Shown: positions 1 to 46,057 of the stretch, in pieces
Layout: each line of letters opens with the position of its first letter
How positions within the stretch are numbered: the first letter of the stretch is position 1
DNA from: an uncultured Planctomycetales bacterium
GTDB taxonomy: Bacteria; Omnitrophota; Gorgyraeia; Zapsychrales; Zapsychraceae
Reading direction: 5' to 3'
NCBI GenBank assembly: GCA_964348765.1
Contig: CAYGEE010000003.1
Location: 1-46,057 of the forward strand
DNA: 46,057 nucleotides
Made by a program: the position numbers and the translations under genes
Notes under the pieces: model-generated
What the model was told of the DNA's origin: nothing
Seen by the model: the letters and a program-made list of their open reading frames with translations, nothing else
Database searches by the model: none

Positions 1-1093
1 CTTCATATTGCAATAAACTGATCAACCCTTCAACGCCCACAAATGAAGAATACCACTCGTTCTTAACAAGATCATAAAAATTATATCCATTAAGTTCATG
101 CTGCTTTGATAACCTCGGCAATATCAGAACAAATTTCAAACTTGAAAATATCATCCGCAACAAACATTTAAATTGTTTTCTAAAACTTAAGAATTCATCC
201 AAAATAAACAAATTATATCCACGAGATATGAATTCTTTTGTATGTTGAAGCATCTGTTCATAGGACATTTCATTATTGTATGTATATAGCCCAACCCAAG
301 CAGTCTTTTGAGGATTCTTGTCCATGGATTCTTGCAAATGTTTAAAAAATCTATTTTTAAAAATACCCTTCTCCGCCGCGTTTAGATCAAAACTTGGATA
401 GCCTGTAATGAACATATAAGAAAAATCCCCGCTCCGGACCTTCCCGCAAGCTCTTAAATAATCCCGCAATCTAAGGATCCTTATCAAATTTCGGATAAAA
501 TAGGCCATCAAAAAGAACACATGCCTCACAAAATAACAATATTGAGAGTTCTTAATACGTTCTCCAGTCGAAGAAATATCTCTGACGGGCAGTGCCGTTG
601 TCATTAATCCCTTCTTTCGGCCATGTTTTCTTAATACAGCTCTTAACTTGGCACTTGAACATCCCACAAAGATCTCATCCGGAGAATTTTCTTTCAAAGA
701 ATGAACAATCGCATCGAATTGCGACAATCTATTGAAAAAATCCGACTTAAAAACATTCTTCTCCGCAACAAGGCTTAACCACCACAAAGAAGCCTGAGGA
801 TCAATTGCAAAAAATGTTTTTAAGTCCTTACCGAATATTTTTATCTTCGATGGAAATTCAGAAATAAAGTCACGATATTGATCCTTTAGTCGATCAGCAG
901 AGCCATTGATAAGTTTCGCAGATCCCAGAATCTCAACCCGGCACTGAGCTTGCTCTAAAACTGATTTTATTGATGAAGTTATCTCGATATTTGAGGTAAG
1001 CGGGAATAGAAAAACTATTGTGTGGCCACGCCATGATTTGCTGCTGAATTTCTTAAGATCAATACTCGCATCATATATAAGGAAAGTTTTCAT
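1..1093 (-). CDS. Partial CDS (N-terminal ~364 aa; the 3' end runs off the window). Large uncharacterised glycan-locus protein, possibly paralogous to 7043..9076 and to the C-terminal part of 31832..34342.
   Basis: Absent from the ORF track because there is no stop in the window. Hand translation of the minus strand from ATG 1093..1091 gives an unbroken frame to position 1: MKTFLIYDASIDLKKFSSKSWRGHTIVFLF...DPQASLWWLSLVAEKNVF...GVEGLISLLQYE. It starts 16 nt after the stop of 1110..2177. Confidence 0.6.
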   Translation of the reverse strand, partial: MKTFLIYDASIDLKKFSSKSWRGHTIVFLFPLTSNIEITSSIKSVLEQAQCRVEILGSAKLINGSADRLKDQYRDFISEFPSKIKIFGKDLKTFFAIDPQASLWWLSLVAEKNVFKSDFFNRLSQFDAIVHSLKENSPDEIFVGCSSAKLRAVLRKHGRKKGLMTTALPVRDISSTGERIKNSQYCYFVRHVFFLMAYFIRNLIRILRLRDYLRACGKVRSGDFSYMFITGYPSFDLNAAEKGIFKNRFFKHLQESMDKNPQKTAWVGLYTYNNEMSYEQMLQHTKEFISRGYNLFILDEFLSFRKQFKCLLRMIFSSLKFVLILPRLSKQHELNGYNFYDLVKNEWYSSFVGVEGLISLLQYE

Positions 1094-1109
1094 GTCTTTA
1101 AAAAGTGCA

Positions 1110-2177
1110 TCACTTTGTATTCTCCCAAATACGCAAGAAGGCATCCCAAAATCGCTTCATCAACACCGATTCTCCCAAAGAAACCCGCAAATATTTTTTT
1201 AGAAAAGGCTGCTTAAAATGGCCACCGATGAGGATCTTTTTTGACTTTAATTTCTCTCTTATCTCATCTGCCCTTAAACCGCAATCGATCAAAACAAAAT
1301 TCGCCATCCCATTAACATAAGAAATGTTTTTCGATCCCAGTTTTGCGATCAAGAACTCCCGCCCTTTATTAACATCCTTGATCATCCGTTCGATAACTTT
1401 AGGCTGATCAAGGATCTTAAGCGCAAACGAAACACCTAAAGCATTAACATCATACGTCGGCCGAACGACCCGCAAATTCTGCGCGATCACCACGTTTGAC
1501 GCCACAAACCCAAGCCGTAAAGCCGCGATCCCGCACAGCTTGGAAAATGTCCGCAAAACGATCAAATTGTCATAATTCTTAACTTCCTTGATCACTGTTT
1601 CATTGTAATAATAGAAATACGCTTCATCGACGATCAAAAGGACATTATTCTTTTTAGCTTGATCAAGCAAGATTTTCATCTGAGCTTTTGTTAAAACCGA
1701 ACCCGTCGGATTATTAGGATTAACGACCACAGCCATTTTGATATTTTGGGATAAACTCTTAATAAGCTGATCAAATGGCAACGACAGATCAGAAGAATAT
1801 TCAACAAAAACAGGAACAGCCCCATACATACGGCAATAGATCGGATACATCGCGAACGTCGGATCCGTCAATAAAACCTTATCGCCAGGCTCAACAAAGG
1901 TTTCAAAAATATATTTGATCGCCGCGTCAGAACCATTTGATAAACAAATATTTTCCGGTTTAAGACCATTGACTTTAGCGATCTTCTCCTGCAGCTGGCC
2001 GTATTCCGGATAAGCTGATAAAAAATTCGCATCAATAGACGTTAAGATCTTTTTAATAAATGGTTCAGGCAGCCCCGAAGGATTTTCATTCATATCCAGG
2101 CGAAGACAATCCCTGCGCAGATCTTTAGAACTATCCATGCGCTCGATCTTCGATAAATGTTCTTTTATCTTTATCAT
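1110..2177 (-). CDS. PLP-dependent class I/II aminotransferase or decarboxylase, HisC/CobD family
   Basis: 355 aa. Motifs: LDMNENP, SNGSDAAI, NPNNPTGS, DEAY, and a PLP-lysine context RTFSK. ATGA overlap with the upstream gene. Confidence 0.75.
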   Translation of the reverse strand: MIKIKEHLSKIERMDSSKDLRRDCLRLDMNENPSGLPEPFIKKILTSIDANFLSAYPEYGQLQEKIAKVNGLKPENICLSNGSDAAIKYIFETFVEPGDKVLLTDPTFAMYPIYCRMYGAVPVFVEYSSDLSLPFDQLIKSLSQNIKMAVVVNPNNPTGSVLTKAQMKILLDQAKKNNVLLIVDEAYFYYYNETVIKEVKNYDNLIVLRTFSKLCGIAALRLGFVASNVVIAQNLRVVRPTYDVNALGVSFALKILDQPKVIERMIKDVNKGREFLIAKLGSKNISYVNGMANFVLIDCGLRADEIREKLKSKKILIGGHFKQPFLKKYLRVSLGESVLMKRFWDAFLRIWENTK

Positions 2178-3271
2178 AGGCTCGTCTGAAATTGCGGGCT
2201 ATTTTGAAAGGCGTTAATATCGACCACTGTCTTCGTTTCACAGGCCCTGCGGCTCGCTTCCAGAACACAAACAGAATGAAAAGCATCCTCTGCAGAACAA
2301 ACAGGCTTTTCTTGACCTAGGACCGAGTGATAAAAATTATTTAGAATAAACACATCCGATCGATCATATTGTTGAGCGACACTTCGAGTAACGATATCCT
2401 TGGTCAGATCGATCCGCCCGCCACCACTCTTAGGATAGAACCATAATGGCGGCTCCAGCCATTCACTGTCATTAACAAAACTCCCATTCTCTCCCTCGAC
2501 AACTAAAGATTCTTGCGCGATGCCTTTACTCATTGAAGAGATCGTTCCCGTATAAATGACATCAACATTCCTTTTTGTCTTTAAATGCAAATTCAATCCC
2601 GTATCAGAGTGATACAAACTCCAGGACGGCTTAAAAGAATTTCCAACGACACTGACAAACTCATCATCGAGGATATAACGCATCAGATCCAAATGATGGA
2701 TCCCCATCGCGTAAAGAAGCGGGAATTTTTCCTCAAAAATATATTTGGGATATTGCGAATTCTCACGATTGCGGACATACCGAAAAAAAACATGACCAAT
2801 CCGCCCCAAAGTCCCTTTTTTGATCTCTGTGGCAAGCGTCTGAGCAACGTCCTTCGTTCGCCAATTCTGAATGACAGAAACGATCCGGCCTTTCGACTTG
2901 ATCAAAGAAAGCAGCTGCTTCCCATCATTTAAATTCTCAACGAACGGCTTCTCGACTATAATATGCAAATTAGCTTCAAGCGCTGCCTTTATAGTTGCAT
3001 AATGATATTCGATCGGATTCGTTATCAGGATCGCATCAGCAGGAACACTTTTAAGCATCGCATGAAAATCCAGAAACGTTTGTTCCTTTTTCAAATATCC
3101 GCGATCAATGATCCGCCCGATCGCTTCCTGCGAAACATCATGCGCGGCAACCAGCTCGAAATTTTCAGATCGCTTGATCAACTCAACCCAGCCGAGCCAA
3201 TTGGACTGCTCAATCTTTTTAGGAAGCGAACGATTGCCGATCCCGGTTAATATGATTTTTAATTTCTTCAT
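2174..3271 (-). CDS. Gfo/Idh/MocA family NAD(P)-dependent oxidoreductase
   Basis: 365 aa. N-terminal Rossmann segment KIILTGIGNRS and the EKP motif (IIVEKPF). ATG at 3271. Confidence 0.7.
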   Translation of the reverse strand: MKKLKIILTGIGNRSLPKKIEQSNWLGWVELIKRSENFELVAAHDVSQEAIGRIIDRGYLKKEQTFLDFHAMLKSVPADAILITNPIEYHYATIKAALEANLHIIVEKPFVENLNDGKQLLSLIKSKGRIVSVIQNWRTKDVAQTLATEIKKGTLGRIGHVFFRYVRNRENSQYPKYIFEEKFPLLYAMGIHHLDLMRYILDDEFVSVVGNSFKPSWSLYHSDTGLNLHLKTKRNVDVIYTGTISSMSKGIAQESLVVEGENGSFVNDSEWLEPPLWFYPKSGGGRIDLTKDIVTRSVAQQYDRSDVFILNNFYHSVLGQEKPVCSAEDAFHSVCVLEASRRACETKTVVDINAFQNSPQFQTSL

Positions 3272-3332
3272 AAATTATATTTTTAATACACCATTAGTAC
3301 AAACGCATAAAATAAAGCTGCATTACACTAGC

Positions 3333-3429
3333 TGTGTCATCGCGAGGAGGACTGTGTAAAATAATTTTCCCGACGAAGCGATCTTTTAGATTGCTTCGTT
3401 AATAGCGCAAGGGCTTCTCGCAATGACAC
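3333..3429. repeat. Nested-palindrome intergenic repeat, copy 1 (divergent)
   Basis: tgtgtcatcgcgagg...cgacgaagcgatcttttagattgcttcg...ctcgcaatgacac. The outer arms GTCAT(T/C)GCGAG/CTCGCAATGAC enclose the inner palindrome CGAAGC(A/G)ATCT/AGATTGCTTCG. Confidence 0.85.
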
Positions 3430-3435
3430 CGTTGT

Positions 3436-4383
3436 TTATTCCTTTTTTCCAACAACAGACCAAACTCTGTCCCCATAGCCATGCGAAGTTAAGAATTCCT
3501 GATACAGCTTATTGAATTTCCCCCACAAAACTTCCCAATCATCCAGGGGAATCGAATCAACTACTGAAATATTCGGGATCCCTTTTCTTGAAGCCAAAAC
3601 ATCGCTTGGTTTTCGCAAATAAGCCCAATTAATATGATTTGTGATCGGATATTCCTGAATAACATCGATCGCGCCCGTCAAGCCAACCTTATCAAACAAG
3701 TATTTCATCGTTTTCTGATTGTAATAATACAAATGTTCAATGCAATAATAGAATTTCCTGAATTCCGGGATCTCATAAAAATTAACCAAAGCATCTTGGA
3801 TATTGGGAACCAAGATTATGAACTTTCCAGTCGGTTTAAGGAACTTTTTCAAATGACTTAAAAACTCCACCGGTTCGGCAATATGCTCAAGAACAAAGAT
3901 CATGACAATATAATCAAAAGTCCCTTCTTTAAAACGCGTTTCCAGCGGCGCGTCCGAAACATCCTGCTTTAAAACATTGCGGCAGAATTCGACTTCTTTT
4001 TTGTTTAGCTCCGAACCATAAATTTTCGCTGTTTTATCTTTGATCAGATCGATCAAATGTCCCGTCGAGCAACCGACGTCCAGAACAATTTCTTTCCCGG
4101 TTAAAATTTCACGCAGTTTATCCGCCCAGATCTTTGTGGCCTTAAGCATCTTTTGATAATACGCCTGCGGGTCCAACGCATCGGGTGTGACATGCGTTAA
4201 ATAAGTCTGATGATAATCGCCCTCATAAAAATCTTTTGGAAATTTAAAAGAAGCTTGGTCAAGAAATGTTAGATCGCAACCTAAACAGCGATAGACATCG
4301 GCTTTATTTCCGAATCTCAATTCATTGGTCAGTAAATTTAACTTTGTTGAAACACAAAGCGGGCATTTCACTATCGGGCTCAA
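3436..4383 (-). CDS. Class I SAM-dependent methyltransferase with N-terminal zinc-ribbon
   Basis: 315 aa. CPLC...CLGC cysteine pairs and SAM motif I VLDVGCSTG. The track start is TTG 4383 (TTGA overlap with the upstream stop); GTG at 4371 is an alternative. Confidence 0.7.
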   Translation of the reverse strand: MSPIVKCPLCVSTKLNLLTNELRFGNKADVYRCLGCDLTFLDQASFKFPKDFYEGDYHQTYLTHVTPDALDPQAYYQKMLKATKIWADKLREILTGKEIVLDVGCSTGHLIDLIKDKTAKIYGSELNKKEVEFCRNVLKQDVSDAPLETRFKEGTFDYIVMIFVLEHIAEPVEFLSHLKKFLKPTGKFIILVPNIQDALVNFYEIPEFRKFYYCIEHLYYYNQKTMKYLFDKVGLTGAIDVIQEYPITNHINWAYLRKPSDVLASRKGIPNISVVDSIPLDDWEVLWGKFNKLYQEFLTSHGYGDRVWSVVGKKE

Positions 4384-5324
4384 ACCTTCACCCCTTTCAT
4401 CTCTTTTTCAACCATCCGTTTGATCCCCTCTTTAATATCAACTTTCGGCGACCATCCGAGATCTTTTTTTATTCTTTTATTATCACCAAAAACACCGAAT
4501 TGATCCCCGATCGTTCCCTTTAAGAATTCAACCAGATATTTATCATCAGAGATCGCCTGTCTTAAAAACTTGATCACATCTTCTACCGTCGTTTTAACGC
4601 CGCCGCACAAATTGTAAGTTTTTCCATAAGCTTTCGGATTTTGATACGCCAACATCCAGGCATCAACAACATCATCCATATAAACAAAATCCCTGAAACG
4701 CTCTTTCGTACCTTTAACTTGGATCGGCATGCGATCGAGGATATAAGATAAATAAATACTGATCATCCCCTGCATTTTATTATCCAAATTCTGCCCGGGA
4801 CCGTAGACGCTGAACAATCTAAAGATCGTCGTCGGAATCCCCATCGATTGATAGATGCGCAGATAATTCTCGGCTGATAACTTCGCTGACGCGTAAAAAG
4901 TCTTAGGACTCAAAGGACAATTTTCATCAACAGGCAAGCTCGGCGGATCGCCGTAAATGGCCATCGAACTTGCGTAAAGGAATTGTTTTAACCCTTTTCC
5001 CTTTTTCGCCCATTCCAATAAATTCACAGTGCTTAAAACATGACTTCGGCAATCTTTGACCGGGTCAAGAAACGATGCTTCACCGGAGGATTGTCCGGCC
5101 AGATGAAAGATCGCGTCACATTTAACTTCTTTTAACTTGGAATATTGACTTTCAATCCCAAGATCGATCTTAATAAAATCCGCCTTCTGAGGAAGATTCC
5201 CCTTCTTCCCCGTCGACAGATCATCCAAGATCGTCACCTTATAATTATCTGAAAGAAGCCGCCGGGCCATTTGCGAGCCGATAAAACCCGCTCCGCCGGT
5301 GACGATGATGTGTTCCTTGCTCAA
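4380..5324 (-). CDS. NAD-dependent epimerase/dehydratase (extended SDR, UDP-sugar 4-epimerase/decarboxylase-like)
   Basis: 314 aa. VTGGAGFIGS glycine motif and catalytic YASAK. TTG start at 5324 preceded by AAGGAA. Confidence 0.75.
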   Translation of the reverse strand: MSKEHIIVTGGAGFIGSQMARRLLSDNYKVTILDDLSTGKKGNLPQKADFIKIDLGIESQYSKLKEVKCDAIFHLAGQSSGEASFLDPVKDCRSHVLSTVNLLEWAKKGKGLKQFLYASSMAIYGDPPSLPVDENCPLSPKTFYASAKLSAENYLRIYQSMGIPTTIFRLFSVYGPGQNLDNKMQGMISIYLSYILDRMPIQVKGTKERFRDFVYMDDVVDAWMLAYQNPKAYGKTYNLCGGVKTTVEDVIKFLRQAISDDKYLVEFLKGTIGDQFGVFGDNKRIKKDLGWSPKVDIKEGIKRMVEKEMKGVKV

Positions 5325-5340
5325 TTTAATTTCCTTTAAA

Positions 5341-5420
5341 GAAGCTAGATGTTAGAAGTTAGATGCTAGAAAAAAACTTTCCTTCTAGCTTCTAGTTTCT
5401 AACTTCTAATTTCTAATTTC
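5341..5420. repeat. Inverted arrays of tandem 7-bp repeats forming an imperfect AT-rich hairpin
   Basis: Left array 5345..5372: ctagatg ttagaag ttagatg ctagaaa. Right array 5382..5416: cttctag cttctag tttctaa cttctaa tttctaa. About 18 of 21 positions pair around an 11-nt loop. Confidence 0.8.
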
Positions 5421-6173
5421 CTATTTTCTATTTATTTTTTTAGCTACCTTCACCTTATTCTTCTTCAACCAATACTCAACCGCCGGCATTTGCCAGTCAT
5501 AATCAACGTCAAATCCGCCTTCTTGTTTTAATGGATAAATCCTTTGGCCCATCCAACGTTGCGGCAACAAACCTTCTTTAATGTTATCCAAATTCCTCGT
5601 CCGCACGATCGACACACCCATGTCGGCAAAATAGACATCACCCTGTGAATCACGACTGTCGGATAATTTAGATGGATCACCCAGCGCTTCAAAAGGGACA
5701 AATGGTTTTAAAAGGCCTTCTTTATCCAAACGCCTGGCACGCAGCGGGCTCCACATATTATAACGGGAAACACTCACGGCCGAATCGTACGTCGGATTCT
5801 TTCTTAAGACTTCGATTCCCGTGTCGATCAGTTGCGGCGTGATCGTCGCGGCATTACACATCAGAAGAACGATAAACTCAATATCTGCTGTAACATTATC
5901 TCGAATCCAATGATATCCGTGGATAAGGACATCTTGGCCCAATGCTTTCGACGTACACAACTCCGCCGGACGGTCAATGATATTCGCCCCGTGATTGCGC
6001 GAGATCTTTTTTATTTTATCATCATCCGTCGAAACAAAAGTTTCATCAATATGTTTAGAATTTAACGCCGCCGAGAGAGGATAAAGCATCATCGGATGCC
6101 CGGCGATCGGGTATAAATTTTTCCCTGGAAACCCAACACTTCCCTTTCGTCCAATTAACAATGCCGCGATCAT
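5421..6173 (-). CDS. Cytidylyltransferase, CMP-sugar synthetase (NeuA/acylneuraminate cytidylyltransferase-like) family
   Basis: 250 aa. The N-terminus LLIGRKGSVGFPGKN matches the RxGSKxxPxKN-type signature. ATGA overlap with the upstream paralog. Confidence 0.65.
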   Translation of the reverse strand: MIAALLIGRKGSVGFPGKNLYPIAGHPMMLYPLSAALNSKHIDETFVSTDDDKIKKISRNHGANIIDRPAELCTSKALGQDVLIHGYHWIRDNVTADIEFIVLLMCNAATITPQLIDTGIEVLRKNPTYDSAVSVSRYNMWSPLRARRLDKEGLLKPFVPFEALGDPSKLSDSRDSQGDVYFADMGVSIVRTRNLDNIKEGLLPQRWMGQRIYPLKQEGGFDVDYDWQMPAVEYWLKKNKVKVAKKINRK

Positions 6174-6925
6174 GCGTTCTCCTTGATCTTATCTTTCGTT
6201 CTCTTCATTCCCTTATAACCTAAATGCTTGACTAAAAACTCCAACCAACGGATATCATTGATCGTATGAACATCAACAAAACAATTCGGATTATGATATT
6301 CCTGTTTGATCCCTTTGATCTTTTTTCCTAAATAATTCCAAGGCTTAATGCCTTCCTCGCGATTCAACCAAGAATGATAGGTGAAACATTCCACCACATG
6401 ATCGATCTCATAACCTTGACTATTCTGCCGGGATCCGGAAACATTTTTTTGCGAATCAGGAAAATACGGCACCAAATAATCCCCGTCGATCTTCATCGTC
6501 GCTTCAGGAATAAATGGTGTTCTGCGGATCGTTACAACCGAATCATACTTGGGATTTTTAGTTAAAAAAGTGAAACAACGGTCAAAAATATCCGGGTCAC
6601 GAAAAGGCACAACGCATTGCGGTATCGCGACATGTTTTAATTGCGGGAAACGTTCTTTAAGAGATCGCATCGCCTGATCAACGGCATCCATAAATTTCTC
6701 ATTTTTGGCTAATTCATCATCGCGCATAATGATCTCAGCTCCCGCTTTCTTGGCGATGCGGGCTGTCTTTTTGCCATTAGTACTTACAAAAACCTTATCC
6801 ACCGTCTTTGACTTTTTCGCATCTAAAATCGTCCACTCCAAAAGGCTACGGCCCTTGATCTTCCAGATATTCTTCCCCGGAAGGCCGAAACTTCCCTCTT
6901 TTGCCATGATAAGAACGACGTTCAT
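6170..6925 (-). CDS. Cytidylyltransferase, CMP-sugar synthetase (NeuA-like) family; divergent tandem paralog of 5421..6173
   Basis: 251 aa. N-terminus VLIMAKEGSFGLPGKN. GAGGT Shine-Dalgarno about 8 nt upstream of ATG 6925. Confidence 0.65.
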   Translation of the reverse strand: MNVVLIMAKEGSFGLPGKNIWKIKGRSLLEWTILDAKKSKTVDKVFVSTNGKKTARIAKKAGAEIIMRDDELAKNEKFMDAVDQAMRSLKERFPQLKHVAIPQCVVPFRDPDIFDRCFTFLTKNPKYDSVVTIRRTPFIPEATMKIDGDYLVPYFPDSQKNVSGSRQNSQGYEIDHVVECFTYHSWLNREEGIKPWNYLGKKIKGIKQEYHNPNCFVDVHTINDIRWLEFLVKHLGYKGMKRTKDKIKENA

Positions 6926-6951
6926 TTTCTTACCTCACTATTGAAATATAC

Positions 6952-7100
6952 GCTGTGTGCGAGTTATTCGCTCCTGTGTCATTGCGAGCGCTTTTTGCGA
7001 AGCAATCTTTTAAGATACTCTAAAAGATTGCTTCGTCGCCTTTTACATAAAAACTTTTAAGCTCCTCGCAATGACACAAAGAAGAAAACTCGCGCACGGC
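6952..7100. repeat. Nested-palindrome repeat, copy 2 (long ~150-bp form; core 6975..7078)
   Basis: Roughly 90% identical by eye to copy 26848..26995. A third, outermost inverted pair is present: gctgtgtgcgagtt / aactcgcgcacggc. Confidence 0.9.
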
Positions 7101-9076
7101 GTGAAACATTGTTGAACAAACTTCTTATAGTTCTCTCTAAAATCCTTCGGGTATTTAAATGTTTCTAAATCATAATCACTCAAGACTTCCTTGTCAAAGA
7201 TATTTAATATTTTACGGACACCTAAAGTCAAATATTCTTCCCGAGCAACATAATACGCAGGCTTTTTGACGAGACTTACAAATTCTTTCGATTCTTCGAG
7301 ATTAAAATGATTATACCGATCCCATTTGTCATACAACAAAACGGGAATATTATTCTGCAGGGCTTCTTCAATACACGTTGATGAATAGCTGACCATAAGA
7401 TCAGCCACTGAAAGGACCTTCTGGAACGATCCTTGATCGATGATCTTCACTCTCTTAGAATCCGGCAAAAGCAAACGAAATTCATCCTGACTCAGATCAC
7501 AACAAGGATGCGGACGGATCACAAAAAGAACATCCTCCAAAGCATTGACTGCATTCACCAGATCCCTTAACGTCGAAACATATTCATCTAACGTCTCGGC
7601 AATATGAAAGCGCATATTGCTTCTGTCTTTCTGAGTAGAAGCATGGACCATGATCTTTTGACAGTCAAATTCCTTCAAAAGATCTTTTTTAACCCCCTCG
7701 ACAACTTTTTGATCCTTAACGGAAAATAAAAGCGGACCAGAAAGAACTCGCGGACGTTTATCCTGATAATAATTCAAAAACTTCTCCGTCCATGGAGTCT
7801 GAACAGCAACATATTCAAATGTATTCGTAATAACACTTAACGACAACCGATAATTCTCGATCTTTTCAAATTTATTATTAGGAGGAACATGTGTCCCATG
7901 ACTAATATTTAATGATCGACAACCTACAACTCGGCTTAGATCGCCCATCACATGATAAAGCCCCAAACTATACATCGACATGATCAATTGAGGTTTTACA
8001 CTTTTGTAGATCCTCGCTAACACTTCTGTTAAATGCTGCAAACAAAGGATCTCATTTCGTAAACCCGTATCCACTTTGTTCGCCAAATAATCGCCCAGAA
8101 ATAAATCTTCATAAAACAACATCTTTTGCGCTTTATCGGTTAACTTTCCCTTTAAACCAAGAAACTGTCTGTTAATCTCATCTTGTTTCTTTTTATTTTT
8201 CTTAACTCGCATCTGCAAAGAATCAATCGGAACGACAAAATCCAGAACACTTTTATTCTTAAATTTCCCGACGACATTCTTTAAGATATAATAAACTTTA
8301 AATAATTCCGCCTTTAGCGTTCTCCCGCCTTTCCAGATCATCACGCATTTGGCCTGCGGTTGCGTTTCCTTGATCTCAAAAAGCAAACTGTCCATTCGAT
8401 AAGAGATCGCCGGAACAATAACGAATTGGTCAGAAGGATTTTTTGCGCTAAATAGTACGAATGATGTTATAAACGAAACGATCTTTGCCAATACTCCGGC
8501 ACACCATGTTGCGATGATCTCAAAGACATTACTTGAAAGGGACGTCTCCATTGCCAATCCATGAAATTCCAGATTATTGATCCGGCAAAAATCACGCGTG
8601 ATAAGTCCCAAAAAACGCTCTTGATCCTCAATATAAGCATCTTTGCCGTACATTGCCTTCTCATTAATAACAATACAGCAATGGATCTCTTTGGGGTTAT
8701 GTTTTATCCTAACATTCCTTAATATTTCCACAAGCCACAATAAATGAGTGATATAAGAGCGCAAATAATAAAAATTGGTCTCATAATAACCCTTTTCAAT
8801 GCCAAAACCGTCTCGAATATCAATATCGAGCAATAATGCCGTCGTTAATTCTTCCGTTTTTAAAATGATCCGATGTTGGACATCATTATCCAGATAATTG
8901 ACCGTATCAAAAGCGTCTATTCCTTCTTTCTTCAAGAAAGCCCTGACCTTAGGATGAAGACAAATAACGCGGGTATCCGCACTCAAAAAGAAGTCACGGC
9001 CATAGCTTTTCAAGAGCTTTTCGGCTTCATCAACAAATTCTATCAATAGGACTTTCACTGCAGACCAGTCTCCCAA
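7043..9076 (-). CDS. Large uncharacterised protein. The C-terminal third resembles GT-B / TagF-type (CDP-alditol phosphotransferase) or capsule-synthesis enzymes.
   Basis: 677 aa. Patterns NISHGTHV, VIRPHP and LMVSYSSTCIEEALQNNIPVLLYD recall the TagF-like HP and DYSS motifs. The track start is TTG 9076; GTG 9058 (VKVLLIEF) is equally plausible. The last ~20 codons and the stop lie inside repeat copy 6952..7100. Confidence 0.4.
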   Translation of the reverse strand: MGDWSAVKVLLIEFVDEAEKLLKSYGRDFFLSADTRVICLHPKVRAFLKKEGIDAFDTVNYLDNDVQHRIILKTEELTTALLLDIDIRDGFGIEKGYYETNFYYLRSYITHLLWLVEILRNVRIKHNPKEIHCCIVINEKAMYGKDAYIEDQERFLGLITRDFCRINNLEFHGLAMETSLSSNVFEIIATWCAGVLAKIVSFITSFVLFSAKNPSDQFVIVPAISYRMDSLLFEIKETQPQAKCVMIWKGGRTLKAELFKVYYILKNVVGKFKNKSVLDFVVPIDSLQMRVKKNKKKQDEINRQFLGLKGKLTDKAQKMLFYEDLFLGDYLANKVDTGLRNEILCLQHLTEVLARIYKSVKPQLIMSMYSLGLYHVMGDLSRVVGCRSLNISHGTHVPPNNKFEKIENYRLSLSVITNTFEYVAVQTPWTEKFLNYYQDKRPRVLSGPLLFSVKDQKVVEGVKKDLLKEFDCQKIMVHASTQKDRSNMRFHIAETLDEYVSTLRDLVNAVNALEDVLFVIRPHPCCDLSQDEFRLLLPDSKRVKIIDQGSFQKVLSVADLMVSYSSTCIEEALQNNIPVLLYDKWDRYNHFNLEESKEFVSLVKKPAYYVAREEYLTLGVRKILNIFDKEVLSDYDLETFKYPKDFRENYKKFVQQCFTPCASFLLCVIARSLKVFM

Positions 9077-9233
9077 ATAGGGTCAAATAAGGCTATAAAG
9101 ATATAAAACAAGATTGTTATTTATATCAAATTTTATGACGGGTGTAAAGAATCTTCCCCCTTCTCTAATTCTTAAAAAATTACCGCTCCAGAAGACTCCC
9201 CGCCCCCCACAAAGAACACAATGGATAATTTAC

Positions 9234-9262
9234 TTGCGTTCATTTTTACCAAATGTTATAAA
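9234..9262 (+). promoter_or_regulatory. Candidate sigma70-type promoter for the plus-strand MBOAT operon
   Basis: TTGCGT (9234..9239), a 17-nt spacer, then TATAAA (9257..9262), about 70 nt upstream of ATG 9331. Sequence pattern only. Confidence 0.3.
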
Positions 9263-9330
9263 TAAAACCATTAAACAACACTAAATCTTCCTCCAACCTA
9301 TTGAAAAATAAAAGCTTACACTCGATATAA

Positions 9331-10719
9331 ATGCTTTTTAATTCCTATCAATTCCTTTTCCTGTTTCTCCCGATCACCTTCTTTGTTTTCTTTCTATTGG
9401 GAAACACCTTAAAACAAAAAACCGCGGCACGGATATTCCTGACACTTGCCGCCTTATTCTTTTATGGGAACTGGAACTGGAATTATCTGATCCTGATCCT
9501 AGGATTCATTGTCTTTAATTTTATCATCGGAACCTTGTTAAGCCGTCACCGTCAGTTTTGGCTGTTGATCATCGGGAACACTATCAACCTTGCCCTCTTA
9601 GGTTATTTCAAATACACCAATTTTGCCGTTGAAACCCTCAACAAATTTCACATCCCCGCAACCTGGCCGGAAGTTATGCTTCCGCTGGCTATTTCATTCT
9701 TCACGTTTCAACAGATCGGATTCCTCGTCGAATGCTATCGAGGGAATATCAAAAAATTCACTATTTTAGATCATGCCTGGCTTGTCACATTTTTTCCGCA
9801 TTTGATCGCCGGACCGATCGTCCAATTCAACGATGTCGTTCCGCAATTTAAAGACCCGAACGTGACAAGAATAAACACAAAAAACATCGCCCTAGGTTTA
9901 GCGATCTTCACTTTAGGATTATGTAAAAAAGTCCTTATAGCAGATCACCTTTCCAGCTGGGCCGGAGATCTCTTTAACAGCCCATATTCCGCAACCTTCT
10001 TTGACGCCTGGAAGGGCGTGCTGGCTTACACCTTCCAGATCTATTTTGACTTTTCCGGATATTCCGATATGGCCGTTGGGTTAGCAAGATTATTCAATAT
10101 CAATCTTTGCATAAACTTCAATTCACCCTATAAAGCCGTTAGCATTATTGATTTCTGGAGGCGCTGGCACATTTCCCTTTCTAGATTCCTCAGAGATTAT
10201 CTTTATTTTCCTCTCGGCGGTAATAAAAAAGGCCCGATCCGACGCTATGTCAATCTGATGATCGTTATGATCCTAGGCGGACTCTGGCATGGTGCCGGCT
10301 GGCGGTTCATGATATGGGGCGGCCTGCATGGAACATTTCTTTGCATCAATCACTTCTGGAACGATCACATCAAAAAACCGATCCACCCCATACTCGCGCA
10401 ACTCATAACATTCATCTGCGTTATTACAGCCTGGGTGTTCTTTCGAGCGCTTTCAGTCGGGCATGCGATCCATGTTATCAAAAAAATGTTCTTGATCGAT
10501 TTTTCAGAATTCACCCTTAACAATCTCTTAAAATATAGGTTCGCTTTCTTGATCCTATTCCTTATTTACGCGGCAACATTAAAGATCCCGGAAACGATAG
10601 CATTTGTTGATAATAAAATGAAATTTAAAACGATCTCAGCAATAATGATCGGACTCTTGTTCGGCCTTGCAATATTATTTATCCAAGGTCGAAGTGAATT
10701 CCTATATTTTAAATTTTAA
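9331..10719 (+). CDS. MBOAT family membrane-bound O-acyltransferase (AlgI/DltB/PatA-like)
   Basis: 462 aa, polytopic. MLFNSYQF N-terminus, plus WRRWHISLSRFLRDYLYFPLGG and GGLWHGAGW histidine motifs. Confidence 0.85.
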   Translation: MLFNSYQFLFLFLPITFFVFFLLGNTLKQKTAARIFLTLAALFFYGNWNWNYLILILGFIVFNFIIGTLLSRHRQFWLLIIGNTINLALLGYFKYTNFAVETLNKFHIPATWPEVMLPLAISFFTFQQIGFLVECYRGNIKKFTILDHAWLVTFFPHLIAGPIVQFNDVVPQFKDPNVTRINTKNIALGLAIFTLGLCKKVLIADHLSSWAGDLFNSPYSATFFDAWKGVLAYTFQIYFDFSGYSDMAVGLARLFNINLCINFNSPYKAVSIIDFWRRWHISLSRFLRDYLYFPLGGNKKGPIRRYVNLMIVMILGGLWHGAGWRFMIWGGLHGTFLCINHFWNDHIKKPIHPILAQLITFICVITAWVFFRALSVGHAIHVIKKMFLIDFSEFTLNNLLKYRFAFLILFLIYAATLKIPETIAFVDNKMKFKTISAIMIGLLFGLAILFIQGRSEFLYFKF

Positions 10720-10728
10720 GAAACTCAT

Positions 10729-11913
10729 ATGAACTATAAGAAATTTATCACCATCACTTTCATCAGCACTCTTTGCTTACTTATCCCTATCGCTTTATTT
10801 AATCGGTTTTTTGATTATTCAAATATTTTCAAGCCTAGAAAATTCTATGAAGAAGTGGCAAAGCGCTTGCGCCAGGGCTTTGACATCCTCAACTTTGACA
10901 ACTGCGACTACCATCTTCTACAGGAATCACTGATCAAAGACTACGATGTGCCGGATATTATGATCACAGGAAGCAGCCGTGTGAGAGGTATTTCCCAAAA
11001 ATCATTCAAGGAAAACACTTTTTTTAACCATTGGATCAGTGATGCGAATTGGGAAGACTATTTCTCTATTCTGGGTTGTTATCAATTTTATAAAAAGAAA
11101 TTACCTAAAACCATTATTATCAGCATCGACCCATGGATATTTAATCCCATGAAAGCTGAGAACAAATCAAACTCATTAAAACCTTTTGCCGAATTCTTTA
11201 CACAAAACCAAGGCTTCAGCAAAAATATTCCATTGTTAAACGACACAAAACTTTTCATAGGCCGGCTTAATATTTATAAAATGACCCAATTGATCAATTT
11301 AAGCATATTAACTTATAATTATTCTCATCTTAGAAAAGGTGAATCCATCTTTAAACCTTCTTACATCTCCAGCCAAAACTTTGACAAAACGATCACTGAA
11401 AACAATGTCATCTTTCACTCTGACGGATCGTCAACAGAACCTATCACCGTCAATGACACCCCAGAAAAATTGGATAATGCAATTGCCGCTTATTTCCGCG
11501 AAGGTCAACCCCTTTGGATAGGTAAAGATCTTCTTGATCAATTCATCAAATATACAAAATCCTTAAAACGCCAACAAAGCAAAATTTACTTTCTTTTGCT
11601 CCCCTATCATCCCGCCGCATATCAAAATCTTGCCAACAAACCTAGTAATCAGAACATCGTCCACATTGAAAACATAATCCGTAGCGTTGCCCAGGAAAAC
11701 GGCATTGATGTTCTTGGGTCCTATGATCCGCACCAAGTAGGCATCAAGGACAATCAATGGTTTTATGATGAAAACCATGTTCGCGCCAAGTATCTCAACC
11801 AATTATTCATCTCGATCTTTAAAAATCATAAACATGCTCAAAGTCTCAACGATAATAAACGTTCTGATTTACATCAAAGAAAAAATAATCCGGTTTCTAC
11901 GATCAATTATTAA
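10729..11913 (+). CDS. Membrane-anchored SGNH/DltD-like partner protein of the MBOAT acyltransferase
   Basis: 394 aa. Single N-terminal TM, candidate nucleophile motif ITGSSRV and C-terminal DENH (DxxH). Starts 9 nt after the MBOAT stop. Confidence 0.5.
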   Translation: MNYKKFITITFISTLCLLIPIALFNRFFDYSNIFKPRKFYEEVAKRLRQGFDILNFDNCDYHLLQESLIKDYDVPDIMITGSSRVRGISQKSFKENTFFNHWISDANWEDYFSILGCYQFYKKKLPKTIIISIDPWIFNPMKAENKSNSLKPFAEFFTQNQGFSKNIPLLNDTKLFIGRLNIYKMTQLINLSILTYNYSHLRKGESIFKPSYISSQNFDKTITENNVIFHSDGSSTEPITVNDTPEKLDNAIAAYFREGQPLWIGKDLLDQFIKYTKSLKRQQSKIYFLLLPYHPAAYQNLANKPSNQNIVHIENIIRSVAQENGIDVLGSYDPHQVGIKDNQWFYDENHVRAKYLNQLFISIFKNHKHAQSLNDNKRSDLHQRKNNPVSTINY

Positions 11914-11985
11914 TAAAACCCTTGTCTTAAAATTATTCAAATGCTATAACTTAATTCATTCAACCATTTACAAAACTACAATAAA

Positions 11986-13179
11986 ATGAAACTTTCGATC
12001 ATCATTCCAGCCTATAACGAAGAGCAATCCATTGCTTCGATCATTGAGCGGACATTGGCTGCCCGATCGGTTATCACAGCCAAAACACCGATCACATCCG
12101 TTGAAGTGATCATAGTTAACGATGGCTCCAAGGACAAAACCCCCGACATCGCCAAAGGCTATAAAGACATCACTCTTATCACATATCAAAAGAACAAAGG
12201 CTACGGCGCGGCCATAAAATTAGGATTCGCGCAAGCACACGGTGATCTTCTCGGATTTCTCGATGCTGACGGCACATGCGACCCTCTCTTTTTTGTAACA
12301 CTTATCAACTCGCTGCTGAAAAAAAATGCTGACATCGCCATTGGTTCACGATTAGGCCCTGAAAGCAAAATGCCCAAGATCCGAAGAATCGGCAACAAGA
12401 TCTATGCGGTCATAATCAACTTTCTGGCTAATGTCACGATCACAGACAGCGCCAGCGGTATGCGGATCATAAAACAAAGCACTCTTCATAAACTTTATCC
12501 GCTCCCTGATGGATTGCATTTCACACCGGCTATGAGCTGTAAAGCGTTGATGAACCATGAACTAAAGATCATTGAAGAACCCATGTCCTACCAAGAACGT
12601 GAAGGCCGATCAAAACTCAATATCATCAACGACGGTATTCGTTTTCTTAAGACGATAGCAGAAGTTGCTCTCTACTACAAACCACTCAAGGTCTTTTTTA
12701 CCAGCGGCATGGTACTCATTGTAATATCTTTTTTATATTCTCTTTACCCTATCTTCTTTTATCTCAAACATCATAGGATCGAAGAATGGTTTATTTATCG
12801 ATTGATCAGCATCCTGGTCTTCTCTCTCGTCGGCTTGAATTTTATCGTTTTTGGCCTCTTTGCTGATAAATTCGTAGCGATCATCAATAATCAAGAAAGC
12901 GCAATCGACCGTATCAACAATAAACTGTTCTGCTGGATCCTTGAGCCATGGAATATCTTTAAGATCGGACTGTTTATTTCATTCTTGGGAATCGCACTCA
13001 ACATCAAAACAATCCATCAATACATAACTTTGGGGCATATCTATGTCCATTGGGTTTATGTCCTCACAGGAGCTGTTCTCATCCTAAGCGGCATGGTTGT
13101 CTTTACGTTTGGATTCCTCCACAAGATCCTCGACATGTACAAAGAACGCCGAGACTATTTAAATCAATCCCATAAATAA
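11986..13179 (+). CDS. GT2 glycosyltransferase, polyprenol-phosphate sugar synthase type (GtrB/DPM1-like) with C-terminal TM helices
   Basis: 397 aa. IIIPAYNEE, VNDGSKDKT and LDADGT motifs; hydrophobic C-terminal ~170 aa. Confidence 0.75.
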   Translation: MKLSIIIPAYNEEQSIASIIERTLAARSVITAKTPITSVEVIIVNDGSKDKTPDIAKGYKDITLITYQKNKGYGAAIKLGFAQAHGDLLGFLDADGTCDPLFFVTLINSLLKKNADIAIGSRLGPESKMPKIRRIGNKIYAVIINFLANVTITDSASGMRIIKQSTLHKLYPLPDGLHFTPAMSCKALMNHELKIIEEPMSYQEREGRSKLNIINDGIRFLKTIAEVALYYKPLKVFFTSGMVLIVISFLYSLYPIFFYLKHHRIEEWFIYRLISILVFSLVGLNFIVFGLFADKFVAIINNQESAIDRINNKLFCWILEPWNIFKIGLFISFLGIALNIKTIHQYITLGHIYVHWVYVLTGAVLILSGMVVFTFGFLHKILDMYKERRDYLNQSHK

Positions 13180-13249
13180 TTTTCTGACTGTTTTGACCGG
13201 CAGGAAGTTTTGCAGATTTTTACCACCCAGGAAATTCAGGTTAAGAGAT

Positions 13250-13837
13250 CTATTCCCAGCGATGAAGATTGTCTATTTTTGAACAAATAGCATCAAAAAC
13301 AATTTTTTCTTTCTGAAAATATTTCTTATATTTCTCAATATCCTGCTCCCGTCCCAAAAGATCAGGGCTTGTTAAACAAAGCTTGAACTGATTCTTTTTT
13401 AAGATCCTATAATCTTTTTGAGTCAATGGCACTTTCGTAAAACAATCAACCCAAACCCACTGAACTTTCTTCTTTAGAGCTAAAACCGTATTCAAAGATT
13501 CTATCTCGGAGAATCTCACGGCAATATTTCTCACTCTCTTTTTGGTCAACGCATAGATCATCGGGAATGACGAATCCAGAAAGAAATAATTCTTGATCCG
13601 GTATTTCTTAAGCAATTCCAACACGCGATACTCGATCCGTTCGCTTTTTATATTTAAGACCAAAAATTGATGCTTAAAATATTTCAAATATCTCTCAAAA
13701 TCATCTCCGTTGGAGAAAGGGTCATGCGCAAGGACCAACCGATCGTGATAATCCCTCAGATCAACTTCCACCCCAAGATTCCTTGGGATTTTCTTTAACG
13801 ATTCAACAGAATTAATTCGGTGCGCAATAAAGTACAT
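13250..13837 (-). CDS. Small PLC-like / glycerophosphodiester phosphodiesterase (GDPD)-like protein (tentative)
   Basis: 195 aa. AHRINS...GVEVDLRD...LAHD resembles the HR..E.D..HD catalytic pattern. Abuts the upstream stop (TAAATG). Confidence 0.4.
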   Translation of the reverse strand: MYFIAHRINSVESLKKIPRNLGVEVDLRDYHDRLVLAHDPFSNGDDFERYLKYFKHQFLVLNIKSERIEYRVLELLKKYRIKNYFFLDSSFPMIYALTKKRVRNIAVRFSEIESLNTVLALKKKVQWVWVDCFTKVPLTQKDYRILKKNQFKLCLTSPDLLGREQDIEKYKKYFQKEKIVFDAICSKIDNLHRWE

Positions 13838-15991
13838 TTAAAATAACCTCGCAAAAGACGCTGTCTTCTCAACTTCAAGGATCATGATCGAAGAATTCCT
13901 ATAGACCGTCCGAGTAATATTCTCCAGATCCTTTGAAGGTTTATCCCCATTCTCCAGAACAACATAATCGATATGAGCAATCTCAAGAAAATCACTCAAC
14001 CACGCCTTTGAAACCGGTAAAGAATCGACTAAAGACTTAAAGCTTTCATTAACTTCCCTGACCCGATAATACCATGTTAATCCGGAATCAAAGTGAAGAA
14101 CTTTTAAAAGATCCAACTTTTTATCGTCTTTTTTATTAAATCCTAAAAGAAATCCCGTCTCAAAGATATTATCATTTTGATAAAAAATTCCCAATCCTTT
14201 CAAGGATTTTGCGCTGGATACGACGAAATTCTTATAAAAATGGATATCCCTGGCAAAGCGCAAAGGAAAATCTTTTTCCATCGCGATCCCTTTATATTTA
14301 AAATTCTCACAATACATCTGGCGTCCGCTAAGTGCTGATCGAACGAACATCGTGTCCGGCCACCAATTATCATCCAACGACTTCTTTTCATAATGTTTGC
14401 CAAAAAGAACAACACTCTCTTTTTCTGTATGCTCTCTCAACCAGCTGTAAGCTGATATCAGATCACTCGATAATTGCGGCTCCAAGTCTTTTTCAGCCAG
14501 CTTCATTCTTTGAGAGATCGCTCGCGTCAGATCGTTTTGGATCTTAGATCGCTTTACAGCGCATCCCAACAAGTATTTGGCAGTTAAAATATACCTCGCG
14601 TAAGTATTTGAAATAAATGATGCCGCCATCACTGCAATAAACAATCCCAATAACAACTTCCCTATCAAGCCTTGACTTTTCTCAAGGATCTTTTGGATCC
14701 AATACCAAAATATGATCACAGTAGCAAAATACGACGCAATAAGGAATTGAACACTGTTAGCTTCCGTTACTTCTGTCAATAACGCCGCCAACAAGACACC
14801 TGACAATGATACTGATGCGATCGCCAAGAAAACATCCGACTTATTATTCTTAAAATAAACAACAACGGATCCCGCCGCCAGCATTAAAGGCAGGACTAAT
14901 GTCAGCCACGCATAAGATTTAAATGAAGTGATCGCCGTATACAGGACTGTCGGAAAAACGATCCAATGATTATGCTGATGAGCACCGGAAAGAAATGTTT
15001 TATACAAAACCACAAAAACGATCGACAAACTGATCACAACTGGAAAACCTTTGCGAAATTCCATCTTGCGAAGATAAAACAAACCGATGCCTCCCAACAA
15101 GACAACAAAAAAACTTGCCTTGATTAAAATAAGCGTTGCCGCGCTTAAAACCAGCAACCATCTTTTATCTTGTATCAAACAATAGATCGCGACCACAATG
15201 ATCATCACCCCTAAAACATAAGACATCCCCGCGGCCGTACACACATACAAACTCTTAAATTCAAAATCGACCGAAAGATATAACGGAAGAAAAAATAAGA
15301 TAAAAGCCGGAATTTTCAATGTTGATTGTTTTTTAAAGAATGTAATGATAAGAACAGCCAAACATAAAGTCGACAATAGCGGTGTGAAGAAATAAACTGA
15401 ATCCAAGATCGATACATGTAAAACGTATGATAAATAGGATGGGATTTGCGTACTTAAGAAATGATATTTGATGCCTTTTCCGCTATAGGACAGATCGGGC
15501 GGATGAAAGATCGAGATCGAATAAGAATTCCCGATCGAAAGTTCATACAAAGGATGCAGTGGATCATAAGGAAAAAAACCTTTATTGATCCACAACCCCA
15601 TGGGAATAACAAGTAACAGCAAAAAAGTCCACATCAAAATATCTTGGGCCGGCAACAACCTTATCGTGATCCAACATTGCCCTAATTGTTCGGAGGACTT
15701 CTTTAGATCTGACAAAAGAACGATACAAGCTCCTAACAAAAGCATGCCCGTTGCAAGCATTTGATAACAAGACGGCAAAAAAGAAACAGCTAACAGAGCC
15801 CAAATAAAAAAGAACATACTGGTGATCACGTCTTTAAGAATCACATTTAAAGCAGCCAAAATAACCGATAACCCCAAGATCAAAAGACAGGAATTAACAA
15901 CAAACGATAACCCCTGGATAAAGAATACCGCTAAAAGAAAAAAACCTAAAGAGCCCCCGATCAACAGATCTTTTTTATCAAACGCCATCAC
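13838..15991 (-). CDS. Large polytopic membrane protein with soluble C-terminal domain; putative GT-C-type glycosyltransferase or polymerase
   Basis: 717 aa. Many hydrophobic helices over the first ~480 aa, then a ~230-aa hydrophilic domain. No catalytic motif recognised. GTG 15991 or ATG 15988 start. Confidence 0.35.
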   Translation of the reverse strand: MMAFDKKDLLIGGSLGFFLLAVFFIQGLSFVVNSCLLILGLSVILAALNVILKDVITSMFFFIWALLAVSFLPSCYQMLATGMLLLGACIVLLSDLKKSSEQLGQCWITIRLLPAQDILMWTFLLLLVIPMGLWINKGFFPYDPLHPLYELSIGNSYSISIFHPPDLSYSGKGIKYHFLSTQIPSYLSYVLHVSILDSVYFFTPLLSTLCLAVLIITFFKKQSTLKIPAFILFFLPLYLSVDFEFKSLYVCTAAGMSYVLGVMIIVVAIYCLIQDKRWLLVLSAATLILIKASFFVVLLGGIGLFYLRKMEFRKGFPVVISLSIVFVVLYKTFLSGAHQHNHWIVFPTVLYTAITSFKSYAWLTLVLPLMLAAGSVVVYFKNNKSDVFLAIASVSLSGVLLAALLTEVTEANSVQFLIASYFATVIIFWYWIQKILEKSQGLIGKLLLGLFIAVMAASFISNTYARYILTAKYLLGCAVKRSKIQNDLTRAISQRMKLAEKDLEPQLSSDLISAYSWLREHTEKESVVLFGKHYEKKSLDDNWWPDTMFVRSALSGRQMYCENFKYKGIAMEKDFPLRFARDIHFYKNFVVSSAKSLKGLGIFYQNDNIFETGFLLGFNKKDDKKLDLLKVLHFDSGLTWYYRVREVNESFKSLVDSLPVSKAWLSDFLEIAHIDYVVLENGDKPSKDLENITRTVYRNSSIMILEVEKTASFARLF

Positions 15992-17070
15992 GCATTTTCT
16001 TTCTCTTGACCATTAGGATGGACCATCGCCTTGAGACACACCGGCCTATGATCCTTTTTCTTTTGAAGCTTTCGACTGCAAAGCTCCTGAAACATTTCGT
16101 TCGAATCTTTTAAACTAACATAATGAGTTATCCACTTATCAGCATCGGCATCTTTCCGCAAGAATTCTAACGCAACTTTCCAATCATCCTGCTGATGCTT
16201 AAATCGTGAATTCCAACAACCATGGATCACGATCTCCCGCCTTAAAATAGAACTCACAGCTTTTCTTGGGATCGTCAAGTCCCCATCAATATTCCCAACC
16301 CAAATAACATTGCCATGACTGCAGACAACCTCAAGAGAACTTTGATACGTCAATGCAGATCCGCACACTTCAAAAACATGCTGACATCCCCCTTTAGTTT
16401 CCGAGATCACTCTTTTGGCCCAATCGTGATCTTTCTGTGAATTGATCGTTCTGACGCCATCTTTTCTAGCAAACATCAACTTTTCATCATTGCGGTCAAC
16501 AAGATAAATATTCTTAGCTTTTAAAGATCCCAATAAATATTTTGTCATGCTAAGCCCGATCAATCCCGCGCCAATAACAAGGACACGATCCTCTTTTTTG
16601 ATCTTGATCTTCTTGACCGCATGGATACCAACGGAGACAGGTTCTAAAAGAGCAGCTTTATCAAGGGAAAGATCTTTCGGGATCTTAAAAAGATTCCATG
16701 CTTTTACCGCCAGAAACTGAGCAAACGCTCCATCCCGCCGTGAACCATAATAATCATATTGCAAACATTGTGCATATTCCTGTTTCTTACAATTGACGCA
16801 TTTTTGACAGGGGATCAAAGGAAAAACAGCGACACGATCCCCTTTTTTAAAGCCTCTGACGCCCGTTCCCGTTTGAGCGATCACACCTGCAAATTCATGT
16901 CCCATGATCAAAGGATAATGATATGCACCATGATCAAAACCACGATAAATATCCGAACTGCAGATGCCGGCACTTTTGACCTCAACGAGGCATTCATCAG
17001 CCTTAACTTGCGGATCCGCAACGTCCTTATAGTTTAAAAAACCATTTTTCTCTAATACGAGAGCCTTCAT
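15988..17070 (-). CDS. Zinc-dependent medium-chain alcohol/polyol(-phosphate) dehydrogenase
   Basis: Motifs GICSSD, GHEFAGVI, CxxCxxC (CQKCVNCKK) structural-zinc loop, VIGAGLIGL. I prefer ATG 17070 (AAGGGGTGAGA upstream) over the track's GTG 17076. Confidence 0.8.
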   Translation of the reverse strand: MKALVLEKNGFLNYKDVADPQVKADECLVEVKSAGICSSDIYRGFDHGAYHYPLIMGHEFAGVIAQTGTGVRGFKKGDRVAVFPLIPCQKCVNCKKQEYAQCLQYDYYGSRRDGAFAQFLAVKAWNLFKIPKDLSLDKAALLEPVSVGIHAVKKIKIKKEDRVLVIGAGLIGLSMTKYLLGSLKAKNIYLVDRNDEKLMFARKDGVRTINSQKDHDWAKRVISETKGGCQHVFEVCGSALTYQSSLEVVCSHGNVIWVGNIDGDLTIPRKAVSSILRREIVIHGCWNSRFKHQQDDWKVALEFLRKDADADKWITHYVSLKDSNEMFQELCSRKLQKKKDHRPVCLKAMVHPNGQEKENA

Positions 17071-17072
17071 TC

Positions 17073-18176
17073 TCACCCCTTAAAAACCCAAAATTTTGAT
17101 CCTATAAAATTAATGACCGTACTGACACCGATCGCAATGATCTGCGATATCTCAGGAATGACCTTGCACTGTTCCGTCAAAAGAGTGATCGTCAAAAGAT
17201 TTGCACCCAAAGAGAAGAAATTCAACAATGTGAATCTTATCAAATGATACCGCCTTTGACCAGATGAGATTGAGAAAGTCCAAGAACGATTAACAAAAAA
17301 TCCCGTCACAAATCCAGCCAAGAATCCACTGACCGAACTCACAGAATAATGAGCATGCCACAAATGCAGCATCAAAAAGAAAAGCCCATAATTAACCGCA
17401 TTCGTCAAAACCCCTGCACACAAGAAGCGCACTCCTTGTTTCAAAAGATTCTTGGGTTCTTCAAAGTGCGCCCGAGCTATTTTAAAGATATTCATCAAAT
17501 ATTTAAGAATGGTCCTAATCTTCCTCAGAGAACTTGTAGCCCATTTTGATTCACCATGGATCCTTTGTCCAAAATCAACGGGAAATGTTATTAATTTCAA
17601 TCCTTTCATCTGTGCAACATACATCACGTAAACATCGAATGAAAAATCCTCCGGCGCAGCAATAAGATCAGCCAGCAATCTTTTTGAGAACATTTTCGGC
17701 TGGCCGTTAATATCATCCATTTTATATCCCAGAATGATCTCAACAACCTTTGCCAAAGCTTTCGTTAAGAAAAGATCTTTCTCCCTACGATTGATCCGCA
17801 ACCCCTTGATCAAAACCTTTTCAATATCCAATTGCTGTTCTTTTAAAAGAAAAAACGCTTTAAAAAGATCCTCCGGCGGAGTTTGAATATCCGCATGACT
17901 ATAGGAAAGGATCGGAGCTTGAGCCGCTTTTAGTCCTTTGAAAATACCGTGGCCATAACCCATATTGGTCTTGATCGAAACAACTTTTACAAAAACATGC
18001 TTCGATGATTCAGCCAAAAGGACATCCGCAGAATTATCCGTAGAACCATTATCCACTAAAATAAGCTCAAAATTTACTTTCGGCCAGAATTTGGATAAAC
18101 GCTCAACGATAAGCGGGATGTTTTTCGCTTCGTTATAACAGGGAAGGACAATGGATATTTCCGGCTTAAGTTTCAT
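17073..18176 (-). CDS. GT2 polyprenol-phosphate glycosyltransferase (GtrB/ArnC/CsbB-like) fused to a C-terminal GtrA-like 4-TM domain
   Basis: 367 aa. SIVLPCYNEA and VDNGSTDNS; C-terminal VRFLCAGVLTNAVNYGLFF...GSKFWVF is typical of GtrA-family proteins. ATGA overlaps at both ends. Confidence 0.75.
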   Translation of the reverse strand: MKLKPEISIVLPCYNEAKNIPLIVERLSKFWPKVNFELILVDNGSTDNSADVLLAESSKHVFVKVVSIKTNMGYGHGIFKGLKAAQAPILSYSHADIQTPPEDLFKAFFLLKEQQLDIEKVLIKGLRINRREKDLFLTKALAKVVEIILGYKMDDINGQPKMFSKRLLADLIAAPEDFSFDVYVMYVAQMKGLKLITFPVDFGQRIHGESKWATSSLRKIRTILKYLMNIFKIARAHFEEPKNLLKQGVRFLCAGVLTNAVNYGLFFLMLHLWHAHYSVSSVSGFLAGFVTGFFVNRSWTFSISSGQRRYHLIRFTLLNFFSLGANLLTITLLTEQCKVIPEISQIIAIGVSTVINFIGSKFWVFKG

Positions 18177-18979
18177 GACATACTTCGGCTTTTATATCCG
18201 TAATTCATCGAATACGGATGATCTTCCAATTGATCAAAATATTCCTGCCAATAATGCGCACTGGCCAACTCAAAAGGTGTCCCGAATGAAATAAATTTAT
18301 CGATCTCAAAAGCGACCACTCGACAACCTTGCTCGATAAGCTGGTTGATACTTGTCCCCACATAAAATTCATTGTTCACGCGAATATTCTTTTTGATCAT
18401 TTCTTTAGCACCCTTTACAAAAAGCTCAGAATTGCGATATGTGAACGATCCCACAACCGCAGGATCATTAAAAGGGTCATCACTGATCGTTCTCTTCTCG
18501 ACGACCTCAATGACCCTCTCTCCATCCATCCGGCAATACGCAAACGCCTTCGGGTCAGCCTTTTTGATCGTTCCGATCTTAAATGTCCAAATGATCACAT
18601 CAACTGTCTTGTCATTAAGAAGCTTCTGATACTTTTTCTCATCATAGATCATTTGATAATCGCAGGATGCAATAAAAAGGCCTTCATCTTTTTTAAAATA
18701 TTTCTCGGCAAGAAGACACGTGCAAGCTTGGCCTTGTGTGACTTCATCTAAAACGATGAATTCACTATTCTTAACTGCATTACCAAAAATATTCTGCGGG
18801 CTGAATTTCTGCAAATGTTCTTTCAAGCAAATAAAAACATACTTATCCGCTCTTGGAAATGATTTGATCGCCATCTGGAACATAGGCGATCCCAGCGTTG
18901 GAATAAACGGCTTCGGAAGTTTATATTTCTCCTGAAAAAAACGATTTCCTCGCCCGGCCATGGGGATCAGATTAATCAT
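18173..18979 (-). CDS. Sugar/polyol-phosphate nucleotidyltransferase family protein
   Basis: 268 aa. N-terminal LIPMAGRGNRF...LPKPFI signature. Clear paralog of the next gene (shared IPMAG, PKPFI, FICL, CD, F(I/C)xxGTPxxL, W.EY). Confidence 0.65.
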   Translation of the reverse strand: MINLIPMAGRGNRFFQEKYKLPKPFIPTLGSPMFQMAIKSFPRADKYVFICLKEHLQKFSPQNIFGNAVKNSEFIVLDEVTQGQACTCLLAEKYFKKDEGLFIASCDYQMIYDEKKYQKLLNDKTVDVIIWTFKIGTIKKADPKAFAYCRMDGERVIEVVEKRTISDDPFNDPAVVGSFTYRNSELFVKGAKEMIKKNIRVNNEFYVGTSINQLIEQGCRVVAFEIDKFISFGTPFELASAHYWQEYFDQLEDHPYSMNYGYKSRSMS

Positions 18980-19763
18980 GGATCAGCTCTTTTAACGCGA
19001 TCGCATTAGCGTGATTCGCGTAATATTCAGACCAAAAACGATATTCATGAAGGTCTTCCGGTGTTCCCAAACAAATAAATTTCTGCACTTCAAATAAAGC
19101 GATCTTCTTACCGTCGGCAACCATCGGATTATAGAGCAAACTGCAATAATATTCCGCCCCGACTTTCATGGAATTTGCCATTAACTTTTTCGCATAATGC
19201 TCAAAAGTCGAATAAGAATCCAGAAAATAGATCCCCGTCGACGCATATTCCTCGGAACGATTGGCCGTAAAGGACTGTTTCTCACGGATCTCAACCATCT
19301 CAAAGTCCGCATTAGCCCTAACATATGCATAATTCGTATTGCCAAAAGACGCGGGATGAAATCCTTTAAAGACCGCCATCGCCCCATCATGATTCTGTGC
19401 TTTAAAAACAAACTGACGATAATCCCACTGCATCAGAAAATCACAATACGTAATAAGGATCGGTTCTTCCACATCCGCAAAACTGTTCTTTACCGACAAA
19501 ATACTGTGAACAGGGCCAAGCTCATGTTCTTTGATCCCGATGATCTTCGAATGAACGGCGCTTTTTTTTAAAATATTAAAATAATCATTATTGCGTAAAT
19601 GGTCTTCACTGCAGATAAAGATAAATTCGTCAGACGCCGAGAACATTCGGCAAACGCGTTCGATCATCGGTTTACCGTCAATGAGAATAAATGGTTTGGG
19701 AGTTTTATATCCGGCCGCGGCGAAACGTCTTGATTGACCGGCCATAGGGATGACAATTCTCAT
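18972..19763 (-). CDS. Sugar/polyol-phosphate nucleotidyltransferase family protein (tandem paralog)
   Basis: Start moved to ATG 19763 (MRIVIPMAGQSRRF). This avoids overlap with the upstream stop at 19775 and matches the paralog's N-terminus. 8-nt overlap with the downstream gene. Confidence 0.65.
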   Translation of the reverse strand: MRIVIPMAGQSRRFAAAGYKTPKPFILIDGKPMIERVCRMFSASDEFIFICSEDHLRNNDYFNILKKSAVHSKIIGIKEHELGPVHSILSVKNSFADVEEPILITYCDFLMQWDYRQFVFKAQNHDGAMAVFKGFHPASFGNTNYAYVRANADFEMVEIREKQSFTANRSEEYASTGIYFLDSYSTFEHYAKKLMANSMKVGAEYYCSLLYNPMVADGKKIALFEVQKFICLGTPEDLHEYRFWSEYYANHANAIALKELIHD

Positions 19764-19774
19764 AAAAATACTCT

Positions 19775-20683
19775 CTAAATACTGACAAAAGGACGCCAAT
19801 ATTCGATCGATGCTTTGATGTGATCGACGACTTGACGATCAAAGGGTTGACGTTCCCGAAAACTTAATTCCAAAAGCAACGTCACATCTTTAACGCCAGC
19901 TTTCTCTAATGCTTTGATCATTTTAAAAGGCCGGATCTTTCCATCCTTATTTTTCTCAGGAATAAACGGCCAATGACCGCCCTTATTCTTAAGCGATTGT
20001 TTAATATGAATAAGCGGGGATTCTTTCGCAAATTCCTTGATCCAAACATAAGGATCAGTATCATCGGGATCTGTTGAGGACACATCTCCATGATCAACAT
20101 CTAAACATAACTTCATCGGAAGTGCGATATGATCATTAACGATCGCTTGGATCCGCCGAGTTTCCAAAAGGGTCTCTCCCATTTCCCGCGGAACGGACAT
20201 CGGTTCCCACAAAAGATATTTTAGCCCGCGGCCTTTGGCATATTGGGCGATCTTTTGCCAGGCTTCAACATTTTGAAAAAATCTCGTCTGTCTTTTTTCC
20301 GCATCATCGCAATCAGGTTGAGTTAAGATCCCAAAATGACTGCCCATACTTTCCGCGCCGACATCGATGGAAATATCAACAAATTTATAAAACCACTTTA
20401 ACCAATGATCCCGGATCTCTTTATCAGGATGAGCCAAATGATTTAATCTAGTAAACGCACCCGTAAAAGTATGTTTGATCTCAACATGATGCTTTCGAGA
20501 CAGTTGATTGATCTTCTTGATCTGAGATCTGATAATTTCTGCAGGTAACGAAGGACTTAAAAGATCTGCTGTCATTTGAACGATCCGCAGCCCAAACACA
20601 TCTCCGACAAGAGGGATCCATTCTTGCGCCGCACTAAATCGATTTACAGCAAAACCAGTATTAATACCAAGCCGGACCTTCAC
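19775..20683 (-). CDS. Sugar-phosphate isomerase/epimerase, xylose-isomerase-like TIM barrel
   Basis: GTG 20683 chosen: GGAGG lies 12 nt upstream and the site is 5 nt after the rpe stop. The N-terminus VKVRLGINTGFAV is typical of the family. The track ORF (to 20809) would overlap rpe by 121 nt. Confidence 0.65.
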   Translation of the reverse strand: MKVRLGINTGFAVNRFSAAQEWIPLVGDVFGLRIVQMTADLLSPSLPAEIIRSQIKKINQLSRKHHVEIKHTFTGAFTRLNHLAHPDKEIRDHWLKWFYKFVDISIDVGAESMGSHFGILTQPDCDDAEKRQTRFFQNVEAWQKIAQYAKGRGLKYLLWEPMSVPREMGETLLETRRIQAIVNDHIALPMKLCLDVDHGDVSSTDPDDTDPYVWIKEFAKESPLIHIKQSLKNKGGHWPFIPEKNKDGKIRPFKMIKALEKAGVKDVTLLLELSFRERQPFDRQVVDHIKASIEYWRPFVSI

Positions 20684-20688
20684 GATTC

Positions 20689-21387
20689 TTACGAGCCTCC
20701 TCTTAACTTTAATCCCTGCGCGATAAAACCGCGCATCTTCGCGATAGATTCCTTTAACGGAATACCTGAAACGAACAATCCCGACGAACCGCCCACAAGA
20801 ACATCGCAACCGGCAGCAACCATATTCGTGATGTTTTCCTTATTAACATTTCCGTCAACGCTGATCTGCAAAGAAAGTTTATCTTTCAACCGCCATTCGT
20901 GAAGTTTTTCGATCTTCTTTATCGTCTGCGGAACAAGTTTCTGTCCGGCATATCCAGGATTAACGGTCATGATCGTGACCTGATCGACTTCTTCAATAAC
21001 ATATTCGATCGCATTAAGCGGTGTGGCGGGATTTAAAATGATCCCTGCTTTAAAACCCAATTGTTTGATCTTAATAAGATCCCGATGCAGATTCCGGCAA
21101 GCTTCATAATGGATCGACAAGACCGAGCCTTCCTGCGGCTCAAAATTATGTAAAATGCGGGATGGCTCTTCGACCATCAAATGATAATCCGATTGGATCT
21201 TCGTATTCTTACGGATCACATTGATAATTTGAGTCCCCAAACAATAATCCGGACAAAAAAAACCATCCATGACATCGTAATGCATATAGGAAATACCTTC
21301 CTGCTCGAGGATCTTAATATCCTCCTCAAGCCGCATCCAATTCGCGCACATCACCGATGCTGAAATTTTAATATCGCTTGGTTTCAT
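20689..21387 (-). CDS. rpe: Ribulose-phosphate 3-epimerase
   Basis: 232 aa. SASVMCANW, HYDVMDGFF, HLMV, MTVNPGYAGQK, SVDGNV and VGGSSGLF match the Rpe barrel motifs. Confidence 0.85.
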   Translation of the reverse strand: MKPSDIKISASVMCANWMRLEEDIKILEQEGISYMHYDVMDGFFCPDYCLGTQIINVIRKNTKIQSDYHLMVEEPSRILHNFEPQEGSVLSIHYEACRNLHRDLIKIKQLGFKAGIILNPATPLNAIEYVIEEVDQVTIMTVNPGYAGQKLVPQTIKKIEKLHEWRLKDKLSLQISVDGNVNKENITNMVAAGCDVLVGGSSGLFVSGIPLKESIAKMRGFIAQGLKLRGGS

Positions 21388-21416
21388 TGTTTTTCTCTCT
21401 ATTAGGATTTTACGCT

Positions 21417-21495
21417 TGTGTCATTGCGAGCGCTTTTTGCGAAGCAATCTTTTAAAAAGATTGCTTCGGCCCAAAAACGGCCTCGCAAAGACACA
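21417..21495. repeat. Nested-palindrome repeat, copy 3 (short form)
   Basis: tgtgtcattgcgagcgctttttgcgaagcaatcttttaaaaagattgcttcggcccaaaaacggcctcgcaaagacaca. Confidence 0.9.
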
Positions 21496-21523
21496 GGACA
21501 ATATCCAAAAGTAAAAATCCCAT

Positions 21524-22579
21524 CTATGGGATAACAACAACTTTCAAACCGATCCTTTTTTTCGATGTATCAAATGCTTCTACGATATTCTCCAAAGAAA
21601 ATCGATGCGTAATAAGATCGGCAACTTTAACCTTCTTTTTAGCGATCAAAGCAACAGCCATCTTATGCTGACGCGGTGTCGAACCATGCGAACCGGTCAC
21701 ATAAGCTTCTTTATAATGGATATCATTTGAAAAAATATTAATATTGCGGCTATCCGCCGACAATCCACCAAAGAAATTAAGAACTCCTCTTTTCGCCAAC
21801 AACTTAACGGCCGCTTCCTGCGCATCCGCCGACGGACAAGCGGTAAAGATCGCATCAAAACCTTCCTGTTGTGTTAAACGTAACGCTGTCTTCACAAGAT
21901 CATTTTTTTCTGTATGGATCATATGATCTGGAGCAAATCTCTTAGATGTCTTTAGCCGTGCCTGATCCTGATCAGCAATGACAATTAACGACGCCCCCAA
22001 CGCTTTTGCGGTCTGAAGCAGCAATAATCCGATAGGGCCGGCACCGATAATAAGAACCGATTTCCCCTTTGAAAAACAAACCCGTTCAAATCCATTGATA
22101 CAGCAAGCCAAAGGCTCGGCGAGTGCCGCTTCTTCCATTTTGACACCTTTAGGAATTTTACAGATCGGTCCATATTTGACAACCATTTCATTCAATAAAC
22201 AATATTGAGCGAATCCTCCGGCAAATTGATAACCCATCGCATAATTGATGCCGCAGCAATTGCCGTCGCCTCTTTTGCAATATTGACATTTTCCACAAGG
22301 AACATCCGCGCCGATCGATAATTGATCACCTATCTTAAAACCTTTGACATTCTTACCGATAGCTGCAACTTCACCCGCCATTTCATGCCCGATGATCGCC
22401 GGAAATTTAACACGTTTGTTCCCAGAACTCATGATACGGATATCTGATCCGCAGATCGAGCAAGCCTTAACTTTCAGAAGGATTGTCCCAGCTCGAAGTA
22501 TGGGCATAGGAACATCTTCGACCATGATCTTATCAAACCCGCGTAAAACAGCAGCTCTCATTTTCTCTTGTAATGCCAT
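21524..22579 (-). CDS. Zinc-dependent medium-chain alcohol/polyol(-phosphate) dehydrogenase (sorbitol/threonine DH-like)
   Basis: 351 aa. CSICGSD, GHEMAGEV, CGKCQYCKRG, IIGAGPIGL. Confidence 0.8.
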   Translation of the reverse strand: MALQEKMRAAVLRGFDKIMVEDVPMPILRAGTILLKVKACSICGSDIRIMSSGNKRVKFPAIIGHEMAGEVAAIGKNVKGFKIGDQLSIGADVPCGKCQYCKRGDGNCCGINYAMGYQFAGGFAQYCLLNEMVVKYGPICKIPKGVKMEEAALAEPLACCINGFERVCFSKGKSVLIIGAGPIGLLLLQTAKALGASLIVIADQDQARLKTSKRFAPDHMIHTEKNDLVKTALRLTQQEGFDAIFTACPSADAQEAAVKLLAKRGVLNFFGGLSADSRNINIFSNDIHYKEAYVTGSHGSTPRQHKMAVALIAKKKVKVADLITHRFSLENIVEAFDTSKKRIGLKVVVIP

Positions 22580-22581
22580 CT

Positions 22582-24477
22582 TTAAATATCCAAATAATAA
22601 AAATTAGAAAATCGATCCTTCTCAAAAGATCTGATCTTTAACGATCGTGAGATCTCTCCGAAAGACTGGATGACTTTGACATTGTATTTATCAACTTCAT
22701 AAGAAACATCCATATTCCGAAACATTTTAAGGATCTTATCTTGATAACTTGCCAGATCTTCCTTCGTCATGACCCGATGATGCCAAACGAGCCAATATCC
22801 AAAACCATCCGCCAAGGTCTCGTCAGTCAAAACAAAGTTATTCTTCCGATAATTCCGAGACAATTCCTCATTAGGAAGCAAAAACTCAATAAAGCGCTTT
22901 TCATCCCAATTAAAGATCCGCGCATAGAGAACAATACGCTCGATTATATCATCTGAACTCAAATTGTTATTGAAAGAGTTCACAAAAAGTGACGGATGTT
23001 TTGAAAAAACCGGCAAAAAAAGATTCACAGCCAAGTCTTCCGAAACGACCATCGCACCTGCGGGAGTCTTTCTGATCGCTTCCTTCGAAAGCTCTTCAAC
23101 GATCCGCATCCTTCCGGCCGTTAATTTACTGTGCATTTGATAATATTTAAAGCTCGAAACAACAACCACAAAAGAGATACAAAGGATCCCAAAAGCGGCA
23201 ATGAGCGTTCGAAATTTGATAAAACAGTTATTAATAATATCGTGTATTTTCTGCGCCCATTGATTCTTCCAATCGCTATGGAACAATGATTTAAACGGGG
23301 TCGCAAAGAAATAAATGATCGGCAAATAATACAAATACCGGCAGAAAAAATTCCCGATCCGAACAGAGAACAAATGCGGCTGAAAGAACGACCCGAAGAT
23401 CAAATGCAGATTAAGAATAATTATCTCCACTCCGATCAGAATAAAGATCGGCGTGAACTTATAAAAAAGTTCGAAATAATCCCCACAATAAACCCACACT
23501 AAAAGGATCGTCACTGCGATCGGCAGAACATAAGACAACATAATGCCCCAATCATTAACAATGATCCCCGCTTCCCGATTATAGATCCCCAACTTGCCAA
23601 GCGCCTGACTTCCGCCATGCGTTGAAAGGTCCCACCAAGTCAAAAAATAGGGCAGAATACAGATAACTACGACGATAAAATTCCAAAAAAGCTTTAACCA
23701 CAACTGTTCTTTGCGTGAACTTTTGGGCTGGATCATATGCGCGAAGATCAAATAAAAAAACCAAAACATGATCCCCGCCACAAAGTTATAAAGATACAAA
23801 TAAAGGTTCAGCGACCATAAAATAGTCAAAACAATAGACCGTCGTAAAGAAACTTTATAAGTCTGTGTTGAAAAATAAAAAATAGCGATAAAGATAACGA
23901 AAGATAAGCTTGGGAATGGAACTCTTGAGATCTCAAGCGGCAATAAACTGGACCGCGCCAGGACGTCCCCGTGCTGCAGCAAAAAATCAGCGATAAATCT
24001 CAGCGATGAAAAATCATTAAAGAACGTCACACCGAAAAAAGCCAACAACACCGCCCAAGCCTTTGAAACATAACGATTGTAAATCAGAACAAGGATCCAA
24101 AAAGAGATTAAAGGCAAAAGTGTGTGCATCAACAGAAAATAAATGTCAGTATTCGCAAAACTGATCCATTGATAAATGATCCCATTAATAAAAACTGTCA
24201 GCGCCGGAAATAATGACGGATGTGTCGCCGCCGGGAAAGCCAGGGGAGCCACAGGTAACGGTGTTGCAAGTGAGAAATGTGTAGCAAATGGTAAATAGCA
24301 GTACACTTCTTCAAAAGTAAACAAACTTGTGTTAACAACGGGATAAAGATGCGGCCACTCTCCAGACAGCAAGATCAAAATATCCTTAAGTCCGAATAAA
24401 ACGATCAAGAACACCGACAAAAAGAAACTGCCGATCGTTAGTAAATTTTGATCATCAGATGAATTATTTCTTGGCAC
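22582..24477 (-). CDS. Large polytopic membrane protein with soluble C-terminal domain; putative glycan polymerase or GT-C-like enzyme
   Basis: 631 aa. Hydrophobic for ~440 aa, then a hydrophilic tail. GTG start at 24477; there is no nearby ATG. Confidence 0.3.
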   Translation of the reverse strand: MPRNNSSDDQNLLTIGSFFLSVFLIVLFGLKDILILLSGEWPHLYPVVNTSLFTFEEVYCYLPFATHFSLATPLPVAPLAFPAATHPSLFPALTVFINGIIYQWISFANTDIYFLLMHTLLPLISFWILVLIYNRYVSKAWAVLLAFFGVTFFNDFSSLRFIADFLLQHGDVLARSSLLPLEISRVPFPSLSFVIFIAIFYFSTQTYKVSLRRSIVLTILWSLNLYLYLYNFVAGIMFWFFYLIFAHMIQPKSSRKEQLWLKLFWNFIVVVICILPYFLTWWDLSTHGGSQALGKLGIYNREAGIIVNDWGIMLSYVLPIAVTILLVWVYCGDYFELFYKFTPIFILIGVEIIILNLHLIFGSFFQPHLFSVRIGNFFCRYLYYLPIIYFFATPFKSLFHSDWKNQWAQKIHDIINNCFIKFRTLIAAFGILCISFVVVVSSFKYYQMHSKLTAGRMRIVEELSKEAIRKTPAGAMVVSEDLAVNLFLPVFSKHPSLFVNSFNNNLSSDDIIERIVLYARIFNWDEKRFIEFLLPNEELSRNYRKNNFVLTDETLADGFGYWLVWHHRVMTKEDLASYQDKILKMFRNMDVSYEVDKYNVKVIQSFGEISRSLKIRSFEKDRFSNFYYLDI

Positions 24478-24482
24478 GTCCC

Positions 24483-25781
24483 TTACGTCCTTCCCAATAA
24501 TCCGTGTTTAACAAGCATTTTTGCCGCATAACGTATCGCTTGAATATCCAATCCTGAACGCGTCGCGATATCTAAGAGCGAATTCTGTCCGTCAGAAAGA
24601 TTCAAAACCCAAAGAATGGCCGTTTGATCGATCTTCGCCTTCTTTTGACCGCCAATATTCCCATAAAGGCCTCTTCGTCCTAACTGAGGTTCTCCCTTAG
24701 GACTAAGATTAACAAAATACTCCTCTTTTTCAAATTGAGCCACAATATCCTGACAGATTTCTAAAGTTTCCGCAAGACTGTCCTCTGAGATAAAGTTCAG
24801 GTCATCAGCCGAGGTATGATATTCTGGAAATTCTCCGTAAACAGATCGGATCAGAGAACCTACCGGTAAATCAAACCCCGGAGAACAAAACTGCCGCTCA
24901 TCACTTCCCATCGGAAAAAATTCACGAACCTTAAAAGGCTTTTGTCTTTGCTCAAGGACTCTTTGGACAACCTTATCAACACGACTCTCCCCTCGCCGGC
25001 TTTTTTTATACGTGATCGATCCTCGATCTCCAACACAAGTTAAGACCAATCCCGCCTTGACCCGATCAAGACCTTTTTCATTTCTGCTTAACCAAGTAAT
25101 AGCCCCGATCGTCTCGGGAATAAAAAGGAATCGATAGCTCACATTTAATTTCTTCTTCAAAAGACTTTTCGCTAGAGACGCCGCGACAACAACGCCGCTT
25201 AAATTATCATTACACAACGACGGATGACAAGTATAACAAGTAAAAAGAACCTCCTCCTTACTTTTCCCCTTGATCAAAAGTTCGCCATAGGTTAAAGATC
25301 CCTTTTTATGCTCAGAATCGATCAGAACTTCATAATGATCTTCCGGCAATCGATCAAGCTGGTCCTGACTCAAACAAAAACCCCAATTCTTTTTATAATA
25401 AGACGTTAAATAAGGGATCCACTTCGGATGGTCCGGCAAGGTGAACAAATGCGGCTTCAATTCTTTCAAAGACATTTTCGCGCGGATAGCCGTGCTATAA
25501 TTTAAAACGTGCAAATTATTCTTCTTAAAATCAACAACCCGTTCTCCTCGAGAATTCTTAATATAGGCGTCTTTAATATTCCATTCATCCGGCACAACCC
25601 AATCTAAAACTTTCGTAGAAGAAGGCACTTCATGAACCGTAAGAGGAATGTGTTTTCTTAATATCCGCATCGATTCACGGACACCATCTCCGGTGATGCT
25701 TCTGCAAATAGGAAATAATTCTTTCATGAGAAAATACATCTGCGGCCCCGAAGAATTCTGTGTTTTCAAATTTCTTTTCAT
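24483..25781 (-). CDS. Aminopeptidase-like (M28-fold) DUF2172/DUF4910-type protein with C-terminal winged-helix-like tail
   Basis: LFPICRSITGDGVRES...EVPSSTKVLDWVVPDEWNI...NLHVLNYS matches my memory of this family. Start set to ATG 25781 (TAAAATG junction with the upstream stop) instead of the track's 25817. Confidence 0.55.
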   Translation of the reverse strand: MKRNLKTQNSSGPQMYFLMKELFPICRSITGDGVRESMRILRKHIPLTVHEVPSSTKVLDWVVPDEWNIKDAYIKNSRGERVVDFKKNNLHVLNYSTAIRAKMSLKELKPHLFTLPDHPKWIPYLTSYYKKNWGFCLSQDQLDRLPEDHYEVLIDSEHKKGSLTYGELLIKGKSKEEVLFTCYTCHPSLCNDNLSGVVVAASLAKSLLKKKLNVSYRFLFIPETIGAITWLSRNEKGLDRVKAGLVLTCVGDRGSITYKKSRRGESRVDKVVQRVLEQRQKPFKVREFFPMGSDERQFCSPGFDLPVGSLIRSVYGEFPEYHTSADDLNFISEDSLAETLEICQDIVAQFEKEEYFVNLSPKGEPQLGRRGLYGNIGGQKKAKIDQTAILWVLNLSDGQNSLLDIATRSGLDIQAIRYAAKMLVKHGLLGRT

Positions 25782-25782
25782 T

Positions 25783-26568
25783 TTAGATGGAACCTTTAAC
25801 AAGAAATGCTGGATCAACTTTCAATTGTTCCTTAATAAGATCAAACGTATCCCGCGCGCTTATTTGTAAAACTTGCCCTTTACCGAGATCCGCGCATTTT
25901 GCAAACGACAATTCCTTGGCTTTGGTATCAAATTTCACAAAGTCCGACGCATGCGAAGGCTTTTTAAGGTCATGAACAAAATGATAAAAAGTCCGAGAAC
26001 ACTCCTGCCCGTCGATAATGGAAACCCCTGGGAAAGCCTTATCAAAACGATACGGAACTTTTAACGTTTTCTCGCAAAAATGGATCAAAGTCGATCCGGA
26101 ATCAAAATTAAAATTACAGATCTTACCACCAGCCTCAAAAAACTTCGCCCAAAATGATCCCGGCCCGAAAGAATGCTCCGGAGCATCGCTGGTAAATTCC
26201 GTCGCCCGTTTCCCAATCGCGCTTACCGAGAAATTCGCATCATCAGAACGAATCGATTGCGGGTCTTTGCGAAAACTCTCCGACAAAAAACCGCAAACGC
26301 TCATGGTCATCTTCTTATCATAGATCTGCTTATTACAAAAACTATACGTAAAAACCGGCACAACAATCGTCCCGTCGGGACCTAAGACATTTAAGATCGC
26401 GGATTTAAATAAACGATAATACTCCTGCGGTGTCGCCGCATCCTTTAATTTCCCAAAAAATCCGATATTGCTGTGAATAAAAATACTGTCGCCTTTTACA
26501 AGACCAACTTTTTGAAGACTTTTCTCAATGTCTTCCTTCGTAAAATCATAACGATCATTTGCCGGCAT
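25783..26568 (-). CDS. AAC(3)-fold N-acyltransferase (aminoglycoside N3-acetyltransferase family). Likely a sugar N-acyltransferase here.
   Basis: DSIFIHSNIGFFG...GTIVVPVFTY...TLIHFCE pattern. ATG 26568 has GAAGGT about 8 nt upstream; the track start, TTG 26583, is less likely. Confidence 0.6.
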   Translation of the reverse strand: MPANDRYDFTKEDIEKSLQKVGLVKGDSIFIHSNIGFFGKLKDAATPQEYYRLFKSAILNVLGPDGTIVVPVFTYSFCNKQIYDKKMTMSVCGFLSESFRKDPQSIRSDDANFSVSAIGKRATEFTSDAPEHSFGPGSFWAKFFEAGGKICNFNFDSGSTLIHFCEKTLKVPYRFDKAFPGVSIIDGQECSRTFYHFVHDLKKPSHASDFVKFDTKAKELSFAKCADLGKGQVLQISARDTFDLIKEQLKVDPAFLVKGSI

Positions 26569-26833
26569 TGATCTTACCTTCAATAATCGCTGTTATCCCG
26601 TCAATAGTCGCGAAACTCCGGTCCTGAAATTCATCATTCGAAAAGCGGATATCAAACTTCTCCTCAATATTCGTAATAAGCGTGACAAAACTAAAAGAAT
26701 CGATCCAACCTTTTTCCAAATAATTGATCGTCACATTCTTTTGGATCTCATTTTCCAGAACATCTGAATTCTGCACGAACCAACCGATGATCCAGCTTTT
26801 CACATTCGTCATTATCTTTTCTTTCTCGGTCAT
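26555..26833 (-). CDS. Acyl/peptidyl carrier protein
   Basis: ~92 aa from ATG 26833; the track's GTG 26848 lies in the repeat edge. Phosphopantetheine-site motif GWIDSFSFVTLI (DSx). Confidence 0.75.
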   Translation of the reverse strand: MTEKEKIMTNVKSWIIGWFVQNSDVLENEIQKNVTINYLEKGWIDSFSFVTLITNIEEKFDIRFSNDEFQDRSFATIDGITAIIEGKINAGK

Positions 26834-26847
26834 CGTTAATCTTAACA

Positions 26848-26995
26848 CCGTGTGCGAATTATTAGCTTCTGTGTCATTGCGAGCGCTTTTTGCGAAGCAA
26901 TCTTATAGAATACTCTAAAAGATTGCTTCGTCGCCTTTTACATGAAAACTTTGAAGCTCCTCGCAATGACACAAAGAGAAAAAATCGTACACGGC
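26848..26995. repeat. Nested-palindrome repeat, copy 4 (long form; core 26870..26973)
   Basis: Begins immediately after the cyclase stop codon (TAA|TGCCGTGTACGA on the minus strand) and ends at the ACP start region. Confidence 0.9.
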
Positions 26996-26996
26996 A

Positions 26997-27653
26997 TTAA
27001 TCCTTATACAAGCAAACTCTCGCCGGAGCGCCGTCCGCGCCTTTTAAGCGAAGCGGCATAATGCTGATATTCCAATCCTTATAATCGGTCAGATCATTTA
27101 AATTCGCTAAATATTCCAAAAGAACGATCTCGGCTTTCAATAAGATCTTATGGATCTTAGAATCTTCGCTCGTCCCCATCTTCGTCCGACTATCGTCGGG
27201 TGACGGTGTATCCATCCCCAAAACCCGCACCCCTTTTTCAACAAAGAGCCTGGCAGCATCTTCTGTAAAAGCCGGATAGCTGTAATAAAATTTTTCTTTA
27301 TTCCCCCAGTATTTCCCCCAGCCGAATTTAAAGACCATCCGCTCTGTAAGTGTGATCCCTTTAAGCATCTGGGCTGTTACATTCTCATATTCTTTCATAA
27401 AAGAAAAGTCAACGATCGTCACCGGCCCGATGAGCTGCGACAACGGGATCCGTTCGATACTTTTACTCCCCTTTAAAAAATGCAGCGGCGCATCGATATG
27501 TGTTCCGGTATGCGTCCCGAATGTCACTTCACGGGTCTCGCGACCTTCCACTTCGATCCGCCCCATTTGTTTGATAGTCACTTTCGGATGCCACGGCGCG
27601 TGAAAGGTGAGCATTCCTTCTTCGATGTCATACGTCAGATCAACGATTTTCAT
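26997..27653 (-). CDS. Cyclase-family metal-dependent hydrolase (kynurenine formamidase-like)
   Basis: 218 aa. HTGTHIDAPLHF equals the HxGTHxDxPxH signature. AGGAA SD upstream. Flanked on both sides by repeat copies. Confidence 0.75.
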   Translation of the reverse strand: MKIVDLTYDIEEGMLTFHAPWHPKVTIKQMGRIEVEGRETREVTFGTHTGTHIDAPLHFLKGSKSIERIPLSQLIGPVTIVDFSFMKEYENVTAQMLKGITLTERMVFKFGWGKYWGNKEKFYYSYPAFTEDAARLFVEKGVRVLGMDTPSPDDSRTKMGTSEDSKIHKILLKAEIVLLEYLANLNDLTDYKDWNISIMPLRLKGADGAPARVCLYKD

Positions 27654-27704
27654 AAGAGTTCCTATTCTTTAAAAAGTTTAGAATTTTTGCGATTGAATCA
27701 TCTC

Positions 27705-27810
27705 TGTGTCATTGCGATCCGCCACGCTTTATGGCGGAGAAGCAATCTTTTAAAAGATTGCTTCGTCACTTCTGCCTGCCGACAAGCAGGCCGTTCCTCG
27801 CAAAGACACA
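27705..27810. repeat. Nested-palindrome repeat, copy 5 (variant with extra internal hairpins)
   Basis: tgtgtcattgcgatCCGCCAcgctttaTGGCGGagaagcaatcttttaaaagattgcttcgtcacttCTGCCTGCcgacaaGCAGGCcgttcctcgcaaagacaca. Confidence 0.85.
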
Positions 27811-27828
27811 ACCGCGAAATTCTTGGAA

Positions 27829-28509
27829 TTATTTTTTTTGGCAGCTAACTAGATGCCAGTGATAATCATACCCAAAACAATCGTCGTGAATGGATCCAAA
27901 AGTAAAATCTTTAAAATACGCTGAAAAAACTTTTTTGATCTCTTTCTCATCTTTGAACATCCGCAAAATAACACCATTGCGGATCTTAAACGGGTCATTA
28001 CGGATGATCTGATATCCTTTTCTAAACTGTTCACTGTCATGGTAAATAAAACATGTTTTTTTAGGGATCGACAAAACCAGCCGGCCGTTCTTTTTCAGAA
28101 TTCTTGCAAGCTCTTTAACGTGATCATTAAAATCTTTCGATCCTCCCATGTAATAACACGCATTCCATGAAAGCACATAATCGAAAGTCTCATCTTTAAA
28201 ATCAATAGCTTCATTCGTGCTGACTTTTATGTCAGAGGAAATCCCGACCCGCCGTAAATTATCCTGCGCTTTTTGAGCGATCTGTTTTGTGATCTCGGTG
28301 CCATAAACATCAAATCCGCATTGTTTTAAAAGGACCAGATTCCGCCCATCACCGCAGCCGACATCACAAATCTTCTTTCCGGTGAAAGGATCTTTTTTCA
28401 AATTAAGTCGCGGATACGATCCTTTAAAGATCCTGATCACATATTCCGCCGGAAAAGCCATTTGACTTGACAAGATCGACTGAGTCCATTTTTTCTTTTC
28501 ATTGATCAT
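27829..28509 (-). CDS. Class I SAM-dependent methyltransferase
   Basis: Motif I ICDVGCGDGRN. I prefer ATG 28509 (7 nt after the VOC stop) to the track's TTG 28536. The start is uncertain. Confidence 0.7.
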   Translation of the reverse strand: MINEKKKWTQSILSSQMAFPAEYVIRIFKGSYPRLNLKKDPFTGKKICDVGCGDGRNLVLLKQCGFDVYGTEITKQIAQKAQDNLRRVGISSDIKVSTNEAIDFKDETFDYVLSWNACYYMGGSKDFNDHVKELARILKKNGRLVLSIPKKTCFIYHDSEQFRKGYQIIRNDPFKIRNGVILRMFKDEKEIKKVFSAYFKDFTFGSIHDDCFGYDYHWHLVSCQKK

Positions 28510-28516
28510 AACAATA

Positions 28517-29275
28517 TCATCCTTTAGCGATCCCAATGATCTCGGCGCATTCCCCGCAAGGCCCTTGCGCGAAACACACTGATAATCTCTTTTGATTGAC
28601 CTTCAGTTCTTCGATCCCAGTCACAACAAAGCCCTGAGCTTCAAGATTTTCTTTCTCACGTTCAACCGCATTGCTGATAAACGCCAAACAATTAAACCCC
28701 TGATCATCCAAATAACTTAGAGAAGAATAAGACTTATCTGATTGCAGATAAATATACAGATCTGAAGGCGATATTAAAGAACGAAACTTCAAAATAACAC
28801 CATCAAGATCTTCGCTCGCAACTTGAAATCCAAAATTCTTCCAAAACTTAACACTGGCCTTGAGATCATTCGTCTTTAAAACGACTTTATTGAACTGGAA
28901 TTTCTCCGACTCTGTAAAATACATTTCACAGTCAAGGCTTAAACATAATGCCTTCTCAAACGACTGACCACATATTTTATGCCCAGATGTTGATTTTACA
29001 AAGTCTTTTGAAAAGTTCTCAACGATCGGCGTAAATGATCCATGCTGCTCATTAACATGCCCATGATCCAGGAGCTCAACGGCGAAGCTTCCCGGATTTC
29101 TCATCAAAACCATTGTCTGTTTTTGTGAAAACCGCCGCATCAAAGACCGCTTGATCAATGGATTAGAGATCTCCGCCTCAACAAATTGATCTTGGTATCC
29201 CCAACCTTTCAGAGATCGAACTTTCTTTTCAATGTCCGTACAAGCAAAAGCCACATGATCGATCTGAAGGATCAT
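28517..29275 (-). CDS. Two-domain VOC (glyoxalase/bleomycin-resistance/dioxygenase) superfamily protein
   Basis: 252 aa. N-terminal IDHVAFACTDIEK and a second beta-alpha-beta module (VVLKTNDLKASVKFW). ATGA overlap upstream. Confidence 0.6.
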   Translation of the reverse strand: MILQIDHVAFACTDIEKKVRSLKGWGYQDQFVEAEISNPLIKRSLMRRFSQKQTMVLMRNPGSFAVELLDHGHVNEQHGSFTPIVENFSKDFVKSTSGHKICGQSFEKALCLSLDCEMYFTESEKFQFNKVVLKTNDLKASVKFWKNFGFQVASEDLDGVILKFRSLISPSDLYIYLQSDKSYSSLSYLDDQGFNCLAFISNAVEREKENLEAQGFVVTGIEELKVNQKRLSVCFAQGPCGECAEIIGIAKG

Positions 29276-30762
29276 TTCTTGACCGATTGATAATTTTGTT
29301 TAATAGCGATCTTATCTACTTTTCCATTGCGATTTTTTGGAACCTGCGCTAAAGAAATGAACTCATCAATACAATAACTTCTTCCCCACTTTTGAATGAT
29401 AAGAGAATTGATCTCCTTTTTTTTCATCTGATCAAATCCGCCGTCTTTAGCAACATAAAAACAAACGATCTTTTCACCCAGCGTCGGGTCTTGAAGCCCC
29501 AAAACCACATACTCTTCAAAGATCCGGCACGATCCTAGAAAATCCTCGATCTTCCGAGGACTAATGTTAACCCCACCGCGAATGATAAGATCTTTTTTAC
29601 GACCCGTAATCAAAAGAAAACCATCCTCTTCAACGCCTAGATCACCGGAACAATACGATTTCCCTTTAAAATACTCCACACTGGAAATATTCGAATAACC
29701 CAAAAACATCCACGGAACATTGATCAGGATCTCTGCGTCAGAATCAAAGATCAGCTCAACTCCATTTAAACGCGGCCCCACACTTGAAGTCGCCGTCACA
29801 GCTTTCGGATAATTCGTTGAAACAAAAAGCGTTTCTGATAACCCATAACTTTCATAAAGCGCGATGTGATATTTCTGCTCAAATTCCCGGCGGACATCCC
29901 CGTATAAAGGCGCTGTCCCAATGCAGGCTGTTATAGGATTTTTCTTGGCATATTCGATCCCATTCGTCCCACGGTCAATACGATTAAGTAACGACACGAT
30001 CGTTGGAACGAACCAAAACGTGTTGACCTGATAACGGATCGGCTTATCCCAAAAATTCATAGCGTGATTAACATTAAAAGCTTCACTAAGAACAACCTTA
30101 CTCCCGGAAATAAAAGGCAGAACAAATAAATTCAATATCCCCGCCATATAACTCATCGGTAAATTGTGATAGAAAACATTCTTCCCGCTAAAATGAAAGC
30201 GTTCTCGAAAACTTTCCGCGCTCAAAACAAGATTCGAAAATGAATGCATGACTCCCTTAGCTACACCCGTCGAACCGGAAGTAAACGTGATCAAAAAAAG
30301 CTTCTGGTAATCGATATCATTAAAGATCTGCAATTGATCTTTATCAGATCCCTTGATCCCAACAAAACACTGCTTAAACTCATCAACATTAACCATCCGA
30401 TCAAGAGCGCTAAACTCACCTGCCGCGATAAGGAACTTATAATCTGCCTCGAATAAGACCTCATTGATCCCGTCTTCTCCTTTATTAGGATCGATCGGAA
30501 CAGCCACAGCTCCGGCGAGCAAACAAGAAAAATATAACGAACACAATTCCAGAGAGTTAGGTAAAAGAAAACAGATCTTATCTCCGGGAACAACGCCTTT
30601 GAGCTTAAGCACATCTTTTAACTGACAAATAATGCCAAAGAACTCTCCATAAGTCACACGGCGATCTGATAGAGAATCAAAAACAAAGATCTCATTCCAA
30701 TTGTCTTGGAATACTTTGATAACAAGCTCTGAGATCCTCGAATTATTTTTCATCTTGTTCAT
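29272..30762 (-). CDS. Adenylate-forming acyl/aminoacyl-carrier-protein ligase (AMP-dependent synthetase/ligase, ANL superfamily)
   Basis: 496 aa. TFTSGSTGVAKGV (A3), YGLSET (A5), SGDLG, GRKKDLIIRGGVNISPRKIE (A8), PKNRNGKVDK (A10). Confidence 0.85.
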   Translation of the reverse strand: MNKMKNNSRISELVIKVFQDNWNEIFVFDSLSDRRVTYGEFFGIICQLKDVLKLKGVVPGDKICFLLPNSLELCSLYFSCLLAGAVAVPIDPNKGEDGINEVLFEADYKFLIAAGEFSALDRMVNVDEFKQCFVGIKGSDKDQLQIFNDIDYQKLFLITFTSGSTGVAKGVMHSFSNLVLSAESFRERFHFSGKNVFYHNLPMSYMAGILNLFVLPFISGSKVVLSEAFNVNHAMNFWDKPIRYQVNTFWFVPTIVSLLNRIDRGTNGIEYAKKNPITACIGTAPLYGDVRREFEQKYHIALYESYGLSETLFVSTNYPKAVTATSSVGPRLNGVELIFDSDAEILINVPWMFLGYSNISSVEYFKGKSYCSGDLGVEEDGFLLITGRKKDLIIRGGVNISPRKIEDFLGSCRIFEEYVVLGLQDPTLGEKIVCFYVAKDGGFDQMKKKEINSLIIQKWGRSYCIDEFISLAQVPKNRNGKVDKIAIKQNYQSVKK

Positions 30763-31804
30763 GGCCTATATATCGATAAAATCCATATTTCCCCAGGCTC
30801 ACATTCTCCCCCTTGCCCAACCTCTGAGCAAGTTCATCAAGGACCTTTTCATCAATTCTTACTTTATCGATCTTGGTGATCTCCATAATAAGGACCGCAG
30901 GATTGACTTTATATTTTGCGGAATATTTTTGAATATAATGCATGTAACTTGAATGGAATTCCGAATAACCGCTGACGATGTCCAGCGGCATTTTCCCCTT
31001 CACATCAATAAGCGGCTGAATATATTTTTGACCAGCCTCCAAAAGTTTCAGAAAATCAACTTTGATCTCATACCCTTGTTTGCTCAGCGCCGCGGTCAAT
31101 ATTTCCGTCGCGGCATTGCCGGAGCTTCTGCCCATCCCCTGCAAAGAAGAATCAACAAATCTGACTCCCAATCGCGCGGCCTCCAAACTATTAGCGATGG
31201 CAAGGCCGAGATTATCATGCCCGTGAAAACCGATCGGAAGCTTCGAGACTTTTCTGATCGCTTCAAAATAACTTCGAACATCATCCGGGAACATCCCTCC
31301 GGCGGAATCAACAATATAGACCATATCAACGCCATAACTCTCGGCGATCTTCGCTTTTTCGGCAAATTTATCCGGCGGAAGCGCGTAAGATTTCATAAAA
31401 TTTGACGCAACGAACATCCCATACTTTTTCGCTTTCTTGACAAATTCCTTTGAGGACTCTACATTCGCCACATCCGTCCCAACGCGGATAAATTTCATAT
31501 TATGATCCGCCGCCAAGTCCACATCTTCAAGACGAGCGATCCCCGGAATACAAAACATCCCATATTTCGCTTTCGTCAGCACCGATTCCGCCGCGATCAT
31601 ATATTCTTCATCCGTCTGAGCCGCCTGCCCGTGGCCTTTATTACTGGCATTTAATCCAACGCCGTGGCCGATCTCAATATATTCAAAGCCAGCGGACTCT
31701 AATTCCTTACAAATAATGGACGTGTCTGCCGACGTGAATGAAAAATTAACGGCGTAACTCCCATCGCGCAATGTTACTTCGAGGATTTCGATCTTTTTTT
31801 CCAT
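30743..31804 (-). CDS. HMGL-like aldolase (4-hydroxy-2-oxovalerate aldolase / pyruvate carboxyltransferase family)
   Basis: 353 aa. EVTLRDGSY and metal site FHGHDNLGLAIAN. AAGGA SD upstream of ATG 31804. Confidence 0.75.
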   Translation of the reverse strand: MEKKIEILEVTLRDGSYAVNFSFTSADTSIICKELESAGFEYIEIGHGVGLNASNKGHGQAAQTDEEYMIAAESVLTKAKYGMFCIPGIARLEDVDLAADHNMKFIRVGTDVANVESSKEFVKKAKKYGMFVASNFMKSYALPPDKFAEKAKIAESYGVDMVYIVDSAGGMFPDDVRSYFEAIRKVSKLPIGFHGHDNLGLAIANSLEAARLGVRFVDSSLQGMGRSSGNAATEILTAALSKQGYEIKVDFLKLLEAGQKYIQPLIDVKGKMPLDIVSGYSEFHSSYMHYIQKYSAKYKVNPAVLIMEITKIDKVRIDEKVLDELAQRLGKGENVSLGKYGFYRYIGHEQDEK

Positions 31805-31831
31805 AGCTGATCCTTGATTGAATATTACTGG

Positions 31832-34342
31832 TTAATTGGAATGGAACAGATCAATAACATTTTCACTCCCAAAATCCCTTCGATATCTTTCGTTCGCATT
31901 TTTCATCGCTTCTTTTTTACTTTTCCCATTGTTTAATTCATCGAATACAGTCTTAACATATTGACCTAACCGACGATAAGACTTGCCATCCCTGTAAGGA
32001 TCGATCTGATCTAAAAACGGGGAATAATCAGCAAACCCTTGAGTGTCTTTGGAGTGATCACGAAATTTCCGGATCTCGGACATTAACGATGCGGCATCAT
32101 CAAAAACGACCGTTCCTCGTCCTTGTTTATAAAGGGAATGAAAATCCATTCTTCCATAATTGACCGTAACCGTCGGGATCCCGGCAAGCGCGGCTTCGAG
32201 TGCTGCCGTATTAAAAATATAAAATCCAACAACCAGATCAGAGATCTTAGCCGCTGCGCTAGGAAGGATCTTCTCATCCAAAAAAACACACCGCCCGGTT
32301 CGCTCGGCTTTTTCGATCAGATCCTTAATATCAGCCAACTCCTTCGAATAATAATTCTTTCGTTTTGGTTTAATAACCATTCCTAACGTAGGATCAGCCT
32401 CTAACTCTTTTAACAAAGCATGATAAATATCTTCAAATTCCTTTTTCACAAAACAATCGTGCGGATTATAAACTTCGTCAAAAAAACAAATAATGAAATT
32501 CACCCCCTTAGATCTAAGATCTTTTTGAATATCCTGAAGCCTCGCATCCGTTTTCTTAAACGCGTGATCATGCGGATATCCCAAATAAAGCAAATGGTCG
32601 ATCGAATAATAATCACGTTCAAAAAGCCTTCGATATGCCGGACCCCACGCAAAATAAGCATCGAACGGCTTCCCATGCCCGACCCAAAGTTCGGGATAAT
32701 TCGACCAATTATGACTAATATTAACCGCCCCGGCTAAACTAGCACCCAAGTTGGATGCTGTTAATTGCTCTCCATCCAGTAATGATAAATGGACCTTCAC
32801 TTTTTGATCCGTAAAAACAGCCTCATAAAAACAAATGTGATATAACAATCCCGCTAAATGCTGTAACTCCCATATTCTCGTCGATTTCAAACCAGAAAAG
32901 ATCGCTCCGACGGATAATTTAAGAACCTCAATACAAATGCCACCAAGTGATTTCACATACGACCAAGATGCATAAACATACAATTCAGGCGATCCCAAAC
33001 CTAAGAACTTTTTACTAAATCGCTTGGGGATCAGATCGATCCAATCAATATGATAACTTCTTAAAAGAGCATCGATCTCTGAGGTGATTGGCCGGTAAGG
33101 AACACGCGCGTAAACCAACATTTCTTCCGGTTTCAATCCAGAATCCGGATACCAAAAGAAATCAGATTTCCCATTGAGATCCACGCCCTGAACATAAAGC
33201 ACAGCAACTTTCGATTGCGAACTTTGCTTCTTCCGTTTACCGACGATCATCTTCCAAAAAGATCCCGCGAGATTTACAAAGAACGCAACGACGATCCGGA
33301 TCAGATGAAAGAACAATGTGAACCAACTTTTCACATTCGGATAAAAAGACAATTCCACTTTTTTATAAAACGATCTTTGAACATATTTCGCCCAAGCATA
33401 ATTTCGGGTCAAAATAATATTCCCTAAAGTCCCCGGCATCTTTTGACGCTGAGTCCACTCCAGTGTTTTAGCCAAAGTCGTCAGCCCCCGAACCTCATGA
33501 TAGATCACCTGCTGTAAATAGATCCTTACGGCTTTCTTACCGAGATCATATTTTTGACTTAACCAATCAACCAAACTATCCTGAAAATACCCTTCGGCAA
33601 CGACCGCGAAAGATGCATCCTCAGCGTCAGAATATTTTTTCCAAAAAGGAACAGCTTTCTCATTAACAAGTCCGGACATCTTTTTATAATCAGCAAGCTC
33701 CAAACGGAATTTTATATTCACCCGAAACAATGAGATCAAAACTTTTCCCATCGCCGTTATTGTCAAATACTTAATACACGTGATCTTTCGTTCTCTTCCC
33801 AATAAGAAGATCCACAACAAGGAGAATATGCCCAGATCATCAACCCAACAAGTATATGCTGTTTCAGGTCGAGAATCTGCCGGTGAACTCAGCTCAAGGA
33901 CAAGACAATCCGCTCCTTGGATATTTAATTCAGAGATCGTTTGAAAACCTGCTTTTTCAAAAAGCCGTATAGAAGCCTCATTGCCTTTTTTGATCTGCGC
34001 GCGGATCTTTTTAATGGGTGCATTTTGAAAAACAAAGGCGCACATTTTTGTTAAACCCTCGCCTGCAAACCCTTGCGAACGTTTTTCCGGGGAAATAGAA
34101 ATACTCACAAGCGCGCTAGATTCACTATCAAAGTCAAATCTAAGTTGACCGACGGAAACGTCATCGCTAAGCAAAATAAATATCCAACATTTCGGATCAC
34201 TTAATTTTCGCGTAAACCATTGTAAATGGTCTTCAAAGACAATGATCTCTTTGTTAAGAGAATTTTCCCGGGATTGCGGATCATTTCTCCAATGAAAGAT
34301 ATCCCGAGCATCTTTTTCTGTCGCACGTCGAAATGACAGCAT
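31832..34342 (-). CDS. Fusion protein: N-terminal PseH-like GNAT N-acetyltransferase (~150 aa) plus a ~650-aa uncharacterised GT-B-like domain
   Basis: 836 aa, a single frame with no internal stop. N-terminus FRRATEKDARDIFHWRNDP...RSQGFAGEGL...LFEKAGF is GNAT/PseH-like. The C-terminal part shows NISHNW and LVVGFYIFNTAALEAALAGIPTV (nucleotide-sugar GT-B-like). TAATG junction with pseI. Confidence 0.6.
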   Translation of the reverse strand: MLSFRRATEKDARDIFHWRNDPQSRENSLNKEIIVFEDHLQWFTRKLSDPKCWIFILLSDDVSVGQLRFDFDSESSALVSISISPEKRSQGFAGEGLTKMCAFVFQNAPIKKIRAQIKKGNEASIRLFEKAGFQTISELNIQGADCLVLELSSPADSRPETAYTCWVDDLGIFSLLWIFLLGRERKITCIKYLTITAMGKVLISLFRVNIKFRLELADYKKMSGLVNEKAVPFWKKYSDAEDASFAVVAEGYFQDSLVDWLSQKYDLGKKAVRIYLQQVIYHEVRGLTTLAKTLEWTQRQKMPGTLGNIILTRNYAWAKYVQRSFYKKVELSFYPNVKSWFTLFFHLIRIVVAFFVNLAGSFWKMIVGKRKKQSSQSKVAVLYVQGVDLNGKSDFFWYPDSGLKPEEMLVYARVPYRPITSEIDALLRSYHIDWIDLIPKRFSKKFLGLGSPELYVYASWSYVKSLGGICIEVLKLSVGAIFSGLKSTRIWELQHLAGLLYHICFYEAVFTDQKVKVHLSLLDGEQLTASNLGASLAGAVNISHNWSNYPELWVGHGKPFDAYFAWGPAYRRLFERDYYSIDHLLYLGYPHDHAFKKTDARLQDIQKDLRSKGVNFIICFFDEVYNPHDCFVKKEFEDIYHALLKELEADPTLGMVIKPKRKNYYSKELADIKDLIEKAERTGRCVFLDEKILPSAAAKISDLVVGFYIFNTAALEAALAGIPTVTVNYGRMDFHSLYKQGRGTVVFDDAASLMSEIRKFRDHSKDTQGFADYSPFLDQIDPYRDGKSYRRLGQYVKTVFDELNNGKSKKEAMKNANERYRRDFGSENVIDLFHSN

Positions 34343-35388
34343 TAAACATCCCCTTGACGGATCGGATGATCCTGTAAAATACTTCTTTTCGCTTTCTTCC
34401 CAAGGATCTGATCGTAATAAACCGGATCAAGTCCGGGCTTTAATATCCCGTTCCTTAATATCTCAATGTCATCTTTTGTTATGATCTGACCCTTCGTGAT
34501 TACTCTAATGGCAAAAAGAGATCTGCGAGCGAAACTTCGCAAATCTTTTTCAACCGAATGAAAATCTTTTTTCCCTGTTCCTAAAACTTTCTCAACATCA
34601 CGGATCTTTTGAACCATCAATTTCAATTCATGCGGCTCGATTGCATATTTATGATCCGGACCCGACAAACCATTGGAAAGCGTAAAATGTTTTTCAATAC
34701 AACAGGCACCCACCGCGACAGCCGCCATCGGAGCGACATCATAAGCCCTCGAATGATCAGAAAGCCCGACGGGCAAATGAAATTCTTTTTTCATCGTTTG
34801 GATCGTATTAATATTGATCGATTCCAACGGGGCGGGATAGCATGCAGTGCACTGCATTAAGATCAGATCCCTATTCCCAACGGCTCTGATCGCTTGAACT
34901 GTTTTCCCAACTTCATCTAAATGAGCCGTGCCCGTCGATAAAATAATCGGCTTGCCTTTCTTGGCAACATGCTCAACTAACGGAATATCCGTCATCTCAT
35001 AAGAGGAGATCTTAAAAAGCGGCATATGTTTCTCAAGAATATCAGCGGAATCATTATCAAAAGGCGTCGATAAGAACATGATCTTCTTTTTCTTGCAGTA
35101 TTGCGCAAGTTTCGGGATCCACTCGACGGGCATTTCCATATCTTTAATGATCTCATAGATCGATTTCTTATCTTTTAAATACCGAGCATGCCCTGCCTTT
35201 TTGGTATAGATCTTATGTGCTTTGAATGTTTGGAATTTAACCGCATCCGCTTTCGCATCAGAAGCCACATCAATAAGAGCCAATGCCTGTTTAAAGTCTC
35301 CATCATGATTACTTCCCGCCTCGGCGATCACAAAACAAGGCGCGCCATCACCGATGAAACGTTTTCCGATCTTGATCTTCATAGTCAT
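34342..35388 (-). CDS. pseI: Pseudaminic acid synthase (NeuB family nonulosonate synthase with C-terminal SAF domain)
   Basis: 348 aa. FVIAEAGSNHDGDFKQALALIDVA...AVKFQTF. Specificity is inferred from the adjacent pseG/pseH/pseB/pseC. Confidence 0.75.
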   Translation of the reverse strand: MTMKIKIGKRFIGDGAPCFVIAEAGSNHDGDFKQALALIDVASDAKADAVKFQTFKAHKIYTKKAGHARYLKDKKSIYEIIKDMEMPVEWIPKLAQYCKKKKIMFLSTPFDNDSADILEKHMPLFKISSYEMTDIPLVEHVAKKGKPIILSTGTAHLDEVGKTVQAIRAVGNRDLILMQCTACYPAPLESININTIQTMKKEFHLPVGLSDHSRAYDVAPMAAVAVGACCIEKHFTLSNGLSGPDHKYAIEPHELKLMVQKIRDVEKVLGTGKKDFHSVEKDLRSFARRSLFAIRVITKGQIITKDDIEILRNGILKPGLDPVYYDQILGKKAKRSILQDHPIRQGDV

Positions 35389-35391
35389 CTC

Positions 35392-36420
35392 TTATGAAAT
35401 TGATCCCACTGTTTTAATAACTTTAGAAACACCTGCGCCATCACAGACCCCGGAAGAAACTTGGCTCATTTGTGCCAATTGAACGTCTGTTAACGAAACA
35501 AGGATCTTTGCCAACTGCTCTTTGCTGGTATCCCGAAACCATCCGGCATTGATCGCCGCGCCTGTCTTGGCCAAACTATCAACAACACCCCGCTGATTCT
35601 CCGCGATCGGCATTAAAACCATCGGCAGCTTCATCGTCGCCATTTCCCAACTGACAGAGCCGCCCGAACCGATCGCAAGATCCGCACATAGCATCACATC
35701 CGCCAAATGATCAAGGTCCTGATGGATCACAACATCCCTACCGCTATTTTTCACTTCCTGTTCCAATGATCTACGATGCGGATATGCTCCTCCGATCACG
35801 ATCTGAATTTTAATCGAACGTCTTAAAGAACAAGCCGCATGAAAAACTTTTAATGTCTGATTATCTTGATCACCGCCGCCCATAAAGATCAAGACATTGC
35901 TCAATTCTTTCCGGATCAACGCATTCTGCCGGCGCTGTTGATAAATCTTGCGGACCAATGCATATTGAGGACCTAGCAATTGAACTGTCTTGGGCAGGCA
36001 CTCATATTTCAGATCTAACGCATGAATATTCTGATTCAATAAAATATTAACCGGAAATCTTGTGTGATTAATGTCATCGATCGCCAAGATCTTTACAGAA
36101 TGTTTCCCTAAAAAGGAATAATAATCCTCCTTGATCCCATAATGATCCACAATGATCCATTGCGGCTTTCTCTCTTTGATCAATGATCCAACAAAAATCT
36201 TCTCCTGCTCAAACGGTTCGATCTTAGGGATCAAAACAAACCCGCACCCCGCATCCTTGATCCGTTTGACCAGCACATTATTAAGTTCGCGACACAAAAA
36301 AACAACGTCATAACCTTCCAACTTTAATTCCTGCGCCAATGTCAATGAACGGAGGATATGCCCAATACCGATCGCCGTTGATCCGTCGGCACGGACAAAG
36401 ACCAAAGGATCCCTTTTCAC
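35392..36420 (-). CDS. pseG: UDP-2,4-diacetamido-2,4,6-trideoxy-beta-L-altropyranose hydrolase
   Basis: 342 aa. FVRADGSTAIGIGHILRSLTLAQEL and FMGGGDQDN are hallmarks of PseG. GTG start in a GTGA overlap with the upstream stop. Confidence 0.8.
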   Translation of the reverse strand: MKRDPLVFVRADGSTAIGIGHILRSLTLAQELKLEGYDVVFLCRELNNVLVKRIKDAGCGFVLIPKIEPFEQEKIFVGSLIKERKPQWIIVDHYGIKEDYYSFLGKHSVKILAIDDINHTRFPVNILLNQNIHALDLKYECLPKTVQLLGPQYALVRKIYQQRRQNALIRKELSNVLIFMGGGDQDNQTLKVFHAACSLRRSIKIQIVIGGAYPHRRSLEQEVKNSGRDVVIHQDLDHLADVMLCADLAIGSGGSVSWEMATMKLPMVLMPIAENQRGVVDSLAKTGAAINAGWFRDTSKEQLAKILVSLTDVQLAQMSQVSSGVCDGAGVSKVIKTVGSIS

Positions 36421-37205
36421 TTTAAACCCCGATGGCTTTCTTTACTACTTCGCTGCTTGATCATACAATTTATTTCAAATAATTCGGGCCACTTTTTCAG
36501 CAGACCAATGATCTCTCTTAAAAAGAAATCATGTTTGCCTCGGTATAATTCCCGATAAACCTCTTTAAGGAATTGATAATCTTCCGGAGTATCCAAAGTA
36601 AAACGCAAGTGAGAATAATTTTCCTTATTTTTTAAATAGTAAATATCTTTTTTGTAATGTTCATAAATAAATGGGGTCACATGCTCGTGCTGGTAAGGTT
36701 TTTTAGCTTTCCGGAATGCGTTTTGAAGGACATCATATCCAAAAACCTCCGCATCGAATCCCCACGGATACCCGCACTCCATTTTCTTCGGCCCGCTGTT
36801 AGTGGCAAGAGGAACATTATGATCTTTAAAATATCGGATAATGTCGTCAATAACATACGGATCAATACACGGACTGTCCCCGGAAACGCGAACGATCGAC
36901 CCACAGGAAAAAAGCTCCGAAGCATCCGCAAAACGCTTCAAAACATCTTCCTCGCTACCCCGAAAACATTTGACACGGATATTCTGACAAAGACGCTCAA
37001 TGGGATCGTTTCGTTTATCTGTCCCTGTTGTCACGACGATCTCATTGATCATTCTCGACAACCGCAGCCGTTCGACAATGTGCTCAAGAACAGGCTTATC
37101 GATCAAATTCTTGACAACTTTCCCCGGCAGCCGGCGCGAGCCGATCCGCGCCTGGATAAGGCAGAGAACATTTTCTTTACTTCGCGTCAGAGGCATCACC
37201 ATCAC
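36417..37205 (-). CDS. pseF: SpsF/PseF-type cytidylyltransferase (probable CMP-pseudaminic acid synthetase)
   Basis: LIQARIGSRRLPGKV signature. Possible starts are GTG 37205, ATG 37202 and ATG 37196 (AGGTGA upstream of the last). Confidence 0.6.
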   Translation of the reverse strand: MMVMPLTRSKENVLCLIQARIGSRRLPGKVVKNLIDKPVLEHIVERLRLSRMINEIVVTTGTDKRNDPIERLCQNIRVKCFRGSEEDVLKRFADASELFSCGSIVRVSGDSPCIDPYVIDDIIRYFKDHNVPLATNSGPKKMECGYPWGFDAEVFGYDVLQNAFRKAKKPYQHEHVTPFIYEHYKKDIYYLKNKENYSHLRFTLDTPEDYQFLKEVYRELYRGKHDFFLREIIGLLKKWPELFEINCMIKQRSSKESHRGLK

Positions 37206-37211
37206 CTATTC

Positions 37212-37979
37212 TTAAGCCTTTGTGATCTTTGCCCACATCCAATTGAAAATAATATTCCCATCGACCTGCTTACCGCCAAGGATCCTGGTTCCCAATCCTT
37301 TTTTAAGTGTCGTATATTCTTTTTCAAGGATTCCCAGATTGAACTCATCTTCAATGAATTCCACTTTCCAACCTAAGCTCTCAACATATTTGCTGAACAG
37401 CTTCTTCGACCACGTATTTTGAAAAGCAAAATTGATCGGTTCACCTTTCTCATCGAGATCAGAATCAATCGTTTTACGAACGATCGTCGTAAAGTCCTCA
37501 AAAAGAGTGCGGATAAAACACACCTTTTTGGTGCTTTCTAAGAGATTTTTTACCGGCGGGCGAAAATCCGGAAGATGCACGAGGACATTGCAGGAATAAA
37601 CAATATCAAATGGTTTTTCCGGAAAAAGCGGTTGAAAAATATCTTTCACTGCAAAATGTGCTAATGGATCATCTTTATAAATTTCCTTAGCCTTACTGAT
37701 ATACGATTCATACGCGTCGATCCCTGTATAATTCAATTTAGGATCCAAACGTCTTAATCCGCGCAGATAATGCCCGACATTACACCCGGCATCCAAAACA
37801 CGCATTCCCGGTTTATAATATCCACTGACAAGTTTAACCAATTGTTTTGTACTTTCCATCTCAGGGAGTTTCGCCTGAGCGCGCTGCACAAGTGTGCCTT
37901 CCGCTTCCGGCTTGTCCGCCCAAATTTGCCAACGTTCGATCTTTTTCTGATTTGACTGTTTGTCCAATACCTTACTCAT
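37212..37979 (-). CDS. Class I SAM-dependent methyltransferase
   Basis: Motif I VLDAGCNVGHY. Start reset to ATG 37979, which has AAGGAGG 5 nt upstream. The track start, 38012, overlaps the upstream gene. Confidence 0.75.
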   Translation of the reverse strand: MSKVLDKQSNQKKIERWQIWADKPEAEGTLVQRAQAKLPEMESTKQLVKLVSGYYKPGMRVLDAGCNVGHYLRGLRRLDPKLNYTGIDAYESYISKAKEIYKDDPLAHFAVKDIFQPLFPEKPFDIVYSCNVLVHLPDFRPPVKNLLESTKKVCFIRTLFEDFTTIVRKTIDSDLDEKGEPINFAFQNTWSKKLFSKYVESLGWKVEFIEDEFNLGILEKEYTTLKKGLGTRILGGKQVDGNIIFNWMWAKITKA

Positions 37980-37996
37980 GGATCCTCCTTGATCGT

Positions 37997-38767
37997 TTAA
38001 CTGATAGTCCATCCGCCGTCGATCACCAAATTCTGCCCGGTCATATAACTCGAGGCCTGACTTGCCAAGAAGACAACCGCTCCTTTGAGATCATCGGGAT
38101 GTCCAATACGTTTTAGTGGAATCTTTGATAATAACTTCTTAACGAATTCTTTATTCTGTTTACGCTCCGCGGGAAATGCTCCTGGAGAAATACAATTCAC
38201 ACGGATATTCTGCCCGGCTAAAAAATTCGCGTAATAACGCGTCAACTGGATCACGCCGGCCTTCGCCACACCATAATTCGGCGGATTAAAATATTGCGGA
38301 TGATCCTCGTAGATCTTAAAATCCGGAACAACAACCCCATACATCGAAGAGATATTAATGATCGATGCCGATCGAGATCTTTTCATGTGAGGGATCACCT
38401 CACGGACACAGCGAAAAACGCTGTTCAAAGTCCCGTCGATCCCAAGAGCCCATTCCTCATCGCTCATAACATCCGGAAAATTCCCGGCGGAATAAAATGC
38501 GTTATTGACAAGAACATCGAGCGATCGATATTTCGTAACAATCTGTTTAAACCCACTCTTTATCGACGCCGTCGAAGAAATGTCGATCTCTTCAAAGAAC
38601 ACATCCTTTTTTTTCGACCCAAAAACCCTCGCAAACTCTGTCTTCTTACGGCCGGCGACGATCACTTTAGCGCCAGTTTCCAATAATCCCAGTGACAACG
38701 CTTGCCCTAAATGTCCATAGCCTCCTGTGACAACTGCGACTTTCCCTTTAAGATCGAAACTTTTCAT
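37997..38767 (-). CDS. Short-chain dehydrogenase/reductase (FabG-like)
   Basis: GKVAVVTGGYGHLGQA, NNAF, and YGVAK catalytic Tyr/Lys. Start reset to ATG 38767 (MKSFDLKGK), 4 nt after the upstream stop. Confidence 0.8.
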   Translation of the reverse strand: MKSFDLKGKVAVVTGGYGHLGQALSLGLLETGAKVIVAGRKKTEFARVFGSKKKDVFFEEIDISSTASIKSGFKQIVTKYRSLDVLVNNAFYSAGNFPDVMSDEEWALGIDGTLNSVFRCVREVIPHMKRSRSASIINISSMYGVVVPDFKIYEDHPQYFNPPNYGVAKAGVIQLTRYYANFLAGQNIRVNCISPGAFPAERKQNKEFVKKLLSKIPLKRIGHPDDLKGAVVFLASQASSYMTGQNLVIDGGWTIS

Positions 38768-38771
38768 GATT

Positions 38772-39659
38772 TTATCTCCATTGACGCGGATCGACGATCT
38801 TCGGATCATCCGCTTTGACCGCCGAGAAATTAATGTACTTGATTTTAGATCGAAACTCCGGGACCATCTTGATCATTGCCAACTGCTCTTTTAAATGTTC
38901 AAGCCGATCAACCCCAACAACGAGCGCATCAATATTTTTAAGTGTGTAGACATACAAAAATGCTAATTCTTTTTTTGAAACTCCCAACATCTTGGCAAGA
39001 CTTTCAAGCTTATCCAAATAATTCCCCGCTTTTTTAAGATTTTTTGGCAAATGATGACGATCCAACGTCACAAGCCCCTGCAAAAAAACACTGCGAGCGT
39101 ATACTTTCTTTCCAGATCGTTTCAACCGATCGATCGATCCATCTTCCAAAAGCCTTTGATCAAGAATACTGACCGGGCATTGGATCACATCAAAATCAAA
39201 ATCTTTTAAAAGCTTATCGATCTGGCCACGATCATAAACCGATACACCAATTTGACCGATCAGTTTAGTTCTCTTCAATTCTATTAATGTTCTTAAAATG
39301 ATACGCTGCTTATCCTTAAAAACATCCAAAACATTATGGATCATATAACAATCGATCCTCTTCTGACGCAAACGCTGTAACGATGCTTCAAATTGATCAA
39401 AGATCTGCTGACGTGAAACTTGCCCTTTCAATGCGGAAAGTTTCGTCGTGATCTTAATCTGTCTTTTTCTTTTAATTAAGAACCGTCCGATCAGATCCTC
39501 ACTTGATCCGTACGCGGCAGCCGTATCAAAACGGTCCACGCCGTTCTTTAACGCTGTGTCAAAGATCCCGAACGCCTCTTTTTCCGACGGTTGTCCGCTC
39601 TTATTTGCGATCCCGTAAGGCATTCCGATTTGCGCTGTTCCTAAAACTAATCTATTCAT
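38772..39659 (-). CDS. Aldo/keto reductase family oxidoreductase
   Basis: 295 aa. LGTAQIG.PYG, FDTAAAYG and the K/H pattern of AKRs. Stop/start share one base with pseC (TGATG). Confidence 0.75.
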   Translation of the reverse strand: MNRLVLGTAQIGMPYGIANKSGQPSEKEAFGIFDTALKNGVDRFDTAAAYGSSEDLIGRFLIKRKRQIKITTKLSALKGQVSRQQIFDQFEASLQRLRQKRIDCYMIHNVLDVFKDKQRIILRTLIELKRTKLIGQIGVSVYDRGQIDKLLKDFDFDVIQCPVSILDQRLLEDGSIDRLKRSGKKVYARSVFLQGLVTLDRHHLPKNLKKAGNYLDKLESLAKMLGVSKKELAFLYVYTLKNIDALVVGVDRLEHLKEQLAMIKMVPEFRSKIKYINFSAVKADDPKIVDPRQWR

Positions 39660-40807
39660 CAGAGATCTTTTAATGCCTTATTTATTTTCTTAATAACACT
39701 ATTAACTTGGGCGTCTTTTAATAACGGATAAACTGGCAAACTGATCTCTCCTCTATAAAAACTCTCTGCCGCCGGACATAACCCTCGCGGATAACCCAGC
39801 CCCTCATAATACGGCTGCCAATAAATAGGAATATAATGCACTTGCACTCCAAGGCCTGATTCCCGCAGTTTCATAAAAACATCTTTGCGGGATTTTTGAT
39901 AGCGTTCTCGCAAACAAATTGTAAATAGATGCCATGCACTGGAATATCCGTCGGGCTCTTGAGGAACCGTAAAAAACTCGTGATCCTTAAATGCCTCTTG
40001 ATATTGCGAAACGATCTCTCTTCTGCGTTTAATGAACCGGTCTAATTTCTTAAGTTGCGTAACCCCCAGCGCACATTGAAAATCCGTGATCCGGTAATTA
40101 AACCCCAGATCCCTCATCTCATAATACCAGGGACCAATTTCTGCTGTTTTCTCATCTCTATAGATCCCATGCGACCTTAAAGCCAATAATTTCCTATACA
40201 ATTTTTCATCATTCGTTGTGATCGCACCGCCCTCACCCGTCGTGATATGCTTAACAGGATGAAAACTAAAGATGCACATGTCGCTATGGCGGCAGCTTCC
40301 CACTTTGGCCCATTCTTTACCCTCGCGGTATTTTGCACCTAGCGCATGACAGCCGTCTTCAATAACAAAAAGGCCATTCTTCCGTGCAATACCTGAGATC
40401 TCTTTCATTTGCGCAGGCAGACCGGAAAAATGAACGGGAATGATCCCTTTTGTTTTCTTTGTGATCAGCTCTTTTATTTTCGATGGATCAATATTGATCG
40501 TTTGAGGAACCACATCCGCAAAGCGAGGCGTTGCTTGTGCATACAATATAGCGTTGGATGTTGCGGCAAAAGAGATCGGCGTTGTAATAACCTCATCGCC
40601 GCATTTAACGCCGGCGGCCAAAACTGCCAAATGAAGCGCGGCTGTGCCGGATGAAACAGCGACAGCATATTTCACTTTACAATACTGTGCCAAAGCTTTT
40701 TCAAAATGCATAACCGATGGACCCTGCGTCATCCAGTCTGATCTTAAAACATCAACAACGGCTAGAATATCATCACGCTCAACTGTTTGACGTCCATATG
40801 AGATCAT
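39659..40807 (-). CDS. pseC: UDP-4-amino-4,6-dideoxy-N-acetyl-beta-L-altrosamine transaminase (DegT/DnrJ/EryC1 family)
   Basis: 382 aa. ISYGRQTVERDDILAVVDVLRSDWMTQGP and PLP-lysine region FSFHPVKHITTGEGG. Directly follows pseB. Confidence 0.8.
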   Translation of the reverse strand: MISYGRQTVERDDILAVVDVLRSDWMTQGPSVMHFEKALAQYCKVKYAVAVSSGTAALHLAVLAAGVKCGDEVITTPISFAATSNAILYAQATPRFADVVPQTINIDPSKIKELITKKTKGIIPVHFSGLPAQMKEISGIARKNGLFVIEDGCHALGAKYREGKEWAKVGSCRHSDMCIFSFHPVKHITTGEGGAITTNDEKLYRKLLALRSHGIYRDEKTAEIGPWYYEMRDLGFNYRITDFQCALGVTQLKKLDRFIKRRREIVSQYQEAFKDHEFFTVPQEPDGYSSAWHLFTICLRERYQKSRKDVFMKLRESGLGVQVHYIPIYWQPYYEGLGYPRGLCPAAESFYRGEISLPVYPLLKDAQVNSVIKKINKALKDL

Positions 40808-40809
40808 AT

Positions 40810-41781
40810 CTATTGTCCTATTTGCGCAGCCATTTTCTTTAATTGATCAACCGTGTACCAAACCTTATTATTGTCACTACGATATCCAGGAAACGTAAGC
40901 CCTACCAGTTTCCCTTTTTTCGTCTTATACGCCGATGTAACTCTCGAATAAATAATATACCGGTCATCCAGTTCGTAACTATCGATCCCATCATCTGCGG
41001 AAAGAAGTGTCTCGTGAAGTTTTTCTCCGGGGCGTATCCCGATCGTTTCCATTTTACATTTAGGAGCTATCGCGCGAGCAAGATCAATAACTTTCATACT
41101 TGGGATCTTAGGAATGAAAACTTCTCCACCTTGCATCTGCTCGATACTGCTTAAAACAAAATCGACACCCTGATCAAGAGTTATCCAAAATCGTGTCATT
41201 TCCGGATGAGTGATCGGGATCACGCCTTTTTTCGCACATTCCATGAAAAAAGGAATGACACTTCCGCGGGATCCAACGACGTTGCCGTAACGGACAACAC
41301 TGAAACGAGTTGGTGTGCCACTGGAATAATTATTTGCAGCGACAAAAAGTTTTTCCGCACAAAGTTTTGTGGCGCCATAAAGATTCACCGGATTCGCCGC
41401 TTTGTCCGTACTTAAAGCAAGGATCTTAGAGACTTTATTATCGATGGCAACATTAATGACATTTTCTGCTCCAATAATATTTGTTTTTACCGCCTCAAAT
41501 GGATCATACTCCGCCGCCGGAACGATCTTAATGGCGGCCGCATGCACGACGATATCAACTTTATTAAAAGCGCGATGAAGTCGTTCTGCATCCCTGACAT
41601 CTCCGATAAAATAACGCAAGCAAGGATGATTAAAAACCTTGCGCATTTCATATTGCTTCATCTCATCCCGGCTAAAAATAATTAATTTCTTCGGTTTATA
41701 TTTCTTAAGAACAATTTCTGTAAATTTCTGGCCAAAAGACCCGGTCCCGCCGGTCACAAGGATCGTTTTATCATCGAACAT
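40810..41781 (-). CDS. pseB: UDP-N-acetylglucosamine 4,6-dehydratase (inverting)
   Basis: ILVTGGTGSFGQKF...IIFSRDEMKQYEM...YFIGDVRD is typical of PseB/FlaA1. ATG 41781 has AGAGGAA about 7 nt upstream; the track's ATG 41802 lacks an SD. Confidence 0.85.
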   Translation of the reverse strand: MFDDKTILVTGGTGSFGQKFTEIVLKKYKPKKLIIFSRDEMKQYEMRKVFNHPCLRYFIGDVRDAERLHRAFNKVDIVVHAAAIKIVPAAEYDPFEAVKTNIIGAENVINVAIDNKVSKILALSTDKAANPVNLYGATKLCAEKLFVAANNYSSGTPTRFSVVRYGNVVGSRGSVIPFFMECAKKGVIPITHPEMTRFWITLDQGVDFVLSSIEQMQGGEVFIPKIPSMKVIDLARAIAPKCKMETIGIRPGEKLHETLLSADDGIDSYELDDRYIIYSRVTSAYKTKKGKLVGLTFPGYRSDNNKVWYTVDQLKKMAAQIGQ

Positions 41782-41810
41782 CGTTATTTCCTCTCTGATC
41801 ATTACAACTG

Positions 41811-43598
41811 TTAAACGGTGTATAAATTAAAATAGGCGCTTTTATTCTCCAATAATTGCGTGTGAGTCCCCTCTTCCATAACCTTACCCTTTTCCAAAAC
41901 AATGATCTTATCGGCATTCTGGATCGTTGAAAGCCGATGCGCGACAATAAGGATCGTCGTATGCGCCGCGACACGATTAATAGCCTCTTGAACCGCACGC
42001 TCGGAAACGTTATCCAAAGAACTTGTCGCCTCGTCGAGGATCAGGATCTGCGGCTTACGGAGCATCGCGCGCGCGATCGCGAGGCGCTGTCTTTGCCCTC
42101 CGGAGATTTTCATACCGGAATCGCCGACGATCGTATCATAGCCGTTTTCTGACGCGGAAATAAATTCATGCGCGTTCGCCAGCTTCGAGGCTTCAACGAT
42201 CTCGTCAAAAGTCGCTCTTGTCCCAAACTCAATATTTTCCCGGATCGTCCCGTTAAAAACAAAACTTTCTTGGCTAACATAACCGATCTTTCCCAGATAC
42301 GATTCCCGAGATATTTCTTTAATATTCTCCCCATCAATGGCGATCGCGCCTTTGCCTACTTCATACAAGCGAAGCAACAGATTAATAATCGTTGTTTTTC
42401 CTGATCCCGAAGGGCCGACGATCGCGGTAATCTTTCGTTTTTCGATCCTTAGATTAAGATCTTTGAGTAAGAATTCTTCTGCCGCCTCATGTTTGAACCA
42501 CACATTATTAAAAACAACATCGCGCGCAAATTCTTTCAATTCTTTCTTTCCGTTCCAAAACGACTGCACGCTCACGGGCTCGTTTAATAGGTCATAAACG
42601 ATCCGAACATCCGGTGTAAAACGCGCGATCGAAACGATATCCCCTCCAACTAAATTCATATAAGGAAACAAGCGGCTGGCAACCGTTGAAAATGTTGCCA
42701 AAAGCGGCAAGAAAGGCAAAATATTGCTGTGTTGTCCGATACTCACAACGATCCCCAGGATCGCAAAGATCATAAAGAAAGCAAATTTCACAAAAACATC
42801 CGGAACGATCCGTCCCATATTCACTTTGAAATTCAGATAAGTACTTTTACTCGTCGCAGAATCAAACTTCTTCCTCCAAAATGATTCACTTAAGAATATT
42901 TTGATCGACTTGATACCGGTGATAAATTCATTAAGGATCACATTTTTATGACGGTCTTCATCCACCGCCTGGCGCGCGGATTTATTCACAATATCCGATG
43001 TGAGTTTTCGGATGACAATAACATACAATAGCCCAATGAATCCAACGAGAAGCGTCCCCTGCCAGGAAAGGATAACAAGGACAACGGAAAAGAACGCAAC
43101 GTTAACAACGCTGTAAATGATCCGCATCAGATAAAAAAGATTATTCGAAACACCCATCGGTGCAATAGTACTGGCATAGATAAGTTTGCCTTGCTGATTC
43201 TTGACGAAAAAAGAATAATCCGAGTTCTTATATTTATCAAAGATCGCCATCTGATTTTGATAAACGACCTCACGGATCAATTGATTGGACAGATAATGCT
43301 GCCAGATCCTGACGACCGCCGAAATAACCGTCAGCGCAATTAAAAGCACGCACGAAGAAATGAATAAATTCTCACCAGGGATCATCCGAACAATATTCCC
43401 CAAAAACTGCAAACCGGGATGATTATCTTTGAGCTCTAATCCATAATTGATGATCGGGTAGATCGCCATAAGGTTCAATGACTCAAAAACCCCGGCAAGA
43501 AGCATCGTCACAAAAACAAAGAAAACTTTTTGCTCGTGACCTTTAAGAAAGTAACGAAACGTCTTAAAATCTATCGTAGGGATCTTTATCTCTGACAT
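41811..43598 (-). CDS. ABC exporter, fused permease + ATPase (MsbA/PglK-like)
   Basis: 595 aa. Six-TM N-terminal half, Walker A GPSGSGKTT, signature ISGGQRQRLAIARA, Walker B ILILDEATSSLD. Confidence 0.85.
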   Translation of the reverse strand: MSEIKIPTIDFKTFRYFLKGHEQKVFFVFVTMLLAGVFESLNLMAIYPIINYGLELKDNHPGLQFLGNIVRMIPGENLFISSCVLLIALTVISAVVRIWQHYLSNQLIREVVYQNQMAIFDKYKNSDYSFFVKNQQGKLIYASTIAPMGVSNNLFYLMRIIYSVVNVAFFSVVLVILSWQGTLLVGFIGLLYVIVIRKLTSDIVNKSARQAVDEDRHKNVILNEFITGIKSIKIFLSESFWRKKFDSATSKSTYLNFKVNMGRIVPDVFVKFAFFMIFAILGIVVSIGQHSNILPFLPLLATFSTVASRLFPYMNLVGGDIVSIARFTPDVRIVYDLLNEPVSVQSFWNGKKELKEFARDVVFNNVWFKHEAAEEFLLKDLNLRIEKRKITAIVGPSGSGKTTIINLLLRLYEVGKGAIAIDGENIKEISRESYLGKIGYVSQESFVFNGTIRENIEFGTRATFDEIVEASKLANAHEFISASENGYDTIVGDSGMKISGGQRQRLAIARAMLRKPQILILDEATSSLDNVSERAVQEAINRVAAHTTILIVAHRLSTIQNADKIIVLEKGKVMEEGTHTQLLENKSAYFNLYTV

Positions 43599-43599
43599 A

Positions 43600-44580
43600 C
43601 TAATTGCGCTCTAAATATTGTTTATACCAACGGACCGATTCTTTTAAACCTTTTTCCAAACTAAAAGACGGCTTCCATCCCAAAACTTGCCTGGCTTTTT
43701 TAGCAGAAAGGTATTGATGCTTGATCTCAAAACGGGCTTCATTAAGAATTCGCATCGACGCGTTTCTCTTTCCGGCAGCTTTCTTGATCGCATCATAAAG
43801 CTCAAGAACGCTCAAGGGATCTTCACAGCTGAAATTAAAAGCCTCACCGGCAACTTTAGGATTCTTAATATTCTCAGCAAGACAAAGATAGGCATCAACA
43901 ATATCCTGCACAAAGATATAATCGCGAGTAAACGTTCCGTCGCTACGGATCAAGAATGTTTCATTTTTTAAGATCTTACAAACAGCATCCGGAACGATCC
44001 GGGAGAAATTCATGTCCCCGGGCCCATAAATATTCCCGCAACGCGTGACAACAACCGGTAAATTGAATGTTTTATAATATGTCCGACAGATCAGATCTGC
44101 GCAGCTCTTGGAAACATCATAAGGATGTTCGCCCTGCAAAGCAGCTTTTTCCGTGTACGGAAGAACCTCGTGCGAGCCGTAAGCCTTATCGCTCGAAGCA
44201 ACAACGACCGCTTGAAGACCGGAAAGACCTTTACTTGCTTCTAAAATATTCCATGTCCCTTGAATATTCGATTGAAAAGTCTTTATCGGTGTCTTATTCG
44301 CTTTTCCGACGATCGCTTCAGCCGCCAAATGAAAGATCACCTGCGGCTTATAAATATCCATCACTTGTTGCATCAGGTTCAAATTCGCGATATTCCCTTT
44401 AATGGAAACAAAATCTTTTTCGATAGAACTTAAAACGGGATGAGCCGAATGATGAAGCTTATCAATTCCGACAACATTCGCGCCAAGCTCAACTAAATTC
44501 TTTGTCAGCCACGACCCTAAGAACCCTTCATGACCAGTGACAAGGACTTTTTTCTTTAACCAAAAACTTTTTTTTCTCAT
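43600..44580 (-). CDS. rfbG: CDP-glucose 4,6-dehydratase
   Basis: FWLKKKVLVTGHEGFLGSWL and YDVSK. Start set to ATG 44580 in an ATGA overlap with the rfbF stop; the track start, 44616, overlaps rfbF by 40 nt. Confidence 0.75.
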   Translation of the reverse strand: MRKKSFWLKKKVLVTGHEGFLGSWLTKNLVELGANVVGIDKLHHSAHPVLSSIEKDFVSIKGNIANLNLMQQVMDIYKPQVIFHLAAEAIVGKANKTPIKTFQSNIQGTWNILEASKGLSGLQAVVVASSDKAYGSHEVLPYTEKAALQGEHPYDVSKSCADLICRTYYKTFNLPVVVTRCGNIYGPGDMNFSRIVPDAVCKILKNETFLIRSDGTFTRDYIFVQDIVDAYLCLAENIKNPKVAGEAFNFSCEDPLSVLELYDAIKKAAGKRNASMRILNEARFEIKHQYLSAKKARQVLGWKPSFSLEKGLKESVRWYKQYLERN

Positions 44581-45365
44581 TCCCAAGTTCTCCAAAACGC
44601 TTTTTTTGAATCCCATAACTCATTAAGGATCGTATACTCTCTGGATGTATCAACACATTGCCAGAAACCCGCATGCTCATAAACACCCAACTTTTTATCT
44701 TTGACTATTTTTGGAAGAACATCACTTTCCAATGATTCATTCTTCTTTCCATCAATGTATCGCGTCAAAACTTCTTTGTTAAAGATCATAAACCCGCCGT
44801 TAACAAGACCTGTACTAACTTGCGGCTTCTCATTGAATTCCTGGATGACACCGTTCTTCGCTTCGATCTCACCAAATCTTCCAGACGGTTTCACACCGGT
44901 TAATGTCGCCGCTAAGCCGGATCTTTGATGAGCTTTCAATAACTTATCAATATTAACATCGGCCACACCGTCGCCGTAAGTCACGCTGAAAGATCCACAA
45001 TCTTTCAAATATTCTTTGGCACGCAAAAGCCGCAACCCCGTTTGAGCGTCTTCTCCGGTGTCAACAAGGGTCACTTTCCAATTTGATTCCTGATTTTTAT
45101 TATGAAACTCTACCGAATCTTTCTTCCCTAAAGTCAGCGTCACGTCAGATGTTTTCGCAAGATAATTCAAGAAAAATTCCTTGATCACCCATCCTTTATA
45201 ACCTAAACATAGAACAAAATCATTAAATCCATACTGAGAATAGATCTTCATAATATGCCAAAGGATCGGCCGCCCGCCGATAGGAAGCATCGGTTTTGGG
45301 AGGATCTCTGAAACATCTTTGATCCGCGTTCCCTGTCCGCCGCAAAGGATTACCGCTTTTTTCAT
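44577..45365 (-). CDS. rfbF: Glucose-1-phosphate cytidylyltransferase
   Basis: 262 aa. KAVILCGGQGTRI...LPKPMLPIGGRPILWHIMKIYSQYGFNDFVLCLGYKG is highly characteristic. Confidence 0.85.
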   Translation of the reverse strand: MKKAVILCGGQGTRIKDVSEILPKPMLPIGGRPILWHIMKIYSQYGFNDFVLCLGYKGWVIKEFFLNYLAKTSDVTLTLGKKDSVEFHNKNQESNWKVTLVDTGEDAQTGLRLLRAKEYLKDCGSFSVTYGDGVADVNIDKLLKAHQRSGLAATLTGVKPSGRFGEIEAKNGVIQEFNEKPQVSTGLVNGGFMIFNKEVLTRYIDGKKNESLESDVLPKIVKDKKLGVYEHAGFWQCVDTSREYTILNELWDSKKAFWRTWE

Positions 45366-45937
45366 TAATTTTCTCCTATCAAATTAGGTTTGATAAAATC
45401 ACTGGCTAAAACTTTTACAAGATCGACACATTCTAACTTATGATGGTTCTCATTGCCATTAAGAAACTCCTTGCAAATAAGCACAACTCCAGAGATCTTT
45501 TCTTTAGGCAACTGCTGAATGTGCGTGATCGTATATTTATTCCCGCAAAGATCCTTGATCACGGTCTCAACAAGGGCGGCAAAATCAGATTCGCCTAAAA
45601 GAAAAAAATGCCGCTCTCCTCGTTCAACAAGAGGCAGCAGCGTCACCCTTAACTTACTTCTGATCAGCCCGATCGCATTGATCGTATTTAAAGTATATTT
45701 AACGGATTTCCGCATTTTTTCAGAAAATCCCTTCGGGGTAAGGATATATTCGACTTTTTTCTTATTTAATTGATGGATGCGGATAAGCCCTTTAGCGATC
45801 AACCGGCGCAGGATCATATTGACCATGCCTAAAGACATATCCATTTGACGAGAAATGTCCCTTTGATTGGAATCAAGGCGCTTGCCGATAATATTTACCA
45901 GCTCAAATTCACGTTCGTCTAATAATTCACGAGGCAT
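45365..45937 (-). CDS. Winged-helix (MarR-like) transcriptional regulator with an uncharacterised C-terminal domain
   Basis: 190 aa. The SNQRDISRQMDMSLGMVNMILRRLIAKGLI...YILTPKG HTH-plus-wing pattern. Its stop shares one base with the rfbF ATG (TAATG). Confidence 0.55.
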   Translation of the reverse strand: MPRELLDEREFELVNIIGKRLDSNQRDISRQMDMSLGMVNMILRRLIAKGLIRIHQLNKKKVEYILTPKGFSEKMRKSVKYTLNTINAIGLIRSKLRVTLLPLVERGERHFFLLGESDFAALVETVIKDLCGNKYTITHIQQLPKEKISGVVLICKEFLNGNENHHKLECVDLVKVLASDFIKPNLIGEN

Positions 45938-45978
45938 GCCGGTAAATCTCCCTGTTATTAAGAGAGGACTTACGCATT

Positions 45979-46057
45979 TGTGTCATTGCCTGCCCTGGCC
46001 AGGAAAAAAGAAATATCTGGCAGACCAGGGCGAGCGCTTTTTGCGAAGCAATCTTTT
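45979..46057. repeat. Nested-palindrome repeat, copy 6 (truncated by the window edge; interrupted by an inserted hairpin)
   Basis: tgtgtcattgc[ctgccctggccaggaaaaaagaaatatctggcagaccaggg]cgagcgctttttgcgaagcaatctttt. The bracketed ~41 nt splits the conserved cattgc|gagcg box. Confidence 0.8.

Follow-up and report, generated by a model that had tools for sequence, protein, structure and literature searches.

A conserved gene cassette beside pseudaminic acid genes, a candidate source of a pyruvate-derived N-acyl group

The window analyzed here, a stretch of 46,057 nucleotides from an uncultured bacterium, contains a pseudaminic acid (Pse) operon followed by eight genes of different enzyme families. 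The question raised by this locus is whether the eight genes constitute a single pathway and, if so, which acid it makes and which amine receives it. On balance, they are judged from sequence and gene context to be probably one conserved cassette through which a larger, pyruvate-derived acyl group takes the place of an N-acetyl group on Pse.

Organization of the locus

The eight genes are co-directional on the minus strand between positions 24483 and 31804 (Table 1), as the original prediction had placed them, and a Pfam scan agreed with its domain type for each gene. The cassette was also correctly said to follow directly after pseF-G-I-H: a CTP_transf_3 cytidylyltransferase, PseG, a NeuB-family synthase, and a PseH-like GNAT are encoded upstream. 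NCBIfam equivalog cut-offs were passed for PseB (500, cut-off 408), PseC (497, cut-off 423), and PseG (244 bits, cut-off 153.5), and in an 836-aa protein PseH accounts for the N-terminal 140 aa only. This operon is presumed to supply the acceptor. Its AKR, SDR, and methyltransferase genes are candidate additional tailoring genes peculiar to this contig; among the first 34 related loci, AKR/SDR found only weak matches (25-34% identity, in L014, L017, L029, and L033) and the upstream methyltransferase (MT_up) none. Other sugar genes in the window include a second cytidylyltransferase set, epimerases, an aminotransferase, and ribitol-phosphate-like genes.

From the aldolase gene to the DUF4910 gene, the junctions measure -20, -4, +7, +175, +163, -14, and +1 nt (negative values denote overlaps). 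Translational coupling, predicted for all eight genes, thus does not extend to every junction. The +175 and +163 nt gaps both adjoin the cyclase gene and contain a copy of a MITE-like repeat; the copy between the methyltransferase and cyclase genes is missing in the sister contig L011. Shorter gene starts were taken from independent gene calls on a contig 99.99% identical, which moved the starts of the methyltransferase (28509, 226 aa; ORF open to 28536), ACP (26833, 92 aa; window ORF to 26848), acyltransferase (26568, 261 aa; window ORF to 26583), and DUF4910 protein (25781, 432 aa; window ORF to 25817). All eight proteins have intact catalytic motifs and the expected domain content.

Table 1. 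Features of the cassette and the adjoining operon
Feature	Coordinates	Strand	Domain match or content
pse operon	31832..41802	-	PseB, PseC, AKR, SDR, methyltransferase, CMP-transferase, PseG, NulO synthase, PseH fusion
Class II pyruvate aldolase, 353 aa	30743..31804	-	Pfam HMGL-like 1e-41 + DmpG_comm
Acyl-AMP-forming ligase, 496 aa	29272..30762	-	AMP-binding 2e-46 + AMP-binding_C
Two-domain VOC (glyoxalase-fold) metalloprotein, 252 aa	28517..29275	-	weak Glyoxalase_4 4e-6
Class I SAM methyltransferase, 226 aa	27829..28509	-	Methyltransf_11/25/23
Inverted copy of the MITE-like repeat	27654..27828	-	between methyltransferase and cyclase genes
Cyclase-family (kynurenine-formamidase fold) metal-dependent hydrolase, 218 aa	26997..27653	-	PF04199 1.5e-29
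MITE-like palindromic repeat	26845..27020	+	fills cyclase-ACP gap
Stand-alone acyl carrier protein (ACP), 92 aa	26555..26833	-	weak PP-binding 8e-4
AAC(3)-fold N-acyltransferase, 261 aa	25783..26568	-	Antibiotic_NAT 4e-28
DUF4910/DUF2172/HTH_47 protein, 432 aa	24483..25781	-	Pfam 1e-110

Protein families of the cassette

By sequence, the aldolase represents a distinct DmpG/BphI-like subfamily. It passes the NCBIfam model NF006049 (300.6, cut-off 229), misses the equivalog TIGR03217 (273, cut-off 286), and matches DmpG (PDB 1nvm) with ~184 bits. The fold, the communication domain, and the metal ligands (D14/H194/H196) are shared with DmpG/BphI of the DmpFG/BphIJ systems; on the other hand, the catalytic His and Tyr are swapped (DmpG His21 corresponds to Tyr17 and DmpG Tyr291 to His284), no DmpF partner (acylating aldehyde dehydrogenase) accompanies the cassette aldolase, and its context is biosynthetic rather than catabolic. 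The LLL stretch preceding the conserved PGI in DmpG aligns with F84-C85-I86 of the window aldolase, and the equivalent leucines of BphI help to line the substrate pocket. An RDG[SG]Y signature, private to the subfamily, is present in 74 of 74 cassette aldolases, and the ligase gene lies within 6 kb in 66 of these loci. For the aldolase, the proposed reaction joins pyruvate and an aldehyde to give a 4-hydroxy-2-oxo acid.

The ligase reached no NCBIfam equivalog; its best matches there, all below cut-off, are of fatty-acyl, malonyl, and oxalyl-CoA synthetase types, and the closest solved structures are malonyl-CoA synthetase MatB and oxalyl-CoA synthetase. Motifs A3, A5, A8, and A10 (GK) are kept across 96 aligned sequences. 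The proposed role of the ligase is to charge the ACP with the acid; the DS phosphopantetheine-serine motif of the ACP is kept in at least 90% of the 68 sequences aligned. Orthology to DltA/DltC, the known system against which the original prediction was to be checked, was rejected: the ACP scores 36 bits with its top NCBIfam model, DltC (cut-off 68), and no DltA model is among the top matches of the ligase. An adenylating ligase, a small DltC-like carrier, and in some loci an adjoining MBOAT gene are likenesses to the Dlt system, which acylates surface polymers, but the cassette ligase resembles malonyl/oxalyl/fatty-acyl-CoA synthetases and the cassette employs a cytoplasmic AAC(3)-fold N-acyltransferase for the transfer.

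This acyltransferase, in which 47 residues are invariant among 9 sequences, falls far under the cut-off of the AAC(3) resistance equivalogs (65 vs 270) and is proposed to act as an acyl-ACP:amino-sugar transferase. Antibiotic_NAT-DUF4910 fusions were found in P0011, P0109, and L017. The DUF4910 protein belongs with the family of CA_C2195 and Campylobacter jejuni Cj1295, matches CA_C2195 (PDB 3k9t) over its full length (E 1.7e-163), and has at least 8000 relatives, the top 120 of which are ~56-64% identical and come from Archaea and Bacteria.

With regard to the remaining three proteins, H7, K42, E67, D190, and E245 are invariant in the VOC protein (33 aligned sequences), whose profile weakly matches glyoxalase I and methylmalonyl-CoA epimerase in PDB (E about 2e-4). 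The folds closest to its AF2 model (pLDDT 75, pTM 0.77) are human GLOD4 (TMq 0.63) and maize two-domain glyoxalase I, and the family comprises 835 clusters at E<=1e-10. As a guess, it may be an isomerase/epimerase with an enol(ate) or thioester intermediate as its substrate. The methyltransferase matched no NCBIfam equivalog, occurs in 29 of the 56 genomes holding aldolase, ligase, and cyclase, and is proposed to catalyze an optional tailoring step. The cyclase is inherited together with the aldolase and ligase; it scores 82 with TIGR03035 (cut-off 223), matches 1r61, 8hmo, and KynB in PDB, and keeps the metal motif HxGTHxDAPxHF across 84 aligned sequences.

Distribution and genomic context

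The cassette occurs in hundreds of bacteria and archaea. More than 50 species-level genomes, spanning Archaea and at least 10 bacterial phyla, share the core order ligase-VOC-cyclase-ACP-acyltransferase, with the aldolase and DUF4910 genes at varying positions around it. Aldolase, ligase, and cyclase co-occur in 56 genomes, seven genes in 32, and all eight in 19; the ACP and acyltransferase are the most constant pair, and the methyltransferase and DUF4910 protein the least constant members. Content and mostly order are kept among archaeal carriers (Methanobacterium, Methanoregula, Micrarchaeota, and Woesearchaeota) and bacterial ones, which include CPR phyla, Bacteroidota, Lachnospiraceae, Oscillospiraceae, Proteobacteria, and Lentisphaerota. 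The arrangement is far beyond chance because near-identical gene order recurs in dozens of unrelated genomes. Each domain does belong to a family with well-known housekeeping members, so that two or more unrelated units might simply abut, such as a catabolic DmpG-type aldolase/glyoxalase/hydrolase unit and a Dlt-like ligase/ACP unit. However, linkage and order preserved in both domains of life effectively refute this possibility, and the missing DmpF, the invariant aldolase signature, the close ligase linkage, and the rejected DltA/DltC orthology likewise make it extremely improbable. No published description of this cassette variant was found in the literature searched.

Among 24 non-redundant loci flanked by 5 kb or more on each side, PseB/C/I-type genes occur within 10 kb in 18 and a NeuB-family synthase in 15, so the co-occurrence survey that the original prediction called for finds the cassette usually with nonulosonate genes. 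The other six have no Pse-type genes within 10 kb, which counts against the scheme. The pse operon of Anaerosporobacter mobilis DSM 15930 encloses the cassette, and in Methanobacterium ferruginis NBRC 105197 it immediately precedes pseB-C-F-H-I; O. sediminis D5 is a further carrier. Several loci have adjoining CMP-transferase genes and GT52 sialyltransferase-like genes, the latter flanking the cassette in Lachnospiraceae. Reduced sets (divergent ligase, ACP, NAT, and DUF4910) are found amid pse genes in Babeliales and Prochlorococcus, and other variant loci combine ACPS, ligase, GNAT, and a NAT-DUF4910 fusion. The fusions, the variants with ACPS and loader genes, and the GT52 neighbors lend independent support to the ACP-dependent N-acyl transfer in the earlier reading of a pathway that builds an acid, loads it on an ACP, and transfers it to an amino sugar. 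Two further observations count against the scheme: the Nitrosopumilus NulO cluster has DUF4910 without nearby NAT or ACP, and no phosphopantetheinyl transferase (PPTase) was detected among the 44 longer window ORFs scanned against Pfam.

The same acid/ACP chemistry might serve an acceptor other than a nonulosonate, such as another amino sugar or polymer, or an extracytoplasmic glycan that an MBOAT would O-acylate in a Dlt-like relay. The many further sugar genes of the 46-kb glycan island, the DltC model as the best match of the ACP, and the six loci lacking Pse-type genes are in keeping with this, as are the MBOAT gene of the window (9331-10719) and its homologs, which directly follow the cassette in L016, L018, and L019 and occur in ~8 loci overall. 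MBOAT genes are nevertheless present in only ~10% of loci, and that of the window is 14 kb from the cassette on the opposite strand, whereas the ACP gene overlaps the N-acyltransferase gene by 14 nt and Pse/NeuB genes are by far the commonest neighbors. The sole genetic evidence for the family, that on Cj1295, also concerns Pse N-acylation (PMC3068675), and an acceptor other than a nonulosonate is considered rather unlikely. A self-contained small-molecule pathway (an N-acylated metabolite or detoxification), associated with glycan islands only through shared horizontal mobility, would fit the wide, patchy, HGT-like distribution and the Oscillospiraceae loci L025 and L028, in which the cassette is isolated, with an ion channel/ABC transporter on one side and the arg operon on the other (in L025, from the wider survey, with no nonulosonate genes within 10 kb). 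Against this, the cassette lies between pse genes in unrelated lineages (L003, L013, L014, L033, and L105), export or regulatory genes are not conserved with it, amino-sugar amines are substrates of AAC(3)-fold enzymes, and DUF4910 is genetically tied to a Pse glycoform; this explanation is accordingly held to be quite improbable.

Comparison with known systems and proposed pathway

The preferred reading, N-acylation of Pse, can be compared with several systems. In C. jejuni NCTC 11168, the acid is derived from glycerate (FkbH/HAD logic), the flagellin-glycosylation genes Cj1295 and Cj1296/7 presumably have ACP and methyltransferase genes as neighbors, and a DmpG-like aldolase or cyclase-family gene is not known. 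The cassette would instead obtain its acid through aldolase, cyclase, and ligase. FkbH-type glyceryl-ACP loading is used in methoxymalonyl-ACP and tetronate pathways. A corresponding variant, L222, resembles the cassette downstream in having ACPS (a PPTase), a small ACP-sized ORF, VOC, methyltransferase, and a NAT-DUF4910 fusion next to NeuB/PseH; it differs in using an FkbH loader, with an acid from a glycolytic intermediate, in place of aldolase and ligase, and in having no cyclase. In butirosin biosynthesis (BtrI/BtrJ/BtrH), a side-chain acid is assembled on a dedicated ACP and then N-transferred to the aminoglycoside; this is a functional analogy, with an ATP-grasp loader, a glutamate-derived acid, and a different acceptor.

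It was reported that Cj1295 is required for Pse bearing a 2,3-di-O-methylglyceroyl N-acyl group at N5 (PMC3068675), and as of 2026 it was still termed a putative transferase (PMC13130089). The previously suggested C. jejuni parallel stands for Cj1295 and Cj1296/7, in that a DUF4910/DUF2172 protein and an AAC(3)-like N-acetyltransferase are encoded side by side within a pse locus in both systems (PMC3068675). In Clostridium acetobutylicum, CA_C2195 is surrounded (CA_C2186-2199) by NeuB, cytidylyltransferase, glyoxalase, ACP, and amino-sugar N-acetyltransferases, while the table of this region lists no aldolase, cyclase, or AMP-ligase and instead has an N-acetyltransferase-HAD fusion and an ATP-grasp ligase; aldolase and cyclase neighbors in Nitrosopumilus maritimus, Grimontia, and Vibrio appear only in the supplement of that paper, undiscussed in its text (PMC4000134). 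Aldolase, VOC, and cyclase had been regarded as distinctive, but VOC is not peculiar to the cassette, since the FkbH-type variant and the C. acetobutylicum and Aeromonas neighborhoods also have it (PMC4000134); the distinguishing feature is the trio of aldolase, cyclase, and ligase. As relayed in PMC13439194 (citing Kurniyati 2017), the flagellin glycan of Treponema denticola is a Pse-type nonulosonate with a 2-methoxy-4,5,6-trihydroxy-hexanoyl group. Purely as a chemical analogy, this acyl skeleton (2-oxy-3-deoxy-4-hydroxy) equals a pyruvate-aldolase product after C2 reduction and O-methylation, to which aldolase and methyltransferase would correspond in the cassette, with AKR and SDR added in this contig. 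In the 2014 survey, Leptospira is the only source of spirochaete DUF4910 entries.

Briefly, the orphan DmpG-like aldolase would, judging from its family, condense pyruvate with a small aldehyde to a 4-hydroxy-2-oxo (2-keto-3-deoxy) acid, which would be processed by the cyclase-family metallohydrolase and, in loci that have one, by the methyltransferase; the AKR and SDR encoded upstream in this contig may additionally reduce C2 of the acid. Having neither a reductase nor an aminotransferase, the conserved set does not define the oxidation state in which the acid ends up, which counts against the scheme. The ligase would then activate the acid and load the dedicated ACP, and the VOC protein may act on the acyl thioester, most plausibly by a proton transfer of the glyoxalase-I or methylmalonyl-CoA-epimerase type. 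The AAC(3)-fold transferase, with the DUF4910 protein, would pass the acyl group from the phosphopantetheine arm of the ACP to the amine of a Pse intermediate, a step based on gene fusions, synteny, and the Cj1295 phenotype. N5 is the likeliest target because a PseH N-acetyltransferase is also encoded; the GlcNAc-derived acetyl would first have to be removed. The DUF4910 protein is a candidate for this removal, as proposed by Hitchen et al., an idea weakened by the missing canonical M28 catalytic residues noted by the authors of the CA_C2195 structure (PMC4000134).

The general scheme of loader, ACP, tailoring, and N-acyl transfer is well supported by the recurrent cassette, the distinct aldolase, the non-Dlt ligase and ACP, the NAT-DUF4910 fusions, and the PPTase/loader neighbors; we infer which acid is built, which amine receives it, and what the VOC, cyclase, and DUF4910 proteins do. 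The end product would be CMP-Pse with a non-acetyl N-acyl group, subsequently displayed on a surface glycan. The NeuB/ACP/N-acetyltransferase neighborhood of CA_C2195 has already been published (PMC4000134); the chemistry of the cassette and its product are apparently new.

Cassette organization and genomic context

All genes at positions 13250-45937 are encoded on the minus strand and densely packed. Within this stretch, the eight domain types that the original prediction had assigned to the cassette were all matched by Pfam exactly as listed, i.e., an HMGL-like aldolase with a DmpG communication domain, an AMP-binding ligase, a VOC protein (weak VOC/Glyoxalase_4 match), a class I SAM methyltransferase, a Cyclase-family hydrolase (PF04199), an acyl carrier protein (ACP, weak PP-binding match), an Antibiotic_NAT acyltransferase of the AAC(3) fold (NAT), and a protein comprising DUF4910, DUF2172, and HTH_47. 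Most of these genes overlap or are spaced by a few bases, the exception being the cyclase gene, which is set apart by 175 nt on one side and about 160 nt on the other. Translational coupling, claimed for the whole set, therefore holds at five of the seven junctions but not at these two. Each of the two gaps harbors one copy of a MITE-like palindromic repeat (terminal inverted repeats, TGTGTCATTGCGAG and CTCGCAATGACACA; inner palindrome, GAAGCAATCTTTT..AAAAGATTGCTTC). The copy at 27654-27828 is absent from L011, a sister contig (37 kb, 99.99% identical), and was thus inserted into the operon recently. Most occurrences of the repeat's core motif are in Omnitrophota metagenome-assembled genomes (MAGs), and its longest matches (77%, 137 nt) were found in Planctomycetales MAGs, a hint that the host may belong to the PVC group. 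Scanning the window against Rfam returned no match. The window is a metagenomic contig; independent gene calls on L011 shorten four starts.

A CTP_transf_3 cytidylyltransferase, PseG, a NeuB-family synthase, and a PseH-like GNAT are encoded directly upstream of the cassette, with PseC and PseB located farther up. Because PseB (TIGR03589, 500; cut-off 408), PseC (TIGR03588, 497; cut-off 423), and PseG (TIGR03590, 244; cut-off 153.5) exceed the NCBIfam equivalog cut-offs, this is a genuine pseudaminic acid (Pse) operon. The synthase scored 372 with the NeuB model (cut-off 400) and 312 with the PseI model (cut-off 340), the GNAT scored 57 with the PseH model (cut-off 93), and the cytidylyltransferase was matched at family level only. 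The GNAT is part of a larger protein whose C-terminal ~700 residues resemble glycosyltransferases only faintly (Glyco_trans_1_2; BFO_1060 family, 22 bits); this C-terminal part could be a fused Pse transferase. In addition, an aldo-keto reductase (AKR), a short-chain dehydrogenase (SDR) resembling gluconate-5-dehydrogenase/KduD/FabG, and a second methyltransferase (MT_up) are inserted in the upstream operon. This trio is largely missing from the first 34 related loci (no match for MT_up, weak matches for AKR or SDR in four) and, in this organism, may serve to reduce and methylate the product of the aldolase.

Coordinates of features in the window and in related loci
Feature	Contig or locus	Coordinates	Strand	Remark
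Eight-gene cassette	window	24483-31804	-	
MITE-like palindromic repeat	window	6950-7125, 21405-21500, 26845-27020, 27654-27828		four intergenic copies
AKR, SDR, and MT_up	window	37212-39659	-	between pseC and pseF
PseH-like GNAT fusion	window	31832-34342	-	GNAT spans residues 1 to ~140 of 836
MBOAT and 394-aa protein	window	9331-11913	+	
Membrane protein and polymer-type genes	window	13838-24477	-	downstream of cassette
Second sugar-nucleotide set	window	1110-6925	-	
Class I/II aminotransferase	window	1110-2177		
FkbH-type sibling system	L222 (ENA ERZ27248922)	2494-11094		gene order from NeuB to NAT-DUF4910 fusion; accession near that of the window, ERZ27247828
DUF4910 gene in NeuB cluster	L220 (Nitrosopumilus sp. 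GCA_025699125.1)	10001-11311		
Cassette variant with insertion	L041	13658-16925		
Cassette variant with insertion	L013	8126-9064		
Cassette variant with insertion	L116	11675-12847		
Cassette variants with insertions	L046, L054, L024, L029			

Several other gene groups were observed on the contig. Downstream of the cassette lie genes for two polytopic membrane proteins of 631 and 717 aa (~8 and ~14 TM segments, respectively), neither of which matches a Pfam family, and for two Zn-ADHs, a ribulose-phosphate 3-epimerase, a xylose-isomerase-like TIM protein, two nucleotidyltransferases, and a GT2-GtrA fusion, which look like a pathway for a ribitol/pentitol-phosphate or similar polymer. A second sugar-nucleotide set, comprising two CTP_transf_3 cytidylyltransferase-like genes, an epimerase/dehydratase, a methyltransferase, a GFO/IDH/MocA oxidoreductase, and a class I/II aminotransferase, suggests that the contig encodes another pathway, for an ulosonic acid or an amino sugar. 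This aminotransferase was left out of the module because it is only 26-31% identical to the aminotransferases found within other cassettes. On the strand opposite to the cassette, an MBOAT gene is followed by one for a 394-aa single-TM protein.

Distribution and association with nonulosonate genes

One-genome-per-species collections were searched with the acyltransferase and with the aldolase, which yielded 116 loci. The core order ligase-VOC-cyclase-ACP-acyltransferase is repeated across loci at 40-70% identity, with the other members being more variable: the methyltransferase, if present, is inserted at differing points, the aldolase is mostly first or last, and DUF4910 may stand at either end. 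After overlapping loci were merged, aldolase, ligase, and cyclase were detected together in 56 genomes, among which ACP was present in 49, acyltransferase in 46, VOC in 44, DUF4910 in 41, and methyltransferase in 29; all eight genes occur in 19 genomes. The aldolase scan matched 252 species genomes, and the cassette was verified in at least 50 genomes. Archaeal carriers include Methanobacterium ferruginis (cultured, complete genome), Methanoregula, Methanosarcinales, Micrarchaeota, and Woesearchaeota, among others. Bacterial carriers include several CPR phyla, Babeliales, Saprospiraceae, Bacteroidales, Ignavibacteriales, Lachnospiraceae, Oscillospiraceae, Lentisphaerota/Victivallales, Alpha-, Gamma-, and Deltaproteobacteria, Nitrospinota, Elusimicrobia, and others.

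In 24 non-redundant loci, the cassette has 5 kb or more of sequence on both flanks; PseB/C/I-type genes were found nearby in 18 of these and a NeuB-family synthase in 15. In Anaerosporobacter mobilis DSM 15930, the cassette is lodged between pseB and pseF-I-H-C-G, and in M. ferruginis it lies immediately ahead of pseB-C-F-H-I. The cassette is repeatedly accompanied by genes for CMP-transferases, by PseA/HisH/HisF-type acetamidino genes, and by GT52 sialyltransferase-like genes. A minority of cassettes is located away from sugar genes, e.g., two that adjoin an arginine operon (L025 and L028). When the complete ORF sets of the first 34 non-redundant loci were clustered de novo, no further conserved partner emerged besides nonulosonate (NulO) genes. 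MBOAT homologs (33-46% identical) lie beside the cassette in about eight other genomes (including L016, L018, L019, L057, L088, L093, and L103), and a Dlt-like second outlet for acyl-ACP is a possibility.

Some lineages carry additional genes inside the cassette, such as a second methyltransferase and a B12-binding radical-SAM enzyme in the Methanoregula variant, and a class I/II aminotransferase in Methanobacterium, a B. thetaiotaomicron MAG, Woesearchaeota, Babeliales, and others. These variants imply C-methylated or 2-amino forms of the acyl group, and the insertions are consistent with a 2-oxo acid intermediate that is tailored differently in each lineage.

Predicted functions of the cassette proteins

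The aldolase retains the HMGL-like barrel, the DmpG communication domain, and the Asp/His/His metal site. It matched DmpG (PDB 1nvm) with 184 bits and exceeded the subfamily model NF006049, while staying below the 4-hydroxy-2-oxovalerate aldolase equivalog (TIGR03217, 273; cut-off 286). Tyr occupies the position of DmpG His21 in all cassette aldolases (Tyr17 in the window), and His that of Tyr291 in 20 of 20 sequences of the cassette-aldolase alignment (His284 in the window), so the catalytic pair is reciprocally swapped. The LLL stretch ahead of the conserved PGI of DmpG aligns with F84-C85-I86 of the window aldolase. An RDG[SG]Y motif is present in all 74 cassette aldolases, 66 of which have a ligase within 6 kb. 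Domain scans of the window ORFs detected no DmpF-type aldehyde dehydrogenase; for this reason, and in view of the swapped pair and the linkage to a ligase, a catabolic DmpFG role was rejected.

All adenylation motifs are kept in the ligase, whose nearest solved structures are malonyl-CoA synthetase MatB and oxalyl-CoA synthetase; these relatives hint at a small polar acid as the predicted substrate. The ACP falls marginally short in Pfam (20.1 vs 20.8), and 90% or more of 68 aligned sequences retain its Asp-Ser attachment motif. Orthology to the Dlt system (DltA/DltC) was rejected, as the ACP scores below the cut-offs of the DltC models (36.1, cut-off 68; 34.6, cut-off 52), no DltA model is among the top NCBIfam matches of the ligase, and the nearest structures of the latter are the two synthetases. 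No phosphopantetheinyl transferase (PPTase) domain was detected among the 44 longer window ORFs scanned against Pfam; a PPTase (ACPS) gene adjoins the variant systems L221 and L222. The cyclase-family protein keeps the PF04199 fold and the binuclear-metal motif HxGTHxDAPxH, and scores below the arylformamidase equivalog (TIGR03035, 82; cut-off 223).

With regard to the VOC protein, a PDB sequence search gave no relative, and a profile of 33 homologs weakly matched glyoxalase I and methylmalonyl-CoA epimerase in PDB (E about 2e-4). Its score is far below the glyoxalase I equivalog (GloA, 21 bits; cut-off 165). The AlphaFold (AF2) model (pLDDT 75) shows paired beta-alpha-beta-beta-beta modules with conserved metal-type ligands, and the best Foldseek matches are two-domain glyoxalase types, such as GLOD4 (TMq 0.63) and maize glyoxalase I. 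The metal-type ligands H7, E67, D190, and E245 are invariant in the 33 aligned sequences, as is K42. Word-indexed searches retrieved only 2 and then 5 homologs, and an exhaustive search was required to reveal 835 clusters at 50% identity (E <= 1e-10). We also weighed an O2-dependent HPPD-like dioxygenase, which would yield 3-hydroxybutyrate by oxidative decarboxylation, but did not adopt this role, since the carriers of the cassette include strict anaerobes such as Methanobacterium, Methanoregula, Lachnospiraceae, and Desulfovibrio, and since glyoxalase I, GLOD4, and methylmalonyl-CoA epimerase are the top matches by fold and profile. Given these anaerobic carriers, a non-oxidative isomerase or epimerase is the putative role of the VOC protein.

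NAT matches PF02522 (3.6e-28) and scores well below the NCBIfam AAC(3) equivalogs (64.9, cut-off 270; 49.5, cut-off 420). The three Pfam domains of the DUF4910 protein (DUF4910, DUF2172, and HTH_47) were matched at 1.4e-110, 1.3e-40, and 1.9e-27, and the protein aligns over residues 6-428 with Clostridium acetobutylicum CA_C2195 (PDB 3k9t; E 1.7e-163, about 60% identity over the full length). The DUF4910 family is very large; its closest members are unusually conserved, with the top 120 relatives being 56-64% identical and drawn from both Archaea and Bacteria. NAT and DUF4910 are fused in the homologous proteins P0011 and P0109 and in locus L017. In L222, genes for NeuB, a PseH-like GNAT, DUF218, holo-ACP synthase, FkbH, a 239-aa ORF, a 79-aa ACP-sized ORF, a small 81-aa VOC, a methyltransferase, and a NAT-DUF4910 fusion follow one another, a predicted glyceroyl/O-methylglyceroyl route probably like the one inferred for C. 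jejuni. Another fusion locus comprises holo-ACP synthase, AMP-ligase, GNAT, and the NAT-DUF4910 fusion, and a reduced set (divergent ligase, ACP, NAT, and DUF4910) is situated inside pse genes in Babeliales and Prochlorococcus. The fusions, the variant, and the reduced loci therefore point to a general architecture of loader (FkbH or ligase), ACP, optional methyltransferase/VOC, and NAT/DUF4910, of which the window cassette represents a variant whose loader branch is aldolase, cyclase, and ligase.

In Nitrosopumilus (L220), a DUF4910 gene was observed in a NeuB/DegT/CMP-transferase cluster with several methyltransferases. Since no Antibiotic_NAT, ACP, or ligase gene was found within 10 kb of it, DUF4910 may also act independently of the ACP system. 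The 631-aa and 836-aa proteins of the window are not homologous to the LIC12162-like neighbor of a Nitrosopumilus DUF4910 gene.

Proposed pathway and biological implications

The genomic data show which domains the proteins contain, that their motifs are conserved, and that the genes are syntenic, sometimes fused, and associated with Pse genes; at this level, they support the earlier proposal of an ACP-dependent acyl-tailoring module. We consider it fairly probable that an acid is built, loaded onto ACP, and transferred to a Pse amine. The aldolase would condense pyruvate with an aldehyde to give a 4-hydroxy-2-oxo acid, and the cyclase-family hydrolase and the methyltransferase would then process this acid; in the window contig, the AKR or the KduD/FabG-like SDR may act on it as well. 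The ligase would place the acid onto ACP, the VOC protein would act on the ACP thioester, and NAT/DUF4910 would pass the acyl group to the Pse amine. N5 is the likely acylation target, since PseH is available to acetylate the other amine.

It was reported that C. jejuni Pse with a 2,3-di-O-methylglyceroyl N-acyl group needs Cj1295, a DUF4910 protein for which removal of the C5-acetyl was hypothesized and the only family member known to be required for a non-acetyl N-acyl Pse glycoform (PMC3068675); cj1295 was still named a putative transferase in 2026 (PMC13130089). The structure paper on CA_C2195 recorded a NeuB/ACP/N-acetyltransferase neighborhood and the absence of canonical M28 catalytic residues (PMC4000134). 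The spirochaete DUF4910 entries of a 2014 survey belong to Leptospira. Treponema denticola NulO is reported to bear a 2-methoxy-4,5,6-trihydroxyhexanoyl group, a chemical precedent for an aldol-type acyl (PMC13439194). Searches of the literature library found no paper pairing "4-hydroxy-2-oxovalerate aldolase" with nonulosonate terms, nothing on Cj1296, Cj1298, Cj1299, Cj1300, or Cj1307, and nothing relevant in SugarBase or in the Clostridium Pse paper. We regard the cassette as a new, widespread variant of a kind of system that is already known.

A wider interpretation, which we put forward only tentatively and regard as rather doubtful, is that the cassette constitutes an unrecognized, aldol-built, widespread route to novel NulO N-acyl groups across Archaea and many bacterial phyla. 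The acyls would be of 2-keto-3-deoxy or 3-deoxy-aldonoyl type, optionally O-methylated and akin to the orphan group of T. denticola; the archaeal users would be methanogens, DPANN, and Thaumarchaeota; and the NAT-DUF4910 pair would be a general, long-sought acyl-exchange machine explaining the N5/N7 diversity of pseudaminic and legionaminic acids.

The enzymes that modify NulO, and with them the genetic and enzymatic basis of N-acyl diversity, were described as a major challenge in 2017 (PMC5378307); the cassette offers a discrete, portable unit with a diagnostic aldolase signature. Several carriers exist in culture, among them A. mobilis DSM 15930, M. ferruginis NBRC 105197, Oceanospirillum sediminis D5, Roseobacter sp. 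SK209-2-6, Fusibacter sp. 3D3, and Nitrosopumilus maritimus SCM1, which makes it possible to test directly what the product is and what DUF4910, the AAC(3)-fold transferase, and the VOC protein do. The cassette predicts unusual sialic-acid-like surface sugars in methanogens, DPANN, CPR organisms, and gut Lachnospiraceae.

Follow-up and report, generated by a model that had tools for sequence, protein, structure and literature searches.

The window analysed here (the whole stretch of DNA, 46,057 nucleotides) contains a set of pse genes that form an operon-like array with the target, a gene that codes for an 836-aa protein with an N-terminal GNAT domain and a large C-terminal module (31832..34342, minus strand, stop codon included). 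Upstream of the target and on the same strand are genes for a NeuB/PseI-type nonulosonic acid synthase (34342..35388; 372 bits with TIGR03569 and 312 bits with TIGR03586, both slightly under the cutoffs), for the UDP-sugar hydrolase PseG, as a separate gene (35392..36420; TIGR03590, 244 bits, above the 153.55 cutoff), for a cytidylyltransferase that is a candidate CMP-Pse synthetase (36417..37205; weak KdsB/PseF-like matches), and for PseC (39659-40807; TIGR03588, 497 bits) and PseB (40810-41802; TIGR03589, 500 bits), both above their cutoffs. An MsbA/PglK-like ABC exporter is encoded at 41811..43598 (minus strand), and it recurs adjacent to the module in related loci L001 and L015. Since the Pse pathway is otherwise complete in the window, its biosynthetic steps do not require the module. 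The possibility that the module was a divergent PseG was rejected: a bona fide PseG is encoded in the window and in loci L002, L019, and L020, and the module had no match to the PseG model (TIGR03590).

The window also contains a likely CDP-alditol TarI/TarJ-like set (15988-22579; two Zn-dependent dehydrogenases, two NTP_transferases, and a ribulose-phosphate 3-epimerase), CDP-glucose genes, and a gene for a second large GT-B-like protein (o677); no Glyphos_transf protein was found in it. The large Pfam-negative ORFs 7043-9076, 13838-15991, and 22582-24477 showed no BLASTP similarity to the module; two of them resemble polytopic membrane proteins. Maf and KpsS-type transferases are covered by Maf- and Capsule_synth-type Pfam families, and no domain of these types was detected in the ORFs of at least 150 aa that were scanned against Pfam; ORFs from 26997 upward, except the target and 28517-29275, were scanned with NCBIfam only, and all of them matched unrelated families.

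The target is a single uninterrupted 836-codon ORF whose ATG overlaps by one base with the stop codon (TAA) of the NeuB/PseI-type gene that precedes it (TAATG). GNAT similarity ends at about residue 152 and module similarity begins at about residue 163, in the identical frame. Between them lies a linker of about ten residues (SPADSRPETA, approximately residues 153-162; 33857..33886, minus strand), preceded by DCLVLELS, the final strand of the GNAT, and followed by CWVDDLG, the earliest conserved motif of the module. The exact 836-aa protein is known from one contig only, and there are relatives in which the GNAT and the module are encoded by separate, neighbouring genes, as would be expected if an assembly or sequencing artefact had joined two separate genes. 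However, such an origin is hardly credible. A frameshift artefact is very unlikely because both domains share one frame, the junction contains no homopolymer and both other frames are closed there, no in-frame ATG, GTG, or TTG that could start a separate module occurs between residues 120 and 174, and the architecture recurs in a protein of an unrelated assembly (P0109, see below). Standalone module homologues begin 5-25 residues ahead of the CWVDxLG motif. Base composition is also uniform over the junction. After inspection of the junction sequence, frames, and start codons, a homopolymer or frameshift origin was rejected, and the in-frame fusion of a GNAT to a large domain, as put forward in the original prediction, was confirmed as a genuine two-domain fusion. 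In the full-length AF2 model, residues 151-157 of the linker region had a pLDDT below 50, and the GNAT half reached only 30-55 since just two sequences cover it; this model carries no information on domain packing.

The N-terminal GNAT (residues 1-152; 33887..34342, minus strand) matched GNAT Pfam models over residues 2-137 (Acetyltransf_3, E=1.5e-15). Its top NCBIfam match was PseH (TIGR03585, 57.0 bits, residues 3-137), and its top PDB match was C. jejuni PseH (Cj1313, 4xpk; E=1.7e-7), with which it shares the GNAT fold, an N-terminal WRN (residues 18-20), and an acetyl-CoA-type RxxGxA motif (RSQGFAG, residues 88-94). It is encoded among pseB, pseC, pseG, and a pseI-type synthase gene, but as the N-terminal domain of an 836-aa protein, whereas PseH is a standalone enzyme of ~160-180 aa. 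It is 33% identical to the standalone GNAT that adjoins the closest module homologue. The first ~150 aa had been predicted to be PseH-like: the best matches agree with this, but the score does not reach the TIGR03585 equivalog cutoff (93.1 bits), so that its identity as PseH is probable and not established. It had also been regarded as the only PseH candidate, and by tblastn no further PseH-like GNAT was found in the window, although an AAC(3)-family N-acetyltransferase is encoded at 25783-26583. The GNAT would carry out the PseH step, an acyl-CoA-dependent N-acetylation (or a related N-acylation), with the 4-amino group of UDP-4-amino-4,6-dideoxy-beta-L-AltNAc as its putative substrate.

The C-terminal module (residues 163-836, ~674 aa; 31835..33856, minus strand) is predicted to adopt a GT-B glycosyltransferase-type fold with long helical insertions, in agreement with the large uncharacterised GT-B-like domain proposed originally, and it has no Pfam match. 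Its AF2 model had a pLDDT of 91.7 and a pTM of 0.91, and 188 matches in the PDB were obtained with Foldseek at E<=1e-3; the best 50 of them were all GT-B proteins. The matches included UDP-GlcNAc 2-epimerases, GT4 enzymes, SPY, TarL, and TagF (E ~1e-8), and TM scores, normalised to target length, reached 0.65. PDB sequence searches with the module and with the module profile returned nothing significant. The pattern previously described as nucleotide-sugar glycosyltransferase-like, LVVGFYIFNTAALEAALAGIPTV, is present at residues 703-725, but only weak, sub-threshold family matches were found there: Glyco_trans_1_2 (PF13524, E=3e-3; 17.8 bits, gathering threshold 25), which matched in only 1/40 family members, and the BFO_1060 family (E=9e-5). 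Both matches cover the conserved D702...G706...E716...G721 stretch (DLVVGFYIFNTAALEAALAGIPTV; 32168..32239, minus strand), a nucleotide-binding element in the strand-loop-helix form that GT-B C-terminal domains typically have.

Three further features of the module were analysed. A hydrophobic helix, WFTLFFHLIRIVVAFFVNLAGSFWKMIVG, followed by KRKK (residues 340-368; 33239..33325, minus strand; Kyte-Doolittle peak 2.04) forms a long helix in the model and is similarly hydrophobic in homologues; it is a possible membrane-association element. A VIKPKRK motif (32357..32377, minus strand), conserved among 113 members (K658 in 96% and P659 in 88%), sits after a beta-strand in the C-terminal Rossmann half and occupies what we take to be the position of the HP motif in CMP-sugar GT-B enzymes. 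No conserved His-Pro was found in the module family, and the position is occupied by K658-P659-K660 (88-96% of members). Hhalign set VIKPKRK opposite the RPHP of the o677 family, with a probability of only 5%, a hint of motif position and not of homology. D622-E623 is followed by V and not G, and thus the module has neither the HP nor the D/E-D/E-G motif of the sialyltransferase-type set listed in PMC5420450, from which the HP comparison was partly drawn. Finally, there is a family-specific C-terminal motif, IDPYRDGKSYRRLG (31964..32005, minus strand), in which D781, D785, and R791 are invariant or nearly so.

The module is not peculiar to one gene. Word-indexed searches with the full protein, the module, and a 40-sequence profile found the protein itself and one other (P0002) only, and the family was found by exhaustive search alone: phmmer identified 1,521 representatives at E<=1e-3 (clusters at 50% identity). 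None of 40 members tested had a Pfam match, there is no Pfam model for the family, and its members are annotated only as "hypothetical protein." The module is almost always standalone: GNAT fusions account for 2 of the best 151 representatives, and another member has an APS kinase as its N-terminal fusion partner. Weak similarity to the BFO_1060 family was found in 7/40 members (best E=6e-6), over ~100 residues at the end of the C-terminal Rossmann half, and distant similarity to TIGR04417 in 8/40 and to TIGR04396 in 5/40 (best E=2e-11); the window protein matched neither of these two models at E<=0.01. In the literature we found no description of the module family or of a GNAT/GT-B module fusion, and no characterisation of TIGR04396 or TIGR04417.

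The same architecture was sought in other genomes and found in P0109, an 862-aa protein from an independent assembly that is 23% identical to the window protein, aligns with its residues 17-830, and has a GNAT that scores 111 bits with the PseH model, above the 93.1 cutoff. The two GNAT fusions fall in different subclades of the module tree, and the nearest relatives of each are unfused. Scanning contigs with an alignment of eight sequences (A2) revealed four genome loci and five metagenome loci. A GNAT adjoins or is fused to the module in at least four loci. In one of the unfused cases (L020), an Acetyltransf_3-type GNAT gene lies directly downstream of the module after a 27-bp gap, with PseH as best match (65 bits); in another (L022), an Acetyltransf_3-type GNAT, assigned by its Pfam label and weak similarity to the P0109 GNAT, lies upstream and overlaps the called start of the module. 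Most loci (L002/L019, L012, L015, and L016) lack a GNAT. A CMP-sugar-type cytidylyltransferase (CTP_transf_3) is encoded within 10 kb of the module in 10/11 independent loci, directly adjacent to it in L001 and L016-18, and a NeuB-family synthase within 10 kb in 7/11; in L012, PseI is directly upstream. The family occurs in Pse-type and Leg-type clusters alike, and in the latter the N-acetyltransferase is a hexapeptide-repeat protein.

Fold and gene context point to a glycan-transfer or polymerase activity for the module, most likely that of a CMP-nonulosonic-acid (Pse-derivative) transferase. We give an even chance to the proposal that the ORF codes for a two-domain enzyme of a Pse glycan pathway in which a PseH-like GNAT is joined to such a transferase on the membrane. 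The putative transferase would act at the cytoplasmic face, where a lipid-linked glycan would receive the completed nonulosonic acid (a derivative of Pse) from its CMP-activated form; the ABC exporter encoded nearby would then carry this glycan outward. The unbroken ORF, the assignment of the domains to fold and family, the recurring architecture, and the association with neighbouring genes are shown, whereas the PseH substrate, the CMP-sugar donor, the membrane association, and the acceptor are the parts of this proposal that we infer. The link to CMP-nonulosonic acids is suggested by the CTP_transf_3/NeuB neighbourhood, by the occurrence in both cluster types, and by the weak BFO_1060 and TIGR04396 similarity. 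Against a CMP-sugar donor, the best 50 of 188 fold matches are UDP-, GDP-, ADP-, or CDP-dependent enzymes and not CMP-sugar transferases, and K-P-K replaces the HP motif; against Tannerella-type kinship, the BFO_1060 similarity amounts to 22 vs 200 bits over ~100 residues only; against a general PseH link, most family members have no GNAT nearby; and against assigning the donor, the window also encodes the likely CDP-alditol set and o677.

PseH catalyzes step 3 of the pathway, and CMP-Pse is formed only after PseG, PseI, and the cytidylyltransferase have also acted. A Pse transferase therefore cannot receive its substrate directly from PseH, and pathway logic does not support the earlier idea that the fusion couples monomer synthesis to its use. 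Since the GNAT and the transferase are three steps apart, their fusion would fix their stoichiometry or bring them together in an assembly complex, and would not serve direct substrate hand-over. The APS kinase partner of the other member likewise suggests that the fusions reflect co-expression or complex formation in one glycan pathway and not successive reactions. Somewhat below even confidence, we also propose that the module founds a new GT-B family (K-P-K for HP, invariant C-terminal DPxRDG...R) for transfer or polymerisation of Pse- and Leg-type nonulosonic acids in Planctomycetota, Omnitrophota, and other uncultured bacteria, and that it is the hub of a membrane-associated assembly complex with repeated independent fusions (PseH at least twice, APS kinase once).

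The GNAT could instead be another N-acyltransferase, acting on the nonulosonic acid or glycan with a non-acetyl group or re-acylating it after de-N-acetylation, and not the housekeeping PseH; the GT-B module could remain the transferase in that case. Its score under the PseH cutoff would fit this, as would the acyl-CoA ligase, DltC/ACP-like carrier (26555-26848), HMGL-like aldolase, and methyltransferases of the cluster, the PIG-L-type de-N-acetylase that precedes P0109, the ACP, KAS III, and MaoC genes of related loci, and the AAC(3)-family enzyme, which could do the acetylation instead. However, PseH is the best match both in NCBIfam and in the PDB, the P0109 GNAT exceeds the PseH cutoff, and without the GNAT domain the window would have PseB, PseC, PseG, and a PseI-type synthase but no PseH-type enzyme, so that we regard this alternative as unlikely, though of some weight.

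Two other explanations concern the donor of the module. The domains might catalyze consecutive steps, with the module using a UDP-sugar fed by the GNAT (e.g., the PseH product UDP-2,4-diacetamido-2,4,6-trideoxy-beta-L-altrose) or another NDP-sugar. UDP-dependent GT-B enzymes are its closest structural neighbours among those listed, PseG, the known fusion partner of PseH, uses the PseH product (PMC7874193), and a GNAT is adjacent or fused in at least four loci. We nevertheless consider this improbable: most loci have no GNAT, the CMP-sugar-type cytidylyltransferase is a near-universal neighbour, Leg-type clusters contain the family together with a hexapeptide-repeat N-acetyltransferase, the APS kinase fusion implies that an N-terminal partner need not perform the preceding reaction, and the dedicated PseG would compete for the same substrate. 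Slightly more improbable is a TagF/TarL-like role for the module, as a phosphotransferase or polymerase that adds alditol-phosphate or sugar-phosphate units from a CDP-activated donor, and not as a nonulosonic-acid transferase. The fold matches include TarL (8va1) and TagF (3l7m), which have helical regions and a GT-B core in common with it, a TagB-like character was noted for the Tannerella transferases too (PMC5420450), and the window has the TarI/TarJ-like set and CDP-glucose genes without a Glyphos_transf protein; but TarL ranks only 32 and TagF only 43, none of the 40 members tested matched Pfam Glyphos_transf, and no CDP-alditol-type genes were seen in module loci L015, L016, L019, and L020.

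To our knowledge, few transferases are known that act on pseudaminic acid, legionaminic acid, or their nonulosonic-acid relatives: Maf, FlmG, KpsS1/GT118, and the Tannerella enzymes. Knowledge of them was described as scarce in a 2017 Tannerella study (PMC5420450). The target ORF and P0109 can be read as a "Rosetta stone" that links the Pse pathway to a family of GT-B proteins that has no annotation and comprises at least 1,500 clusters (50% identity), and gene context links this family more broadly to CMP-sugar synthetases and NeuB-type synthases. The family is thus a good candidate for a new nonulosonic-acid transferase family in uncultured bacteria, a concrete and testable one for glycobiologists, in environmental phyla in which surface glycans have hardly been studied; the annotation of thousands of "hypothetical proteins" would improve. 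The fusion itself is an ordinary type of event in glycan clusters and implies no new chemistry.

The original prediction knew of no described fusion of this type. None was found published for this GNAT/module pair, but in a PseG-PseH chimera of Aeromonas caviae Sch3N, for which PMC7874193 cites Tabei et al. (2009), a PseH-type acetyltransferase is also joined to a GT-B-fold domain in a Pse locus. The partner there is PseG, a UDP-sugar hydrolase of ~300 aa that catalyzes the very next step; here, PseG is separate and the partner is the ~674-aa module, which does not match the PseG model. Fusion of PseH to a GT-B-fold protein is thus an already known theme, and only the partner is new. TagF and TarL share with the module a GT-B core with helical regions and represent a cytoplasmic-face, membrane-associated enzyme type with a cytidine-nucleotide-activated donor; the similarity is at fold level only (10-11% identity), the module lacks a Glyphos_transf match, and the context of its family is nonulosonic acid and not CDP-alditol. 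KpsS1 (GT118), Maf, and FlmG transfer Pse from CMP-Pse, the function proposed for the module. The lack of a Pfam domain in the module argues, by way of the Pfam coverage of these proteins, against its membership in the Maf and KpsS-type families. KpsS1 is related to the retaining enzymes KpsS, KpsC, and WbbB (PMC12887879), and none of these was among the best 50 of the 188 fold matches.

The Tannerella forsythia proteins Tanf_01245, TFUB4_00887, and BFO_1060 (NF046086) were genetically shown to be transferases of Pse or Leg derivatives; like the module, they are GT-B/TagB-like and encoded beside CMP-Pse or CMP-Leg biosynthesis genes (PMC5420450). They have ~445 aa and the DXD, D/E-D/E-G, and HP motifs (PMC5420450), whereas the module has ~674 aa, long helical insertions, and K-P-K at the HP position, and it scores 21.7-22.2 bits with NF046086 (model positions 261-364 of 365), below the cutoff of 200. 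The PFTS-motif polysaccharide biosynthesis protein (TIGR04417) and surface carbohydrate biosynthesis protein (TIGR04396) families resemble the module in being uncharacterised and located in surface-glycan loci, and in Herbaspirillum a TIGR04396-named protein adjoins neuABC (PMC6679464).

The target gene (31832-34342, minus strand) is a single ORF of 836 codons located in a long minus-strand gene array that comprises, in this order, genes for a MarR-type regulator, CDP-glucose genes, and genes for an MsbA/PglK-like ABC exporter (41811-43598), PseB (500 bits), PseC (497 bits), an aldo-keto reductase, an SDR, a methyltransferase, a cytidylyltransferase (36417-37205), PseG (244 bits), a NeuB/PseI-type synthase, and the target. 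The ATG of the target shares one base with the TAA of the upstream NeuB/PseI-type gene (TAATG), and this suggests translational coupling. GNAT Pfam models match residues 2-137 of the product (Acetyltransf_3, E=1.5e-15). The top NCBIfam model for this domain is PseH (TIGR03585), with 57 bits against a curated cutoff of 93.1 bits, and among solved structures C. jejuni PseH comes closest (4xpk, E=1.7e-7). The GNAT domain is thus probably PseH, as originally predicted, being closest to PseH in both comparisons, but it fails the curated cutoff. No second PseH-like GNAT was found in the window, and with its pse gene set the Pse pathway is complete, provided that this domain is PseH.

GNAT similarity reaches approximately residue 152, where the last strand (DCLVLELS) aligns with two other PseH-like GNATs. 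Similarity to the C-terminal family of ~674 aa (residues 163-836; hereafter the module) begins at about residue 163 (CWVDDLG), in the same frame and past a linker of ~10 residues. The junction contains no homopolymer and both other reading frames are closed there. Since no in-frame ATG, GTG, or TTG was found at residues 120-174, and standalone module homologues start 5-25 residues ahead of the CWVDxLG motif, the target module has no possible start codon of its own. The same architecture was found in P0109 (862 aa), encoded in an unrelated assembly, which aligned over query residues 17-830 of the target with 23% identity, showed GNAT Pfam matches at residues 19-142, and scored 111 bits with its GNAT against the PseH model, over the cutoff. 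The homologue search recovered the exact target protein from this contig only, which would fit an artefactual fusion; in view of the shared frame, the junction, the missing module start, and P0109, we consider an artefact very improbable. The observation of one ORF holding both domains in frame was therefore upheld, while the interpretation placed on it found only partial support.

A word-indexed search retrieved a single distant relative of the module, P0002 (693 aa; its residue 9 aligns to target residue 167), so the module also exists as a standalone protein. By exhaustive search, 1,521 family representatives (clusters at 50% identity) were obtained at E<=1e-3, 385 of them at E<=1e-30; almost all have lengths of 650-720 aa, and the match begins within their first ~30 residues. 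Except for one sub-threshold case, no Pfam family matched any of 40 members, and nothing was found with the module profile among PDB sequences. Source records label these proteins "hypothetical protein" or leave them nameless. An AlphaFold2 model built from a 40-sequence alignment (pLDDT 91.7, pTM 0.91) gave 188 Foldseek matches in the PDB at E<=1e-3, the best ones being UDP-GlcNAc 2-epimerases (MnaA, NeuC, and WecB), the GT4 enzyme HepE, SPY, trehalose-6-phosphate synthases, TarL, and TagF, at 10-15% identity and with TM-scores, normalised to target length, of 0.65 or less. The confident model and these matches indicate that the module is a GT-B-fold protein with long helical insertions that lies outside any solved or modelled family. 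The glycosyltransferase-like character ascribed to the C-terminal part was in this way borne out at the level of the modelled fold, and sequence tests placed it in no known GT family: the string on which it had been based (residues 703-725) falls within weak matches to Glyco_trans_1_2 (E=3e-3) and to "BFO_1060 family glycosyltransferase" (E=9e-5). Residues conserved across 113 full-length members (836-aa numbering) are W397, S547, F564, G588, D592, D622, K658-P659, R684, D702, E716, G721, F747, D781, D785, and R791. Residues 340-368 form a strongly hydrophobic helix followed by KRKK, a conserved character, and may anchor the enzyme to the membrane.

Genomic context was analyzed in 11 independent loci with sizeable flanks (the window and L002, L003, L004, L005, L008, L009, L015, L016, L019, and L020, on other contigs), leaving out near-identical duplicates. 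A CTP_transf_3 cytidylyltransferase gene (KdsB/NeuA/PseF type) lies within 10 kb of the module in 10 of the 11 and adjoins it directly in L016-18, as it does in L001, a short contig not among the 11. NeuB-family synthase genes were located within 10 kb in seven loci, and in the short contig L012 the gap between the PseI end and the module is 2 bp. The clusters holding the module are of Pse type (PseB/C/G/I) in the window, L002, L019, and L020, and of Leg type in L016 (NeuB, NeuC-like epimerase, hexapeptide acetyltransferase, DegT, and Polysacc_synt_2 dehydratase). An MsbA/PglK-like ABC exporter often adjoins the module (L001 and L015) or sits nearby. The closest loci, of Planctomycetales type, encode between PseI and the module a conserved protein of ~270 aa that matched neither Pfam nor NCBIfam (L002 9141-9950, L019 9185-9997, and L006 ~270-1080), in the place of the window's GNAT domain. 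In L002 (3144-5237) and L019 (3312-5363), a class-III aminotransferase is also joined to a CTP_transf_3 cytidylyltransferase, a further pathway-enzyme fusion in related Pse clusters.

Downstream of the target, region 25783-31804 (minus strand) contains likely tailoring genes: those for an HMGL-like aldolase, an AMP-forming acyl-CoA ligase, and a glyoxalase-like protein, followed by a methyltransferase and a cyclase/arylformamidase-like protein, a 97-aa DltC/ACP-like carrier (26555-26848), and, at the end, an AAC(3)-family N-acetyltransferase and a DUF4910 protein. L002 and L019 share the last two with the window and also carry ACP, KAS III, MaoC, and FkbH-like genes; the aldolase reappears in L015, and a B12-radical-SAM gene is present in L002, L015, and L019. 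This set suggests a Pse derivative with unusual N-acylation or C-methylation. Farther downstream, region 15988-22579 (minus strand) resembles a TarI/TarJ-type CDP-alditol pathway, with two Zn-dependent alcohol dehydrogenases, two NTP_transferase genes, a ribulose-phosphate 3-epimerase, a xylose-isomerase-like TIM-barrel protein, and a GT2-GtrA fusion; the window lacks a Glyphos_transf-type transferase. Two proteins of 717 and 631 aa without Pfam match (13838-15991 and 22582-24477, minus strand) look polytopic by eye, with numerous hydrophobic stretches plus a soluble C-terminal part, and could be GT-C-like transferases or polymerases/ligases for the same glycan. The sole plus-strand island (9331-13179) encodes an MBOAT O-acyltransferase, a 394-aa unknown protein, and a GT2 enzyme; the first two types reappear beside the module in L010. 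Two additional CTP_transf_3 cytidylyltransferases and o677, a second large protein without Pfam family, are also encoded in this downstream part.

Distant NCBIfam similarity was detected in the module family to TIGR04417 (8/40 members), BFO_1060 (7/40), and TIGR04396 (5/40). Strain 92A2 carries BFO_1060 as its orthologue of Tanf_01245/TFUB4_00887; when the latter genes are deleted, the T. forsythia O-glycan loses its terminal Pse or Leg derivative (PMC5420450). A protein named after TIGR04396 adjoins neuABC in Herbaspirillum (PMC6679464). Given the gene context and these similarities, the most economical reading, a wholly contextual one to which we give about an even chance, is that the module would transfer CMP-activated nonulosonic acids on the cytoplasmic side, and that ABC-dependent export would follow. 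Against such a transferase, K-P-K stands where sialyltransferases have HP, the BFO_1060 similarity is tiny (22 bits versus a cutoff of 200), the structural neighbours listed depend on UDP-, GDP-, ADP-, or CDP-donors, and the window has CDP-alditol-type genes and another candidate transferase, o677. The latter (677 aa; 7043-9076, with 5421-6925, both minus strand) contains the motifs RPHP and SYSSTCIEEAL, similar to the HP motif of sialyltransferases or KpsS-type proteins, and gave only a weak Epimerase_2 match. It is 42-50% identical to proteins of Omnitrophota and Planctomycetales loci and often co-occurs with the module (L003, L004, L005, L009, and L015). A CT251-type CTP_transf_3 gene (~70% identical to that of the window) directly follows its relative in L004, L005, L009, and L015, with a CT250-type copy (58-69% identical) also downstream in L004 and L015. 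Probably, o677 is a second CMP-sugar transferase.

Among the 151 best representatives, only the target and P0109 have a GNAT-sized N-terminal surplus (155 and 169 aa, respectively). In the P0101 cluster an APS kinase precedes the core module instead, so the module accepts varied N-terminal partners. P0101 is encoded in the Leg-type cluster L016 (10001-12217), where a second, unfused paralogue of 581 aa also occurs (14220-15965), and the same fusion is found in L017 and L018. The ATP sulfurylase and sulfotransferase genes beside it suggest that these clusters make sulfated nonulosonic-acid glycans. A neighbour-joining tree of 113 modules put the two GNAT fusions into separate subclades, and the nearest, unfused relatives of each have an Acetyltransf_3-type GNAT gene directly beside the module: 27 bp downstream in L020 (module 44% identical; GNAT best matching PseH at 65 bits and 33% identical to that of the window) and immediately upstream in L022, overlapping the called start of the module (42% identical to that of P0109). 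It therefore seems likelier that two fusions arose independently than that a single ancient one was lost many times, and this argues for a real functional partnership between PseH-type GNATs and the module. As for its nature, PseG, PseI, and PseF act between the PseH product and CMP-Pse, and the APS kinase fusion, too, unites activities that are not consecutive; it is thus unlikely that substrate is channelled to a Pse transferase, and the proposal that the fusion couples monomer synthesis to its use was not sustained. Should the module take the UDP-sugar product of PseH directly, the fusion would join consecutive steps, in parallel with the known PseG-PseH chimeras of Aeromonas caviae (PMC7874193); we regard this as improbable. 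A benefit through co-stoichiometry, or through recruitment into a membrane-proximal assembly complex, appears more plausible.

When compared with known systems, the module belongs to the GT-B superfamily by fold, resembles TagF/TarL at fold level only, and did not qualify for BFO_1060, PseG, any Pfam GT family, or the motif-defined sialyltransferases. Known Pse transferases include Maf and FlmG. KpsS1 (GT118) is another one (PMC12887879). No similarity of the module to Maf, FlmG, or KpsS1 was detected, its lack of Pfam domains speaking against membership in the Maf and KpsS types, and among known Pse transferases the Tannerella protein BFO_1060 alone resembles it, weakly. In agreement with the original remark that no described fusion of this type was known to its author, the literature search found no account of the GNAT-module fusion or of the module family. 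Glycan clusters commonly contain such fusions, and the pairing of a PseH-type domain with a GT-B enzyme is already known; what is new is the unnamed and very large partner family. The fusion provides a clear functional handle on this "dark" family, which may represent a new class of nonulosonic-acid transferases.
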